Shown here piece after piece: positions 1 to 64,000 of a DNA stretch of 64,000 bases. Under the pieces are notes generated by a model. It was not told the DNA's origin, searched no databases, and was given only the letters and a program-made list of their open reading frames with translations. How positions within the stretch are numbered: the first letter of the stretch is position 1; each line of letters opens with the position of its first letter. The position numbers were made by a program, and so were the translations under genes. Location: the NCBI GenBank assembly GCA_019744845.1, contig JAIETW010000001.1, positions 80,299-144,298 of the forward strand, written 5' to 3'. The stretch comes from Patescibacteria group bacterium. GTDB lineage: Bacteria; Patescibacteriota; Minisyncoccia; Phycocordibacterales; Phycocordibacteraceae.

Positions 1-80
1 GCTGCCTTTGAAAGTGCACGCTCCTTGCGACCCTGGTCGAGTCCGCGTCCTGACTTCTTGATGATTCGTTTTTTACCCAT
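1..80 (-). CDS. rpsK: N-terminal fragment of a basic ribosomal protein, probably 30S S11. The gene continues beyond the window start.
   Basis: The minus-strand translation MGKKRIIKKSGRGLDQGRKERALSKA... begins at about 78-80. It lies immediately downstream of rpsM, which is the conserved rpsM-rpsK order. Confidence 0.45.
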   Translation of the reverse strand, partial: MGKKRIIKKSGRGLDQGRKERALSKA

Positions 81-85
81 ATGAA

Positions 86-466
86 TTATGTCTTTTCAAG
101 CGTACGGCGACCAGAACCCATGGTCTTACGAGTATTGCCACGCACCGTGCGTGAGTTCGTCTTGGTGCGCTGTCCCTTTACCGGAAGGCGGCGGGCATGG
201 CGAGAACCGCGAGCGGACTGAATGTCCTTCAAGCGCTTCACGTTCTGTGAGATCTCGCGGCGGAGCTCTCCTTCAATGAGGAATGATTCTGCTGCAGCGC
301 GGATTGACTGCTCCTCGTCAGGGGTAAGCTCACTTCCCTTCTTGGTAAACGGAATGTTTACCTGCTTCAAAATACCCTTGGCACGGGTAGGACCAATGCC
401 AAAGATAAGAGGCAGCGCGTAGACGAGCTGCTTGTTGTCGGGAATGGTAACGCCTGCGATACGCAT
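86..466 (-). CDS. rpsM: 30S ribosomal protein S13
   Basis: The 126-aa product MRIAGVTIP...GIGPTRAKGIL...LRREISQNVKRLKDIQSARGSRHARRLPVKGQRTKTNSRT is a clear S13 signature. Confidence 0.9.
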   Translation of the reverse strand: MRIAGVTIPDNKQLVYALPLIFGIGPTRAKGILKQVNIPFTKKGSELTPDEEQSIRAAAESFLIEGELRREISQNVKRLKDIQSARGSRHARRLPVKGQRTKTNSRTVRGNTRKTMGSGRRTLEKT

Positions 467-493
467 GCTGAGGAATAATTACGTACTAAAAAG

Positions 494-610
494 TTAACCC
501 TGGCGCGCCTTACGACGAGGATTGCGCTTGTTAATGCGGTACAAACGACCACGACGGCGGACAATGATGTCGCCGGGCTGTTGTTTCTTGACGGATGCGC
601 GTACTTTCAT
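494..610 (-). CDS. rpmJ: 50S ribosomal protein L36, cysteine-free (zinc-independent, YkgO-like) form
   Basis: The 38-aa [41 protein letters not shown] is missing from the ORF track. It sits between infA and rpsM. It has the L36 N-terminus MKVRASVKK and C-terminus RQG but none of the Cys/His zinc ligands. Confidence 0.8.
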
Positions 611-614
611 GTGT

Positions 615-827
615 TTAGCTAAGGCGCCTCACGATGCGGGCACGTCCTCCATAGGGATCGGTGATAAGTTCCACCGTATCGCCTACAAGAACGCGGATGC
701 GATGCAATCGCATCTTGCCCGCAAGGTACGCAAGCAAAAGATCACCCGAACCGAGACGAACGCGGAATAAGGAATTCGGAAGCACCTCTTCCACGGTGCC
801 CGTCACGGGCTCTTTGCTTTCTTCCAT
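615..827 (-). CDS. infA: Translation initiation factor IF-1
   Basis: The 70-aa product ...[60 protein letters not shown] has the S1-like IF-1 fold signature. Confidence 0.9.
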
Positions 828-877
828 CGTGTAGCCCGATTACTGTAACAAATAGGGTTTATAAGGTCAACTACAGA

Positions 878-2104
878 CTAGCGGGCTGCCTTTGGGTTAG
901 TGACCGAGACCTCTATTTCGGAGGGATCTGAGGGGAAGGAACCGGCCCAGAATGGGCGAAGAACCAAGACTGCCCTCTCTACCTCAGGGTATCCGGCAAG
1001 GATGACCTGGGCAGCATCACGCTTCTTTCCCGCCACCGCACCGCCTATACGCTCAGTATCTACGGTCCAGAGGATCTCCGTCTCTCCAGTGAGGCTGAAG
1101 GCGAAGTCGTTTCCAACTGGTGCTTCAGTCGCAGAGAGATTCAAGCTACCTGCGTCTCCAAGAGTGACTGGCTCGCCGGCATACACACCGAGAGACTTGT
1201 ATGCAATTGCTTGTGCGAGTGCATCTTCTGGGAAGATGACTGCAGTTGCAGTTCCCTTCAAACGAACTTCCACAGATCCTGCAGCACTTGAAGTGTCTGG
1301 CTGAGGACTGAAGGAAACGAAGGTTGCGCCAGGAAGAAGTACGTAGCCCTGAGGGATCTGTGCCTTCACTGCTTCCTCTACATCGTTTTTGAGTGCAGCT
1401 TCAAGCTTAGGGTACTGCTCGTCACGTGTAGCCTGTGAGACCGAGGGACGAGTGCCTGAGAAGCCGCCGCTCATAGCCTCAGTGGACTTACCGGTGACCT
1501 GAGTACCAAGGTCGCTGCCTGCGAGACCTGGGAGGGTGAAGGTGGTAGGACCCACGTTATAGCGGTCGCCTGGAGACTCTGCGTAGACCGTAATGTTCAC
1601 CGTCCCTGGGCGTTCAGCGGTGCCTGAAGGGATGCTAATAGGACCCTGTGCCTTGAAGATAAGACCGTCTGAGGTCTGGAAGCGAGTGTTCTTAACGAAG
1701 TCCTGTGGCTCTCCAGAGGTGTTGGAGACGGTGATGGTGCCCTGTGCCGCATCATTCACGGTCTCGGTAGACTCTGCCTCTACTTTCTGTGTTGCGATCT
1801 TGTCTACGGTTACCACTTCAAACGGAAGCTCGCCTGCAGCTGCCGTTGCAGTGAACTCTCCTGAGATAGATGCCTCAGAAGATGATGGAGTGATTTCTAC
1901 GCGTGCACCCGCAAATGCGTAGAGTGCACCGATAGACACACCAAGAATAACGACAATCGCGATCACCAATCCCCATGGGAATGTACGACGAGGACGTGAG
2001 TAACTGTGTGAAGTGGGTTCACCAGTTGGTGGAGGCGCAACCTGGTCTGCTTCCATGGCACGGCGGCGAGACGGTGGGATGATGTCGTTGATGGTCTTAG
2101 GCAT
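878..2104 (-). CDS. Hypothetical bitopic membrane protein, possibly PilN/PilO-like. It has a Pro-rich cytoplasmic N-terminus, one TM helix and a Thr/Ser/Gly-rich beta-rich extracytoplasmic domain.
   Basis: The TM segment is WGLVIAIVVILGVSIGALYAFAG near residues 43-66. No catalytic motifs were seen. It is immediately downstream of the PilM/FtsA-like gene with a small gap. Confidence 0.4.
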   Translation of the reverse strand: MPKTINDIIPPSRRRAMEADQVAPPPTGEPTSHSYSRPRRTFPWGLVIAIVVILGVSIGALYAFAGARVEITPSSSEASISGEFTATAAAGELPFEVVTVDKIATQKVEAESTETVNDAAQGTITVSNTSGEPQDFVKNTRFQTSDGLIFKAQGPISIPSGTAERPGTVNITVYAESPGDRYNVGPTTFTLPGLAGSDLGTQVTGKSTEAMSGGFSGTRPSVSQATRDEQYPKLEAALKNDVEEAVKAQIPQGYVLLPGATFVSFSPQPDTSSAAGSVEVRLKGTATAVIFPEDALAQAIAYKSLGVYAGEPVTLGDAGSLNLSATEAPVGNDFAFSLTGETEILWTVDTERIGGAVAGKKRDAAQVILAGYPEVERAVLVLRPFWAGSFPSDPSEIEVSVTNPKAAR

Positions 2105-2171
2105 AGGACTACACTAGGGGTAATGGGTGAATTGTACACCACATGCCCCAAGAGCCCTCTTCCCCTGTGGA

Positions 2172-3299
2172 CTAACTGGCGACAATTCCTGCGCTCCGCT
2201 CTAGAGAGAGTGTAAGAAGTGAAAGGAAAAGGTCAGAATCGCAGCCCTGATCGCAGGTCAAATATGAAGAAAGATGCTGTGGGAGGGACGGAATGATGGT
2301 GAGAGGCTCATCTGAAAGCCAGAGGGATCGGAGCCCTTCGTCATTCAACATGCGAGCCACATGCTCACGTGCATCATCATCCGCAAGCAAGAAAAGAGTG
2401 CGAGGAAGTGCACGACGAGAGGCAAACTCCCGAAGTGCAAGCGCAAGAGATGAAAGCCACTCTCCTTTTGCGGTCGGTGTAGACGTATCTGCCTCTCCAA
2501 CTGGAAGTGATTTTCCATCGGGGGTCATAGAAAGAGGACGTCCTTTTCGTGCCGCACGTGCAAGCGCATTGAACCCTCCGTTTACTGACGCAACGTCTAC
2601 CAATACTCCCCGCTTCACGAGGGCGAGATCGGTAGATTCTCCTGAGACATGCACGATCATAAAGTCCTTTTCGTGTGGGTAGAGGTCCCTAAGTACCGTG
2701 TAGGACACCGGTGCAAAGGCAGTGAGCGTAATATCACGCGTATGGTAAATGTGGCGAAGTGAGGTCAGTACCGTGTCTGCCATTGCAGATTCAATAGTAG
2801 AGGAAAGAATCACCAGCTCTGCACGCTTTGCTTGCTTTCCGAACGGATGCTTCGTCTCGTAGCCGTTTAGAAAAGTGGCAATGACGTATTCGCCCGTAGA
2901 GACCCGACCCTCTGTATGGGCTGCGCCCTCAGTAACCGCGTCATGGAGGATCGCCTTCGTGAAGGTAAACGGGGCGTCCTTCTCTATAACCACACTTCTG
3001 ATGGCGGTGTCCTGCCAAGGGGAACCTATGGAGACGAGCACCTTATCTATCGTGCCGCTTCCCACTGCTTTTCTGAGCGCAGGCGCACCATCCTGGATGA
3101 GCTTTTTGCCGAGCACGTCCAGTGCCTTAAGCATGTCCATGGTCAGGAGCTCGCGATCATGTAGTTCAATTGGTACACGCGCGACGTAGCGGAGTCGTGG
3201 TGCGCCATTCTTTTCTATCGTCGCGTATCCTCCACCAATGGAAGAGGATCCGATGTCTATAAGTGCGATTGTCTTAGTGCCGGACGAAAAGAACCCCAT
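2172..3299 (-). CDS. Actin-like (ASKHA-fold) ATPase, PilM/FtsA-like
   Basis: N-terminal phosphate-1 motif IALIDIGSSSIGGG. Second motif MIVHVSGESTDLALV, matching DxGxxxTD of FtsA/PilM. Length 375 aa. Confidence 0.5.
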   Translation of the reverse strand: MGFFSSGTKTIALIDIGSSSIGGGYATIEKNGAPRLRYVARVPIELHDRELLTMDMLKALDVLGKKLIQDGAPALRKAVGSGTIDKVLVSIGSPWQDTAIRSVVIEKDAPFTFTKAILHDAVTEGAAHTEGRVSTGEYVIATFLNGYETKHPFGKQAKRAELVILSSTIESAMADTVLTSLRHIYHTRDITLTAFAPVSYTVLRDLYPHEKDFMIVHVSGESTDLALVKRGVLVDVASVNGGFNALARAARKGRPLSMTPDGKSLPVGEADTSTPTAKGEWLSSLALALREFASRRALPRTLFLLADDDAREHVARMLNDEGLRSLWLSDEPLTIIPSLPQHLSSYLTCDQGCDSDLFLSLLTLSLERSAGIVAS

Positions 3300-3317
3300 A
3301 GTTCTTTCTAGTATACG

Positions 3318-5258
3318 CTATACCAACACTGCTTTGATGCGACGTACGCCGGCAGCGACTGCTTCTTCCTTCTGTATTTTAAATCTCTTACCTCCTTCAT
3401 GAATTTCACTGGTGTTTTTCACATGAGGACCACCACAAAACTCTAGCGAGAAGGCATTTGGAATATCCGGGTTCTCTTCAGTCGCATGAATAGGACCCAC
3501 TGAGTACACCGACACCATATCTGGGTACTTCACTCCGAATTCCATCTGTGCACCAAGCTTTTCTGCTTCAGTGCGTGGCATAACGGTGCGGGTGACGGGA
3601 AGATCCTGGTAGATGACTTCGTTTGCAATCTCTTCTACCTTTGCTTTCTGCTCGTCCGTCATCTTGGCGCCGTGAGAAAAGTCTATGCGAAGGCGTTCTG
3701 CGGTGATGTTACTTCCCCGCTGCTTTACTTCGTCTCCAAGCACGATCTGAAGTGCCTTAAGAAGGATGTGGTGAGACGTGTGGTAGCGCACGGTCTGCTC
3801 TGAATGGTCAGCAAGACCTCCCGCAAAGCGCTGTGCACCTCCGGCTCGTGAGGTGTCCTGGTGTTCTTTCATCTTTGTAGCGACTGCGTTCATATCAAGC
3901 GTAATTCCACGCTCCTTCGCGAGTTCTTCCGTCATTTCTACTGGGAATCCATATGAAGTGAACAAAATGAACGCATCATCAGGAGAAACTTCGTGTTTTG
4001 AGAGGAGCTTCTCAAACTCACGGAGTCCCTGTGAGAGGGTTTTTCTAAACTTCTCTTCCTCTTTCTGAAGTTCCTCACGAATCTTATCTGCCGCCTCCAG
4101 AATGTGTGGGTATTGCTCTGCATACACTTCCGAGAAGCTTGCGGCAACCTCTGGCAGAAGCGTCTCCGTCACGCCAAGACGATCTGCTTCGCGGATAGAG
4201 CGGCGAATGAGACGTCGGAGCACATATCCTGCTTCAGTATTGGAAGGGACTACACTTTCTGCGAGCATGAACGAGGCTGCACGAATATGATCTAGGATGA
4301 TACGGAAGGAACGTGTCACCTGTTCATCACTCCCATATCTTTTTCCTGTCTTCGCTTCAAGTACGTTCCGAGCGGAGTCAAAGACATCTATCAAGAACAC
4401 ATCAGACTCTTGAAGAGTGGTAGCAGTAAGTCGTTCAAGGCCGCCGCCAAAGTCAACGTTTTTCTTCGGAAGCTCACTAAAGGAGCTATCGGGATCCTTC
4501 ACATACTGCATGAATACGGAGTTGCATATCTCTACGAAACGGCCGCAATCGCAGTTCACATGACAGTTCGCTCCCCATTTCGGGTCATGTGGTGTACCGA
4601 AATCGTAAAAGATCTCAGAATCCGGGCCTCCTGGCTCTCCGGCAGGCATATTTGAAGGAACACCGGAACGGCTCCACCAATTCTTCTTAGAGCCGTAAGC
4701 AAAAATACGACCACCTTGTGATCCTTTCTCGTACCCTTCCTCTTCTGTACCCAAGCGCACGAGCTCTGCACCAATTCCTTTTTCTTTAAAAAGCTGCTTC
4801 CATATCTCAACTGATTCCGTATCAAGTTCCATGCCCGCACTCTCATCTCCGTCGAAAACGGTTACGTAGAGCTTCGCAGGATCAAAACCAAGACCCTGTG
4901 CCGGATCCGTAAGGAACTCAAATATCCACGGGAGCTGTTCCTTCTTGAAGTAGTCTCCGAGGGACCAGTTCCCAAGCATTTCAAAGAAGGTAGTGTGACG
5001 GTTATCACCCACTTCTTCAATATCACCCGCTCTAAAGCTCATCTGAGAGTTCGTGAGACGGTTTCCTTCTGGATGGTCCTTTCCAAGGAGATACGGCACC
5101 AACGGCTGCATACCTGAAGAGGTAAAGAGGGTCGTTGGGTCATTGCCCGGCACAATAGGAGCCGAAGGGATTATGGTGTGTCCCCGCTTCTTAAAAAACT
5201 CTAGATATCGCTTGCGTACCTCTGAAACAGTCATTCCAAAGAGAATATCATGACCCAC
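3318..5258 (-). CDS. alaS: Alanine--tRNA ligase. It is short (646 aa; catalytic and editing core only, C-terminal C-Ala/DHHA1 region absent).
   Basis: Class II AlaRS motifs TSSGMQ and RHTTFFEMLGNWSLGDYFK. The HxxxH...CGG editing-like region (FCGGPH) is retained. The true start may be the internal Met (MTVSEV...) near 5234. Confidence 0.88.
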   Translation of the reverse strand: MGHDILFGMTVSEVRKRYLEFFKKRGHTIIPSAPIVPGNDPTTLFTSSGMQPLVPYLLGKDHPEGNRLTNSQMSFRAGDIEEVGDNRHTTFFEMLGNWSLGDYFKKEQLPWIFEFLTDPAQGLGFDPAKLYVTVFDGDESAGMELDTESVEIWKQLFKEKGIGAELVRLGTEEEGYEKGSQGGRIFAYGSKKNWWSRSGVPSNMPAGEPGGPDSEIFYDFGTPHDPKWGANCHVNCDCGRFVEICNSVFMQYVKDPDSSFSELPKKNVDFGGGLERLTATTLQESDVFLIDVFDSARNVLEAKTGKRYGSDEQVTRSFRIILDHIRAASFMLAESVVPSNTEAGYVLRRLIRRSIREADRLGVTETLLPEVAASFSEVYAEQYPHILEAADKIREELQKEEEKFRKTLSQGLREFEKLLSKHEVSPDDAFILFTSYGFPVEMTEELAKERGITLDMNAVATKMKEHQDTSRAGGAQRFAGGLADHSEQTVRYHTSHHILLKALQIVLGDEVKQRGSNITAERLRIDFSHGAKMTDEQKAKVEEIANEVIYQDLPVTRTVMPRTEAEKLGAQMEFGVKYPDMVSVYSVGPIHATEENPDIPNAFSLEFCGGPHVKNTSEIHEGGKRFKIQKEEAVAAGVRRIKAVLV

Positions 5259-5279
5259 GGCCCCACACGATATGGGCTG

Positions 5280-5690
5280 CTACTTCTTCTTAGTTACCTT
5301 CTTAATGATCTTCTTGAGTGCAGTCTTTTCTGCGACTGGTGCCTGGGCAGACTCCATAAGATGGATCAAGCGAGTAAGCTTATCGTTTACTCCCTGCATG
5401 TGCAGTTTGAGCTCCTTCATATCCTGGTTTTCACGAGGAGGTGCGGCGTTGAAAGAAGGACGAGGAGAGAAATCACGCTTTGGGCCATATGAGGTACGAG
5501 GAGCGTCATCCTTCACAAAACAGTTGCTACAGAAGACAGGCTTCTTGCCGTTTGGACGGAACGGAACCTCACAGACGTTATTACACTTGCTGCAGTTTGC
5601 CTTATGCATCTGCTTTGAATCGCTAAAACGATCCTTGCCACCACGGTTGAAAGATGGCTTTGCGAAACGGGGCTTTGAGTAATCAGACAT
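5280..5690 (-). CDS. Hypothetical zinc-ribbon protein with a C-terminal coiled-coil/lysine-rich tail
   Basis: It has CSKCNNVC...(x16)...CSNCF, a CxxC-x17-CxxC pattern, followed by a predicted helical Lys-rich tail. A mirror ORF of equal length on the plus strand lacks any motif. Confidence 0.45.
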   Translation of the reverse strand: MSDYSKPRFAKPSFNRGGKDRFSDSKQMHKANCSKCNNVCEVPFRPNGKKPVFCSNCFVKDDAPRTSYGPKRDFSPRPSFNAAPPRENQDMKELKLHMQGVNDKLTRLIHLMESAQAPVAEKTALKKIIKKVTKKK

Positions 5691-5777
5691 AGGTTGGAGA
5701 TTAGGTTTACGATGATTAGAACATATTCAAAGCGAAAAGACAAGCCTCTGGATGTCTTGGACGCTGTTGGAACCAGC

Positions 5778-6425
5778 CTAGGCAATAAAATGATACTGCG
5801 CGTGTAGTTCTAGCAGTCTTCGGAGCTCAACCACCGGCTCAGAGTGGTCATCAACTCGCAGGTCAATAAATCTATCGGAAAATCCTGCATATCCGGCGCC
5901 TTCTTTTACTACAAGTAGTGCAGCCGATTGCTTGCCTCTTTTATCCCCTCCTGCTTGTTCTCCTGCGAGTAGCGCATCGTAGAGACGATGTCCCAAGTCT
6001 CCTTTTGCGTTTTCAAAAGTCTCTTTCATAGTTTGCAATACTTCTTCGCTCATCAGTGTGTTTCCTTGAACAACACACCACTTCCCCTGTACTCCTCCTG
6101 CTGGTGTATTGCATTCAGTTCCCGTGTGCGTTGCGCTTTCTCCTCGCGAATCAATAATACCGACCTGTCTTTTCTGTGCTTCTGGATCAGAAGACAGAAG
6201 TTCATTGAGAACCTCTTGCGCTCCTTTGCCTTCCGCAAGAAGTTTCAGGCCTCTTGGTCCATACGACGTATTACTAAAACTCTGTGTTGCAATAGCGCCA
6301 GCGCCAGCTTGGGCATGCGGCACGACATTTCCAACAGCCAGCCACTTACTCGCTACCGCAACACCCCAACTTTTGGTATCTGGATCGTGTCCGACAATAG
6401 AGTACGTTTGTACTTCTTTATTCAT
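5778..6425 (-). CDS. DUF1028 family protein (Ntn-hydrolase-like fold)
   Basis: MNKEVQTYSIVGHDPDTKSWGVAVASKWLAVG... matches the DUF1028 N-terminal signature (T-Y/F-S-I-V...D...G.AVAS...AVG). Confidence 0.55.
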   Translation of the reverse strand: MNKEVQTYSIVGHDPDTKSWGVAVASKWLAVGNVVPHAQAGAGAIATQSFSNTSYGPRGLKLLAEGKGAQEVLNELLSSDPEAQKRQVGIIDSRGESATHTGTECNTPAGGVQGKWCVVQGNTLMSEEVLQTMKETFENAKGDLGHRLYDALLAGEQAGGDKRGKQSAALLVVKEGAGYAGFSDRFIDLRVDDHSEPVVELRRLLELHAQYHFIA

Positions 6426-6474
6426 ATATAGAATTATATCAGTGTACTGGCTGTCTTGGACGATGTTGGAGCCC

Positions 6475-6936
6475 TTATCCTCCTAACGCCTCAGCGTATC
6501 TAGCCGCTTCGTTAATAAGTGCCTCGGATTTATTAACTTCATCGGGTTCTGGTATATGTTTCCATTTATCGAGAGGGACGCTCATAGTAATGGCACGCTG
6601 ATCACCCGCTTCTACTACTGCCTTTCGCATACCATCATCACTGAACGTGTACCATTCGCCTTTTATAAAAGGTGGTTGATCCTTTACGCATAGGGCCACT
6701 CGTAAACCATAGGTCATATCGTAAGTGCCAACTTTAAAGTCTGAATCGGACTCTAGACCTAGAAAATATGATTCTGCATTGCGGTTAATCTTTAAAACTA
6801 GAATGCCGTTTATCACATACGCGTCTCTTTTCTCCATCGCTAGACGCAAGAATTTTGCGGCATCATCGCAAAGCTCATTAAAGCTTGCGGGCTGGATTTC
6901 AGGAGTAATACCCGGAACATGTGCTTTTTCGCTCAT
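6475..6936 (-). CDS. Hypothetical protein
   Basis: The 153-aa ORF fills the gap between the DUF1028 gene and the divergent pepO promoter region. No recognisable motif. Confidence 0.4.
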   Translation of the reverse strand: MSEKAHVPGITPEIQPASFNELCDDAAKFLRLAMEKRDAYVINGILVLKINRNAESYFLGLESDSDFKVGTYDMTYGLRVALCVKDQPPFIKGEWYTFSDDGMRKAVVEAGDQRAITMSVPLDKWKHIPEPDEVNKSEALINEAARYAEALGG

Positions 6937-7023
6937 TCAGAAAGTATACCTCTAGCTGGCCGTCCAGGACTCGAACCAGGTTTAATTCGCCTCTCCCATC
7001 TCCTAACGCTATAATCAGGCTCT

Positions 7024-8997
7024 ATGAACGCTCACACGAAGCACTGGGGTTTTGATAATAACGACCTTAACCCAAAGGTCCGCCCACAAGACGACTTCTA
7101 TCAGTATGCTGCAGGAGGGTGGTTGAAGCGTAACCCTATTCCTAAGCATGAGGCACGTTGGGGAACCTTTATGGTTCTTAGATACGACACAGAGAAGAAG
7201 CTCAAGGCAATCCTTACAGATCTCCTCAAGACTCGTTCTGTAAAGAAAGGAAGTCCAGAGCAACTTATACGTGATCTCTACCGTTCTGGCATGGACCTCA
7301 AGCGTCGCAACACACTAGGTGCACGCCCTCTTGCTCCATACCTCAAGGAAATCAACGCAATCTCTTCCAAAGAAGATCTTCTGAAGGTGCTTTTTTCTCT
7401 TCACCGTCTTGGTGTGGGAGTGCTCTTCGGTGCAGGTATTGATCAGGACTCAAAAGAAAGCACCAAGTACATCATTCACCTGTATCAGGACGGTCTTGGC
7501 ATGCCAGACCGCGACTACTACCTCAAGGACGACGCTGAATCAAAACGCGTACGTTCTGCGTACGTTCCTCATGTTGCTGCGATGTTTAGACTTATCGGCA
7601 AAACCACGAAAGAATCAAAACTTGCCGCTGCAACGGTGATGCGTATAGAAACCATGCTCGCCGAAGCCTCCATGACCAAAGAGGACCGTCGTGATGCAGA
7701 CAAGGTCTATCATAAGAAGACACTTAAAGAACTGCAGACACTTGCGCCACACGTGGAGTGGAAGAAGTACTTCACTCGTCTTGGTGCAGGAGAACTGAAG
7801 TCAGTTATTGTGATGCAACCACAGTTCCTCACTGCATCCACTAAGCTCATTGGCACCCTTCCTCTTGAAGACTGGAAGACCTACCTCACTTGGCATTTGG
7901 TAAGTGACTTTGCAGGAGCTCTCTCCACACCATTTATAAAACAAAGCTTCTCCTTCTACGGCACGGTGCTTTCAGGCATGAAGCATATGAAGCCACTCTG
8001 GCGCCAAGTACTGAGTGCGGTTAATGGAAACCTCGGAGAACTCCTTGGTCGTATCTATGTAAAGCGACACTTCAGTCCGATCGCAAAGAAGAAGATGAAT
8101 CTTCTCGTAGACGACCTCTTCACCGCCTATGAGGCACGTCTTAAGAAGCTTGATTGGATGAGTCCGGCCACTAAGAAGAAGGCACTCATAAAGCTGAGGG
8201 CCCTCAACAGAAAGATAGGATACCCAGACAAATGGAAGTCATTTGCTGGTTTGGTCATTCGCCCCAACGACTACGCAGGCAACATGGTACGCGTTGCAGA
8301 GTTCATACACCGTCGTGAGATGAAGAAGCTCAAGAAGCCGATAGATCGTACGGAGTGGTTCATGTATCCGCAGACGGTAAACGCGTACTTTGCGCCAAAC
8401 ATGAACGACATTGCCTTCCCTGCAGCCATTTTGCAGCCTCCGTTCTTTGACTCCAATGCTGACGATGCGATCAACTATGGTGCCATTGGCTCAGTCATAG
8501 GGCACGAAATCACCCATGGCTTTGACGATCAGGGATCTAAGTACGATGAGCATGGAAACCTTAAGAGCTGGTGGACAAAAGAAGACCGAAAGCGCTTTGA
8601 AAAGAAGGCACAGGTCGTGATAGATCAATTTAATCGCTACACTGTCTCAGATGGAGTCAAGGTCAATGGAAAGCTCACTCTCGGTGAAAACATTGCGGAC
8701 CTCGGTGGTATTGCGATTGCACTTGATGCCTTCCAACTTCGTCTTAAGAAAACAGGTCGGAAAGATATTGATGGCTACACCCCAGAGCAGCGTTTCTTCC
8801 TCGGTGTCACCCTCTTTGATCGTGAAAACACTCGCCCTGCCTTTGAGAAGACGCATGCACTGACTGATCCACACTCCCCTCCCAAGTTCCGTATCAATGG
8901 TCCTGTATCAAATATTGATGCCTTCTATAACGCATTTGGGCTTAAGAAGGGTGATGGTCTCTACCGTGCGCCACAAGAACGTGCAAAGATTTGGTAG
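7024..8997 (+). CDS. pepO: M13 family zinc metallo-endopeptidase (PepO/neprilysin-like)
   Basis: HEITHGFDDQG (HExxH), LGENIADLGG (the GENIAD motif of M13) and NAYY/NAFY elements. Length 657 aa. No obvious N-terminal signal peptide. Confidence 0.85.
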   Translation: MNAHTKHWGFDNNDLNPKVRPQDDFYQYAAGGWLKRNPIPKHEARWGTFMVLRYDTEKKLKAILTDLLKTRSVKKGSPEQLIRDLYRSGMDLKRRNTLGARPLAPYLKEINAISSKEDLLKVLFSLHRLGVGVLFGAGIDQDSKESTKYIIHLYQDGLGMPDRDYYLKDDAESKRVRSAYVPHVAAMFRLIGKTTKESKLAAATVMRIETMLAEASMTKEDRRDADKVYHKKTLKELQTLAPHVEWKKYFTRLGAGELKSVIVMQPQFLTASTKLIGTLPLEDWKTYLTWHLVSDFAGALSTPFIKQSFSFYGTVLSGMKHMKPLWRQVLSAVNGNLGELLGRIYVKRHFSPIAKKKMNLLVDDLFTAYEARLKKLDWMSPATKKKALIKLRALNRKIGYPDKWKSFAGLVIRPNDYAGNMVRVAEFIHRREMKKLKKPIDRTEWFMYPQTVNAYFAPNMNDIAFPAAILQPPFFDSNADDAINYGAIGSVIGHEITHGFDDQGSKYDEHGNLKSWWTKEDRKRFEKKAQVVIDQFNRYTVSDGVKVNGKLTLGENIADLGGIAIALDAFQLRLKKTGRKDIDGYTPEQRFFLGVTLFDRENTRPAFEKTHALTDPHSPPKFRINGPVSNIDAFYNAFGLKKGDGLYRAPQERAKIW

Positions 8998-9666
8998 CTA
9001 GCGCCAGTCTATTGGCGTAAGTCCGTTCGTCTCCAGATACGCATTCGCTTTTGAAAACGGCTTGCTGCCGAAGAATCCTCCATGTGCAGAGAATGGTGAA
9101 GGGTGTGGAGATTCAATGACCAAATGCTTGGCGCGATCTATGTGTGCCCCCTTAGAGCGTGCATAGTTACCCCAAAGAATAAATACGAGATGCTCTCGTT
9201 CTTCAGAGAGCGTACGTATCACCGCATCCGTAAACTCCTCCCATCCTTTTCCTTGATGTGAGCCAGCGGCACCTGCGCGTACGGTAAGCGTGGCATTCAA
9301 GAGAAGTACGCCTTGTGTTGCCCATCGCGAGAGATCTCCATTTATCACGTCTGAATCCACACCTGTGTCCTCTTGTACCTCTTTAAATATGTTACGGAGT
9401 GAGGGAGGGTTCTGTACCCCATGGGAGACCGCAAACGAGAGCCCTATCGCTTGTTTTGGCCCGTGGTAGGGGTCTTGGCCGAGTATCACTACCTTCACTT
9501 GATTAAAAGGACACAAATCAAATGCGGCAAAGATATTCTTCGGTGCGGGATATACCGTGTTCTTCTGATATTCCGTTTTTACAAACGCACTGAGCTCCTT
9601 GAAGTATGGCTTCTCAAATTCTTCAGCGAGCTTCTCTTTCCACGAAGACTCAATAACAACACTCAT
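8998..9666 (-). CDS. ung: Uracil-DNA glycosylase, family 1
   Basis: GQDPYHGPKQAIGLSF motif and the C-terminal HPSPFSA (HPSPLS) motif. Length 222 aa. Confidence 0.9.
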   Translation of the reverse strand: MSVVIESSWKEKLAEEFEKPYFKELSAFVKTEYQKNTVYPAPKNIFAAFDLCPFNQVKVVILGQDPYHGPKQAIGLSFAVSHGVQNPPSLRNIFKEVQEDTGVDSDVINGDLSRWATQGVLLLNATLTVRAGAAGSHQGKGWEEFTDAVIRTLSEEREHLVFILWGNYARSKGAHIDRAKHLVIESPHPSPFSAHGGFFGSKPFSKANAYLETNGLTPIDWR

Positions 9667-9670
9667 GGCA

Positions 9671-9985
9671 CTACTTAGAAAGGTGAATCTCTATATTCTG
9701 TCGTTCTTTTGGAGATATACGTTCTTTGAGGATTTCTTGAAGAATATTTCTAAGTACTTCAGGAGGATAGTAGAGAGTCTTTTTCCCTGTATGGGAAAGA
9801 GGAGCACCTTGTGAAGTCGCAAGTACGGCATCTATCACGCCAATATGCCTCTGCCCAGTAATCGCCGTAACCGCGTCCACAAGACCGGTGCGGGATAGGT
9901 GACCCTTGGTTTTCTCACGACTCTTACGATTATCAAGATTATCTTTAATCTGTTGATGAAATGCAGACAGTTTTCGCTCAGTCAT
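9671..9985 (-). CDS. Hypothetical protein
   Basis: The 104-aa ORF is packed between ung and the MGMT gene on the same strand. No recognised motif. Confidence 0.35.
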   Translation of the reverse strand: MTERKLSAFHQQIKDNLDNRKSREKTKGHLSRTGLVDAVTAITGQRHIGVIDAVLATSQGAPLSHTGKKTLYYPPEVLRNILQEILKERISPKERQNIEIHLSK

Positions 9986-9992
9986 AACTGCA

Positions 9993-10250
9993 TTATAGCG
10001 CTCCTTCCTCTTCTAGCAGTTTTCGCTTCCGTGCTTCCCCTCCACGGTTATAGTCTCCTATCTTTCCATCTGCGCGGACCACGCGATGGCATGGAACGGT
10101 GGGATCGTAATTATTCTTCATCACGAGTCCCACCGCACGTGCCGCGCCTGGATGTCCTGCAGCGAGAGCCACCTGACCGTAGGTCATAGTTTTCCCTTTC
10201 TTGATCTTACGCACAATATCGCGTACCCGATCTGGAAACCGTGACTTCAT
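9993..10250 (-). CDS. Standalone MGMT/Ogt C-terminal domain protein (methylated-DNA--protein-cysteine methyltransferase, DNA-binding domain)
   Basis: VPCHRVV active-site motif (PCHR) with the cysteine retained, preceded by an HTH-like segment TYGQVALAAGHPGAARAVG. Only 85 aa; the N-terminal Ogt domain is absent. Confidence 0.75.
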   Translation of the reverse strand: MKSRFPDRVRDIVRKIKKGKTMTYGQVALAAGHPGAARAVGLVMKNNYDPTVPCHRVVRADGKIGDYNRGGEARKRKLLEEEGAL

Positions 10251-10252
10251 AG

Positions 10253-11029
10253 CTATTTTTTCTTCTTAGTCTGGTACTTCCAAAGCACCTTGCCCGCCTC
10301 TTCCCGATACGTACAAAAATCACATGGTCCTCCTCCAAAAGCAGTGCCAACAGATGGAAGTTCGTCACTCATAAGTGTTTCTTTCAATTCTCCCAGCATT
10401 GGTTCTACCCATGCGTCATCTCCCGTGTAGGCAACGAGATTAATATCAAACTCAAGCTTTGCATCAAATGCCTTTCGGTCGGTAATACCGTTTGCATATA
10501 CAAAGTATCCGGTTGGAGATACTTCAAATCCGTTTTGACGAAACAGCCACTGATACACCTCAATCTGTTTCTTGTATGAAGGGTACAAGTCATCAGCAGT
10601 GGTAGGCGCTTCTTTCTTAGAGGTTGCTTTGTAGTCCACGATAATCAACTCTCCGGATGGAGTCGTCCATACATCGTCTATACCTCCACGAATAATAAGA
10701 TTCGTCTTCTCGTGGTGCGTCTTAATGCCGCGGCGTAGTGCATCTCGCCACTCTTCAAGACGATCATCCTTAAACGGAACGGCATCTACCCCGTACTTTT
10801 CACTCAAAGGATGCTTCGTGCCATTGGCACGGTGCACATCGAACTCCTTCTTAAAGAGCTCGTCTACCGCATTGTTGAGGGTAAAGGAGGGTCCTGAGGG
10901 GCGTTTAACGCCAAAGCGAAGGTCTAGATAAGAACAACGGCGACACTCAGTGAACGTATCAATCTTGGAACGACTGAGGGTAAAGGGTTCCGAGGACTTC
11001 GGATCAAAGGTCTTAGACTTCCAGGCCAT
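10253..11029 (-). CDS. PD-(D/E)XK nuclease, RecB/Cas4-like, with putative Fe-S cluster cysteines
   Basis: Motif II GGIDDV and motif III IIVDYKAT (D...D-Y-K), a RecB/Cas4-family nuclease core. N-terminal CRRC (CxxC) and C-terminal CDFC (CxxC) cysteine pairs. Confidence 0.6.
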   Translation of the reverse strand: MAWKSKTFDPKSSEPFTLSRSKIDTFTECRRCSYLDLRFGVKRPSGPSFTLNNAVDELFKKEFDVHRANGTKHPLSEKYGVDAVPFKDDRLEEWRDALRRGIKTHHEKTNLIIRGGIDDVWTTPSGELIIVDYKATSKKEAPTTADDLYPSYKKQIEVYQWLFRQNGFEVSPTGYFVYANGITDRKAFDAKLEFDINLVAYTGDDAWVEPMLGELKETLMSDELPSVGTAFGGGPCDFCTYREEAGKVLWKYQTKKKK

Positions 11030-11037
11030 ACCAACGA

Positions 11038-11868
11038 TTATACAGGAGATGCGAGCGCATCGCTTTCAGCGACAATTGCCCCTATACGATCCGCGGGAAT
11101 GGCAATAGAGCGGAGCACATCTCGTGAGCTTCTGAGCTGGTTAATGGTCACTATTCCCTTGTCTATAAGAAGCTTCTTCTCTGCCTTACGAAGTGACATG
11201 AGAGCAGTGATTGGAAATACTCCAGAGGCGATAATACGGTCATAGAGATTCCCCTCTGTCGGATAGCTCCATCCAAGGAGGTTAATGCCTGAACAGCGTG
11301 CATATTGAATCGCTTGGTCAGTGAACTTCGTGTTGGTAATGAGATAGCCATGATCAACTGGGCACTTTCCACTAGTCGTCGGGTCACAGTGCCAAATGTC
11401 ATCAAAACGAGCCTTCACATACAGGGCTACTTTCACATCGGTCTTAAAGCGTGGATCGTTGTGATACTTAAGCTCTGCCGCAAGATATTCTCCCCCACGC
11501 TTCGCATAGACATCCACTTCATGCATTACACAGCGTCCTGGAATAAGTTTGCGCCACTCCACTTCCCACCCTTCAGTCTTAAATATCTCCGCAACAAAGT
11601 CTTCAAAGGGGTGTCCGGTAGGACCAAACTCAAAGAGCGCACGACGGAGACTGTAGCGAGCAGCTGCAGGACGTGCTTCCTGCTTAAGCATCGTCATCGC
11701 ACGCTTATAAATTTCTTCCGTGGAAGAGCCTGGTGCAAGAGAATCTTGAATAGTCTGTCGTATACGACGTGCCGTATGATCTCCGGCACCCACGCGATAC
11801 AAGGAGGCTTCTAGTTTCGCGCCGTCGAATGTCTCTACGGTTCCGTCCGATTTAACAATTGCGGTCAT
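11038..11868 (-). CDS. ATP-cone domain fused to an Mrr-like (restriction endonuclease-type) catalytic domain
   Basis: The N-terminus AIVKSDGTVETFDGAKLEASLYRVG...YKRAMTMLKQE resembles the NrdR/RNR ATP-cone. The downstream FEDFVAEIFKTEGWEV...VDVYAKRGGEYLAAELKYH resembles Mrr_cat (D...E/Q-x-K). Confidence 0.55.
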   Translation of the reverse strand: MTAIVKSDGTVETFDGAKLEASLYRVGAGDHTARRIRQTIQDSLAPGSSTEEIYKRAMTMLKQEARPAAARYSLRRALFEFGPTGHPFEDFVAEIFKTEGWEVEWRKLIPGRCVMHEVDVYAKRGGEYLAAELKYHNDPRFKTDVKVALYVKARFDDIWHCDPTTSGKCPVDHGYLITNTKFTDQAIQYARCSGINLLGWSYPTEGNLYDRIIASGVFPITALMSLRKAEKKLLIDKGIVTINQLRSSRDVLRSIAIPADRIGAIVAESDALASPV

Positions 11869-12251
11869 AGTGTTTCAGTAATTATTGCCTTTATTCCGTT
11901 TACATATACTGCACTACGAGTGTTTTCCTCCACCTCAACTTCTCCAGAAAACTCTTTGATCGTAGGAAGCATCAAACACGCCTCAGTATCTTCTTCTACC
12001 GCTACCTCAATATGAATAACACCTTCTTCAGAAAGAATAGGGGCTGCTGACACTCCAGTGCAACGAGTCGGAACTCGGACCGATCCCTCAAATGCGTATA
12101 CACCATCTTCGTATGACTCACTCAACGTCACAAGAGGCGCTTCGGGGCGTACATATTCATCCTCCGCAATAGACGCGTCTATGCGAAGCGCAAGAGAAGC
12201 GGTACCGATGAGTACAAGGCTGCCAATGCTTGCGAGAATCAGAGAACGCAT
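11865..12251 (-). CDS. Hypothetical secreted/lipoprotein-like protein
   Basis: Signal-peptide-like MRSLILASIGSLVLIGTASLA. The start was chosen at the internal Met to avoid an overlap with mnmA. Confidence 0.4.
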   Translation of the reverse strand: MRSLILASIGSLVLIGTASLALRIDASIAEDEYVRPEAPLVTLSESYEDGVYAFEGSVRVPTRCTGVSAAPILSEEGVIHIEVAVEEDTEACLMLPTIKEFSGEVEVEENTRSAVYVNGIKAIITETL

Positions 12252-12253
12252 GT

Positions 12254-13288
12254 TCAGCCTATGATACCACCGCCTAGACACTGTTCTCCACGGTATAACA
12301 CCATAGATTGCCCCGCGGCGACTGGTTCAGGGAATGATTCAGAAGAACGAAAGACACCTGACGAATCTATTTCGCCCCGGACGATAGGACCATGGTAGCG
12401 ATACTGCGCTTCCACTACTCCTTCTGGTGCTTTTCCTGAAAACCAATTCACCTCATGAAGTGCAACTCCTTCATCGTGTACTTCAGTCTCTCGTGTATGG
12501 CTGACGACAAGTACATTCTCTAATATACGCTTCATAGATACATACCAAGGTCCTGGCGCAGCGTTTACAAGAGAAATGCGTTCTCCGAGAGTGTGTAAAA
12601 GTACACCATCGTGTATTCCCACTTCATTTCCGTCCGTATCTACCGCTTTTCCTGGAGCAGTACCAAATTCTGCACGCAGAAACTCTTCTACGGAGATACT
12701 TCCAAGGAAACAGATCCCCTGGCTATCTCTTTTCTCCGCAACCGGAAGGTTGAACGATTTTGCCAGTTCTCTAGTCTTTCCTTTCACAAATCCTCCTACA
12801 GGGAAAAGAGTCATGGCAAGTGGTTCAGGCTCTATAGCCCAAAGAAAATAACTCTGATCCTTTGCAGGATCATTGCCACGAAGCAGTCTGCCGCCACTGT
12901 GTGTCTGTGCATAGTGTCCTGTGGCAATGAAGTCTGCCCCCGCCTTCTTTGCGTACTCATAAAACACACCAAACTTCACTTCCCGATTACACATCACGTC
13001 TGGGTTTGGTGTGCGTCCACGAGCATATTCAGCCAGCAGGTAGTCTATGACTCCCTTTTTATACTCTAGAGAGGCATCAAGTGTATGAAATGGAATACGA
13101 AGACGTGCCGCAACTCGCATAGCGTCTCGTCTATCCTCTGCCCAGCTACACGGAAGTCCAGGAGGATACCAACCTTTAATAAAAACGCCCGTGACCTCGT
13201 ATCCTTGCTGCTTCAAGAGTGCCGCAGATACTGCAGAGTCTACTCCACCTGAAAGACCTACGTAAACTTTCTTACTTTTTCCGATCAT
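12254..13288 (-). CDS. mnmA: tRNA-specific 2-thiouridylase MnmA
   Basis: PP-loop motif VGLSGGVDSAV, conserved Cys positions (CSWAED, MCNREVKF) and ATGHYA. Confidence 0.88.
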   Translation of the reverse strand: MIGKSKKVYVGLSGGVDSAVSAALLKQQGYEVTGVFIKGWYPPGLPCSWAEDRRDAMRVAARLRIPFHTLDASLEYKKGVIDYLLAEYARGRTPNPDVMCNREVKFGVFYEYAKKAGADFIATGHYAQTHSGGRLLRGNDPAKDQSYFLWAIEPEPLAMTLFPVGGFVKGKTRELAKSFNLPVAEKRDSQGICFLGSISVEEFLRAEFGTAPGKAVDTDGNEVGIHDGVLLHTLGERISLVNAAPGPWYVSMKRILENVLVVSHTRETEVHDEGVALHEVNWFSGKAPEGVVEAQYRYHGPIVRGEIDSSGVFRSSESFPEPVAAGQSMVLYRGEQCLGGGIIG

Positions 13289-14129
13289 GCTGTATTAATT
13301 CCTCCACTTCAGTTGCGGTAAGCATAGGGAGCTTCTCTGGGGCTCCAGGTTGCTTATGAATCAAGAGCACCGACTGAGCATCAGTCCCTGCGTCGGAGTC
13401 TCCAATGGCATATCGGATTTCAAGTGTACCTCCTGTTTCTTTCTGTACCTCCTCTACCCAGGCTTTAATGAAAATATTGAAGTGTATGGGAATTTGGATA
13501 AGCATCAACCCATCTTCACGAACCAAGTCATACCAGGTCTGAAGTAGTGCTCCGACAGTTCTTGTATCCGTAGGACTAAACTCAAGACCCTTACCCATTC
13601 GTTCTATCAAGAGGTCTAACTTCTCTCCTTGAAGTTCTTTACGAAGATGCTCATAGAGATCAGGGTCACGAAGGTCACCTTCTATGACGGTGTGGTTCAG
13701 TGCAGCATCCGCAGCACGCATCTCTTCAGTACGCCACTCAGTACTTGGACGAAACCTCTCATCAAACAAGGCAACACCGAATGAACGTTTAAAGAATCCA
13801 GGAGTAAATGCCTTCGCAATATTAGATCCCACACCTCCAAAATCAGCAAAAACCGCGTCACCCCAACGTGCTTTGAGCACTTCCTCTATGTAATCCTTAA
13901 GAAGCTTTGTTCCTTCAGGAAGCACGTCCTTAAACGTCTCATAGTATGAAAGTGAGCTCCCACCTTTGTAATCAAGATCAGTATCAAGCCAGAAATACCG
14001 ATCAAATATAGATTGAGGATTCGTCTTAAAACGATCAATTAAACGCTTGGTCTGACGCTCAGTTTCTTCATGAGCAACTCTCCGGTCATCTCCTTGCGGG
14101 AACCGACTTGATTTGTGCGAGTCGGACAT
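13272..14129 (-). CDS. Hypothetical protein with a possible Rossmann / SAM-MTase-like motif
   Basis: VFADFGGVGSN resembles methyltransferase motif I. Overlaps the mnmA start by 17 nt. No firm family assignment. Confidence 0.35.
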   Translation of the reverse strand: MSDSHKSSRFPQGDDRRVAHEETERQTKRLIDRFKTNPQSIFDRYFWLDTDLDYKGGSSLSYYETFKDVLPEGTKLLKDYIEEVLKARWGDAVFADFGGVGSNIAKAFTPGFFKRSFGVALFDERFRPSTEWRTEEMRAADAALNHTVIEGDLRDPDLYEHLRKELQGEKLDLLIERMGKGLEFSPTDTRTVGALLQTWYDLVREDGLMLIQIPIHFNIFIKAWVEEVQKETGGTLEIRYAIGDSDAGTDAQSVLLIHKQPGAPEKLPMLTATEVEELIQHDRKK

Positions 14130-14135
14130 AAAACG

Positions 14136-15524
14136 TTACGACCGAGCAATCTTTTCTGCGTATCCTGTATAGGAACCAGGAGAAAGTGCAATCAATTCTT
14201 CACGAACTTTCTCAGGAAGTGGAAGTTCCCATACAAATGCACGGATATCTTCGAGAGTAAGAGATGCGCCGCGAGTAAGATCCTTCAGTTTCTCATAGGC
14301 ACCAGTTTGTCCCTCGCGGCGAAGTACGGTCTGAATCGCTTCTGCGAGCACCTCTGGGTGTGCATCAAGTGCATCAGTTACTGCCTTCTCATTCACATAG
14401 ATCTTGCCAAGGCCGGTGAGGAGCATGCGGTACCCGATGAGGGAGTGCGCAAGGGCAAGACCAAAGGTGCGCTCTACGGTTGAATCAGAAAGATCACGCT
14501 GAAGACGAGAGATAGGAAGTTTACGAGCGTAGTGTTCACAAAGTGCATTTGCGACACCCAAGTTCCCTTCTGAATTCTCAAAATCAATAGGATTCACCTT
14601 GTGCGGCATGGTAGAAGAACCGACTTCACCCTCTTTTGGTCTTTGCACTACCCAGCCATCAGAGATGTAGCGCCACATATCCTGGTTAAACCCAATCAAA
14701 ATCGTATTGATGTGTCTGAGTGAATCAAATAACGCGACATAGCTGTCATGGCATTCAATCTGCGTGGTGTAGAGATTTGCCTCAAGCGCGTATGTACGAT
14801 TCACGTTAAAACGATCAATAAAACGCTCACTAAATGCCATCCAATCTATCTGAGGAAAGGCAACGACATGTGCGTTCCAGTTACCCGTCGCTCCATTAAG
14901 TTTTGCTTGAATACGAGTGTTCTTAAGAACGGCAAGGCGACGTTCTATTCGCTTTGCGAATACCTTAAACTCTTTCCCAAAGGTAGTCGGCGTTGCAGAT
15001 TGTCCATGAGTACGAGCAAGCATTGCGAGACCTGCATGTGCGTCTGAGAATTTTGTAAGCTCTCCAATAATCTTCTCTACCTCTGGCCCAAGTGCCTTCT
15101 CTACTGCATCGGAAAGCATGAGCGCATACGCAATGTTGTTCACATCTTCAGAGGTAAGACCGAAATGTACCCATTCACTCTTGGATTCAAGAGAAGTGCC
15201 TTTTAGTTTTCCCTTAATAAAGTACTCAACTGCCTTCACGTCATGACGAGTCGCAAGAATACCCTCGTATCCTTCGGTTTCTATCTTCTTTACGATTTCT
15301 GCATCAGTCTCTGATACGTCTGCAATACGATCTAGCAACTTCTTCTCTTCGTCGGTAAGAGAGATGCCGAGCGCAGGTTCTTCTGCGAGTGCTTTAAGGT
15401 ACTCACACTCTACTAGTACGCGGTATCGAATAAGACCACACTCGCTCACAAATGGAGACAGAGTTTCACCTACTAGCTTGGCGTATCGCCCATCTACCGA
15501 AGAAATGTTCGTAAGGTTGCTCAT
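14136..15524 (-). CDS. purB: Adenylosuccinate lyase
   Basis: Begins with the SVDGRY signature. Length 462 aa. Fumarate-lyase family. Confidence 0.88.
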   Translation of the reverse strand: MSNLTNISSVDGRYAKLVGETLSPFVSECGLIRYRVLVECEYLKALAEEPALGISLTDEEKKLLDRIADVSETDAEIVKKIETEGYEGILATRHDVKAVEYFIKGKLKGTSLESKSEWVHFGLTSEDVNNIAYALMLSDAVEKALGPEVEKIIGELTKFSDAHAGLAMLARTHGQSATPTTFGKEFKVFAKRIERRLAVLKNTRIQAKLNGATGNWNAHVVAFPQIDWMAFSERFIDRFNVNRTYALEANLYTTQIECHDSYVALFDSLRHINTILIGFNQDMWRYISDGWVVQRPKEGEVGSSTMPHKVNPIDFENSEGNLGVANALCEHYARKLPISRLQRDLSDSTVERTFGLALAHSLIGYRMLLTGLGKIYVNEKAVTDALDAHPEVLAEAIQTVLRREGQTGAYEKLKDLTRGASLTLEDIRAFVWELPLPEKVREELIALSPGSYTGYAEKIARS

Positions 15525-16417
15525 ATGTTGCTTGTTTCCATGAGGGCGGCGACGCGCGCATACTTGTCTTCTATCTGTGACATCTCCTCGCCATCACGGA
15601 ATGACTGCTTACTGACATCATTCCAGTTCTGATCGCGAAGACGCCAGCTATCGTTATCAATGACGTCTGAAATCACCACACGGTTATCAATCGTACGGCC
15701 GAATTCAATCTTCAGATCTACAAGCTTGAAATCGTGCATCTCAAAGAATGCTTCAAGTGTTTCAAGTGTCCGTACAATGGCTGACTCCATTTCATTAATC
15801 GTTGCACCCTTAAGTACACGCTCAGCATCAACTGTTCGGTTCAAGAAAGCGGCAGGCTCTTCGCCAGGAGTTTTTGAGTGCATAAGACGCCAGGTTCCTT
15901 CGCGCGGGTTTTCAATAAACGGATCCTCTTCTCCTTTCTGTGGATCAAGACCTTCAGCGAGGACGGTACCGTCCTCATCTATAAGTCCACCCTTAGTGGT
16001 CTTGAGAAAAAACTCAACCACTGGAGGATCAAAGCGGTGTGGTGGTTCTCCTTCTGCAACTGCAAATTCAGGACGACGCTTCAGGTAACTCCCAAAAGCG
16101 TAACGACGCACCACCACTTCAAGTGGAATCATGGTGCACGCCAGACTAAGAAACTCGGTATCAGAAAGCTGACGTACGTAGGAAGTAGGAATCCCCTTTG
16201 CGTTCAACATTTCAAACACACGGGAGGTAGTGATGTTTGAGTACTTTGCCTTCGTAGCAAATTCCTTAGTGAAGGAAGGGTCATCAAACGCCGTAATGGT
16301 GTTTTTATATTCAACAATGACGTGCGCTGGGTCACCCTCTACTGCGAAGATCTTCTTCGTCTTTCCTTCGTTAATGAGTGTCCCCCGCTCAAGTGTATCC
16401 ATAGTGAATATGCTCAT
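15521..16417 (-). CDS. purC: Phosphoribosylaminoimidazole-succinocarboxamide (SAICAR) synthase
   Basis: N-terminal EGKTKKIF motif. Length 298 aa. 4-nt overlap with purB. Confidence 0.85.
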   Translation of the reverse strand: MSIFTMDTLERGTLINEGKTKKIFAVEGDPAHVIVEYKNTITAFDDPSFTKEFATKAKYSNITTSRVFEMLNAKGIPTSYVRQLSDTEFLSLACTMIPLEVVVRRYAFGSYLKRRPEFAVAEGEPPHRFDPPVVEFFLKTTKGGLIDEDGTVLAEGLDPQKGEEDPFIENPREGTWRLMHSKTPGEEPAAFLNRTVDAERVLKGATINEMESAIVRTLETLEAFFEMHDFKLVDLKIEFGRTIDNRVVISDVIDNDSWRLRDQNWNDVSKQSFRDGEEMSQIEDKYARVAALMETSNI

Positions 16418-16426
16418 TCTAATACA

Positions 16427-17551
16427 TTATTCCCCAGGTGGAGGGAGCGTAATATTTTCTGGGTCAAAGATAACTTCGCGCTTCCCATCCTCTACCACTC
16501 CCAGATCAAGGAGGTCATATCCTGCGTCTTTTCCGATGCGAAGGGTGTCCTCTACCTGATCGGGTCCTACAAACAAGTAATATCCGATACCCCAGTTAAA
16601 GGTTTTGAGGCAATCATAGAGCGGAAGTCCAATCTGTTCGCGGAAATACTGGAACAATGGTGGCACGGTGCCCCATGAGTGTACGCGGTATGTGAACGGT
16701 CGTTTATCGTACGCAAGCTTCCCTACACCATCTCCCGTTCCAGGAAGAATGGCATGCGGCTTTACGCCCGCAGTGAGAAGCGCCTCAACGAGTGCCACAT
16801 AGGAACGTGTAGGAATAAGCGCTTCCGTACCTAGCGTGTTGCCGTTAGGAAGTTTAGTGAGGAACTGATCAGGGAGTTCAAGTGCCTTGTGAATGACCAC
16901 TGAAATCCCGTTCGCATGGAGGCCAGAAGAAGGAGCGCCAATGATGTGATCTCCTGCAGCAAGTTCTTTTCCTGTAATGAGATTCTCTTTCGGTGCAATA
17001 ATCCCGGTCACACAACCAGAAAGAGAGGGCGCGGCTTTCACTGGGGCCTCTGACTTCATAAGGTACTTAAGCGCAGGTGATTCCCCCGCAGGGAGTGCTG
17101 CGCCAATTTCCTCGCAGATCTCATAGAATCCACGTCCTAGATCATCTGCGCGCTTTTTGTCCGCAAACCAAGACGCATCTCCCACTGCAACTTCATCCGT
17201 AAACACAACCGGCATCGCACCTTGTGCAATAACATCATTGGCGGCCATAAGAACCACATCTTTAGCAATCGCGTCGTAGTACGTCTTGCCAGTGCCTTCG
17301 TTTTGGTACATCCACTCTGCGATCCAGTTTTTGTTTCCAAGACCCTCCTGGGTGTTGCACCACATATGTGACGTGTCGCCACGGTATTCAAATACGCCGC
17401 CATGTGCATGCATGACGTCTTGATTAATATAGACGCCCCGTTTATTCGGAAACGAGAGCGTGCGTGAGCCAGCAGCGATCATTGCCTGTTTGAACGGCTC
17501 CATAACGGAGTAATCAACTCCTGCTTTTGCGTTTGCGCTGTCGTTACTCAT
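16427..17551 (-). CDS. purM: Phosphoribosylformylglycinamidine cyclo-ligase (AIR synthetase)
   Basis: IIGAPSSGLHANGIS, ALIPTRSY, HAILPGTGDG and FNWGIGYYLF align with the PurM conserved blocks. Confidence 0.8.
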   Translation of the reverse strand: MSNDSANAKAGVDYSVMEPFKQAMIAAGSRTLSFPNKRGVYINQDVMHAHGGVFEYRGDTSHMWCNTQEGLGNKNWIAEWMYQNEGTGKTYYDAIAKDVVLMAANDVIAQGAMPVVFTDEVAVGDASWFADKKRADDLGRGFYEICEEIGAALPAGESPALKYLMKSEAPVKAAPSLSGCVTGIIAPKENLITGKELAAGDHIIGAPSSGLHANGISVVIHKALELPDQFLTKLPNGNTLGTEALIPTRSYVALVEALLTAGVKPHAILPGTGDGVGKLAYDKRPFTYRVHSWGTVPPLFQYFREQIGLPLYDCLKTFNWGIGYYLFVGPDQVEDTLRIGKDAGYDLLDLGVVEDGKREVIFDPENITLPPPGE

Positions 17552-18072
17552 ACCATTTGTGTGCTGTTTAGATACGCTGTGACTCCTAAAGCCTGCAACT
17601 CTTGGTTCTTCGCGTGGACCTCAGTGGCCATTTTTTCCTTGTAGGCAGTAACCTTTGTCCTCATGGCCGTATCCCCTGTGCCAATAATTTGTGCGGCAAG
17701 AATAGCCGCATTCTTCGCGCCGTTAACTGCAACGGTCACAATTGGAGTATCAGTAGGCATCTGTAAGGCTGAGTAGAGTGCGTCTACGCTCTCCGTAGAA
17801 GTGCGGAGGATTGGAACACTAATGACTGGAAGTGTAGTATGCGCTGCAACCGCCGCGCTCAACTGCGCAGCATCTCCTGCGGCACAGATGAGTGCCTTGT
17901 ATCCATCGGCTTCCGCATTCTTAACATAAGATATGAGGGCGTCTCTACTATGGTCTGCAGAGAGGGTATGTACTTTGTGATCAATACCAAATTCTGTAAG
18001 AAGAGTAGAAGCTTCCTGCATGACCGGAAGATCTGAATCTGAGCCCATAAGTATACCGACGACTGTTTTCAT
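17548..18072 (-). CDS. purE: N5-carboxyaminoimidazole ribonucleotide mutase (PurE)
   Basis: MGSDSDLPVM with the GSDSD motif. Length 174 aa. Overlaps purM by 4 nt. Confidence 0.85.
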   Translation of the reverse strand: MKTVVGILMGSDSDLPVMQEASTLLTEFGIDHKVHTLSADHSRDALISYVKNAEADGYKALICAAGDAAQLSAAVAAHTTLPVISVPILRTSTESVDALYSALQMPTDTPIVTVAVNGAKNAAILAAQIIGTGDTAMRTKVTAYKEKMATEVHAKNQELQALGVTAYLNSTQMV

Positions 18073-18098
18073 GCAATCTAATTAGATGAGTAAGTTTA

Positions 18099-18869
18099 TC
18101 ATGTGAAATATTTCACTGCGTTTTGGAAGACCTGTATACCTTCCGCATGTTTCGGCACCCTCTTCCCCTCTCGCTCATACTTTTCACGAAGGTAGGTCCA
18201 GTGCGGAAGCTGGGTAAAGAAACTTCCACGCTCAGGGTGTGGCATAAGACCAAGCACCCGTCCCTCGTATCCAGTGATTCCTGCAATATCCCTGAGTGCC
18301 CCATTTGGGTTTGCAGGAAGATCAAAACAGCTACTCATCTTCCCCTTCACATATTTGAGTGCGACCTGACCTTTAGACTCGAGAAGATCAAGCGCCTTCT
18401 CAGAGTCATAGTACTTACCCTCTCCGTGCCCTATTGGTACTGAGAGGGTTTTAATACCGTTAAGCCATGGACTCTCACCCACCACCTCAAGATCTACCCA
18501 GCGACAGGTAAAGCGCGCAGAATCGTTTGCAATAAGTGCGCCTGGAAGTATGCTTGCACTCGTCACGATCTGGAATCCGTTACAAATACCTGCCATAAGC
18601 GTATCGCGTGAGAGGAATTCTTGAAGTTCATCCTTCAAGTGATGGGACACGCGTGTGCCGTATGCTTTTCCAGAGCCTGCATCGTCTCCATAGGAGAATC
18701 CTCCTGGGAATACAGCAATCTGGTATTTCTTGAGCATCTTTGATGACGCAATGACATCCTCAAGGTGCACGATATCTGCGATTGCGCCTGATTCCTCAAA
18801 TGCGATCTTTGCCTCCTCTTCACAGTTGAGGCCGTATCCTGAAAAAATAAGTACGCGTGGTGTGGTCAT
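18099..18869 (-). CDS. purQ: FGAM synthase, glutamine amidotransferase subunit (PurQ)
   Basis: Class-I GATase catalytic GICNGFQ and HPER motifs. Length 256 aa. Confidence 0.85.
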   Translation of the reverse strand: MTTPRVLIFSGYGLNCEEEAKIAFEESGAIADIVHLEDVIASSKMLKKYQIAVFPGGFSYGDDAGSGKAYGTRVSHHLKDELQEFLSRDTLMAGICNGFQIVTSASILPGALIANDSARFTCRWVDLEVVGESPWLNGIKTLSVPIGHGEGKYYDSEKALDLLESKGQVALKYVKGKMSSCFDLPANPNGALRDIAGITGYEGRVLGLMPHPERGSFFTQLPHWTYLREKYEREGKRVPKHAEGIQVFQNAVKYFT

Positions 18870-21802
18870 ACCTCAAATTTCTTAAACGGCTTGGTATAGG
18901 CACGAGATAGCTCGCTGAGTGACCAGCTAAAGGATAAGTCGCCGACCGCCAAGGAGAGATTCTTCTCTTCAATGACTGTTCCGAGCTTCACGCGTGCAAG
19001 TCCTTTGGTTAGTTCTTCAAATTTCTTAGCTTTTGCCTTTGGCACGGTCACCAATATACGGCCCTGACTTTCTGAATAGAGTATTACGTGAGGAGCCTTC
19101 TTTGGAAGAGAGAGTGACATGCCTCGTCCTCCCGCGATACACATCTTGGCTGCAGCAACGGCAAGTCCACCGCGAGAAAGGCCAAGAGCCGCAGATACAA
19201 GACGTGCATCCACTGCTTTCTCAAGTGCACGGTAGGTTTTAAGATTCTCGGTAAGATCCACCTGAGGAACGTCTCCTGCTTCATGGAGACCAAGAAGACG
19301 AGCGTATTCACTTCCTCCAAACTCTTCTTCGGTGTCGCCAAGGAGATAGACCACGTCACCGGCATGATTCACATCCATGGTGACGGTTTTCTTTACATCT
19401 TTCATAACGCCAATTGCTGATACAAGAAGAGTTGGCATCGCAGAGATGTGAATTGGATTGCTCTTGTCATCATATCCACGGAAATCATTGAACATACTGT
19501 CCTTACCTGAGATATATGGCGTCCCATACGCAACCGCAGTGTCGTAACAGGCTTCTGCCGCACGACGAAGCTGATACAAACGCTTTGAATCAAGACTTGA
19601 AGACCAGCAGAAGTTATCAAGAATGGCGAGATGCGACAGCGACGCACCTGATGCAACCGCGTTACGCACTGCCGTATCAATAGATGCAGCCGCCATCGCA
19701 TAGGCATCATGCTCGCTGTAGGACGGTGCGTATCCATGAGAGAGCACAATTGCTTTGTTGCTGTCTGGAACTGGCTTGAGTACTGCGGCATCCGCATTCA
19801 CTCCTCCAGGACCCTGAAGTGGCTTAGTGACTGACGTTCCCTGCACCTCGTGATCGTACTGACGAGAGATAAAGGCATAGCTTCCAATATTCGGGCTCGC
19901 AAGAAGTGTCGGAAGCATGTGCTGCACATCTTTCGCAGGTACTGGAGCACGTTCTATCTTTTCTACCTCCTTGCTCTCCTGCTGACGCTTCGGGCGTCCA
20001 TCGTGTAGGAACTCAAGACCGATATCCATCACCTTCTTTGTGCCATAGGTGACCACGCAGGAGCCTGACTGAGTGAACTCACCAATCACCGTTGCTTCTA
20101 CCCCGTGCTTATCAAAGAGAGCCTTCATTTTCTTCCAACTCTTCTTAGGAACAGAAAGCGTCATACGCTCTTGGGACTCAGAGATCCAGATCTGCCATGG
20201 AGAAAGTCCTGGGTATTTGAGCGGCACCTTTGCAAGATCCACCACACATCCACCTGACTGTTCTGCCATTTCGCCCACACTTGAGGAAAGACCTCCTGCC
20301 CCATTGTCAGTAATACTGTTGTAGAGACCTGCGTCACGCACTTCACGAATAAGCGCATCTGAGAAACGCTTCTGAGTAATAGGGTCTCCAATCTGAACTG
20401 CCGTTGCAGGACTTCCGGATTTCAAATCTTCTGAAGAAAACGTGGCGCCATGAATACCATCAAGTCCCACACGCCCACCAATCATGACGATGTAATCTCC
20501 CGCTTTTGCCTTTTTGGTGTAAAGAGGACGCGCTCCTTTCTTTTTCGGCACAAGACCTACCGTACCGGCAAACACGAGCGGCTTTCCCCGATAGCTGTCA
20601 TCTGTGTATACAAATCCAAGCGGTGTCGGAATACCACTTTGGTTTCCTCCTGCGTTAATACCACGCACCACTCCTTCAAGAATCCTACGAGGAGGAAGGA
20701 GCTCTGCGGTCTTTTCCTTATTGCGATAGAGGGTACGCTTTTCATCGGGACGTCCTACACAAAAGCCGTAGAGGTTCGCAATAGGTTTTGCGCCAAGACC
20801 AAACCCAAGCGTGTCGCGGTTCACGCCGACGATACCAGTCATAGCACCTCCATAGGGATCAAGTGCAGAAGGAGAGTTATGCGTCTCCATCTTATGCGTC
20901 ACCACATACTTCTCATCGAACTCTATACCTCCAGAGTTGTCTTTAAATACGGAAACGCAGAAATCTTTCTTACCCTTAGCCTTGCGAATACGCTCGGTCG
21001 CGCCCTTAATGTAGCGACGATAGATACCTTCCGATATCTCATCAAGAGGATCATTGAAAATAGTGTGCTTGCAGTGCTCGGACCAGGTCTGTGCGATTGC
21101 CTCAAGTTCTACATCCGTCGGATTGCGACCGAGAGAGTCAAAATAGGCCCGAATCGCAACCAGCTCAGGAATAGAAAGTGCGAGTGGACCACGACGAACT
21201 CCATCACTTCCAAGAATGCCCTCCTTACCAATACGAACGAGCTCATCATCAGACACGTGAAGATCTACGATATCTGCCTTAGAGGATGCAGTAAGGGTAA
21301 CCTTTGGAACCCGTAGTGGTACATGGCCTCGCTTCCATGCCCATGCGGGAATAATCTTCGCTTCTTCAATAAGCGGGTTATGGAGCTCAAGCGACATTCG
21401 CTTCGCTTCCTCCTCGGTCACTGTCCCAGAAAGAAAGATAAATACAGAGGAATAGACCGCTTCTGAGGCCTTAAACTTCTTTCCAATGGCATCCTCTACC
21501 ATTTGGCGAACCGTATTTCCGACGTTGTCAGTCACTCCTGGTAAGAACCCGATCTCAAGCGCCATGCCAAATTCTTTTGGCGCAATGACCGAAACAAAAG
21601 AACTCCGTTCAATGACGGGGTTCGTGAGTGCAGAAGCTACTTTCTTCTGATCAAGCGCAGAAAGAGTTTTGTCTATCGTGTACGCGTTCGTGACAGACAC
21701 CTCGCGTATGCGCGCCTTAGGGAATCGCTCCGAGAGCATCTCCCGAATATGTGCAGCCCGTGCGCGGTCTGCGACGGACTCTACAGTGATGCGATGCGCC
21801 AT
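18866..21802 (-). CDS. purL: FGAM synthase PurL with about 230 aa of N-terminal extension (PurS-like/N-domain fused); no glutaminase domain
   Basis: The 978-aa product carries PurM-superfamily AIRS/AIRS_C repeats (e.g. GGRVGLDGIHGATFSS). It overlaps purQ by 4 nt. It is longer than 740-aa small PurL and shorter than 1300-aa large PurL. Confidence 0.8.
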   Translation of the reverse strand: MAHRITVESVADRARAAHIREMLSERFPKARIREVSVTNAYTIDKTLSALDQKKVASALTNPVIERSSFVSVIAPKEFGMALEIGFLPGVTDNVGNTVRQMVEDAIGKKFKASEAVYSSVFIFLSGTVTEEEAKRMSLELHNPLIEEAKIIPAWAWKRGHVPLRVPKVTLTASSKADIVDLHVSDDELVRIGKEGILGSDGVRRGPLALSIPELVAIRAYFDSLGRNPTDVELEAIAQTWSEHCKHTIFNDPLDEISEGIYRRYIKGATERIRKAKGKKDFCVSVFKDNSGGIEFDEKYVVTHKMETHNSPSALDPYGGAMTGIVGVNRDTLGFGLGAKPIANLYGFCVGRPDEKRTLYRNKEKTAELLPPRRILEGVVRGINAGGNQSGIPTPLGFVYTDDSYRGKPLVFAGTVGLVPKKKGARPLYTKKAKAGDYIVMIGGRVGLDGIHGATFSSEDLKSGSPATAVQIGDPITQKRFSDALIREVRDAGLYNSITDNGAGGLSSSVGEMAEQSGGCVVDLAKVPLKYPGLSPWQIWISESQERMTLSVPKKSWKKMKALFDKHGVEATVIGEFTQSGSCVVTYGTKKVMDIGLEFLHDGRPKRQQESKEVEKIERAPVPAKDVQHMLPTLLASPNIGSYAFISRQYDHEVQGTSVTKPLQGPGGVNADAAVLKPVPDSNKAIVLSHGYAPSYSEHDAYAMAAASIDTAVRNAVASGASLSHLAILDNFCWSSSLDSKRLYQLRRAAEACYDTAVAYGTPYISGKDSMFNDFRGYDDKSNPIHISAMPTLLVSAIGVMKDVKKTVTMDVNHAGDVVYLLGDTEEEFGGSEYARLLGLHEAGDVPQVDLTENLKTYRALEKAVDARLVSAALGLSRGGLAVAAAKMCIAGGRGMSLSLPKKAPHVILYSESQGRILVTVPKAKAKKFEELTKGLARVKLGTVIEEKNLSLAVGDLSFSWSLSELSRAYTKPFKKFEV

Positions 21803-21861
21803 GCGTATACCGCTATTGCTAAGCCTTACTATACCCCAAACGCTTCTCTATGAAAAGTCTT

Positions 21862-22860
21862 CTAATCCAGGTAAAGAGCCCTATTTCGCTTATGCTCTTC
21901 AAAGGTCCTGGCGTATCTCATTTCCCCATCCTGTCCCGTGAGGTAATAGAGGTACTCAGTCTCCGTAGGAGTAATCGCGGCCTCAATAGATTCAAGGCCG
22001 GGGTTTGCAATCGGACCAGGTGGGAGCCCCCGATAGAGGTACGTGTTGTACGGAGAATCAATTTCCAGGTCATCAAAAGAAGGGCTGTAGGTCGGACGGT
22101 CGTTTATGTATCCAAACACCGCATCTACCTGAAGTGGCATACCAATCTCTAGACGATGCCAGAGAATCCCGGCGATCATTTGTTTCTCTTCCAAATACCG
22201 TGCCTCACGTTCAAGGAGAGAAGCCATGGTGAGCACCTCACGAAGGGGACGGTCAAACGCTACCAATTCCTCCTCAAGCGATTCTGTTTTTCCAACAAAA
22301 TTGTTGTAGAGCCGCTCCAATATCTCATCGGGTTCTTCATCGGGAAGAAGAAGATACGTATCGGGGAAAAGATACCCTTCAAGCGCGCGAGCTTTTTGAT
22401 CAAACGCGACATGATCAAAGTTTTCTATCTTTTCTGCAAGCTGGTTCCCTATCTCTCGCGCAGTGGCCCCCTCCTCTATGCGTAGTCGAATCAGAGGAAT
22501 TCCGGAAACACCTCGCGCAAGACGGTCTGCAATGGTAATCAGACCGTACCGCTCGTTAAATGCATATGGGCCAGCCTGAACTGCGTTTTCTCTCCCTGTG
22601 AGGCGCATAAAAGCAATAAATGGGAGCTCATCACTAATAATGCGCTCGGCGGTCAGAAGTTCCGCCACATCTCGAAGCGTCATGCTCTCCTCAATGGTAA
22701 CGACTTTCTCTGTAGGAAAGCCTGCAGGTGGCAAAAAGAGAAAGTACCAGAGCACTGCCAGAGCAATGACGACCGCAAGTCCAAGCGGCATATACACCGG
22801 ACGCATGCGTGCACAGTGTAATTCAGTCGCTGCACACAGATACTCAATGAAAGAGCGCAT
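21862..22860 (-). CDS. mltG: Endolytic murein transglycosylase MltG (YceG-like)
   Basis: N-terminal TM helix and the YNTYLYRGLPPGPIANPG signature. Length 332 aa. Confidence 0.85.
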   Translation of the reverse strand: MRSFIEYLCAATELHCARMRPVYMPLGLAVVIALAVLWYFLFLPPAGFPTEKVVTIEESMTLRDVAELLTAERIISDELPFIAFMRLTGRENAVQAGPYAFNERYGLITIADRLARGVSGIPLIRLRIEEGATAREIGNQLAEKIENFDHVAFDQKARALEGYLFPDTYLLLPDEEPDEILERLYNNFVGKTESLEEELVAFDRPLREVLTMASLLEREARYLEEKQMIAGILWHRLEIGMPLQVDAVFGYINDRPTYSPSFDDLEIDSPYNTYLYRGLPPGPIANPGLESIEAAITPTETEYLYYLTGQDGEMRYARTFEEHKRNRALYLD

Positions 22861-22863
22861 AGA

Positions 22864-24219
22864 CTACACTGGCAAGTTGGTTGGTGGCTTCGCAGACGTG
22901 CTTTGAATCCGCTCAAGGCCGGGTGTTTGCACGTGCCTCGTTGGGATATGGAAAATAGTGGCAAGTTCCTCGGTGCTCATGACAAGCCATGGGCCCTTGT
23001 AGGGAGGATGAAAGTACGCGCGACGGCGGTAGAATTCCACCACCTCATGCATTTCCCGAGCCTGACGTTTGCCACCAATGTCTTCCCAAGGATAGTCGTT
23101 AAACTTCTCTGACCACAACGGCGCTGGGACAAGCCCATTAAACATCTCAGAGTTATAGACTTTCATAAGCTGCACGGCCATACCGGCCATCATGCCTACG
23201 TACTTGTCAGGACGTGCAAAGTAGATACTCCGAATGCCGACGTCGTAGGTAAGTTTACCCACGTTACGTTCAATGGCCTCCATCTGCATGAGCATACCGG
23301 GGCTTGCAATTGGGAACTGCGCATGACCTCCGTGCCCATACTCAATAGACTGTGCACGGAGCTTATCTATGAGCTGCTTAGCCTGTGTCTTTATGTCTGG
23401 CTTTCCTTGTTGCGTATCATGACGAGTCGCACGACACACAATCTGGAACCAGTAGTGTTCATCCTTTCCAAGTGCACCCAAGAGCTCAATCACGTTTGCA
23501 AAGGGATCTACAAAATGACCTTCCTTAAGATCATTCCGATCAAGGCCATACTGCACATAGGTCTTAATAGGATACGGAGAGGGCTTGGTGAACGTGTATT
23601 CACAGGCAAACATGCTCCAGTTTCCATGACTTGGGTTAATCAAACGGCTATAGTCCTCTGCCTCAATGATCTCAATATTTGGATACTGCGCATACAAGAA
23701 GCTCTCGGTTGCGCGGCGAATGCGCTCCCGGGTCCATACATAGAAACGAATCTTCCCTTCTGCAGAACAGACTTCAAAAGACCACCAGTCACGCGTACGG
23801 CCGAAGACATGACGCTTGTACCAGGTTCCCTGTCCCGCAGGGATGTGAAGTGAGTGGAAGAATGCCTCCATAGCGGCAGGGGTGCGGATGTTGTCATGAG
23901 GAATCCGAATCTCAAGCAGTACCCATTTATGCTCGGCACTCCAATCGGTACGACGCCATTTCACAAAGGAGAAAATAGCCCAGCGTACAATCAAAAACGT
24001 AAGCCATACCGGCGCTAAAAAGAACAGGAACTCAAAGTTGAGCATCGTCTGAATGGGCGCAATGGCGAAGAATCCAAAAATAAGGATCGCAAACGCCCAC
24101 ATGAGTCCCCATCCAGGGATGTACACGCCAGCTCCTTCGTTCGTTTGTTCAACGAAGTGCTCTATTGAATGAAGAAATGGAAGTTTTCCATCTCCACCAC
24201 CATGACCAGCGTCTGACAT
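22864..24219 (-). CDS. Hypothetical membrane protein. It has a Gly/His-rich N-terminus, about three TM helices and then a large soluble domain of about 340 aa.
   Basis: Predicted TM segments are WGLMWAFAILIFGFFAIAPI and FLFFLAPVWLTFLIVRWAIFSFV. No recognisable catalytic motif. Confidence 0.45.
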   Translation of the reverse strand: MSDAGHGGGDGKLPFLHSIEHFVEQTNEGAGVYIPGWGLMWAFAILIFGFFAIAPIQTMLNFEFLFFLAPVWLTFLIVRWAIFSFVKWRRTDWSAEHKWVLLEIRIPHDNIRTPAAMEAFFHSLHIPAGQGTWYKRHVFGRTRDWWSFEVCSAEGKIRFYVWTRERIRRATESFLYAQYPNIEIIEAEDYSRLINPSHGNWSMFACEYTFTKPSPYPIKTYVQYGLDRNDLKEGHFVDPFANVIELLGALGKDEHYWFQIVCRATRHDTQQGKPDIKTQAKQLIDKLRAQSIEYGHGGHAQFPIASPGMLMQMEAIERNVGKLTYDVGIRSIYFARPDKYVGMMAGMAVQLMKVYNSEMFNGLVPAPLWSEKFNDYPWEDIGGKRQAREMHEVVEFYRRRAYFHPPYKGPWLVMSTEELATIFHIPTRHVQTPGLERIQSTSAKPPTNLPV

Positions 24220-24271
24220 ACGGGAAGTATATCAAGAAAAACCGCCCTGTACGGACGGTGGGTGTGAAGTG

Positions 24272-25348
24272 TTAGGCGAGACCGTAGGTTCCGTCCTTCT
24301 GACGCTTGAAATATCGAGTGTCATTAAGGTTTACCAAGATCGTATTGTCCTTCACATAACGCTTTCGCTTCACTTCAGAGAGCACTTCATCGCGCGTCAG
24401 TGGTTTCTTCTTTAGAATATCGCGAATCACGTCGCGTACCACTCCAGGTGCAAAGCCCCACTCCGCAAGTGCGTAGAGTCCACGCCCCACAAGCACGAAG
24501 CGTGAGTCTTTCATAAGCTCATTATGAGTGGTTGCCACATGTGCCTTCTTTGAGAAGAGTTCAGTGATTGCGTTGGCGACGTCCTTAAAGTGCATGGGTG
24601 CATTCTCGCGCTTAATGACGAGATAGGCATAATCACGAATACCCTTGGTACGAACTGCGGGTGCGTGTGCACGACCCCATTCTGAAAGCGGGTTCTTATC
24701 AATGGTCTTTGAGAGAGACAACCAGCGCTTCAGCACCTCTTCGTTGTGGTATGCGGTGTTCACATCCTTAAGCTCTTCAATAAAGCGTGTGAAGAGTTCA
24801 GCTTCTGATACCACCTCCTCATCAGACAGAGTGGCATAGAGACGAGAGAGTGCCTGGTGCACCTTCTCCGCAGTTTTATGATCTACGTGCCAACGTGCAT
24901 AGAAATGATCGGTCTCACGTTCACGGAAAAAAGCACTTCCGACCACCAAAAGGAAGCGGAATGCGTTACGGGTCTTCTCATCTCCTGCAAGTTCATTCAG
25001 AAGATGGTCCTCGGGGACAATGGCACCGAGTGATTCTACGTATGAAGAAAGCTCGCTAAAGGATCCTTCTGCTTCCTTAAAGGCGCGAGAAGAACGGATC
25101 GCCTCAATACCAGAGGCCTCAATCTGACGCACGCGTTCACGAGTGATATTCCAGCGCTCACCAATGGATTCCAGTGTCTCACGAGTATTTTTGGTGCCAA
25201 GACCAAAACGAAGTGTAAGGACTTCGCGTCCGCGCTCAGAAATCCCAGCAAGAAGAGTCTTTGCAAGCGAAAGCGCGTCAAAGGAGAAGGACGCGGTAGC
25301 AGCCACTTTGGCGCGAGGTTTCTTAGGAGTTCGAGCTGTCTTAGCCAT
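24272..25348 (-). CDS. Sigma-70 region-4-like HTH protein with a C-terminal HARE-HTH-like domain
   Basis: REVLTLRFGLGTKNTRETLESIGERWNITRERVRQIEASGIEAIR is a sigma-70 region 4 / RpoD C-terminal HTH. The C-terminal HFKDVANAITEL...FVLVGRGLYALAEW resembles HARE-HTH. Confidence 0.5.
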   Translation of the reverse strand: MAKTARTPKKPRAKVAATASFSFDALSLAKTLLAGISERGREVLTLRFGLGTKNTRETLESIGERWNITRERVRQIEASGIEAIRSSRAFKEAEGSFSELSSYVESLGAIVPEDHLLNELAGDEKTRNAFRFLLVVGSAFFRERETDHFYARWHVDHKTAEKVHQALSRLYATLSDEEVVSEAELFTRFIEELKDVNTAYHNEEVLKRWLSLSKTIDKNPLSEWGRAHAPAVRTKGIRDYAYLVIKRENAPMHFKDVANAITELFSKKAHVATTHNELMKDSRFVLVGRGLYALAEWGFAPGVVRDVIRDILKKKPLTRDEVLSEVKRKRYVKDNTILVNLNDTRYFKRQKDGTYGLA

Positions 25349-25402
25349 AATTCGTGTTCTAATTTATACCACGAAGGTTGCAGGAGCGCAAGTTTTAGGC
25401 TC

Positions 25403-27811
25403 CTAGGCGACTAGGTTAAGAATCTTCCCGGGGACGTAAATGGTGCGAGAAGGGGCTTTACCATCGAGCGCGATCGCTACTGCCGCTATATCCTTCGCCG
25501 CACGAAAGGCCTCTTCCTCTGAGGCGTCCTTAGCGAGGGTTACCTCCCCTCTTTTCTTCCCATTTACCTGCACAATCACTGTTGCCGTCTCTTCCACAAG
25601 GAGATCTTGATCTGGAATCGGCCATCCTGCCTGATGTACGCTTCCTTCTCCATCATAAAGGTGTTCAGCAAGGTGCGGAGCAAATGGTGCAAGGAGGCGA
25701 AGGAACTCCTGGTACTGTGTTGGCGGAACTGACTCACAGGACTCAAGCGCTTTTAGCGCAGTCATGAGGGCAGAGATAGCGGTGTTGAATTTGAAGCGTT
25801 CCGTATCCTCTGCAACTTTCTGCATTACCTTCGCAAGCACCCGGAGTACCTCTTCCGGCATCGCGTCCCCTCCTATCTTCTCGGAAAGTGCATACACACG
25901 ATCAAGGAACCGTCGCATTGCCTGCACACCGTCTAGTTTCCATGGATAGTGCCCAGGCTCGTTGTAGGGCCCAATGAAGGCGAGGTACATACGAACGGCG
26001 TCAGCCCCATATTTCCCGACAAACTCATCAGGATTCACTACATTGCCTTTGGACTTCGACATCTTTGCGCCATCAGGACCAAGAATGATGCCCCTATTGA
26101 ATCGTTCATTAAAAGGTTCTGGAGTAGGCACGAGCGCAAGATCATAGAGCGCTTTATGGAAGAAGCGTGCGTAGAGAAGATGCATGGTGGTGTGCTCACT
26201 TCCCCCGGAGTAGCGATCTACCGGAAGCCATGCGTCCATGAGCGCACGATCTGAAAATATATTTTCATTCTTTGGATCTAGGTAACGGAGGTAGTACCAG
26301 GAAGAATCTACAAAGGTATCCAGCGTATCGTATTCAGGCGTCCATCCTTTACCGAAGATTCGCTCCACACGCTCATGCAGTTCTTTAGATGAGGCGAGTG
26401 GTGCCTTCCCTGTTGGATTGAAATCTACATCCTCAGGAAGAAGCCATGGAAGGTGTTCTTCGGGAATAAGATGCGCGTTCCCTTCCGGGTCATACACCAC
26501 TGGAATTGGACATCCCCAGTATCGCTGACGAGAGACAAGCCAATCACGTATGCGGAAGTTCGTGGTCTTCTCACCACCGACGGCTTCGGTAATTGTAGAC
26601 TTCGCCTCCTCATTATCTATTCCCGTAAAGGGTCCCGAGTTCACGAGTGCACCATTCTCGGTGTAACACTCTCCCTCCTTTCCTCCTTCTATGACGACGG
26701 TCATAGGAAGCTCATAGCGCTTTGCAAACTCAAAGTCGCGCTCATCATGTGCCGGCACTGCCATCACGGCACCCGTTCCATAGGAACCAAGTACATAGTC
26801 AGCAACAAAGACGGGGATTTCTTTCTTGGTCGCAGGATTAATGGCACGAATGCCCTTAAGCTCCACTCCCGTCTTCTCTTTGTTTTCCTGACGTTCACGC
26901 TCGGTCTTTTTAGATGCAGCATCTACGTATCGAAGGACTTCGTCCTTGTTCTCTACCGCATCGCTGTATTCCGTATCCCACACCGCCTTTGCCCAGGGGT
27001 GCTCAGGAGCAATCACGACATACGTAGCACCAAAGATGGTATCAGGTCGTGTCGTAAAGACGGTAATTTCGGCGCTCGTTTCTTCAGGATACTTGGTAAG
27101 TACCAGAGGGAATGAAAGTTTTGCGCCTTCACTCTTTCCAATCCATGCACGCTGCGCTTCCTTTATATCTTCACGCCATGGAAGGGGTTCAAGATCAGAG
27201 AGAAGACGATCTGCATATTCAGTAATCTTAAAGAACCACTGGGTGAGACGACGCTCTTCTACTTCAGTCCCACAACGCTCACAGGTACCATCTACCACCT
27301 GCTCATTCGCAAGTACTGTTGCGTCCTTCGGGCACCACTTCACTGGTGCTTCCTTTCGCTCTGCAAGGTTGTGTTCGTAGAGCTTCGTAAACAACCACTG
27401 GGTCCATTTGTAGTACTCAGGACTGCAAGTCACTACTTCCTTGCTCCAATCCACACTGGTACCGATACTCTTAATCTGTTCACGCATACGGTCCATGTTG
27501 GCGTAGGTCCACTCTTTGGGATCTTTCCCATGACGCATGGCAGCATTTTCCGCAGGAAGTCCAAACGCATCAAACCCTATCGGAAAGAGCACGTTCTTCC
27601 CCTTCATGCGAAGGAATCGTGCGTAGATGTCGGTAAGCGCATACGCATACCAGTGCCCGATATGGAGGTCTCCCGACGGATATGGGAACTCAAAGAGAAG
27701 ATAGTACGGATCCTTTGTGTTTGAGAGATTGGTCTCATGGAGACCAAGAGATTCCCAGCGCGCCTGCGCCTCTTTCTCTATAGATGCATGATCGAAGGAT
27801 GGTTTTGGCAT
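25403..27811 (-). CDS. leuS: Leucine--tRNA ligase
   Basis: Class I HIGH motif (GDLHIGHWY) and KMSKS (AKMSKSKGN). Length 802 aa. Confidence 0.92.
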   Translation of the reverse strand: MPKPSFDHASIEKEAQARWESLGLHETNLSNTKDPYYLLFEFPYPSGDLHIGHWYAYALTDIYARFLRMKGKNVLFPIGFDAFGLPAENAAMRHGKDPKEWTYANMDRMREQIKSIGTSVDWSKEVVTCSPEYYKWTQWLFTKLYEHNLAERKEAPVKWCPKDATVLANEQVVDGTCERCGTEVEERRLTQWFFKITEYADRLLSDLEPLPWREDIKEAQRAWIGKSEGAKLSFPLVLTKYPEETSAEITVFTTRPDTIFGATYVVIAPEHPWAKAVWDTEYSDAVENKDEVLRYVDAASKKTERERQENKEKTGVELKGIRAINPATKKEIPVFVADYVLGSYGTGAVMAVPAHDERDFEFAKRYELPMTVVIEGGKEGECYTENGALVNSGPFTGIDNEEAKSTITEAVGGEKTTNFRIRDWLVSRQRYWGCPIPVVYDPEGNAHLIPEEHLPWLLPEDVDFNPTGKAPLASSKELHERVERIFGKGWTPEYDTLDTFVDSSWYYLRYLDPKNENIFSDRALMDAWLPVDRYSGGSEHTTMHLLYARFFHKALYDLALVPTPEPFNERFNRGIILGPDGAKMSKSKGNVVNPDEFVGKYGADAVRMYLAFIGPYNEPGHYPWKLDGVQAMRRFLDRVYALSEKIGGDAMPEEVLRVLAKVMQKVAEDTERFKFNTAISALMTALKALESCESVPPTQYQEFLRLLAPFAPHLAEHLYDGEGSVHQAGWPIPDQDLLVEETATVIVQVNGKKRGEVTLAKDASEEEAFRAAKDIAAVAIALDGKAPSRTIYVPGKILNLVA

Positions 27812-27831
27812 ACCCGTGCGCCCGTTATTTG

Positions 27832-28365
27832 TTAATCCTTAAAGCGACGTACACCGATGTAGAGAAGCACACCGAGTGCAATGACTGACATTGCAAGGCG
27901 AAGGATGTTACCCGCCTGATCCCAGTAGCCGAAGGCAGCAAAGATAAGCGCGAGCACTCCTCCGTACGATAGACCCGTCGATACAATAGATGAGCCCATT
28001 GGAATTACCCCCGCAATTAAGGAAAGAATGCCAAGACCGATCATAAATACGAAGGCATACATTTGGTAGTCTTCCATTGCGTCCTCATAGAGCGGCTGAC
28101 ACTTCTGATAGAGGTCACAGTATCCTTCAGGGCTTGGCTTCACGACTGCAGTGACCTGTGCATTCTCTGGCGTTGGAACCCACACTCCATCCTGCTTCAC
28201 ACAAGCCTCCTCAGTTGCTGCCGGCTGCACGGTCGTTGGGCAGTATTCATCGTACACAGGCTCTGGAAGCACCATTGCACGAGCCGCAAAGAAGAAGAGG
28301 TTAACGGCAATGACGATACCGAGCATCACTGCCCAGCGCACAAACTTAGGATGTGTCGTATTCAT
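27832..28365 (-). CDS. Hypothetical membrane protein with a Cys-rich extracytoplasmic loop
   Basis: N-terminal TM helix, then four Cys (CPTT...C...C..C) and C-terminal TM helices. Length 177 aa. Confidence 0.4.
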   Translation of the reverse strand: MNTTHPKFVRWAVMLGIVIAVNLFFFAARAMVLPEPVYDEYCPTTVQPAATEEACVKQDGVWVPTPENAQVTAVVKPSPEGYCDLYQKCQPLYEDAMEDYQMYAFVFMIGLGILSLIAGVIPMGSSIVSTGLSYGGVLALIFAAFGYWDQAGNILRLAMSVIALGVLLYIGVRRFKD

Positions 28366-28401
28366 ACTAGAGAGAGTATCACAAAGCCACGAAGGCCTCT
28401 A

Positions 28402-29610
28402 TTAGTAAAGGTTTGCCTCCCGCATCAACTGGGAGAGGGCGAGGGCCTCAATCCAATACGCACTCGCGTCAGGACCATACTGATCTACTGACTGCGCGAA
28501 GAACGCTTCCTGGGTCATGATATGGAAAAGGTCGTATCCCATTACTTCATAGCTTCCGTGCACAGCTACAAAGGCTTCCTTGTTTGGATAGAGCGCAAGA
28601 AAGGCCTCTGCGACTCCAAGGACACGGCGTGGACCAGCGTTGTATGAGCCTACCGTCATCGGCACCAAGACATATCTCACAAACGCCTCATGGCCTTCGG
28701 GAGTATCAGGGAAATACTGTTCCTCAATTTGTCGAGCGACTGCACTATTTCTGAGAGTGGTGTAATGCTCAGAAAAGAGGTCCCCCATGAATGCCACCTG
28801 ATACCTGAAGTACGTCATTTGGTCAGGCGTATATCCATGACTGGCAATCGTATTTGGCATTCCTTGCACTGCCCTTCCTGCACCTACTCCTGAACTCGCT
28901 AGATTGTCATATGTAGATTCAACCCCAATCATAGCGGGAGCAAATAGAGCAAGCTCTTCTCGCACAATGGCTTGATCCTCGCCCACGACGATAGTGTCGC
29001 CTACGTACCGGTGTACGTACTGAATACGATTCAGTCCGTCACCTTTTTGGTTTGCCCCTTCACCTGGAACAGGTAGTACACGCTGAGTACCGTTTCTACG
29101 CACTAAATCAAGGTACGTCACCCCATCCGGCTCTCCTTGGAGATGCGCGATAACGTTAAGCTGACGTGGAATGCTCCGTGTCGTATCACAAAAGAGTTCT
29201 CCACCTTCGCACATTTCTTCACGCTGCCTATCAAGCCATGTTTGTGCAATCCTGAAGCGACCATTCTCTGTGGCTTCAAGTTCAGCTCTACGAGGTCCTC
29301 CCACCGCTGCACCGTACTCGTCTATAAAAAGAACTTGGTCCTTTTGCAGTGCGCCGTACAGAGTGCGGTAAGAACTCGCCGCACTCTCCGTACGTTCAGA
29401 GCCACGATGTGCACGAAGATCTTCCTGGCCCCCAAAGGCACGTTCATGTTGCTGTGGCTCTACGTTCCGAGTTGCATGCTGTGCAAAGTTAAGTCCTGCA
29501 AAGATTGAAAGAATGGCTCCTGCTTTCCACGCAACACCACGAGCACGCTTCTCGTCTTCCTTACGTTTCTGTGCTCTGTAAGCTTCAGCGTTGTGTCTTC
29601 CTCTTGGCAT
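28402..29610 (-). CDS. Lytic transglycosylase, SLT-domain, membrane anchored
   Basis: N-terminal basic region plus a TM helix. Catalytic-type MIGVES(T) motif and downstream SYNAGPRRV (AYNAG-like SLT motif). Confidence 0.5.
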   Translation of the reverse strand: MPRGRHNAEAYRAQKRKEDEKRARGVAWKAGAILSIFAGLNFAQHATRNVEPQQHERAFGGQEDLRAHRGSERTESAASSYRTLYGALQKDQVLFIDEYGAAVGGPRRAELEATENGRFRIAQTWLDRQREEMCEGGELFCDTTRSIPRQLNVIAHLQGEPDGVTYLDLVRRNGTQRVLPVPGEGANQKGDGLNRIQYVHRYVGDTIVVGEDQAIVREELALFAPAMIGVESTYDNLASSGVGAGRAVQGMPNTIASHGYTPDQMTYFRYQVAFMGDLFSEHYTTLRNSAVARQIEEQYFPDTPEGHEAFVRYVLVPMTVGSYNAGPRRVLGVAEAFLALYPNKEAFVAVHGSYEVMGYDLFHIMTQEAFFAQSVDQYGPDASAYWIEALALSQLMREANLY

Positions 29611-29632
29611 CTTGGAAAAAGTCTACCACCTC

Positions 29633-30730
29633 CTAGGAGTGCAAGAACACCATCACATCACCATCCTGAACCACATAGGTTTTCCCCTCAGTACGAATAT
29701 CCCCTTTATCTCGTGCGGCGCTCCATGACCCATCCGCGAGCAACACATCCCACCCAACTGTTTCCGCGCGAATAAACTTGTCTTTAAAGTCGTTGTGAAT
29801 CGCTGCTCCTGCCTCAGGTGCGGTCGCACCCTTAGAAATAGTCCACGCACGAGTCTCCTTGGGGCCTGTCGTAAAGAAGGTAATCAAACCAAGCGTCTCG
29901 TATGCCTTACGAATGAGATCCACAAGTCCATCTACTTGTACGCCAAGCTCCTGACGGAACATATCCTTATCTCCTTCCGCCACATCGTTCAATTCATGCT
30001 CAGTGCGTGCATCTACGTGCACAAAGGACCCTCCAAGTGACTCTACGAGTTCGTATGCCTTATCTGCACGTCCATCTCCTGTCTCTCCAAGATTATGCCC
30101 TCCTGCTTTTCCGTTAAAGGCATAGAGAATAGGTTTGAGCGTCAAAAGGTTCAAATGCTTCACGAGCTTTGCTTCCTCAGGAGTAAGGTCAGCAGTACGT
30201 GCAAGTGCACCTGCTTCAAGTGCCTGATGTACTTTCGCGAGCGCTGCGTCCTCAGCTTGTGCTTCCTTAAGACCTGCACGAAGATCGCGGGTAAGCTTCT
30301 CACGACGCTTTGACACTGCATCACGATCCGCGAGTGCAAGCTCAAGGTTAATGACTTCAATATCTCGGACTGGATCAATCTCCCCATGCACGTGGGTAAT
30401 ATCAGGATCTTCGAAGAAACGCACCATCTGAAGAATCGCGTCCACTTCGCGAATATGTGAAAGGAACTGGTTTCCAAGCCCTTCACCTTCTGAAGCTCCC
30501 TTTACAAGGCCTGCAATATCTACGAATTCAATGGCTGCCGGCACCACCTTCTCGGACTCAGACAGTGCAGCAAGCTTATCAAGACGTGCGTCAGGCACGC
30601 CCACCACTCCTACTGAAGGATCAATGGTACAGAAGGGGTAGTTCTCCGCGGGAACTGCGGCCTTAGTAAGAGCGTTAAAAAGCGTTGATTTACCAACGTT
30701 GGGGAGACCGACGATTCCAATCTTTAGCAT
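29633..30730 (-). CDS. ychF: Ribosome-binding ATPase YchF (Obg-family GTPase)
   Basis: MLKIGIVGLPNVGKSTLFNALT... with G-domain and C-terminal TGS domain. Length 365 aa. Confidence 0.9.
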   Translation of the reverse strand: MLKIGIVGLPNVGKSTLFNALTKAAVPAENYPFCTIDPSVGVVGVPDARLDKLAALSESEKVVPAAIEFVDIAGLVKGASEGEGLGNQFLSHIREVDAILQMVRFFEDPDITHVHGEIDPVRDIEVINLELALADRDAVSKRREKLTRDLRAGLKEAQAEDAALAKVHQALEAGALARTADLTPEEAKLVKHLNLLTLKPILYAFNGKAGGHNLGETGDGRADKAYELVESLGGSFVHVDARTEHELNDVAEGDKDMFRQELGVQVDGLVDLIRKAYETLGLITFFTTGPKETRAWTISKGATAPEAGAAIHNDFKDKFIRAETVGWDVLLADGSWSAARDKGDIRTEGKTYVVQDGDVMVFLHS

Positions 30731-30767
30731 GGACGTACCTTAACGGACAGAATGAATAAACGCAAAG

Positions 30768-31097
30768 TTAGGAGTGGAGAATGATACCTATTGAAATAAA
30801 TCCTTGGAGTACAAACCATCCAATATTCATGTAAAAGATAACGCGGTTTTTATGCACATACCCGTACGTAATCCAAAATAGAGAAAAGATAGTCCAGAGA
30901 CCCCAGGTCGCGAGGGAGACGCCCACGACATTTTGGTGTACCCACACTTCGTACGCCTGAGGAAGAGCCATGAGAAGACTGGCTGCACCAATAGGATAGA
31001 TGACAATATCAATAAATCGCGCGAGCCTACTTTCGTTCAACGGGAGACCCTTCTCCTTATGCTTTCGTTTGTGGTGATGGCTCGTTGCAACGTGCAT
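30768..31097 (-). CDS. Small 3-TM membrane protein, candidate SemiSWEET (PQ-loop) transporter
   Basis: 109 aa. A basic N-terminal tail, then three predicted TM helices with an LPQ motif in the first (AASLLMALPQAYEVW). Confidence 0.4.
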   Translation of the reverse strand: MHVATSHHHKRKHKEKGLPLNESRLARFIDIVIYPIGAASLLMALPQAYEVWVHQNVVGVSLATWGLWTIFSLFWITYGYVHKNRVIFYMNIGWFVLQGFISIGIILHS

Positions 31098-31098
31098 A

Positions 31099-31689
31099 TT
31101 ATTTCGCCTTCACTGCAAGTGCGGCGAGCTTCGCATCCCACTTCGCCACCTGTGCAGGAGTAAGACTTTCGCTGTTTCCTATCTTCGTGACATGCGTTTT
31201 AAAACCGGCAAATCCAAGTGTGCCGTGCACCAGCTCATTCATATAGTCGCCAAATGCGATGTACTCAAGAAAGGGCGGCGCATTAAGAAGCGTGACGACG
31301 CGTGCAGAGCGTCCCTTCAAAAGACGATCCCATCCAAGCTGCCGCTTCCCGCTCTTGCTCTTGTGATACCGGAAGGCAAACCCCGGAAGCCAAATGCGAT
31401 CAATAAGACCTTTAAGAAGCGCGGGCATTGAAAGCCACCAGAGTGGGTAGATAAGTACGAAATGAGTAGACCACTTCATATCCTCTTGGAGTTTCAAAAG
31501 ATCAGGTTCAAGTGCTTGGATTGCTCGGTATCCTTTGTGAAGAATGGGATCAAACTGAAGCTCTCCAAGATTTGTACGACGCACCTCATGTCCTGCATCA
31601 CGCGCACTCTTTTCATACACATCAGCAAAATGTGAGGAAAGAGTCTCCGAATTCGGATGTCCAAGAAGGATGAGTATGTTCTTTTTCAT
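31099..31689 (-). CDS. Flavodoxin-like fold NAD(P)H-dependent oxidoreductase (quinone reductase family)
   Basis: MKKNILILLGHPNSETLSSHFADVYEKSARDAGHEV is a Flavodoxin_2 / NQO-like N-terminus. Length 196 aa. Confidence 0.6.
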   Translation of the reverse strand: MKKNILILLGHPNSETLSSHFADVYEKSARDAGHEVRRTNLGELQFDPILHKGYRAIQALEPDLLKLQEDMKWSTHFVLIYPLWWLSMPALLKGLIDRIWLPGFAFRYHKSKSGKRQLGWDRLLKGRSARVVTLLNAPPFLEYIAFGDYMNELVHGTLGFAGFKTHVTKIGNSESLTPAQVAKWDAKLAALAVKAK

Positions 31690-32207
31690 GCGCGAGAGCG
31701 TTCTTCACGATCCTTAAGAATAGTGCGCACGTAATGAAAGATGCCTGCCACCACAAGCGTCAAAATCACGTAGAGCAGGAGAAGTCCCATATAGCTAAGC
31801 GGTATATCTCTCCAGGTATGAAGTGCGAGCATCATCCACCATGCAGTGAATGCCGCTGAGGATCCAAGCCACCATGGCACCTGACTGCGTGAGATGAGAA
31901 GCCCACACACAATCACCAGGATCGTAAGCGTCTGGATGACCCAGAACGAAGGAGTAAGCACCGTTTGCACGGCGTTTGGAATGTAGTACTCAACAGTAAT
32001 GAGGGCCACGCCAGAGAGTACGGTGATCATCACTCCCCAACGAAGTGCCCAGAGCGTATGAAGAATATGTTTCTTCTCGCACGTATCAATCTTCCCATCA
32101 ACCACTGCACGCGTATAAAACATCTCCGCAAAGGTCACTCCTGCAGCCCCCAGTGCGGCACCGAGCGCGTGAACCGTAAGAAGTGCCTCTGCGATAAGTG
32201 GCAACAT
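31686..32207 (-). CDS. Hypothetical integral membrane protein (about 5 TM helices)
   Basis: Multiple hydrophobic helices. Overlaps the oxidoreductase gene by 4 nt. Confidence 0.4.
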   Translation of the reverse strand: MLPLIAEALLTVHALGAALGAAGVTFAEMFYTRAVVDGKIDTCEKKHILHTLWALRWGVMITVLSGVALITVEYYIPNAVQTVLTPSFWVIQTLTILVIVCGLLISRSQVPWWLGSSAAFTAWWMMLALHTWRDIPLSYMGLLLLYVILTLVVAGIFHYVRTILKDREERSRA

Positions 32208-32208
32208 G

Positions 32209-32442
32209 CTACATCAAGGCCGAAAGTTCATTTCGGTACTTCTTCATAACTTCCATCGTCGCTTTCATCTGACTTTCGCCTCCCTTTTTGGTGCGACGTT
32301 CAATTTCATCCCCGATCTTTTTCATCAATTCAGGATCCTTCTCAATGAATTGAATAATCTGATCCTGCTGTGCCTGGGGCACACCCTTCATCTTTGCTTT
32401 TGCGACCTGGCGCAGCAAAAAACCTTTAATACTCATACGCAC
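32209..32442 (-). CDS. Hypothetical small basic helical protein
   Basis: The 77-aa Lys/Glu-rich ORF is packed between membrane-protein genes. No motif recognised. Confidence 0.3.
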   Translation of the reverse strand: MRMSIKGFLLRQVAKAKMKGVPQAQQDQIIQFIEKDPELMKKIGDEIERRTKKGGESQMKATMEVMKKYRNELSALM

Positions 32443-32478
32443 TATAGTATCACATTGAGAAAATGCGCTCTGTGTGGA

Positions 32479-32898
32479 CTACCGAATGGTAGGAGCGTCG
32501 CGCATTAAGATGCCACGAAGCGTCTTCACTCCCGAATAAAGTGCCACCATAAACATGAGTGCAAGTGTGCCGATCAAGATACCGTCAGGAAAAAGTGCCT
32601 GCTGAGTCTGGAACCGAGAGAGGGCGAGACCGCCAAAGAGAATAAGACAGAATGCAGAGATAAAGATGTTGACCCAGTGAATCCATACTTGAACCGGGTT
32701 CGTAAGGCCTGCGGCAACCACGAGGAACATCACCATCATGATGGAACCGAATGAAGAGAACGGAAGACGAATGCCCGTGAATTGCATGGTGAAGAGGATC
32801 ACCGCTGCAACAACAAACAGAATACGCACTAAGTCACCGTAATAGTGCTTCGGACCAATGTGAGGCGCTGCAGTACGGAATGGAATGTCTTCGCTCAT
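32479..32898 (-). CDS. Hypothetical integral membrane protein (about 4 TM helices)
   Basis: Hydrophobic helices. Length 139 aa. Confidence 0.4.
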   Translation of the reverse strand: MSEDIPFRTAAPHIGPKHYYGDLVRILFVVAAVILFTMQFTGIRLPFSSFGSIMMVMFLVVAAGLTNPVQVWIHWVNIFISAFCLILFGGLALSRFQTQQALFPDGILIGTLALMFMVALYSGVKTLRGILMRDAPTIR

Positions 32899-32947
32899 AT
32901 CTCTTTAGTATCCCACGTAACCTCGTCTTTCGCGCGTCTACTGTGGA

Positions 32948-33195
32948 TTACAGCAGTACCGTTGCTTGTCCTCCAGAGATTTCTGCAACTCCCCCATCGT
33001 GAATCGGCACGTGATGCTTCTCTCCGTTCACAGCTTCAATGCGTGCTTCTCCTTCCTTAAGTTCACTCACAAACGGCTCATGTCCTGCAAGCACCGTGAA
33101 CACTCCTTCGGAACCCGGAAGAGTAACCGAGACTGCTTCACCATCGAAGATGTTCTCTCCGACGCGTGCAACCGTAAGATGAAAGGTCTTAGTCA

Positions 33196-33196
<1 letters not shown>
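32948..33196 (-). CDS. atpC: F-type ATP synthase epsilon subunit, N-terminal beta-sandwich domain only (82 aa)
   Basis: LTVARVGENIFDGEAVSVTLPGSEGVFTVLAGHEPFVSELKEG matches epsilon. It is last in the atp operon. The C-terminal helical hairpin is absent. Confidence 0.8.
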
Positions 33197-35497
<2,301 letters not shown>

Positions 35498-35505
35498 GGT
35501 AGTGT

Positions 35506-37059
35506 TTAGGCGCCCTTGTTGATCTCTACGAACTTCTGAAGTGCGGAACGGAGTTCCTTCTCTAGATCTTCGGTAATCTCCTTCTTCTCACGAATACCGG
35601 AAAGTACATTCTTTGCTTCGCGAAGGAAGTACTCCTGCATCTTCTTCTCCATAGCACTGGTTTCGTCAGGAGTGAAGGCATCGAAGTATCCGTTTACTGC
35701 TGCGAAGATAATCGCAGACTGCATCTCAAATGGAAGTGGCTGGCCATTGGTCTGTTTAAGCACCTCTGTCATACGGCGTCCACCATCAATACGCTTCTTG
35801 GTGTCCTCATCAAGATCTGAAGAGAACTGCATAAAGGCCTCAAGCTCACGGAACTGCGCAAGCTCAAGTTTAATCTTTCCAGACACCTTCTTCATCGCCT
35901 TGGTCTGTGCGGCAGAACCCACGCGAGACACCGAGTTACCCGTATCAATCGCAGGACGCATACCCTTGTTAAAGAGATCGGAGAGCAAGAACATCTGACC
36001 ATCAGTGATAGAAATCACGTTGGTTGGAATGTAGGCAGAGATGTCTCCTTCCTGCGTTTCAATAATAGGAAGCGCAGTGAGTGATCCTCCTCCCTTTTCC
36101 TTAGAAAGCTTTGCCGCACGCTCAAGCAAACGGGAGTGCAAGTAGAAGATGTCTCCTGGATATGCTTCGCGACCTGGAGGACGGCGAAGAAGAAGCGACA
36201 TCTGGCGATATGCCACTGCCTGCTTTGAAAGGTCGTCATAAATTACCAGCGCATCACGACCTGAATCCATGAAGTGTTCGCCAATTGCTGCTCCTGCAAA
36301 CGGAGCAAGGAATTGAAGTGCGGCTGGTGCTGACGCAGGAGCCGTCACGACAACGGTGTACTCCATGGCACCAAGCTCTGCGAGCTGCGCCACAATCTTT
36401 GCAGTCTTTGATTCCTTCTGACCGATCGCCACGTAAATACAGATAGGACGTGACTCTTCAGGCTCTGATTTCTGGTTCAAGATCGCATCAATCGCAACGG
36501 TGGTCTTACCCACACCGCGGTCACCGATGATGAGCTCGCGCTGACCACGGCCAATTGGGATCATGGAGTCTATTGCCTTAATACCGGTGTGAAGAGGCAC
36601 GTTCACAGGCGCACGATCCATCACGCCATATGCTTCGCGCTCAATTGGTACGAACTTCGTTGCCTTGGTAGGACCTTTGCCGTCCACTGCATCACCAAGA
36701 GGATTCACGACGCGTCCCACCAATGAATCGCCGACGGGGATGGAAAGAAGTCGGCCGAGACGGCGTACCAGCATGCCTTCATACACTCGGGAGGCATCAC
36801 CGAGAATTGCAGCACGGACACCATCTTCTTCAAGGTTCAAGATAAGACCGTACACGGGGTCGGCGTCCTTGAGTGCATCTTCAAGACTACGATCAAACGT
36901 AGGATCAAAGAGCACCATTTCAGTCATAACTGCCTTATCAAGGCCGTCAATCTCTGCAATACCGTCACCGGTTGCGCGTACGATGCCAGTCTCTTCTGCC
37001 CCTGTTGCGGGCGCGAAGTCGGCGATCTCCTTCTCAATTCTCTTGATGATGCTGTCCAT
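35506..37059 (-). CDS. atpA: F-type ATP synthase alpha subunit
   Basis: P-loop GDRGVGKTT and the alpha-subunit C-terminal region. Length 517 aa. Confidence 0.92.
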   Translation of the reverse strand: MDSIIKRIEKEIADFAPATGAEETGIVRATGDGIAEIDGLDKAVMTEMVLFDPTFDRSLEDALKDADPVYGLILNLEEDGVRAAILGDASRVYEGMLVRRLGRLLSIPVGDSLVGRVVNPLGDAVDGKGPTKATKFVPIEREAYGVMDRAPVNVPLHTGIKAIDSMIPIGRGQRELIIGDRGVGKTTVAIDAILNQKSEPEESRPICIYVAIGQKESKTAKIVAQLAELGAMEYTVVVTAPASAPAALQFLAPFAGAAIGEHFMDSGRDALVIYDDLSKQAVAYRQMSLLLRRPPGREAYPGDIFYLHSRLLERAAKLSKEKGGGSLTALPIIETQEGDISAYIPTNVISITDGQMFLLSDLFNKGMRPAIDTGNSVSRVGSAAQTKAMKKVSGKIKLELAQFRELEAFMQFSSDLDEDTKKRIDGGRRMTEVLKQTNGQPLPFEMQSAIIFAAVNGYFDAFTPDETSAMEKKMQEYFLREAKNVLSGIREKKEITEDLEKELRSALQKFVEINKGA

Positions 37060-37083
37060 AGTGCTTGTAAAAGTAGTAATAAG

Positions 37084-37452
37084 TTAGACCTTCACGACAC
37101 GCTGGTAGATGTCGGTGAGGGCACGCTTTCCTGACTGATCCACGAGTACGCCCTTGGAACGTCCTCGCCATCCTGAAAGGAGGGATTCATTCACAATTGC
37201 TTTGTCTGCAGTAATTCCGTGAGTCGCCGCTGCAGAAAGTGCCTTCGCAGCATCTTCCTTACGCGCGACCTCTACGGTTGCACCGGTAACAGTGTTGCGG
37301 ATCTGTGCAACCTTAAGTGAGCGAAGAATTGCAGGAAGAAGTTTGACGCGGCCACGAGCCTTAAGATGCGTCATGAGATTTTTCATGAGCGCGTCCTCCT
37401 TCACTCCCTGAGAGAGAAGTCGTTCAAGTGCGGATGCGTATACTTTCTCCAT
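37084..37452 (-). CDS. atpH: F-type ATP synthase delta (OSCP) subunit, short form
   Basis: 122 aa. Position between atpF and atpA. OSCP-like helical N-terminus. Confidence 0.65.
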   Translation of the reverse strand: MEKVYASALERLLSQGVKEDALMKNLMTHLKARGRVKLLPAILRSLKVAQIRNTVTGATVEVARKEDAAKALSAAATHGITADKAIVNESLLSGWRGRSKGVLVDQSGKRALTDIYQRVVKV

Positions 37453-37454
37453 AG

Positions 37455-37901
37455 TTATTTCTTCTCACCCACTACCTTGGCAGCCGCGAGGACCGCAAGA
37501 CGTGCAATTTCCTTTTCACTATCACGAAGTGCCTTAGCGGCTGCTTCCTTGGCACGTGCGTCCGCATCACGAGCGATGCTTTCTGCACGAGCTTCTGCTT
37601 CCTTCACAATGCGAGTCTTCTCGGCGTTTGCCGTCTCACGTGCAGACGCCACTACTTCAGATGCCTTAGAGTCTGCACCGGCTACAATCTCTGCAGCTTC
37701 AGTGTCAGCCCCTGCAAGCTTCTCCGCAGCACGTTCCGCATCATGTACACCCTGAGCAATCTTCTTAGCGCGCTCATCAAGCGTCTTCATGACCGGCTTA
37801 TAGAGAAGAAGCCAGAGTGCGACAAAGAGTATGCCGAAGTTCACCGCCTGAGCGATGAGGAGCCTCCAATCTATGCCGAATGCGTGAAGAAGCGCGTCCA
37901 T
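37455..37901 (-). CDS. atpF: F-type ATP synthase subunit b
   Basis: N-terminal TM helix followed by a long Ala/Glu/Lys-rich coiled coil. Length 148 aa. Operon position. Confidence 0.8.
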   Translation of the reverse strand: MDALLHAFGIDWRLLIAQAVNFGILFVALWLLLYKPVMKTLDERAKKIAQGVHDAERAAEKLAGADTEAAEIVAGADSKASEVVASARETANAEKTRIVKEAEARAESIARDADARAKEAAAKALRDSEKEIARLAVLAAAKVVGEKK

Positions 37902-37911
37902 AGAAGGTTAC

Positions 37912-38160
<249 letters not shown>

Positions 38161-38198
38161 TTATAATTGCTCCATCCCGGAGCCGCATGGAGAAAAGG

Positions 38199-38981
38199 CT
38201 AGTGCGCCTCGTCCCCGTGCGGTTCCATGATTGCAAGCTTGATGAAGAACAGCGTCAACATGGCGAACACCACGGCTTGAATGAATCCGACGAATACCTC
38301 AAAGGCAATCAACGGAATCGGAGCCAGGTATGCCACGAAGAACATTGCCACGATAATCATGACCTCTCCTGCGAACACGTTTCCGAAGAGACGGAAGGAG
38401 AAGGAGATCAAACGACCGACGTTTGATACGAGCTCAATCAAGCCCACGGCGAAATCCACCGGTGACCTGAAGTTAACATATTTCCCTGCGTACTTGAAAA
38501 AACCAAGCACCGTCGCACCGGTAATTTCAATCGTAAGAAAGGAAATAAAGGCCAGTGCAAGAGTCATGTTTAAGTCTGCAGACGGTGGACGGAGGAAAGG
38601 AATGTCGTTAAAAAGAATAGAACCAACACCTGGAAGAAATGCGAGCTCGTTTGCAACCAATACAAAAAGGAAGATGGTCATGATGAGCGGGAAGAACTTG
38701 CGGGCGAGCTTCTCGCTCTCAAGGGTCTCGGCCATGTAGTCAAGAACGCCCTGGAAGAGCATCTCAATACCTGCCTGAAGCTTCCCCGGCACCATCGCAA
38801 TCTGACGGCGGAAGAGGATGGCAAAGACAATCATGAGCGCCATAACCATCCAGGTCATGATGAGTGAGTTCGTGATTGGGAACCCCCAGACAGAGAAAAG
38901 CTCCTCTGCCTTAAGGACTACGTGAATACCGCTGCCATGCTCAGCAGCAGCTTGTCCCGCATGTTCCGGTGCGCTTGCCAT
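38199..38981 (-). CDS. atpB: F-type ATP synthase subunit a
   Basis: 260-aa polytopic membrane protein with the conserved Arg-containing helix (LSFSFRLFGNVFAGE). First gene of the atp operon. Confidence 0.88.
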   Translation of the reverse strand: MASAPEHAGQAAAEHGSGIHVVLKAEELFSVWGFPITNSLIMTWMVMALMIVFAILFRRQIAMVPGKLQAGIEMLFQGVLDYMAETLESEKLARKFFPLIMTIFLFVLVANELAFLPGVGSILFNDIPFLRPPSADLNMTLALAFISFLTIEITGATVLGFFKYAGKYVNFRSPVDFAVGLIELVSNVGRLISFSFRLFGNVFAGEVMIIVAMFFVAYLAPIPLIAFEVFVGFIQAVVFAMLTLFFIKLAIMEPHGDEAH

Positions 38982-38985
38982 ATGT

Positions 38986-39015
38986 ACAAAAAGACCCCAC
39001 GTGGGTTATGGGGTC
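38986..39015 (-). terminator. Palindromic hairpin (GACCCCACGTGGGTTATGGGGTC) followed on the minus strand by TTTTT. This is a candidate intrinsic terminator or operator directly 5' of the atpB start codon.
   Basis: The inverted repeat 38993-39015 was seen directly in the sequence. On the minus strand it is followed by TTTTTGTACAT, which runs into the atpB ATG. Confidence 0.35.
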
Positions 39016-39062
39016 ATACTAGCAAGGGACTCCTGATACCGCTAGGGTGTGGAAAGCCTCCT

Positions 39063-39833
39063 CTATACCGAAGCTACAGACCATCCTAGACGTCCCACGA
39101 CCCTCTCGGCAATTGACTGAAGATGATTGTAATGTGGTGCCATTTTGATCTTTGTAAATAAAAAGTGAGCAACCTTTACCTTGTCATATTTAATTGGTGA
39201 GCGTGCCATCAAGTCGTGTACGAGATCTTCATACCGTGATGAAGAGGTATCATTTTCACCCACTCCAAGGGCGAGGGTGTAGAGCATAAGCTGCGCAACT
39301 TCAAGTTCCTTACCGAACTCACCGAGCTTCAAGTCAAAATCAATGTGAACCACTCCCTTGTCCGCATCAATCAAAATATTGTCCGGCCAACGATCGCCGT
39401 AGACGATTCCTTGTGAATGCGCATTCGCCAGATCCATGAATAACTCCTGTATACGAGGAGTCGCTTCCTCCAAAGAAGCCTTTCGCAGAAAGAGCGTCAT
39501 CGTTTCCGAGTTCTCAAGGTATGGAAATACAACACTTCCATCCTCAAGTAGAGCAGGTTCAAGTACTCTGAGTTGTTTTTGAAAGGCATCTTTACCAAAC
39601 TGCACACGTTCTTCCGTAGTGCGAGGGGCCATCTGATCTACTTCGTATCCCCACTGACTACAGTTAAATTCTATGACTTCTCTCGTCTGATCCTTATCCT
39701 GGAGTACTTCCCGAAGCATCAGCACACCATCGGGAGCACGCCACACATAGAGATTCTTAAGCTTGCCACTAAGCGTATGGCGCGGCTCTGGTGTATGTCC
39801 TGGCAGAAGTTTCTCTGGGTTTACGTCCGACAT
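39063..39833 (-). CDS. Protein-kinase-like fold protein (APH/RIO/Kdo-kinase type)
   Basis: IVYGDRWPDNILIDADKGVVHIDFDL resembles the kinase catalytic loop (HGDxxxxN) and the DFG-like motif (DFD). The start was set at the internal Met (MSDVNPEK...). The longest ORF extends to 40001 and would overlap the divergent gene. Confidence 0.45.
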   Translation of the reverse strand: MSDVNPEKLLPGHTPEPRHTLSGKLKNLYVWRAPDGVLMLREVLQDKDQTREVIEFNCSQWGYEVDQMAPRTTEERVQFGKDAFQKQLRVLEPALLEDGSVVFPYLENSETMTLFLRKASLEEATPRIQELFMDLANAHSQGIVYGDRWPDNILIDADKGVVHIDFDLKLGEFGKELEVAQLMLYTLALGVGENDTSSSRYEDLVHDLMARSPIKYDKVKVAHFLFTKIKMAPHYNHLQSIAERVVGRLGWSVASV

Positions 39834-39858
39834 TAGAGATAACTGTATACTATTCCTT

Positions 39859-40659
39859 ATGGAATTAACAACGCGCGCAGCGATAGATATTGCGACCGAG
39901 GCAGGCCGAATGCTCAAAGAGATGGGGTATGTTCCCCATGATTCTTCACGGAAAGAAGCTCTTGTGCATGCCGATATCGTCACGGCCCACGATATTGCCA
40001 TAGAGACTTATATTCTGAATGAGATTCGTACCCGATTCCCTACGCACGCCATCTTGTCGGAAGAAACACAGAGTACGACCGACCCTAAGACTTCTCCTCA
40101 TGTATGGATTGTGGATCCCATAGACGGAACTATTTCCTTTGCCAGCGGACTTCCGTTGTACTCAGTCTCCATTTCGTATTTTGAGAATCAGAAACCAAGG
40201 TCATCCGCCCTCTATCTCGCGTCCACCAATGAAGTGCTCTGGTGTGAGACTGGCGGTGGTGCATACGTGGGAGATACAAACATTCACGTGCGGGATCTCC
40301 CTCCAGAAGAAGCAGTTATCGCTCTAGATCATGGAGTAAGAACCAGAGAAATAACCATGAAGGAACTTGCACCCAATATTTCTCTCGGGATTCGCGCACT
40401 TCTTATGACACCTGGAGAAGCGGGCAATATTGGTCTTGTGGCACGAGGAAATATCCAAGGACTCCTTTGCTCCCATCCTCAAGTTTGGGACTTCGCCGCA
40501 GGCATGCACATTGCGCTTGAGGCAGGCGCCGTCGTCACCGACTATGCAGGAAATGCATACGATGACTGGTTCGCACGAAAGGGACACATCATCTGCACAA
40601 AGAGTGTGCTTCCCTATCTTCTCTCACACACAAAGAAGGTCGCGCATCACTACACTTAG
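39859..40659 (+). CDS. Inositol monophosphatase family protein (SuhB/CysQ-like)
   Basis: WIVDPIDGTISF (the DPIDGT motif) and the downstream WDFAAG motif. The start was set at the internal Met (MELTTRAAIDIA...). The longest ORF starts at 39763. Confidence 0.75.
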   Translation: MELTTRAAIDIATEAGRMLKEMGYVPHDSSRKEALVHADIVTAHDIAIETYILNEIRTRFPTHAILSEETQSTTDPKTSPHVWIVDPIDGTISFASGLPLYSVSISYFENQKPRSSALYLASTNEVLWCETGGGAYVGDTNIHVRDLPPEEAVIALDHGVRTREITMKELAPNISLGIRALLMTPGEAGNIGLVARGNIQGLLCSHPQVWDFAAGMHIALEAGAVVTDYAGNAYDDWFARKGHIICTKSVLPYLLSHTKKVAHHYT

Positions 40660-42080
40660 GTGAGGTGAATGATCGGCTTGATAGGCATCTCCACTTCTCC
40701 ACGAGCAGTCTTCACTGTCTTGGTGAGGAGTCCATTACTTTGGAGCCACTGTTCAATGTCTTTGGCTCCTGCCTCATCAAGTGAAATGTCATAGAGACCA
40801 GAGTACGAAAGATAGGAATCAATAATATTCACACGTTCCGTCACAAAATACTCAAGAAGAGCTAGTGCTGAAAACTCCGCATGGGGTGCACCTCCGTACG
40901 GGAATCGCTCACGATATCGTGTAGATGCTGCTGGGTGAGGAGCAAGTTCAGACACTTCTGCAGTCCACCATATAAGCGTGCCACGATCTTTCACATATGG
41001 TTCTAGAATTTCTTTTGGAATAGGGACGGTCGGCATCACCACCTCTGCCTGCGATGAATTGAAGTGTGCCATGACCGCAGACGGCAATGCACTCATGTCC
41101 ACGCCATCCGTACACAACGTCTGTACATGCTCTGGAGAAATAGTTCTAATGCTCTCAAGTTTATCATCGTATTTACCGACAACGAGTATCCGTGCATCTG
41201 GTGCATGCACTTGAAGAAACGCCACCGTATTGAGCGCACTTGAACCATCCCCAAATATCAAGACGGTCTGGGGTTTCTCTCCGCTGTGTAGCATCGTACC
41301 AAATGCATCAAAAACACATCCCAGGGGCTCAACGAGTGTGAGCAATTTTCCTCGGGTACGAATATCGGTTTCCACAAATGCACTGAGATTCTTGGGGACC
41401 GGCGTGAGACCAGAGAGAGGGACACGAATCGTACCTGCCACTGCGGTGCCAATAAACTCAGTATGTCCCACCGTCCCTTTTGCAAGATGTCCGCCATCCT
41501 GAGTACGATCACACTGATGTGGCCATCCCGTATCGGGATTGAGCGTATCTGCACGTGAGTGGTCACTGCATACATACGCAGGATTACGAACCGCAAGTCG
41601 TCCTGGTTCTAAATTCTCTTGAAGAGTTACGTTGATTATTTGTTTGGCAAAACCAAGCACTCCGTCAGTAAGCGCTGGGACAAACTGAAGAAGCGGAATA
41701 CGAGGCGCAGTGGGATCAAACTGTACTGCCTGTATGCGGCAGAATCCCTCATGGAACATAGAACGAAGCATTACCCTCTGTGCGTCTAGAATGTGCTCTT
41801 CAGGAATTCCTGCCTCGCGATTGCGGGCAAAGTAATACTCTTGCTTGGATAAGTTTAAAAGGTCTGTTTCAAAGCGAGAAGGAGTCTCTGGAGCTCGTCG
41901 TCCGTAGTAATAAAACTCACTCGCACAGGCTCCTGCTTGGATCTGAGTCACCTCAGCATATCCCTGGGGAATCTGTTCGTCGTACACAAGGGCACCTTCT
42001 GTACACGTGACATGCGGAATGCCGCTCTCATCTGCATCCGCATGTAAATATCTCACTGCTTCTCGTTTGGCTTGAGACAT
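40656..42080 (-). CDS. MDR-superfamily (zinc-type alcohol dehydrogenase-like) protein with a roughly 170-aa N-terminal extension
   Basis: GHTEFIGTAVAG (GHE-type motif), EPLGCVFDAF and a Rossmann segment TVLIFGDGSSALNTVAFLQVH...ILVVG. The start was set at the MSQAKRE Met so it does not overlap tRNA-Ala. The longest ORF ends at 42107. Confidence 0.45.
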   Translation of the reverse strand: MSQAKREAVRYLHADADESGIPHVTCTEGALVYDEQIPQGYAEVTQIQAGACASEFYYYGRRAPETPSRFETDLLNLSKQEYYFARNREAGIPEEHILDAQRVMLRSMFHEGFCRIQAVQFDPTAPRIPLLQFVPALTDGVLGFAKQIINVTLQENLEPGRLAVRNPAYVCSDHSRADTLNPDTGWPHQCDRTQDGGHLAKGTVGHTEFIGTAVAGTIRVPLSGLTPVPKNLSAFVETDIRTRGKLLTLVEPLGCVFDAFGTMLHSGEKPQTVLIFGDGSSALNTVAFLQVHAPDARILVVGKYDDKLESIRTISPEHVQTLCTDGVDMSALPSAVMAHFNSSQAEVVMPTVPIPKEILEPYVKDRGTLIWWTAEVSELAPHPAASTRYRERFPYGGAPHAEFSALALLEYFVTERVNIIDSYLSYSGLYDISLDEAGAKDIEQWLQSNGLLTKTVKTARGEVEMPIKPIIHLT

Positions 42081-42096
42081 GCGTGGGGGTGAAGAT

Positions 42097-42172
42097 TGGT
42101 GGACCATACCGGACTCGAACCGGTCACCTCATCCATGCCATGGATGCGCTCTACCAGATGAGCTAATGGCCC
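42097..42172 (-). tRNA. tRNA-Ala (anticodon GGC); CCA encoded
   Basis: The reverse complement GGGCCATTAGCTCATCTGGTAGAGCGCATCCATGGCATGGATGAGGTGACCGGTTCGAGTCCGGTATGGTCCACCA folds as a cloverleaf. G3:U70 and A73 are Ala identity elements. Anticodon loop ATGGCAT. Confidence 0.85.
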
Positions 42173-42185
42173 TTAGAGAGTCACT

Positions 42186-42668
42186 CTACTGTTTTTTCTT
42201 GAGCGCCTCAAGGTCCTCAAGAACTCGCTTCACATCCATGGTGAGCTGTTCAAGCGTTGCGACATTCGCAGTGGTCTGCGCCTCTGCCTTTTCCTCTTCC
42301 GTCATTTCCTCCACATCCTCTTGAATCTCATCAATGTCTTCATTGATCTCCTCAATATCTTCCTGAATCTCATCCACATCCTCTCCGAGCTCTTCCACGT
42401 CTTCTTGAATTTCATCAATGTCCTCCTCCACCTCACGGAGAGACTCAGTGTTTCGGTTCACCGTCATCTGGATAAGGATGGCGAGGTATATGGCCTCAAG
42501 GGAGACCACGGTCGTAACCACGAGAAGCACTATCTCCCATGAAGCAATGCCGAAGACACCAAGAGAGAATGCGATAGCAAACGCAATGGTGTGTGCGATC
42601 AGAGAAGCCACTGAACCAATAGCTCGGGTAAGACGTTCAACAGGAGTTGGTGCGTGTGGGAGTTTCAT
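42186..42668 (-). CDS. DUF1003 family membrane protein with a C-terminal acidic tandem-repeat tail
   Basis: Two TM helices and the ...LILIQMTVNRNTE... (QNRQ-like) block typical of DUF1003. The C-terminus repeats EDIDEIQEDVEE four times. Confidence 0.55.
   Translation of the reverse strand: MKLPHAPTPVERLTRAIGSVASLIAHTIAFAIAFSLGVFGIASWEIVLLVVTTVVSLEAIYLAILIQMTVNRNTESLREVEEDIDEIQEDVEELGEDVDEIQEDIEEINEDIDEIQEDVEEMTEEEKAEAQTTANVATLEQLTMDVKRVLEDLEALKKKQ
42290..42430. repeat. Imperfect tandem repeat of about 36 nt (about 4 copies) encoding the acidic (E-D/E-I/V-D-E-I-Q-E-D-V-E-E)n tail of the DUF1003 protein
   Basis: Repeated units tcttgaatctcatcaatgtcttc / tcctgaatctcatccacatcctc / tcttgaatttcatcaatgtcctc are visible in the sequence. 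Confidence 0.6.
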
Positions 42669-42735
42669 ACCGCAGTAAGAAGTTGACCTTAGTATACTTC
42701 CTTAAATGATTCAACCTGCTATTCTCCACGACTAT

Positions 42736-42806
42736 CGGGCCGTAGTATACCGGTAGTACGTACGCTTCGGGTGCGTGAAGACCGGGTTCGATTCCCGGCG
42801 GCCCGA
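42736..42806 (+). tRNA. tRNA-Pro (anticodon CGG)
   Basis: CGGGCCGTAGTATACCGGTAGTACGTACGCTTCGGGTGCGTGAAGACCGGGTTCGATTCCCGGCGGCCCGA. The C1:G72 pair is typical of bacterial tRNA-Pro. Anticodon loop TTCGGGT. The antisense ORF 42637..42870 is spurious. Confidence 0.8.
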
Positions 42807-42811
42807 CACTT

Positions 42812-43390
42812 TTATCCAAACAAGAGCGCTTCAAGCGCTTTTCTTTTTTCGGGGTCGTACTTTGCCTCAAGTAAATCTACGGAAATCTCTTTTCCTTGGA
42901 AATCAGGGTGTCGCATGAGTTCAATGACTTCATCAAGGGTAACTTCACGCATCGTGATGCGCTCCCCCGCATCCAAGTGCGGCTCAGTTACCTTCTCTAC
43001 CCCACGACCGATGAATACGTAATAGGCCCAATCAAGCTTAGACACTGGTTGGTACCCCTTCCATAGCACAAGCTCTTTCGCTTCGTATCCTGTTTCCTCA
43101 AGAAGTTCACGGCGTGCAGCAGTCTCTGGATCTTCACCTTCATCTACACGGCCTCCAGGGATGGTGAGGACCGCATCTCGTCCTGGCTGCTCGTCGGTGA
43201 TAAGGAGAATCTTCTTCTCAGCAGTCGTGGCAACGATTGAAACTGTGTCTGGGCGTCGTAGCTTCTCAAAGGTAGCGGTCGTACCGTCAAAAAGTTCCTG
43301 TTCCCACTGATACACATCAAACATGACGCCCGTGAAGACCTTCTTCGCATTATCTGGAATCTTCTGGTGTCCTCCGGGGCGCTGAATCAT
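42812..43390 (-). CDS. NUDIX hydrolase
   Basis: Nudix box GGRVDEGEDPETAARRELLEETG. Length 192 aa. Confidence 0.85.
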   Translation of the reverse strand: MIQRPGGHQKIPDNAKKVFTGVMFDVYQWEQELFDGTTATFEKLRRPDTVSIVATTAEKKILLITDEQPGRDAVLTIPGGRVDEGEDPETAARRELLEETGYEAKELVLWKGYQPVSKLDWAYYVFIGRGVEKVTEPHLDAGERITMREVTLDEVIELMRHPDFQGKEISVDLLEAKYDPEKRKALEALLFG

Positions 43391-43439
43391 TCCCTACAGC
43401 GTAGCATTTAGAGAGTGCCTTTGGTATGTTTCTTCTCAT

Positions 43440-43513
43440 GGGCGATTAGCTCAGCTGGTTAGAGCGTTCGCCTCACACGCGAAAGGTCACAGGTTCGAAT
43501 CCTGTATCGCCCA
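43440..43513 (+). tRNA. tRNA-Val (anticodon CAC)
   Basis: GGGCGATTAGCTCAGCTGGTTAGAGCGTTCGCCTCACACGCGAAAGGTCACAGGTTCGAATCCTGTATCGCCCA. Anticodon loop CTCACAC. Confidence 0.85.
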
Positions 43514-43594
43514 CTATCGCGCAGTCAGCGCCCTTGACGTATTTTCAAGATAGGGGATGCTGTACGGATACAGCTAATAACTAAGACGAATCAC

Positions 43595-43843
43595 ATGCCA
43601 AACGCAGCACTTTCTAAGCCAATGACCCTCTCTGCCGAACTACAGGCAGTTGTCGGTGCAGGTCCTATGCCTCGTTCTGAAGTTACTAAGAAGATCTGGG
43701 AGTACATCAAGAAGAATGACCTCCAGAATCCTAAGAACAAGCGCAACATCCTTGCGGATGACAAGCTTAAGGCTCTTTTCGGAGGTAAGGCAGAAGTCAC
43801 CATGTTTGAGATGACGAAGCTCGTCTCTCCACACATGTCCTAA
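43595..43843 (+). CDS. SWIB/MDM2-domain protein
   Basis: LSAELQAVVGAGPMPRSEVTKKIWEYIKKNDLQNPKNKRNILADDKLKALFGG...TMFEMTKLVSPHM matches the SWIB consensus. Confidence 0.8.
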   Translation: MPNAALSKPMTLSAELQAVVGAGPMPRSEVTKKIWEYIKKNDLQNPKNKRNILADDKLKALFGGKAEVTMFEMTKLVSPHMS

Positions 43844-43866
43844 GCCTAGCGCTTACGGAAGGAACG

Positions 43867-43890
43867 AATCCGCCTCAAGGGCGGATTTTT
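43867..43890 (+). terminator. Rho-independent terminator. A 7-bp GC-rich stem (AATCCGC / GCGGATT) with a 7-nt loop, followed by TTTTT. It sits between the convergent SWIB gene and the small membrane gene.
   Basis: AATCCGCctcaaggGCGGATTTTTC was seen directly in the sequence. Confidence 0.6.
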
Positions 43891-43907
43891 CTTACCTCCC
43901 ATGCGAG

Positions 43908-44105
43908 CTACTTTTTCTTTCCGTTTCCAAGCACGTACTTAAACACAATGGCTCCGTCTATAAGGAGACCCACAAGACCAATGAACGCGAGGAGTGCGAT
44001 GGTCCAATCCGGTACGGGAACTTCGGTGAGATATGCCCACAGTGCAAACGCGAGAATGTACGTGAAGGAAAGGATTCCTAGTACATCAAAGTGTTCGGGT
44101 CGCAT
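43908..44105 (-). CDS. Small 2-TM membrane protein (about 65 aa)
   Basis: MRPEHFDVLGILSFTYILAFALWAYL...IALLAFIGLVGLLIDGAIVF. The longer ORF (to 44189) runs into tRNA-Ala, so the start was set at the internal Met. Confidence 0.4.
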   Translation of the reverse strand: MRPEHFDVLGILSFTYILAFALWAYLTEVPVPDWTIALLAFIGLVGLLIDGAIVFKYVLGNGKKK

Positions 44106-44153
44106 AAGGAAAGTATACGCGAAAAGCGCCTTTGTGGCGCTTTTCTTAACAAG

Positions 44154-44226
44154 TGGACCGTACAGGATTCGAACCTGCGACCCCCTCATTGCAAATGAGG
44201 TGCTCTACCAACTGAGCTAACGGCCC
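44154..44226 (-). tRNA. tRNA-Ala (anticodon UGC)
   Basis: The reverse complement GGGCCGTTAGCTCAGTTGGTAGAGCACCTCATTTGCAATGAGGGGGTCGCAGGTTCGAATCCTGTACGGTCCA has G3:U70 and A73. Anticodon loop TTTGCAA (34-36 = TGC). Confidence 0.85.
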
Positions 44227-44252
44227 GTGAGGGGGACTATACCACACCCCTT

Positions 44253-44585
44253 TTATTTTTCTAATAGGTCTATCTTGGCAGCGAGGATAAAGTCATTCTC
44301 AGAAAGACCTTTTACGGCATGGGTCGTGAGGTGCACCCCTACCTTACCCCAGGAGACGGTGAGATCAGGATGGTGACCCTCTTCTTCTGCTATATCTCCT
44401 ATACGATTCGCAAAGGCCATGGCCTCCTTGAAGTTCTTAAAGGTAAAGTTGCGTGTAATGGACTTCGCGTCCTCTGAGAGAGTCCAGGATGGGGTGTGGG
44501 TTAAAAAGGCTTCTGCATCTCGCTTCGTAAGCGAAGGAATTCCTCCTTCGCAGGCAACGCATTTCTTTTGTGCAAGGTCCGTCAT
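44253..44585 (-). CDS. phhB: Pterin-4a-carbinolamine dehydratase (PCD/DCoH)
   Basis: EEGHHPD motif. Length 110 aa. Confidence 0.8.
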   Translation of the reverse strand: MTDLAQKKCVACEGGIPSLTKRDAEAFLTHTPSWTLSEDAKSITRNFTFKNFKEAMAFANRIGDIAEEEGHHPDLTVSWGKVGVHLTTHAVKGLSENDFILAAKIDLLEK

Positions 44586-45559
44586 ATTTTCTTCTTAATC
44601 GCGAGATGCACGAGGTGAGTAAGAAAGTCTTCAAACTTTACCCCAACCGCCGCAAGTGCTTTTGGCATAAGTGATTGCTCGGTCATACCTGGAAGCGTGT
44701 TGGTTTCCAAGTAGTAGATACCACGAGGAGAAACAATAAAGTCTGAGCGAGAGTAGTGACGAAGTCCAAGAGCTTTGTGTATCTCTTTCGCAGCACGCAT
44801 GAGCTCTTTGGTCACCTCTTTTGGGAATGGTCCTGGGCAAATCTCACGCGTCTCTCCTCCGTACTTTGCGGCATAGGAGAAGAATTGCTCTGAGGGTGGT
44901 GGAATAATCTCAATGGGAGGAAGCACATAGTGCTCCTCATCTCGTAGTCCTTCTACCACCCCAACCGTCGCCTCACGTCCCTGAATACGCTCTTCAATGA
45001 GCACTCCTGCACCTGCATTGAGAATGGCAGTCGCTGCTTCCACAAGCGGATCGTACCCATGGGTGAGCGCCATACCCACTGAAGAACCAGCTGCAACTGG
45101 CTTCACAATCACAGGCTGCAAGAAGGTCTGCACCACCTCATGTGCAATACGTTCCAAATCTTCTGCCTTCTCTACCAAATGATAGCGCGGAGTAAGAAGC
45201 TCAATATCTAGCGCATGCTGCTTTGCCAGCACTTTATGCATTGCAAGGTATGAGGAAAGGGAATTGGAGCCGGTATATGGGACACCAAAGCGTTCTAGAA
45301 GCTTCTGTACTTCCCCATCCTCTCCATATTCACCATGGAGACCAATGACGATAGCATCTACATTCCGGAGCACCCGCTCAGGAGACACAGGAATACCGCG
45401 CTCATGCCAGACACCCTGTCTGTCTATGAAAATATCGCGCGCGGTAAAGCGATCAGCGGGAAGATTCTTAAGGATAGCGGCACCCGTCTTAAGTGAGACG
45501 TCGTGTTCTGAGGAAGGTCCTCCACGCAATACGCCAACGACGGTGCCATGCATACACAA
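44582..45559 (-). CDS. ddl: D-alanine--D-alanine ligase
   Basis: ATP-grasp Ddl blocks (GGPSSEHDVSLKTG, HGEYGEDG, ETNTLPGMTEQS). Length 325 aa. Confidence 0.88.
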   Translation of the reverse strand: MCMHGTVVGVLRGGPSSEHDVSLKTGAAILKNLPADRFTARDIFIDRQGVWHERGIPVSPERVLRNVDAIVIGLHGEYGEDGEVQKLLERFGVPYTGSNSLSSYLAMHKVLAKQHALDIELLTPRYHLVEKAEDLERIAHEVVQTFLQPVIVKPVAAGSSVGMALTHGYDPLVEAATAILNAGAGVLIEERIQGREATVGVVEGLRDEEHYVLPPIEIIPPPSEQFFSYAAKYGGETREICPGPFPKEVTKELMRAAKEIHKALGLRHYSRSDFIVSPRGIYYLETNTLPGMTEQSLMPKALAAVGVKFEDFLTHLVHLAIKKKI

Positions 45560-45568
45560 GAGTATACC

Positions 45569-46825
45569 TTATGACTTTGGCCTCAGGTTTCTCCTCCGAG
45601 CCAATCTATGCCTTCCGAGAGCGAATCTATGTGCCTCCGAGTTTGCAAGTACTGCGTCCGCGTCTGATATGCCTGCCCGAAGGGAGCCCATAACCTCTCG
45701 TGGACGATGCTTCTCATCTTTTACAACCGCAACCACTGGAATACCCACTCCTGCTTCCTTAAGCACTTCCTCCGCAGCTTTCTTATGCGTCTTTCCTCCG
45801 TCTATAACGATTACTTTGGGCATCTGCCACTCAGGATGTCCCAACCGACGATTCAATATCTCTTTTAGAGAAGCAATATCATCATTGAGAGACTTCCCTC
45901 CATATCCACGAATTCTGAAGGTGCGGTAGTCACGCTTCACGGACAAACCGTTCTCTACCACCGTCATGACGCCTATCGCATCGGTACCTGAGATATGTGC
46001 CGTGTCATATGCCTCTATGCGTGGGCCTTCTACCTCTTTGTCCCGATCCTCACGAATCAATGACACGTCTTGTACATGATCTAAAGAGAAGAGCTGTCTC
46101 CGGATAGTGGCCGCATCTTCAAACCGTTCTTCCTTTGCGGCAAGACGCATTTCCTTCTCTAGCGTTGCTTTCAAGGTTTTTACTCGTCCTGAAAGGAAAA
46201 GAGAGACGTTACGAATAGAGCGAAGGTACTCCTTTCGGTCCATGCCACTAGGGTAGTGCCCAATTTGGCGATTAAACTCTACCTTTGCCTTTATGTGCTT
46301 ATTTCCCTCACCTACCGGTCGCTCCGTGTCATAGAACGGGAAAATACGGCGTATAAGGCGCAATGCCTCACGTAGCTGGTATCCAGAGGTGAATGGACCA
46401 TGGGTAGCTTTGAGCTTCACGCTCCCACTTTCCATGTGATCAAAATCTATGTCCTTGCCTCGTATCGCAAGAACGCGAGGAATCTCTTCATCAGTTATCA
46501 CTGCATACAAAAAGCTCTTATCATCTTTCCCCATCGCGTTCCCTGAAGGATGGTATTCACGAATGAGCGCTGCTTCTCGCACCAACGCCTCAAGTACTGT
46601 GGGTGTCGTCTCGTATGACACGTGATCCGCCTTCGTCACCACATCCACCACCCGTGGGCCGCGAGTCGCAATCAAGTCATCATCAAAGTATGAGCGTACC
46701 CGATCGCGCAAGGAACTTGCCTTGCCGACATACAACACTTTCTTTGCACGACCTTTGCCAACAGTAAAAAGATACACGCCAGGAAGTTCAGGAAGATCTA
46801 GTTCTTTAAGGAGTGCGCGTTCCAT
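45569..46825 (-). CDS. uvrC: Excinuclease ABC subunit C, short form (418 aa). GIY-YIG plus the RNase H-like endonuclease domain; the C-terminal HhH region is absent.
   Basis: GIY-YIG: LPGVYLF...LYVGKASSLRDRVRSYF. C-terminal VIVIDGGKTHKKAAEEVLKEAGVGIPVVAVVKDEKH. Confidence 0.8.
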   Translation of the reverse strand: MERALLKELDLPELPGVYLFTVGKGRAKKVLYVGKASSLRDRVRSYFDDDLIATRGPRVVDVVTKADHVSYETTPTVLEALVREAALIREYHPSGNAMGKDDKSFLYAVITDEEIPRVLAIRGKDIDFDHMESGSVKLKATHGPFTSGYQLREALRLIRRIFPFYDTERPVGEGNKHIKAKVEFNRQIGHYPSGMDRKEYLRSIRNVSLFLSGRVKTLKATLEKEMRLAAKEERFEDAATIRRQLFSLDHVQDVSLIREDRDKEVEGPRIEAYDTAHISGTDAIGVMTVVENGLSVKRDYRTFRIRGYGGKSLNDDIASLKEILNRRLGHPEWQMPKVIVIDGGKTHKKAAEEVLKEAGVGIPVVAVVKDEKHRPREVMGSLRAGISDADAVLANSEAHRFALGRHRLARRRNLRPKS

Positions 46826-49455
46826 TACTTCTTCTTACGCTTTCGTAGCGCTTTTGCAAGATACATTCCGGTATGCGACTTCTCTACCTCGGCAACTTCT
46901 TCTGGTGTTCCTTTAGCCACTACTTTTCCGCCACCCGCACCTCCTTCAGGACCAAAGTCTATGACGTAGTCAGAGCTCATAATGAGATCTAGGTTGTGTT
47001 CAATCACGACGACCGTGTTTCCACGACGCACGAGCTCCTGAAGAATCTCAATCAACTTACGCACATCTTCGTAGTGAAGTCCTACCGTTGGCTCATCAAG
47101 AAGATACAGTGTCTTCATGGTAATAGGACGATAGAGCTCAGATGCAATCTTCACTCGCTGTGCCTCTCCTCCTGAAAGAGTTGTGGCACTCTGCCCAAGC
47201 GTCAAATACTCAAGGCCAGTGGAGTTCAAGGTAGTCAACCGATCATTGATAGATGGTATGTCTTTGAAGAACTTCTCTGCATCCTCTACAGTCATCTCAA
47301 GTACTTCAAAGATGTTCTTGCCACGGTACGTCACTTCAAGCGTCTCTTTCATAAAGCGCTTACCGTTACAGACGTCGCAGGTAACATACACCGTCGGAAG
47401 GAAGTGCATCTCAACCGCAATCATGCCGTTACCCTGACAGGCTTCACAGCGTCCTCCTGCGACGTTGAACGAGAAGCGTCCTGGCTTCCAGCCACGCGCA
47501 CGTGCTTCTGGCGTTGCTGCAAAGAGGTCACGAATATGTGTCCATGCACCGGTGTAGGTTGCGGGGTTTGATCGCGGCGTGCGACCAATTGGTGACTGAT
47601 CAATCAATACCGTACGACCGACGTACTCAGTGCCGGTGATAGAGGCGATATGAGAGGGCTTTGCCTGACGACGGGCAAGATTGTTTGCAACGTTCTTATG
47701 CAAAATGTCGTACAGGAAGGTGGACTTTCCAGATCCTGAGACACCCGTGATTGCGACCAATTTTCCAAGTGGCACATCCACATTCTGATTCTTAAGGTTA
47801 TGCAGTGTTGCACCACGAACTTTTATCGCACCCTTCTCACTAGTGCGGCGCTCTTCTGGTACTTCAATCTCCTTCTCCCCGCGAAGATACGAGAGAGTAA
47901 CGGAACCAGAATCATTCTTTGGCGCCGTCAAAAGCTCATCAAGCCATCCTGACACCACCACCCTACCACCGTGCGTTCCCGCGCCAGGACCAATATCTAC
48001 GATGTAATCAGAGGCGTAGATCGTATCTTCATCGTGTTCAACCACGAGAATAGTGTTCCCGAGCTTCTTAAGCGAGAGGAGTGTTTGTATAAGACGATCA
48101 TTGTCGCGCTGGTGGAGACCAATCGTTGGCTCATCAAGCACGTAAAGCGCGCCCACAAGTCCCGTACCGAGCTGTGAGGCAAGGCGAATACGCTGTGCCT
48201 CTCCTCCAGAGAGCGTTGCTGCAGAGCGATTCAAGGTGAGGTAATCAAGGCCGACGTTCAGCATGAACTCAAGTCGGCTCGTGATCTCCCGTACGATTGG
48301 CTTTGCAATCTCTGCACGCATCTCAGAAAGCTTGAGCGCATCCATGAACTCTTTTGCATCCTTAATAGACATGGAAGTGAAGTCCACGACATTGATACCA
48401 AGTCCCTTCTCATTCTTTCGGGTCAAATATACGCGAAGGGCTTCAGGACGAAGACGCTTTCCTTCACAGACGGGACAGACGGCATCTGAGAACAATGACT
48501 CAGTACCAAGACCATTACACTCAGGACAGGCACCATACGGACTGTTAAACGAGAAAAGACGAGGCTCCACTTCTGGGAATGACGCACCATCTTCTGGACA
48601 GATGAATCTTGCAGAGAGTGTTTCTACGCTTCCATCTGCGTGTCCGATCTTTACGAGTCCATCTGCTTCCTTAAGCGCAAGTTCAAGTGCTTCAGAAAGG
48701 CGTTCACGAGCCGCATCAGGACTCTTCACAAACTCAGAGACAAAGATGCTATCTACGATGGCATCAATATCGTGTCGCTTATTACGATCTAGAATTGCTT
48801 TCTCACGAAGTGACTGAGTTTTCCCATCAATCACCACACGCTCATATCCTTTTCCAAGAAGATCGTAGAGCATTTGGTAATACTCACCCTTACGACCAAC
48901 CACCACAGGGGCATAGATAACCACCTGACTGCGGTCAAGCGTGACACCCATTACTTCTTCACCCTTCCCGCCAGTCTTTGCGGCAACGCGAGACATGATA
49001 AGACCGATCATTTCCTCCTTAGAAAGCTTCTCAATTGGCACGTCGTGATGAATACAGTACGGCTGTCCTGCGCGTGCATAGAGCACACGAAGATAGTCGT
49101 AAATCTCTGTGACGGTCGCGACCGTAGAGCGTGGGTTATTTGAACGACTCTTTTGATCAATAGAAATAGCAGGAGACAGACCTGTGATTTCATCCACGTC
49201 TGGCTTCTGCATCTGATTCAAGAACTGACGTGCGTAGGCAGAGAGAGACTCCACGTAGCGACGCTGTCCTTCTGCGAAAATAGTGTCAAAGGCAAGAGAG
49301 GACTTTCCAGATCCTGAAAGACCGGTAAGTACGGTCATAGTGCCTCTCGGCATCTTTACCGAGACATTCTTAAGATTATGGGTACGAGCACCTTTAACGT
49401 GAATCCAGTCTTCACCAGTAAACTGCTCGTGTTCCTGCTTCTTCTTTGGTGCCAT
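46825..49455 (-). CDS. uvrA: Excinuclease ABC subunit A
   Basis: Two ABC ATPase modules ([14 protein letters not shown]; [13 protein letters not shown]), LSGGEAQR signatures twice and zinc-finger Cys clusters. Length 876 aa. Confidence 0.92.
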
Positions 49456-49703
49456 GGTATGGAAAGCCCTGTCCGTGGTGGGACAGGTACGGATAGGATT
49501 ATACCATTTCCCCTTATTTGATACCTACTGCGTTCTTCTCCCAAGGAGGAACGTCAGGATCATAGTAATCCCACCCAATGCCAAAGAAGCCAGTGGGGAT
49601 GAAGAGACGAAATTGTGGACCCTTTAGATCAAGCTCTACACCAAGTGCGAGATAGTGTAATCCGTGGAATTTAAAGAACGCAACAAACTTTCGGTTTTGA
49701 ATA

Positions 49704-51485
49704 TTATTGCTCATTTTTACGTTCAAACAGAAGATCATCAGGAAGACGGAACAATCCTTCATCATTCTCTTTCTGCTCCATAAAGTGCGCAATGAAGCCC
49801 ACTGCGCGAGGAATCACAAAGAGTGCATTAAAGAACTCTGCATCAATGAGCTCCTGAATCTCCTTCTCGCCGTATCCTTCGCATTCAATAAGAATGTCTT
49901 GCATAAGAGCTGCAATGACGCCGTCTACGTTAAGAATCAAAGATCCGTTCTTACCCGTCGTTACCTTCTCAATTGAGCGTGCAAAGTCGTAGTGCGGGTG
50001 GGTCTGGAGTAACTCTGCAAAAGATGAAAGCGCAGCCACACGAGGATCAGGAATACCCACACGATACTTACGATGCCCAATACCAGAGATTACCTTTCCT
50101 CCCTTCGTTGCTGACTCCACAAAATCAGCTGCAGATTGACCAGAGGCAAGTCCTGCGCGCCAGGTGCGTGCCGCTTCATTAATAGCACCCCCAAAACGTG
50201 GACCAATGGTAAGGAGTCCTGAAGTGAGCGAGGACACGAGATCTTTTCCTGCACGTGCCGTCACCATCGTATTCACGGCACCAGAGACATGTCCTCCGTG
50301 ATCAATCAGGAGCGTAAAGATTGCTTCCGCAAATGCCTTCGTAACAGGAGATGAGGCAGGCTTTCCGAGGAGCGCAGCAATGACCGCGCTTCCGAACGGA
50401 CCTTCCTGTGCAACGAGCTTTCCACCCTCTACAAAGACGGGGACGGATTCAAGATCAGTCACGTGACGAGTAGAGAGAATGCTTTTCTGGCGAGTCATAA
50501 GTGGTTGTATATCGCTCATCGTATCACTGAAATCATTCCCCGGAAGGGTCTTCAACGCTTCAAGAAACTCTGGGAAGGTGTCGGGCGCAATCACACCAAC
50601 TCCTCTGAGTGCTTCACGTTTTGCACGTGCGCTCTCATCTTTATGCGCCACCAATGCCTTGGCGTGCCCAAACTGCATGTGTTCATCAAATGCTTCGTCC
50701 ACGATGCCTGCAATGTATGCAACGACGGGCTTGGTAAGCTTCTTCTCTTTTATCATCTCCACAATTTCATACTCATCTACCCCACCAAGCTCTCCGAAGT
50801 ACACCACACCCTTTGTGGCAGAATCTGTCTCTGCCAAAGAAAGCACATCACCAAGTGAAGAGACAGGGAATCTGTCTCCGCCGATACAGTATGAGAAGGA
50901 AAGTCGCTTCCCCGCGTTTGCGACCGCACGGATGAGCTCGCTTGTCATACCACCTGAGGTCGCGACGACTGCAACAGAGCCAGGAGTTGCAAGCTTACTT
51001 GCTTCTATCTGCATTGGATCTACTCCCCCAATGGCGCCAAGCTTCAAGTGTCCTGGCACAAGAATGCCGACACCTGATGGTCCTGCCACAAGCTTCCTTC
51101 CTCCGTACTTTTCTATAAGCGTGGTTGCATGCACTTCTGGTACGTTTTCCGCAAAAAGATGTGCCCCAAGTGCGTCTGGGAACGCGTCAAAGAATGCAGT
51201 CGTCGTCTCGTATGCCCTGCGTCCTGATTGCGCATTAAACAAGAACCGCACCTGTGATTTTAAAGAATCAGGCAGGGAAGTGAAATTCGGATAGCAGGGG
51301 ATAAGAATCTCCTTTGTTCCAAAGAAATACTTCTGTGCCTTACGTGCCCCAGTGATAATTGCAAGCACTGAACGCTTCTGTCCTGAGAGATAATCAAAAT
51401 CCAAGATGGACTGCACAATCCCTGGATGGTTTCCAGCCACTACTATGCCCCGCTCGCCTTTTCGTATGAGATCAAGAGTACTCAT
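49704..51485 (-). CDS. aclA: ATP-citrate lyase alpha/large subunit (CoA-binding, CoA-ligase and citrate-synthase-like citryl-CoA lyase domains)
   Basis: GIVQSILDFDY...KEILIPCYPNF. Phospho-His loop MQFGHAKAL. The 23-residue block ARAGKDLVSSLTSGLLTIGPRFGGA is nearly identical to eukaryotic ACLY. Length 593 aa. Confidence 0.85.
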   Translation of the reverse strand: MSTLDLIRKGERGIVVAGNHPGIVQSILDFDYLSGQKRSVLAIITGARKAQKYFFGTKEILIPCYPNFTSLPDSLKSQVRFLFNAQSGRRAYETTTAFFDAFPDALGAHLFAENVPEVHATTLIEKYGGRKLVAGPSGVGILVPGHLKLGAIGGVDPMQIEASKLATPGSVAVVATSGGMTSELIRAVANAGKRLSFSYCIGGDRFPVSSLGDVLSLAETDSATKGVVYFGELGGVDEYEIVEMIKEKKLTKPVVAYIAGIVDEAFDEHMQFGHAKALVAHKDESARAKREALRGVGVIAPDTFPEFLEALKTLPGNDFSDTMSDIQPLMTRQKSILSTRHVTDLESVPVFVEGGKLVAQEGPFGSAVIAALLGKPASSPVTKAFAEAIFTLLIDHGGHVSGAVNTMVTARAGKDLVSSLTSGLLTIGPRFGGAINEAARTWRAGLASGQSAADFVESATKGGKVISGIGHRKYRVGIPDPRVAALSSFAELLQTHPHYDFARSIEKVTTGKNGSLILNVDGVIAALMQDILIECEGYGEKEIQELIDAEFFNALFVIPRAVGFIAHFMEQKENDEGLFRLPDDLLFERKNEQ

Positions 51486-52630
51486 GGTGCAACAAAGTGA
51501 ATGGCATCGTCTACCGCGCTTGTAATAACGGCATCTGAGCCATGTACTGACCCAAGAAGCGCCTCTGTCTCTAGAAACGCTTTCATGTCTGTAAGTCCCT
51601 TCGCCTCATTTGGTCCTCCACGACGAATAAAGATCTTTACTCCTTGTGTCCTAAGTTCATGAGCTACTTCAGAAAGTGCATCTCTAATACCCGCGAAGGT
51701 TTTTGCCACATCCGTAAAATTTGCGACCCCTCCTGCAATCACGAGCGCCTTCTTCTTTGCCGTAGACGAGAGCATCAGTGCGAGTACTTCTTTCGCATAA
51801 AGATAGGTTTCTTCGCGTGTTGGTCCCCCACTATATTCTCCGTAGTTTCCTATCGCCTCTCCTTGCCCTTGAAGTGCGGCCTCGTCAGCAATGACGATGG
51901 AACCTCCTCCCCCCGAAAGAAGAAAGAACAGCGAACCGTTTTCATTCAGTACTGAAAGTTTCAATGACGCTGGCGTCGTCTTCTGAAGTGTCGCCACTTT
52001 CTCCTCTGCCTCGTGTGCACTGCGACCTTCTACGACATCATCCTCCGTCCATGCACCACGCACAAAGAATTCTCCGGCACTGTCTACCAACACCGCTGCA
52101 TCAAGAAGGTGTACCTGACTTCCGAGGATGACGAGTGGATTGATCTCAAGAAATGCGAAGTGCATCTTTGAGAACGTCTCAAGAAGGTGCGCAAGGAATG
52201 ATTCAGGGATTCCAGTCTTCTCTGCAATCTCTTTAAGAGAGGTGTCGCTACTAATTATATAGCTTTGCACCTTTTCTGGATGTTCTTCAATCTCTATGCC
52301 TCCTTCTTTTGCATGCAGAAGGCGAATCCCGTCACGTACTCGCTCAAGAGAGAGATACTGCTCTTCAGAGCTCTCATGTGGAAGAAAAGGTTCAGCAATA
52401 AAGCGGGTAAAACCCTTCTGGCTCCATTCTGATAGTGCAGGGGGAATCTCTCTCGAAGAGACTTTCACCTTTACCAATCCCTGCTTCATGCGCTTCTTCA
52501 CTCCCTGATCCACTTTCACCACCCAGGTACCCTCTGCTGTAGTATCGCCGACACCTAGAGCCACGCCTGTATATGCATCCCCAAGGATGAGGCTCTTTGC
52601 TTTATGTTCGGTAAGTTTGACGCGTGGCAT
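51482..52630 (-). CDS. aclB: ATP-citrate lyase beta/small subunit (ATP-grasp, SCS-beta-like)
   Basis: EINPLVILGSQVHLLDAAVLVD, ANYGEYSGGPTREETYLYAKEVLALM, IAGGVANFTDVAKTFAGI and IFIRRGGPN align block-for-block with the ACLY N-terminal half. Overlaps aclA by 4 nt. Confidence 0.85.
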   Translation of the reverse strand: MPRVKLTEHKAKSLILGDAYTGVALGVGDTTAEGTWVVKVDQGVKKRMKQGLVKVKVSSREIPPALSEWSQKGFTRFIAEPFLPHESSEEQYLSLERVRDGIRLLHAKEGGIEIEEHPEKVQSYIISSDTSLKEIAEKTGIPESFLAHLLETFSKMHFAFLEINPLVILGSQVHLLDAAVLVDSAGEFFVRGAWTEDDVVEGRSAHEAEEKVATLQKTTPASLKLSVLNENGSLFFLLSGGGGSIVIADEAALQGQGEAIGNYGEYSGGPTREETYLYAKEVLALMLSSTAKKKALVIAGGVANFTDVAKTFAGIRDALSEVAHELRTQGVKIFIRRGGPNEAKGLTDMKAFLETEALLGSVHGSDAVITSAVDDAIHFVAP

Positions 52631-52632
52631 AT

Positions 52633-53220
52633 CTATTGTTCAGCCATAGTAACGCGTCCCTTGTCTGTTTCAGACACAATTGAAAGGCCAAGTGCTTCTG
52701 ATAGACGGATACTTGCAGGATTGCTGCGATCCGTGATGGCCCAGATTTTTGCGTGCGGATAGTGCTTCTTGTATTCTTGTATTACCAGCTTCGCGAAGCC
52801 TTTCATAAGTCCCGTACCGCGATATTCAGGGTATGAACGGAATGAAATGGTGTGCCAGTTCCCTGACTCAAGTTTCTTTTCATATTGCTCCTGTTCCTCT
52901 GGAGAAAGGTGTTTCTTAGAATCAAGTCCAAGTGGCTTCGGACCAAGCCAGGCAATGGCCGCAAGCTTTCCATTCTCTGGATCAACCAGTGCGAAGGGAG
53001 TGCGCTCCTTGGCGTACCAGGACTCATACGATCCTTCGCCAAAGCGAGTGAAGTCAGAACTATTGTTCTGAAGCTCTGAGTCCTCCTGGTTTAGAGAGTA
53101 CGCCTTAAGCTGTGCGACCAGCTCTTCTCCAAGGCCTATTACTGCAGTAAAGGCTTTGCCGTCCCTGCTTTCCAGGGGGCCAATCTCCTTCTGCTCGTAG
53201 AGGGGAAGCGGGAGTGCCAT
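52633..53220 (-). CDS. GNAT family N-acetyltransferase
   Basis: Acetyl-CoA binding motif A YRGTGLMKGFAKLVI. The start was set at the internal Met (MALPLPLYEQ...); the longest ORF (to 53370) would overlap uvrB. Confidence 0.6.
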   Translation of the reverse strand: MALPLPLYEQKEIGPLESRDGKAFTAVIGLGEELVAQLKAYSLNQEDSELQNNSSDFTRFGEGSYESWYAKERTPFALVDPENGKLAAIAWLGPKPLGLDSKKHLSPEEQEQYEKKLESGNWHTISFRSYPEYRGTGLMKGFAKLVIQEYKKHYPHAKIWAITDRSNPASIRLSEALGLSIVSETDKGRVTMAEQ

Positions 53221-53275
53221 AAAGAGTACGGTATCAGGCGAAGCTGATTTGTCTATGAAAACCAGGGAAGTCGGC

Positions 53276-55336
53276 TTAACGTTTCCTCCTGCCTTTCTTA
53301 CCCCGCTCCTTGGGATCCGCCTTCCCTTCAAGCACGTATATCTCATCACGGATGACCGCCGCAGTCTCAAAGTCTAGTGCCTCTACGGCATCAGCCATCT
53401 GCTGCCTCTTATCGGCAATAAACGACTTCGGATCCTCCTTATAGAGCTGTGCATCAAGCGTGAGCATGTCTTCCACTGTCCGCTGGTGTTCGGTACGCAT
53501 AGACGCCGCAATGTCCCTGATCTCTTTGCGGATGGTCGCAGGGGTAATGTTGTGCTCCTTGTTGTAGGCAAGCTGAATGTCACGACGACGATTGGTTTCC
53601 CCAATGGCACGTTCCAGAGAACCGGTCATAACGTCTGCATAGAGAATCACCCGTCCAAGCACGTTACGCGCCGCGCGTCCGATGGTTTGAATGAGGGAGG
53701 TCTCACTGCGAAGGAATCCTTCCTTATCGGCATCAAGAATACCGACAAGCTCCACCTCAGGAAGATCAAGGCCTTCACGAAGCAGGTTCACTCCCACCAA
53801 AATATCAAACTCCCCTTTACGGAAATCAGTAAGAATCTGAATACGGTCAATGGTCTTAATGTCACTATGCAGGTACTCCGCCTTGATCTTGCGCTCGCGA
53901 AGGAACTCAGAAAGATCTTCTGCCATTTGTTTGGTAAGCGTCGTCGCAAGTGCACGTCCCCCACGCTTAATGACAATCTCTGACTCCTCTATAAAGTCAG
54001 CGACCTGGCCACGGAAGGCTCCCGTCTCTACGATAGGACGCACGACAAGTTCTGGATCCACAAGACCAGTCGGACGAATGATTTGCTCCACAATCTGACC
54101 CTCTGGCGCCACACTATGCTGCCGCTCGTAGGTACTTGGGGTCGCAGAAGTGTAGATCACCTGACCGACACGCGTCGCAAACTCGTCAAAAGTAAGCGGA
54201 CGGTTATCACGTGCTGAAGGAAGTCGGAAGCCGTGTTCAATAAGCGTATCCTTGCGAGAACGATCTCCCGCAAACATGCCTCCAATCTGTGGCACGGTAA
54301 CGTGCGACTCATCAATAATGGTAAGGAAGTCTGCACTCCCATCCTTTTTGTGCGGGAAATAAGAGAGGAGCGTATGGGGTGGCTCTCCAGGGGCACGACC
54401 ATCAAAGTGCCGTGAGTAGTTTTCAATACCCGTGGTGTAGCCAAGCTCACGAATAAGCGCGATGTCATGGAGCGTGCGACGCTTAATACGCTCTGCTTCA
54501 AGCAACTTCTCTTCTCGCTTAAACTTCTCCACCTGTTCATCAAGCTCACGACGAATATCCTCAAGAGCTCTCGTTCGCTCCTCCTCGTTACTCACGAAGT
54601 GTTTAGCAGGGAAGACAAACAGCGTTTCCACTTCTCCAGTCTTTGCGCGAGAAATAGGATCAAGACACTCAATACGTGCGATAACAGAGCCGTCAAAGGT
54701 GACTCGGTAGATAGCACGTTCGTTGACCGGCATGAGCTCAATCGCGTTCCCCACTGCGCGAATTTCTCCTGGATTAAGATCCGCATTGGTGCGCTCAAAA
54801 TAAATACCAACAAACTTACGTATAAGTGCAGAGCGGTTTTCCTCTGCCCCACGTGCAAGCTTCACATGCACCTTCTCGTATTCTTCAGGAGATCCAAGAC
54901 CGTAGATGGCAGACACTGAGGCAACGATAATGACATCCTTACGAGTCAGAAGTGCCTGGGTAGCCGCATGCCGAAGGCGATCAATTTCTGCATTGATCTG
55001 TGCTTCTTTCTCAATATACGTATCTGAGTGTGCGATATACGCCTCAGGCTGATAGTAGTCGTAGTAAGAAACGAAGTAGTGTACCGCATTCTTTGGAAAG
55101 AATTCTTTATATTCCTGGGCGAGCTGGGCAGCGAGGGTCTTATTGTGTGCGAGTACCAGTGTGGGCTTGTCGTTCGCTGCAATCACATTGGCAGCCGTAT
55201 AGGTCTTTCCGGTACCTGTAGCACCAAGAAGTGTCTGGTGCGCATAGCCTTTCTTAAGGCCTGCAATGAGGCCTTCTATAGCCTTAGGTTGATCACCTGC
55301 GGCAGGAAATGGAGTATGTAGTTTGAAGTTAGGCAT
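53276..55336 (-). CDS. uvrB: Excinuclease ABC subunit B
   Basis: GATGTGKTYT Walker A, DESH helicase motifs and a C-terminal UVR domain (ADAVEALDFETAAVIRDEI). The start was set at MPNFKLHTPF; the longest ORF starts at 55381 and would overlap tgt. Confidence 0.92.
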   Translation of the reverse strand: MPNFKLHTPFPAAGDQPKAIEGLIAGLKKGYAHQTLLGATGTGKTYTAANVIAANDKPTLVLAHNKTLAAQLAQEYKEFFPKNAVHYFVSYYDYYQPEAYIAHSDTYIEKEAQINAEIDRLRHAATQALLTRKDVIIVASVSAIYGLGSPEEYEKVHVKLARGAEENRSALIRKFVGIYFERTNADLNPGEIRAVGNAIELMPVNERAIYRVTFDGSVIARIECLDPISRAKTGEVETLFVFPAKHFVSNEEERTRALEDIRRELDEQVEKFKREEKLLEAERIKRRTLHDIALIRELGYTTGIENYSRHFDGRAPGEPPHTLLSYFPHKKDGSADFLTIIDESHVTVPQIGGMFAGDRSRKDTLIEHGFRLPSARDNRPLTFDEFATRVGQVIYTSATPSTYERQHSVAPEGQIVEQIIRPTGLVDPELVVRPIVETGAFRGQVADFIEESEIVIKRGGRALATTLTKQMAEDLSEFLRERKIKAEYLHSDIKTIDRIQILTDFRKGEFDILVGVNLLREGLDLPEVELVGILDADKEGFLRSETSLIQTIGRAARNVLGRVILYADVMTGSLERAIGETNRRRDIQLAYNKEHNITPATIRKEIRDIAASMRTEHQRTVEDMLTLDAQLYKEDPKSFIADKRQQMADAVEALDFETAAVIRDEIYVLEGKADPKERGKKGRRKR

Positions 55337-56543
55337 AGTAGTCCCGTATGAAGTTTTCCCTATACTCTCCGAACGTACCATGAAGAAGGGCTTCGCGCGC
55401 GCCGTCTACAAGTCTAAGAATAAAACCAAGGTTATGGGTGGAGGCAATGATTTGCCCAAGCATTTCGCCTGAGCGAAGAAGATGCGAGACATACGCACGA
55501 GTAAACGGCTCAGTACCAGGAATGATGGTCTCTGGATCAAGTGGAGCAAACTCTGTTCTATACTTCTCACTCTTAAGATGTATATTCCCACGACGAGTGT
55601 AGATAGTCCCATGGCGCCCCATCCGGGTTGCCGCAACACAATCAAAAAGATCCATACCTTCTGCAATACCAGTAAGCACGTCTCCTGGCTCTCCAATGCC
55701 GAGGAAATGCCGCGGTTTCTCTTCCGGAAGTTCAGGGATCGCAGCCTGAAGGGCGCCTGCCATATCTTCCTTACTAAATGATCCTCCAATACCAAATCCG
55801 TCAAAGTCCATAGACGCGATCTCTTTTGCACTTTCACGCCTCAAATCTTCGTGACGACCTCCCTGCACAATGCCAAAAATTCCCTGACGCCTATTCGCTT
55901 CAAGATTCTGACGATGTGCACGAAGCGAGCGCTCTGCCCAACGGTGCGTGCGATGCATTGCATCCTTCTGATACTCATAGGACGCAGTAGGGGAGGTGCA
56001 CTCATCAAACGCAAAGAACATATCTGCGCCAAGTGCATGTTGAATTTCTACCGATCGTTCTGGTGTGAACCGATGGAGCGAGCCATCAATGTGTGAAGTG
56101 AAGCTCACCCCCTCGTCATCTATGATCGCAAGTTGTCCATGCTGGGTCTGCACCTCTGGGTCATAGACCGCAACCACATCTCCTGCACTCTCCTCACCTT
56201 TTGCAATTTTAGTAATAGTACGACCATACGCAGCACCAAGAGAAAACACTTGGAACCCTCCGGAATCGGTCATGGTAGGCCCGTTCCATCCCATAAAAGT
56301 ACCGAGGCCACCCGCCTGCTCTACTATCTCCTCACCTGGCTGGAGGTATAGGTGGTAGGTGTTCCCAAGCACCACCTGAGCACCCAGGTGTGCGAGTGTT
56401 TCTGGAAGAACGCCCTTCACATTTGCCTTGGTACCGACAGGGACAAATGCAGGGGTTTGAATATCTCCATGCGCTGTATGAAGCACGCCCGTGCGGGCGC
56501 GTTCGTGTTTCTTTTCAAGAGTAAAGCCAATAGCGCCCTCCAT
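55329..56543 (-). CDS. tgt: Queuine tRNA-ribosyltransferase (tRNA-guanine transglycosylase)
   Basis: TPAFVPVGT, VLGNTYHL and TDSGGFQVFSL blocks, plus zinc-site Cys/His near the C-terminus. Length 404 aa. Confidence 0.88.
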   Translation of the reverse strand: MEGAIGFTLEKKHERARTGVLHTAHGDIQTPAFVPVGTKANVKGVLPETLAHLGAQVVLGNTYHLYLQPGEEIVEQAGGLGTFMGWNGPTMTDSGGFQVFSLGAAYGRTITKIAKGEESAGDVVAVYDPEVQTQHGQLAIIDDEGVSFTSHIDGSLHRFTPERSVEIQHALGADMFFAFDECTSPTASYEYQKDAMHRTHRWAERSLRAHRQNLEANRRQGIFGIVQGGRHEDLRRESAKEIASMDFDGFGIGGSFSKEDMAGALQAAIPELPEEKPRHFLGIGEPGDVLTGIAEGMDLFDCVAATRMGRHGTIYTRRGNIHLKSEKYRTEFAPLDPETIIPGTEPFTRAYVSHLLRSGEMLGQIIASTHNLGFILRLVDGAREALLHGTFGEYRENFIRDYYA

Positions 56544-56583
56544 GACTCACACGATACTACACCACTTACAGAGACACGAATCT

Positions 56584-58173
56584 TTACGCAATACTGTTCT
56601 TGAGACGCTCTAGTTTCTTACGCAGCTCTTTAAAGACTTTGCGACGGTTTGGGTTTTTCTCTTGTCGCTCAAGATCGCGAATGTGCGAAGGAAGTTTACG
56701 CACCACCTCAAATATCTTCTCATCACCCTTAAATTTATACGTGAAGATATCTTTTGCTATTTCTGCAAGCTCTCTCTTTGAAAGCGTTTTATCCATATTC
56801 TTTACCTTTCCCTCATCTACAATGAGACCCACACCAGCAAAGAGAATGTCTTCAATCATGTTCTCCATATCGGTCGTTTCTGGAGTCTTGAGACGAAGTT
56901 GCTCCATCTGGGACAAAAATGCATTACGTCTCTTTTCGTGGGTTCCTGCGTAGAACGGCGCGCCCTTGGACATTATTTCTCCAATTGCATCTGCAAAACT
57001 GTCATGTGCCTTTATGACATTGAGGTTTGGTAGAGGTTTTTCCTCACCCCCTTCTCCCTTTGCGCGTTCCTCTAGCCTCTTCTTGGTTTCTTCTTTCTTA
57101 CGTCTATCTTCGTCACGCTTGGCTCCCTGTTCAATTCGTTTCAACAGTTCCTTCTCAGGCATAGAATCTAGATAAGCTCTCATGCCTGGCTCCTTAGGAT
57201 CATAGGTACCAGGAGGCACACCATCAGACTTTTCAAGGATAGGAAGGAGGACATCGTCTGAATGAGGCCATATGCGTTTAAACTCTGCCATGTATTCTGC
57301 TTGCAAAGCAGAGAATTTCACGCCGACGCGTACAATGTCTTTAAGAACCTCCATGATACGCTCTCTTCCGCCTTCAGTAGAAGGATGAAACTTCTTGGGA
57401 TCTTTTGATACACCACTCTCGTATCTGTGGGCGGAGGTGAGATCATCGTAGAGTGCAATCAATTGATTCTTTTCAATCTTGAGTGCGGTAAGTTCAGACT
57501 GGAGCTGTTCTCTGCGTTTTTCTTTTTTGTTCTTATCTTCAGGAGACTCAAGTTCACGCCAGAGCTCAACAAGCGGTGCTCCGATTTCCTCAATAAATGC
57601 CTCTTCCATCTCAGAAACTCTTTCTGGGTTTGTGCCAGTGAGTCGCTCAGACTCTATCGTCTCAAGTGCGCTTGTGGCTTTGGAAATAAGTTCAGCAATC
57701 TTAGGCCAATTTTTGTTTTCACGAATCCACTGACGTAGCGCATGACGCTCTTCTTCAGAGAAGTCCTTAAGTGCGAGATCAAGCGCCGCATCTACACGCT
57801 CCAGACTCTTCTCTGCAGTCTTGGCCTTTTCCTCTACCTCAGGATCTTCTGTTGGTTCACCTTCTCTTGGTGAAATTTCTATGCGCACTGGAGTCTCAAT
57901 GAGCTGTACGTCTTCTTTTGAGACCACCTCATAAAGACGACCGTCCTCAAGCTCCATAACTGGTGGAGTCTTACCTTGTGCCTCCCACACATCAAGCGGA
58001 ATTTCACGAAGGACCATGCTGTCCCTATCTTCAATACGCCCGACCATTGGTGCAGTAATGTCACGACCGCTAATTGGCTGCTTCCAGTCAAGAAGTAGAG
58101 TACGTCCAGTTCGCCCGTCCGTATACTTTTTTGGTTGCTCTGGAAGAGGAGGTTCGCGATCAAGAGCGGACAT
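56584..58173 (-). CDS. Hypothetical highly charged (Glu/Lys/Arg-rich) coiled-coil protein. It has a roughly 110-aa N-terminal globular region and no recognisable domain.
   Basis: 529 aa with long predicted helical charged stretches and no TM segment. It is separated by a 5-nt gap from the FKBP gene upstream on the same strand. Confidence 0.45.
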   Translation of the reverse strand: MSALDREPPLPEQPKKYTDGRTGRTLLLDWKQPISGRDITAPMVGRIEDRDSMVLREIPLDVWEAQGKTPPVMELEDGRLYEVVSKEDVQLIETPVRIEISPREGEPTEDPEVEEKAKTAEKSLERVDAALDLALKDFSEEERHALRQWIRENKNWPKIAELISKATSALETIESERLTGTNPERVSEMEEAFIEEIGAPLVELWRELESPEDKNKKEKRREQLQSELTALKIEKNQLIALYDDLTSAHRYESGVSKDPKKFHPSTEGGRERIMEVLKDIVRVGVKFSALQAEYMAEFKRIWPHSDDVLLPILEKSDGVPPGTYDPKEPGMRAYLDSMPEKELLKRIEQGAKRDEDRRKKEETKKRLEERAKGEGGEEKPLPNLNVIKAHDSFADAIGEIMSKGAPFYAGTHEKRRNAFLSQMEQLRLKTPETTDMENMIEDILFAGVGLIVDEGKVKNMDKTLSKRELAEIAKDIFTYKFKGDEKIFEVVRKLPSHIRDLERQEKNPNRRKVFKELRKKLERLKNSIA

Positions 58174-58178
58174 AGGTA

Positions 58179-58637
58179 TTAGTTTGCGACGTCTACAAGC
58201 TCAATTTCAAAGATAAGGGTAGACCCTCCAGGAATTGGTCCGTAGTCGTTCATACCGTAGCCAAGCTCAGGTGGTACGGAAAGCACGCGGCGACCACCTT
58301 CCTTCATACCGACAACGCCCTGATCCCAACCTGGGATAACGGCTCCTGCACCAAGAACGAAGCTGAATGGACCTCCGTGATTTGCAGATGCATCAAAGAC
58401 AGAGCCGTCTTCAAAACGCCCAACATAGTTCACGCTAATGGTGTCTCCGGCCTTTGCTTCAGCTCCGGTGCCGACGACGGCGTCAGAAATAAGAAGAGTT
58501 GGCTGGCTGTTGTTCTCAAGCGGCATAGTGAGGTCCTGATTAGTTGAAAAGAGATTAAAGAAGGTAGGCCCGAAGAACAAGAAAATCATGGCGACTGCAA
58601 CCGCGAGAGCGACTGCAATACCGGTAGTGGTGTTCAT
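58179..58637 (-). CDS. FKBP-type peptidyl-prolyl cis-trans isomerase, membrane-anchored
   Basis: N-terminal TM helix, then the FKBP domain (GDTISVNYVGRFEDGSVFDAS...GWDQGVVGMKEGGRRVLSVPPELGYG...LIFEIELVDV). Confidence 0.85.
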   Translation of the reverse strand: MNTTTGIAVALAVAVAMIFLFFGPTFFNLFSTNQDLTMPLENNSQPTLLISDAVVGTGAEAKAGDTISVNYVGRFEDGSVFDASANHGGPFSFVLGAGAVIPGWDQGVVGMKEGGRRVLSVPPELGYGMNDYGPIPGGSTLIFEIELVDVAN

Positions 58638-58782
58638 AGATACGAAGAAGTCTTAAGGGATATACAAGCACTAGTATAGCCCTTTATTCGCGAACCATCG
58701 CAGGGTGGCTGGGGACTTCATGAATCCCTGTCTTCCCTACTGTTTTTATTATTATCGGACGGTACTAAGCAACTGTCAAGTC

Positions 58783-61527
58783 TTAAAGAGATAAGTACCG
58801 CTTCCGGATGGCGCCTTCTACCGTTGCGCGATCACGACCATAGGTAAGGTATGAAAGTTCACGAAGATCATCCACCTGATCCAAGTTCCCCTTTGCGAGA
58901 TCACGAGTCTTAATGTTAAACGGCTTCTGCGGCACGCCGTTTGCAAGCAAGCGAATATACGCATTGCGGTTCTCAATATTCACGAAATCAAGCGCAGAGA
59001 ACACCGGTGCAAATTGTTTTGCAAAGAACTCGCCATCTTCCTCACCCACACGGAAGATCGCCATAGAACCGACGTTACCAAACACTGCATCACGAATATT
59101 CTCATCTACCTGCTTCAAGAACTGGTGCGCGATAGTCAATGAAAGCTTGTACTTACGAGCCTCAGAGAGAATGCCTGGAATAGACTTGGTCGTAATGTTC
59201 TGGAACTCGTCAATGTAGAGATAGAACGGTGGGAAATCACCACGAGGATTATCTGCGCGTCCAAGGGCGGACATAAAGAGCTTGCCGACAATGATAAGAC
59301 CGAGGAGGTTTGCGTTACGTTCACCAAGACGACCCTTAGAAAGGTTCACCAGGAGAATCTTTCGGTTATCCATGATTTCCCGGAAGTTAAAGGAAGATTC
59401 CTGCTGACCCATAATTGGACGCATGAAGTCGTTCGCAATAAATTCATCAAACTTGTTGGTGATGTACGGCACAATGTTCTGGAGTGAGGCCTCACCTTCT
59501 GCCTTGGTGGCAATCTCTTCCCAGAACTGATTCACGACCATGTTATTGCTCTTCGCGAGCTTACGGTAGCGGAACTCTGAGTTAGAGAGCACACGAGAAA
59601 TATCAAGCATGGTAGAGCCTGACTCTGGATCCTCCATCACGAGCTGAGTCGCGTTACGGAAGTACTGTTCAAAGGCAGGGCCCATAGATTCCGGCACATC
59701 TCCATAGAGCTGACGGAAGATCATAAGAAGTTCGTTCACAATGAAGGACTTCTGCTCAGGACGCTGTGGATCGTACTCAAGCATGTTCAAACCAAACGGA
59801 CGATCAATGTATGCTGGATCAAAGTAGATCACGTCGTTGTAACGCTCTGGTGGGACAGTCGCAAGCACCTCAAGAATGTCGTTACCGTGTGGGTCAATGA
59901 AACAGACACCCTCACCATTCTTAATGTCTTGCTCTATAAGCGTACGCAAGAATCCGGTCTTACCAGTACCAGTCTGACCGATCACATAGAGGTGGCGGAG
60001 ACGATCCTGCGTATCCATGAACACCTCGCTCTTCGTACCTCTAAAGATGTTAGAACCAAGATGGATTCCCTTCTGTGGAAGCCCAACAGGTGCGGCTGCG
60101 GCAGTGAAGCGAGACTGCTTCAAGTGTGGTGAGGAATCAATTCCCTTTGGTGGGAAGTGATACATGGTCGTAAGCTCACGCAGTGAGAGCGGCATCGTAT
60201 TCTCGTGTGAGAACAAACGGAAAGAGAAATCACGGAAGTGCTTTTTTTCTTTTCCTCCCTTCATACGCTTCCACTCCACTCGGTTCCCCTGGGTCGCTTC
60301 AAACTGGTTAAAGGACGATTCCAGTTCCCCAAGCACCTGGTTGGCTTTAATAGGATCTGGAGACGAAACCACAATACGCATAGTGGTATCAACAACGGGA
60401 GCCGCAATCTTTGCCTCCACTGACTTTACGGTCGCCTCTTCAATGTTTTCCCTGTTTGGCTTCAGGTCAAAGATCGCTCCTTCAATATCATGCACAAACT
60501 CTCCCATAAGGTTCTCGGGGAGCGAGAGCGCACGCATGCGCGGCATACCACGACGAAGCTCGTACAAGATACGACGGAAGTGCTTCACATACTTATCTCC
60601 TCGGGGCTTAATAATCACCTGAAGTGAGGCGCCCTCTCCTTCGTTCTCAATCTTCGCGAATGCGTTCAATATTGAGTTGAGTGGATCGTAATCAAATTCT
60701 GAGTAGTCCTTAAGTGCAAGCGCAGGCTTGTCTGCAAGTGTCGCAACTGATCCCACCGCAACACCGTCCTGTGCAAATACGTTGTAATCGTTTGGCTGCA
60801 CCGTAATGACTGCGTTCGGGAAGATAGCGAGAATCTGTTTTTCAAAAAGAGAGGTCTTGCTCTTTGGAATAGCGGCATAGAACTGAAGATGTGGATCATC
60901 TACAGGAACTGAAAGTTCAAGAGAGAAGTATGGAGGCTCTCCTGCATACGTAGATTCTACCGACATCATTCCTGAGTAGAACTGCTCCATTGAAGAAATG
61001 ACTTCTTTAAGCTGTTTGTTACGAGTCTCCGCCTTATCTGCATCTTCAGCGTTCGGTTCTGGAAGAGAGATCTCATACAGCGTCATTTGGAGCGCTTTCC
61101 ACTCTGGCTGGTTTTCTCCAAGACCGCGAATACGCATGCCCGCGAGGAGATATGCGACAAGGAAACGATGGAAGTCGTCCTCTAGGTGCGGATTCTTAAG
61201 CTTCTCAAGAATAGAGAGTGCGTTATGGATACCCCTGGTTTCCATAATCCCGCGAAGCTCAAGCATCGTCGCGTCATCACTCTCGGGGTCTAGATTGAGT
61301 GCAATATCCTGCATCTCAGACTCCGACATACGAAATTCAGGATGGAGCACCTCTTCAGCAGGAGTCTGCTTGTGATGAATGATGCGCTCATGGATGATCT
61401 CAGCACGAGAAGATCCCTGCTTCAGCGCCTCAAGCTCACGTTCCTTTGCCTCTACTTGTGCGCGTAGGTGTTCAAGCTCCTCTTCGTGTGAGGATATGGG
61501 GTGATGTCCTTCCACATTCTGTGGCAT
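58783..61527 (-). CDS. Large P-loop NTPase of the TraG/TraD/VirD4-VirB4 (T4SS-type DNA-translocation ATPase) class. It has no TM segment. The ATPase module of about 400 aa is preceded by a unique soluble region of about 500 aa.
   Basis: Walker A VIGQTGTGKTGFLRTL followed by CFIDPHGND. Walker B-like FYLYIDEFQN. C-terminal SLTIAHQFLKQV...VFGNVGSMAIFRVG matches T4CP/VirB4 motifs. Length 914 aa. Confidence 0.55.
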   Translation of the reverse strand: MPQNVEGHHPISSHEEELEHLRAQVEAKERELEALKQGSSRAEIIHERIIHHKQTPAEEVLHPEFRMSESEMQDIALNLDPESDDATMLELRGIMETRGIHNALSILEKLKNPHLEDDFHRFLVAYLLAGMRIRGLGENQPEWKALQMTLYEISLPEPNAEDADKAETRNKQLKEVISSMEQFYSGMMSVESTYAGEPPYFSLELSVPVDDPHLQFYAAIPKSKTSLFEKQILAIFPNAVITVQPNDYNVFAQDGVAVGSVATLADKPALALKDYSEFDYDPLNSILNAFAKIENEGEGASLQVIIKPRGDKYVKHFRRILYELRRGMPRMRALSLPENLMGEFVHDIEGAIFDLKPNRENIEEATVKSVEAKIAAPVVDTTMRIVVSSPDPIKANQVLGELESSFNQFEATQGNRVEWKRMKGGKEKKHFRDFSFRLFSHENTMPLSLRELTTMYHFPPKGIDSSPHLKQSRFTAAAAPVGLPQKGIHLGSNIFRGTKSEVFMDTQDRLRHLYVIGQTGTGKTGFLRTLIEQDIKNGEGVCFIDPHGNDILEVLATVPPERYNDVIYFDPAYIDRPFGLNMLEYDPQRPEQKSFIVNELLMIFRQLYGDVPESMGPAFEQYFRNATQLVMEDPESGSTMLDISRVLSNSEFRYRKLAKSNNMVVNQFWEEIATKAEGEASLQNIVPYITNKFDEFIANDFMRPIMGQQESSFNFREIMDNRKILLVNLSKGRLGERNANLLGLIIVGKLFMSALGRADNPRGDFPPFYLYIDEFQNITTKSIPGILSEARKYKLSLTIAHQFLKQVDENIRDAVFGNVGSMAIFRVGEEDGEFFAKQFAPVFSALDFVNIENRNAYIRLLANGVPQKPFNIKTRDLAKGNLDQVDDLRELSYLTYGRDRATVEGAIRKRYLSL

Positions 61528-61593
61528 ATAGCCTTAAGTATAACAGCACCACGCCCGTGAAAGAGCGTGGTGCTGTAGAAAAGAACCTGTAAT

Positions 61594-61920
61594 TTACTTC
61601 CTGACCCCGAAGAGTGCGGTAATCAAGGAAAGGATGATCGCAAAGAAGAGCGCGGACCAGAATCCTGCAACCGCAAACCCAGGCACAATAGCACTCGCGA
61701 GCATGATGAGAAGCGCGTTCACCACCAAGGAGAAAAGACCAAGGGTGATGATGTTAATCGGAAGCGTGAGGATCGTAATGATCGGCTTCACGAACACATT
61801 AATAAGCGCGAGGACAACAGCAAGCACAATTGAGCCAAGGAGTGTCACCTCTACGCCCGGAATAAGATAGGCAGCGAGAAGAATCGCAATTGCCGTGACA
61901 AGCCAGTGTATGAAGTTCAT
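61594..61920 (-). CDS. DUF360 (phage-holin-4_2-like) 4-TM membrane protein
   Basis: WLVTAIAILLAAYLIPGVEV...ALINVFVKPIITILTLPINIITLGLFSLVVNALLIMLAS matches the DUF360 consensus. Length 108 aa. Confidence 0.6.
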   Translation of the reverse strand: MNFIHWLVTAIAILLAAYLIPGVEVTLLGSIVLAVVLALINVFVKPIITILTLPINIITLGLFSLVVNALLIMLASAIVPGFAVAGFWSALFFAIILSLITALFGVRK

Positions 61921-61975
61921 GTAGTTCAGTTAAAGCCTAGTAACACCTCACAGCATACTCTCTTCACGTGATGAC

Positions 61976-62878
61976 TTAATGAAGAAGGGTGTACAAGAGC
62001 GCCATACGCACATAGAGACCATTTCGTGCCTGCTCAAAGTACCGAGCGTGTGGGGACGCATCTACCTCCGGTTCAATCTCATCTACACGAGGAAGTGGGT
62101 GCATGATGATTGCTTCTTCCTTCATACGATCAGCCACCTCACGGGTAATAACGTAACGACCCTTAAACTTCAGGTACTCATCCTTGCTTGGGAAGCGCTC
62201 CTTCTGAATACGGGTCTGATAGATCACATCTGCGTCTTTGAGTACGGACTCCATATCCTCGGTTTCGCTAAAGGAAATTCCCTTCTCGGTAAGGTGGTCT
62301 TTGATATCTGAAGCCATACCAAGTTCGCTTGGCGCCACAAAGGTAATCTTCACTCCTGGATACTTTGAGAGCATGTATACAAAGGAGCGTACGGTGCGTC
62401 CGTTCTTAAGATCGCCTACAAATGCCACGTGCTTCCCTGATACTTCTCCAAACTCCTTACGCACCGTATACAAATCAAGAAGTGCCTGTGTTGGGTGCTG
62501 ACCAATACCATCTCCTGCGTTCACGACTGGAACTTCAGAGGCTAGAGCCGCCTTGGCCGCAGATCCCACTTCTGGATGACGAATGACAATGACATCTGCA
62601 TAACCATTGATCACACGGATCGTATCCTCAAGCGTCTCTCCTTTTGCTGCAGAAGAAAACTCTCCTGCGTTCTCCGTACCAATGACCGCACCTCCTAGCT
62701 TCACCATCGCGGATTCAAACGAAAGACGAGTACGCGTGGATGGCTCATAGAAAAGACTTGCCATGGTCTTCCCGGAAAGTGCCGTTGGTTCAGGAGACTC
62801 CTGTAAACGATCCGCAAGCGTAAAAAGAGTTTCAAGTGACTCCTGATCAAACTGCTGTGTTTCTACGACGTGCTTCAT
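61976..62878 (-). CDS. pyrB: Aspartate carbamoyltransferase catalytic subunit
   Basis: STRTR motif (YEPSTRTRLSFE), HPTQALLD-like HPLP... blocks. Length 300 aa. Confidence 0.88.
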   Translation of the reverse strand: MKHVVETQQFDQESLETLFTLADRLQESPEPTALSGKTMASLFYEPSTRTRLSFESAMVKLGGAVIGTENAGEFSSAAKGETLEDTIRVINGYADVIVIRHPEVGSAAKAALASEVPVVNAGDGIGQHPTQALLDLYTVRKEFGEVSGKHVAFVGDLKNGRTVRSFVYMLSKYPGVKITFVAPSELGMASDIKDHLTEKGISFSETEDMESVLKDADVIYQTRIQKERFPSKDEYLKFKGRYVITREVADRMKEEAIIMHPLPRVDEIEPEVDASPHARYFEQARNGLYVRMALLYTLLH

Positions 62879-63657
62879 ACGCGGTATTGGTTAATCTCAT
62901 CACGGAGCTCCTGTGCAGCCTTCTTTGGATCTTCTGCAAAGATGATGCCCCGAGAGGAGGAGATAATGAGGTTACTGCCTCCTGCTTCAACGACAGCCTT
63001 CACATCTCCACCCTGTGCGCCGACACCAGGAACCAAGAAAGTCATCTCTGGTGCGACTTCGCGTACCTTCTGCATCTCCTCTGGATAGGTGGCGCCTACT
63101 ACAAGCATACAGTTTCCATTCTCATTCCACTCTCCTGCTACCTTTCGTGCGACAGTGAGCCAGAGCGGGCTTCCATCTGCGACAAGATCCTGCAGTTCTC
63201 CAGCACCAGGGTTAGAGGTACGACAAAGCACAATGCTTGTCTTATCTTTGCGTGCGAGAAATGGAGCGAGCGCTTCTTTACCAAGATATGGATGGAGCGT
63301 GACCGCATCTGCGCCAAGCCAGTTAAAGCTCATGGTTACGTATCCTTCGTTCGTATTCCCAATGTCTGCACGCTTTGCATCAAGAATGGTGAAGTGTGAA
63401 GGATACTTCTCCTTTAGATAGTCAAAGACCATCTTGAGCTCCTTCATTCCCTCTTCCCCGCGTGCTTCAAAAAATGCACTGTTTGGTTTGTATGCCGCGA
63501 CATACTCTGCAGTCTCATCAATGATCCACTGACAGAAGGAGAGCTGTGGGAGTGCGTCTGCCTTAAAACGTTCAGGTAGTTTATTGAAATCAGCGTCAAG
63601 CCCAACGCACACGAGCGTGTTTCCTTCCTTTACTCGTGCGTCGTATTTCGTATTCAT
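62875..63657 (-). CDS. pyrF: Orotidine-5'-phosphate decarboxylase (long/type-2 form)
   Basis: LVCVGLDAD...ILDAKRADIGNT blocks. Length 260 aa. Overlaps pyrB by 4 nt. Confidence 0.8.
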   Translation of the reverse strand: MNTKYDARVKEGNTLVCVGLDADFNKLPERFKADALPQLSFCQWIIDETAEYVAAYKPNSAFFEARGEEGMKELKMVFDYLKEKYPSHFTILDAKRADIGNTNEGYVTMSFNWLGADAVTLHPYLGKEALAPFLARKDKTSIVLCRTSNPGAGELQDLVADGSPLWLTVARKVAGEWNENGNCMLVVGATYPEEMQKVREVAPEMTFLVPGVGAQGGDVKAVVEAGGSNLIISSSRGIIFAEDPKKAAQELRDEINQYRV

Positions 63658-64000
63658 GCTATTCCTTTCTTCTCAAGAAACTTCTTGCCGTGCCCGACTG
63701 CCGTATTCACCGGCACTCCCGCTTCACACAGTGGACATTCTTCTTCTGGGTATGACTCTGCAGAAAGTTCAGAAAGCCAGCTAAACGGTGCACCGATGCT
63801 TTCTGAGTTAATTGTCTTTGGATCACGATTCACCATCACACACACCTGCACCACATTGCCTCCAACCTCACGTACCGCATTTACCACCTTCTTTACCGAT
63901 CCTCCGGTAGATGTGGTGTCCTCAAGTACGAGGACGTTCTTTCCATTTACCACCTTGTCATAGCTGCGACGGAACACCTGATCTTCTTCATCGCCCTTCT
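63654..64000 (-). CDS. pyrE: Orotate phosphoribosyltransferase, C-terminal part. The gene continues beyond the window end.
   Basis: PRPP-binding motif VLVLEDTTSTGGS. Overlaps pyrF by 4 nt. The N-terminus is outside the window. Confidence 0.7.
   Translation of the reverse strand, partial: KGDEEDQVFRRSYDKVVNGKNVLVLEDTTSTGGSVKKVVNAVREVGGNVVQVCVMVNRDPKTINSESIGAPFSWLSELSAESYPEEECPLCEAGVPVNTAVGHGKKFLEKKGIA

Follow-up and report, generated by a model that had tools for sequence, protein, structure and literature searches.

A chromosomal stand-alone ATPase of the T4SS type with a VirB4-like domain build in Patescibacteria

Patescibacteria rely on host cells. The study of Quinonero-Coronel et al. (2025; PMC12102498) describes orphan VirD4-type T4CP homologues in this phylum, about two copies per genome and located away from the virB4 cluster, and counts them apart from VirB4, as T4CP homologues; patescibacterial VirB4 is presented there as a separate clade, clustered with virB3, virB6, virB8 and trsD near dnaA. 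The same study reports the T4SS genes of Southlakia as essential and its t4cp homologue as not essential, and considers exaptation of the latter to another role possible. The T4SS is essential in the one patescibacterial species tested, and the T4SS cluster contains no recognisable coupling ATPase. In Ca. Southlakia epibionticum, the orphan homologues are exemplified by SEML1_0142 and SEML1_0293 (Wang et al. 2023, PMC10633639). The N-terminal half of such proteins, or a VirB4-like fold within it, is not described in the sections of the two papers that deal with them.

Here we analysed a stretch of patescibacterial DNA of 64 kb, referred to as the window, which encodes on its minus strand a stand-alone VirB4/VirD4-like ATPase of 914 aa (58783..61527; Pfam DUF8128 and DUF87/TraG-D_C). 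The ATPase core was found at the C-terminal end, where the original prediction had placed it, with the motifs GQTGTGKT (Walker A, residues 517-524, 59956-59979), FIDPHG (residues 543-548), YLYIDEF (Walker B, residues 769-775, 59203-59223), AHQ (residues 800-802, 59122-59130) and VFGNVGSMAIFRVG (residues 815-828); both Walker motifs of the P-loop NBD are intact. A transmembrane helix, likewise predicted to be absent, was not detected by hydropathy (maximum 1.45; Kyte-Doolittle, 19-residue window). The preceding 500 or so residues had been thought to hold no recognisable domain, a view that we had to abandon. By its precomputed Pfam annotation, an identical protein (P0001) carries PF26449 (DUF8128) and PF01935, and in the AF2 model (mean pLDDT 87.8) the DUF8128 domain (residues ~145-470, 60118..61095, minus strand) has an alpha/beta fold that clearly matches the VirB4 N-terminal domain. 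It follows a helical extension specific to this clade (residues 1-135, 61123..61527, minus strand; model helices 14-34, 41-54, 69-78, 84-98, 100-110 and 113-128) and is itself followed by the P-loop translocase domain of the VirB4/VirD4/HerA clade (residues ~485-880, 58888..60075, minus strand). The latter is interrupted by an all-helical insertion (residues ~590-722, 59362..59760, minus strand), which in the model comprises eight helices between the strands 566-569 and 724-728, at the position of the all-alpha domain in coupling proteins. The protein has, in other words, a VirB4-like two-domain build, with DUF8128 followed by a P-loop domain with a helical insertion; both the order of a VirB4-type N-terminal and a RecA-like C-terminal ATPase domain and that of PF26449 and a PF01935/PF12696 ATPase region are found in it. 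A literature search on PF26449/DUF8128 returned no publication.

By sequence profile, the P-loop domain is closest to the VirD4/TraG/TraD coupling proteins; the curated cut-offs of T4CP and VirB4 models are, however, missed. The NCBIfam scores stay far below threshold for TIGR03743 (46 bits versus 366), TIGR03754 (36.6 versus 648), NF045973 (28.6 versus 250) and the VirB4 model TIGR00929 (12.6 versus 643). In Pfam, PF01935 scores 34.7 bits (cut-off 23.2), TraG-D_C just passes (22.8 versus 22), TrwB_AAD_bind falls short (14.5 versus 20.5, E 0.017) and CagE_TrbE_VirB gives no match; the T4CP-specific matches of the protein itself are marginal. Among 33 family members, TrwB_AAD_bind matches 25 (best 3.3e-13) and AAA_10 two. 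In its modelled fold, the P-loop domain is about equally similar to VirB4-CTD, TrwB and HerA. Two features associated with T4CPs, an N-terminal transmembrane anchor and linkage to relaxase or T4SS channel genes, are absent, the latter from the 30 window ORFs and the identified neighbours at orthologue loci.

The ATPase has 1,222 homologues, and the best 120 of these, from Patescibacteria, share 67-100% identity with the query across 99-100% of its length, all 120 being annotated with PF26449. The 914-aa gene is chromosomal and vertically inherited and belongs to a very large family of stand-alone T4SS-type ATPases, which is present in Patescibacteria and, more remotely, on plasmids of other bacteria; this is the family already catalogued as the orphan T4CP homologues reported for Patescibacteria. 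Most relatives have a single membrane helix at the N-terminus as a tether (76 of 108 full-length cluster representatives, ~70%), whereas the clade of the window has a helical extension instead: the ~135 residues occupy the site of that single helix, and an extension lacking it is common to 13 of the 108. A large ORF downstream of the gene in relatives, with a mid-protein transmembrane segment in 37 of 48 cases, was considered as an anchor in trans and rejected as a general requirement, because this ORF, together with a conserved ORF of ~100 aa, is missing from the window and from at least nine loci, in eight of which the ATPase is directly followed by an FKBP. Pfam gave no match on these variable downstream ORFs. 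Of ten relatives looked up by cluster, three had a name, and one of these names was informative, namely 'TraM recognition domain' for a CTD-only relative from Burkholderiales.

The window ATPase shares with SEML1_0142 and SEML1_0293 the phylum and the Pfam signals (TrwB_AAD_bind, TraG-D_C and DUF87), and the P-loop domain of these two proteins starts at residue ~360-380, leaving room for an anchor and a DUF8128-sized domain. Unlike the orphan patescibacterial T4CP homologues, the clade of the window has no membrane helix. Compared with VirD4, TrwB, TraD and DotL, the protein has ~330 residues of VirB4-NTD fold ahead of its ATPase domain and neither transmembrane helices nor adjoining relaxase or T4SS genes; compared with VirB4/TrwK, it is 8-13% identical in sequence, finds no match among VirB4 HMMs and lacks linkage to virB3/virB6/virB8. 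DUF87 two-domain ATPases of Bacillota plasmids and gp156 of Bacillus phage G can be aligned through DUF8128 as well as the ATPase domain (21-24% identity, residues 178-901, BLASTP 2e-28), one of them, WP_144625398.1 on the B. subtilis plasmid NZ_OX419581, being of similar length (913 aa). The genes of these relatives belong to loci of conjugation or T4SS-like type and have relaxase-family or VirB-like genes as neighbours, whereas the window ATPase is a chromosomal core gene.

We propose, at a probability of roughly 0.6, that the protein is a stand-alone T4SS-type ATPase of VirB4-like build that feeds substrate to the patescibacterial T4SS. According to this proposal, it would form a hexameric ring, reach the membrane through protein contacts of its N-terminal parts and draw on ATP to pass its macromolecular substrate (DNA or protein) into a membrane channel. 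This channel would most likely be the patescibacterial T4SS, encoded elsewhere in a cluster of its own that lacks a coupling protein. Since no T4SS gene occurs in the 64-kb window or beside any orthologue examined, the suggested link between ATPase and T4SS is one of homology. Of the original interpretation, the T4SS-type ATPase is retained, but not the module with FKBP, DUF360 and the 529-aa protein.

An alternative is a divergent VirB4 proper, i.e. the assembly and energising ATPase of a T4SS, which would dock by its VirB4-like N-terminal domain under a VirB3/VirB6/VirB8-type membrane complex. This we regard as improbable: the VirB4 models perform as poorly as given above (TIGR00929, CagE_TrbE_VirB, AAA_10), coupling-protein models match most family members, and neither the 64-kb window nor the orthologue loci contain virB3/virB6/virB8-type genes. 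Patescibacterial VirB4, moreover, is the distinct clade near dnaA in PMC12102498, and the B. subtilis plasmid holds, beside a relaxase-family gene, a DUF8128-type ATPase and in addition a separate VirB4-like gene.

About as doubtful is exaptation to T4SS-independent housekeeping, where the protein might translocate or remodel DNA at the membrane in chromosome handling, repair or DNA uptake. The ATPase is as conserved as tgt and lies within housekeeping operons, which would be compatible with such a secretion-unrelated role. HerA is characterised by a HAS-barrel and its partner NurA, and FtsK by a gamma domain. Here, the N-domain is of the VirB4-specific fold and not a barrel, no NurA-like gene was identified next to the ATPase, and HerA models cover the P-loop stretch only, without the full-length alignment that the original prediction had set against its own call. 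The fit to FtsK is clearly poorer than that to VirB4 or TrwB, and a full motor-domain match, a multi-TM N-terminus and the gamma domain of FtsK/SpoIIIE were not found. The neighbours of the ATPase differ from clade to clade, so the genomic context offers no hint at a function.

The original prediction combined the ATPase with three flanking genes into one reduced translocation or secretion module, and the four ORFs were indeed found at the stated coordinates. All are on the minus strand and follow one another closely, the gaps measuring 66, 145, 5 and 40 nt. The DUF360/Phage_holin_4_2 membrane protein of 108 aa (61594..61920; PF04020, 103.9 bits versus cut-off 28.8, 8.3e-30, residues 3-102), hydrophobic along its entire length, lies 66 nt upstream of the ATPase. 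Downstream follows a membrane-anchored FKBP-type prolyl isomerase of 152 aa (58179..58637; FKBP_C, 110.7 bits versus 21.1, 4.3e-32) with one N-terminal transmembrane segment. The ORF of the 529-aa E/K-rich, putatively coiled-coil protein (56584..58173) starts 5 nt past the FKBP stop; the protein consists of 39% D/E/K/R, has no transmembrane helix (maximum hydropathy 1.11) and is acidic overall with a net-positive C-terminus, which resembles known T4SS signals. It has no match in Pfam, NCBIfam, PADLOC or PHROGs and retrieved only itself from a search of 5.8 billion proteins. Its sole relative among locus ORFs is a 606-aa ORF of the orthologue locus L001 (phmmer, 4.5e-36, 24% identity), to which the window shows 85% nucleotide similarity on both flanks, lost between 58148 and 56561. 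The absence of relaxase, T4SS, pilin and integrase genes also held in Pfam scans of 30 window ORFs (20 elsewhere in the window and the region's own), which revealed housekeeping genes only.

The synteny test, by tblastn over 80 genome loci, led us to reject the four-gene module, which now appears very improbable. At 60-79% ATPase identity, FKBP is found downstream in all 47 loci with enough flank and DUF360 within 10 kb upstream in 47 of 55, directly adjacent in only 17, and both, being membrane proteins, are in principle capable of anchoring a soluble ATPase. Yet FKBP is linked to the ATPase just as closely as tgt and uvrB are, a pattern that points to block synteny, and in the few loci of ~50% (only five with usable flank) and 35% identity no such neighbour was seen. 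In 47 loci FKBP does not directly follow the ATPase, one or two unrelated genes lying in between. In the window, the 145-nt gap between ATPase stop and FKBP start contains a sigma-70-like promoter match (TTGACA-17-GATAAT, 58751..58779, minus strand, 11/12 consensus positions), a consensus match only and the single such site in 55000-63000, where shuffled sequences gave a mean of 8.2. FKBP and DUF360 are neighbours through conserved backbone synteny, neither being shown to be a partner of the ATPase, and the orphan 529-aa protein is one through a hypervariable insertion slot, which it fills between FKBP and tgt. We have no evidence that the three are parts of one machine, and the practical message of the window is a negative one: it offers no new secretion module.

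Defence genes are typically patchy and not core, and an ATPase of anti-phage defence or of a mobile element (MADS Mad8-, DndH- or HerA-type) that is chromosomal by chance is hardly credible given the retention of the gene at one syntenic position in each of the 50 loci with enough flank and an identity of at least 60% (47 + 3), the uniform GC content and the lack of defence partners, integrase and mobile-element boundaries in the surrounding 64 kb.

In VirB4, it is the N-terminal domain that makes contact with the inner-membrane complex. Orphan ATPases with a VirB4-like N-terminal domain therefore provide a concrete docking hypothesis for plugging into a T4SS, and the labels 'VirD4' or 'DUF87' alone would seem to be an incomplete annotation for them. 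More speculatively, and in our opinion unlikely, the DUF8128 ATPases might constitute a third lineage of T4SS ATPases, the 'missing' coupling ATPase of the essential patescibacterial T4SS, with fast-evolving charged neighbours as substrates or adaptors. Such a lineage would combine a VirB4-type N-terminal domain and a VirD4-type motor, sometimes with an anchor of its own and a giant disordered tail. Candidate charged partners would be the 529-aa orphan, or in relatives the large variable ORF and the acidic ORF of ~100 aa; Pro/Ala-rich tails fused to other family members are likewise candidate substrates or adaptors. The relatives recovered in a scan of IMG/VR consist almost exclusively of the ATPase domain.

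All four co-directional minus-strand ORFs of the original prediction were found in place: a hydrophobic DUF360 protein of 108 aa (61594-61920; Phage_holin_4_2/DUF360, 8e-30 in Pfam), the 914-aa ATPase (58783-61527; Pfam DUF87 and TraG-D_C), a 152-aa FKBP (58179-58637; FKBP_C, 4e-32 in Pfam) with one N-terminal membrane helix, and a charged protein of 529 aa (56584-58173), for which neither a Pfam match nor a membrane helix (19-residue hydropathy scan) was detected. The FKBP and the DUF360 protein are thus membrane proteins as proposed, and the ATPase, with a maximal hydropathy of 1.45 in the 19-residue scan and no membrane helix, is without an anchor. All motifs ascribed to the latter were located: GQTGTGKT at residues 517-524, FIDPHG at 543-548, YLYIDEF at 769-775, AHQ at 800-802 and a further one at 815-828.

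For the window ATPase alone, Pfam returned DUF87 (2.6e-8) and TraG-D_C (9e-5, barely over the cut-off), with FtsK sub-threshold and every match short. In NCBIfam, TraD-type models and the VirD4-like CD1115 model were hit far below their curated cut-offs, the CD1115 model being the only one to cover the entire ATPase domain. Pfam scans of 33 diverse members of the alignment that also served as AlphaFold2 input detected DUF87 in 27, TraG-D_C in 26, TrwB_AAD_bind in 25 (best 3e-13) and T4SS-DNA_transf in 13 (best 3e-12), with AAA_10 and FtsK in two members each. A 61-member family profile run against PDB sequences placed TrwB (3e-7) and DotL (5e-6) on top. According to this Pfam, NCBIfam and PDB profile evidence, the classification as a TraG/TraD/VirB4-type ATPase is essentially right; no better full-length fit to FtsK, HerA or SpoIIIE was found, and the T4SS-type assignment stands. 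HerA is close behind by fold and has the DUF87 signal in common, and is ruled out by architecture and profiles rather than by score. FtsK scores clearly below the alternatives. The fold by itself does not discriminate between the C-terminal domain of VirB4 and coupling proteins; among the sequence profiles, the more specific ones point to a coupling protein.

The ~500 N-terminal residues had been described as lacking a recognisable domain, which turned out to be wrong. PF26449 (DUF8128) is precomputed in the identical database protein and in all 120 homologues listed; no mention of this family was found in our literature search. The AlphaFold2 model of the ATPase is confident (mean pLDDT 87.8, pTM 0.73) and has an additional helical region at residues 1-135, and a separate model of residues 135-485 reached a pLDDT of 92.3 and a pTM of 0.90. 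All 14 Foldseek matches of the separate model at E<=1e-3 were TrwK/VirB4 chains, an independent agreement. Since neither other P-loop ATPases nor the VirB4 structure comprising the CTD alone appeared in the match lists, it is the N-terminal domain of VirB4 that is matched. Combined with the P-loop motor, DUF8128 therefore gives the two-domain build of VirB4, within which the motor domain looks coupling-protein-like by sequence profile. That DUF8128 shares the VirB4 N-terminal-domain fold, resulting in a VirB4/VirD4 hybrid architecture, is a useful addition.

An exhaustive search of representatives yielded 20,565 clusters at E<1e-3, a number that falls to 5,107 at E<1e-30; the family core corresponds to query residues 144-910 and the usual length is ~800 aa. 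A strongly hydrophobic N-terminal helix immediately ahead of DUF8128 is present in 76 of 108 full-length representatives, and 13 have no TM but the helical extension seen in the window ATPase, so the soluble window ATPase displays the trait of a minority clade, and we infer this state to be derived. C-terminal tails of >150 aa occur in 22 of the 108; the largest comprise 460-1,200 residues and are Pro/Ala-rich (Ser/Gln/Pro-rich in the homologue P0175), and each of the nine sequences of this kind that were retrieved ends with the motif 'GE[VI][YF][VI]Dxx GNVxxG'. TM-anchored long-tail relatives with this motif are P0170, P0175, P0180, P0183, P0188, P0195, P0199, P0200 and P0201.

Remote two-domain homologues (21-24% identity, aligned from ~180-210 to 860-900) reside on mobile elements, and those on plasmids sit in T4SS contexts. 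On a B. subtilis plasmid, a 913-aa 'DUF87' gene lies immediately upstream of a replication-relaxation-family gene, with TcpD, TcpE and a VirB4-like gene near by; on a C. sporogenes plasmid, the gene of an 800-aa homologue, which has near-identical matches on many C. botulinum plasmids, comes immediately after a VirB2-like pilin gene. The remote homologue gp156 of Bacillus phage G adjoins a 'VirB-like' gene, and PHROG 5156, listed as of unknown function, gave a full-length match (6e-70).

A recent survey reports 5,713 VirD4-type T4CP homologues from 2,918 genomes of Patescibacteria; only 148 of these homologues lie close to virB4 (Quinonero-Coronel et al. 2025, PMC12102498). The window gene adds one more to this large family, which has been catalogued before as orphan T4CP homologues of Patescibacteria (DUF8128 + DUF87). 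For Ca. Southlakia epibionticum, Wang et al. 2023 (PMC10633639) describe an essential T4SS cluster without recognisable coupling or relaxase proteins, and the annotation table lists SEML1_0142 and SEML1_0293 as ATPases encoded elsewhere in the genome, both with TraG-D_C/TrwB_AAD/DUF87 signals and a P-loop domain from ~360-380. As far as this table goes, their domain layout is compatible with the architecture of the window ATPase.

In the window ATPase, a motor of the VirB4/VirD4 clade with intact Walker A and B motifs is joined to a VirB4-NTD-like domain. According to our proposal, the protein would form a ring, reach the membrane via its N-terminal parts (most relatives have a membrane helix, the window clade a helical extension) and power or gate the transfer of DNA or protein, most plausibly through a T4SS encoded elsewhere in the genome. 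A role independent of a T4SS is a real alternative: the ATPase is not linked to T4SS genes, and according to PMC12102498, where exaptation is raised as possible, the T4CP homologue of Southlakia was non-essential. The absence of such genes near by had been noted and holds, since Pfam scans of 30 window ORFs revealed no T4SS, relaxase, pilin or integrase genes.

The original prediction had combined the ATPase, the FKBP, the 529-aa protein and the DUF360 protein into one translocation or secretion module. Our genome scan identified at least 569 loci, and tblastn with the window proteins was run on 80 of them. Record titles are nearly all patescibacterial, the exceptions being 'Bacillota' once (locus L044) and, in a few cases, just 'bacterium' or 'uncultured bacterium'. 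Many orthologue-bearing third-party-annotation MAGs are titled 'uncultured Candidatus Saccharibacteria' but share 65-86% identity in ATPase, tgt and uvrB with Paceibacteria/Parcubacteria MAGs; both these titles and that of L044 are probably taxonomic mislabels.

The conserved order, on a single strand, is DUF360, ATPase, gap A, FKBP, gap B, tgt, uvrB. At 60-79% ATPase identity and with adequate flank, the FKBP was present in 47/47 loci, tgt in 42/43, uvrB in 39/40 and DUF360 in 47/55, the last immediately adjacent to the ATPase in only 17. Since linkage of the FKBP is no tighter than that of tgt and uvrB, this represents backbone synteny of one clade. Beside ~50%-identical orthologues (ample flank upstream in four loci, downstream in one), none of the four genes was found; the neighbours identified there include ndk, an RNase J-like gene, tsaD, ruvA, a Mur ligase and a Na/H exchanger; a 35%-identical relative sits between pheST and gyrBA. 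The one-module reading is unsupported. At least eight loci share the window layout, with the FKBP directly after the ATPase. The sole sigma-70-like promoter match within 55000-63000 (TTGACA-17-GATAAT, 11/12) falls into the 145-nt gap between ATPase stop and FKBP start, which, together with the spacing of 5 nt between the FKBP and the 529-aa gene, suggests that these two may form a transcription unit apart from the ATPase.

The ATPase is repeatedly paired with long disordered or fast-evolving proteins, be it as fused tails, a downstream variable ORF or the orphan in gap B. At 47 loci, gap A harbours an A/E/P/G-rich ORF, large (492-1,360 aa) and variable, that begins ~10-130 nt (mostly <= ~20) after the ATPase, with a mid-protein TM in 37/48. 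It is followed in 43 loci (44 by HMM search) by a conserved acidic ORF of ~100 aa with the motif 'EEQEELLLDL...VRLIERMDE...'; an example of this succession is L009:12730-15642, with ~45 other loci at the same position. Both ORFs lack Pfam matches and are missing from the entire window. For the 529-aa protein, a search of 5.8 billion proteins returned nothing but the protein itself, its sole detectable relative being a 606-aa ORF in locus L001 (phmmer 4.5e-36) with 24% identity, compared with 98% for the ATPases of the two loci. Window and L001 DNA are ~85% identical on both flanks, with an abrupt loss of similarity between 58148 and 56561: no nucleotide similarity was seen over the body of the 529-aa gene, only its first ~10 codons being alike. 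This abrupt stop between conserved flanks places the gene in a hypervariable slot. In L003 and L004, the slot holds unrelated-looking E/K-rich ORFs of 681-691 aa. Net charges of the four slot proteins range from -29 to +8 (three are acidic), those of the last 30 residues from +3 to +6. The resemblance of these four C-termini to positively charged C-terminal T4SS signals is only a lead.

GC content is even along the whole window, and the remainder is core patescibacterial chromosome, including purL, purB, leuS, alaS, uvrA, uvrB, uvrC, ddl, F-type ATP synthase genes, ychF, tgt, pyrB and pyrF. The stretches 14136-21802, 61976-63657 and 33196-38981 hold de novo purine (a purL-like gene of 978 aa, purB) and pyrimidine genes and F-type ATP synthase subunits, a set that we take to reflect a comparatively rich metabolism for Patescibacteria; the pyrB- and pyrF-like genes were called by position and size, the Pfam scan covering flanking ORFs only. 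No Pfam match at E<=1e-5 was obtained for the minus-strand ORFs 40656-42107 (483 aa), 22864-24219 (451 aa) and 39063-40001 (312 aa). As listed, the uvrB ORF starts at 55381 and the tgt ORF ends at 55329, so that they have 53 nt in common; the mechanical ORF call has probably picked an alternative start codon further upstream, and the two genes would then not truly overlap. Two adjacent genes at 49704-52630 (minus strand) resemble a two-subunit ATP-citrate lyase, the 382-aa product having Citrate_bind and ATP-citrate synthase ATP-grasp domains and the 593-aa product CoA-ligase and citrate synthase C-terminal domains. Such a pair is presumably uncommon in the reduced genomes of Patescibacteria; in L001, L003, L004, L009 and L018, one or both proteins gave a tblastn match at the same downstream position.
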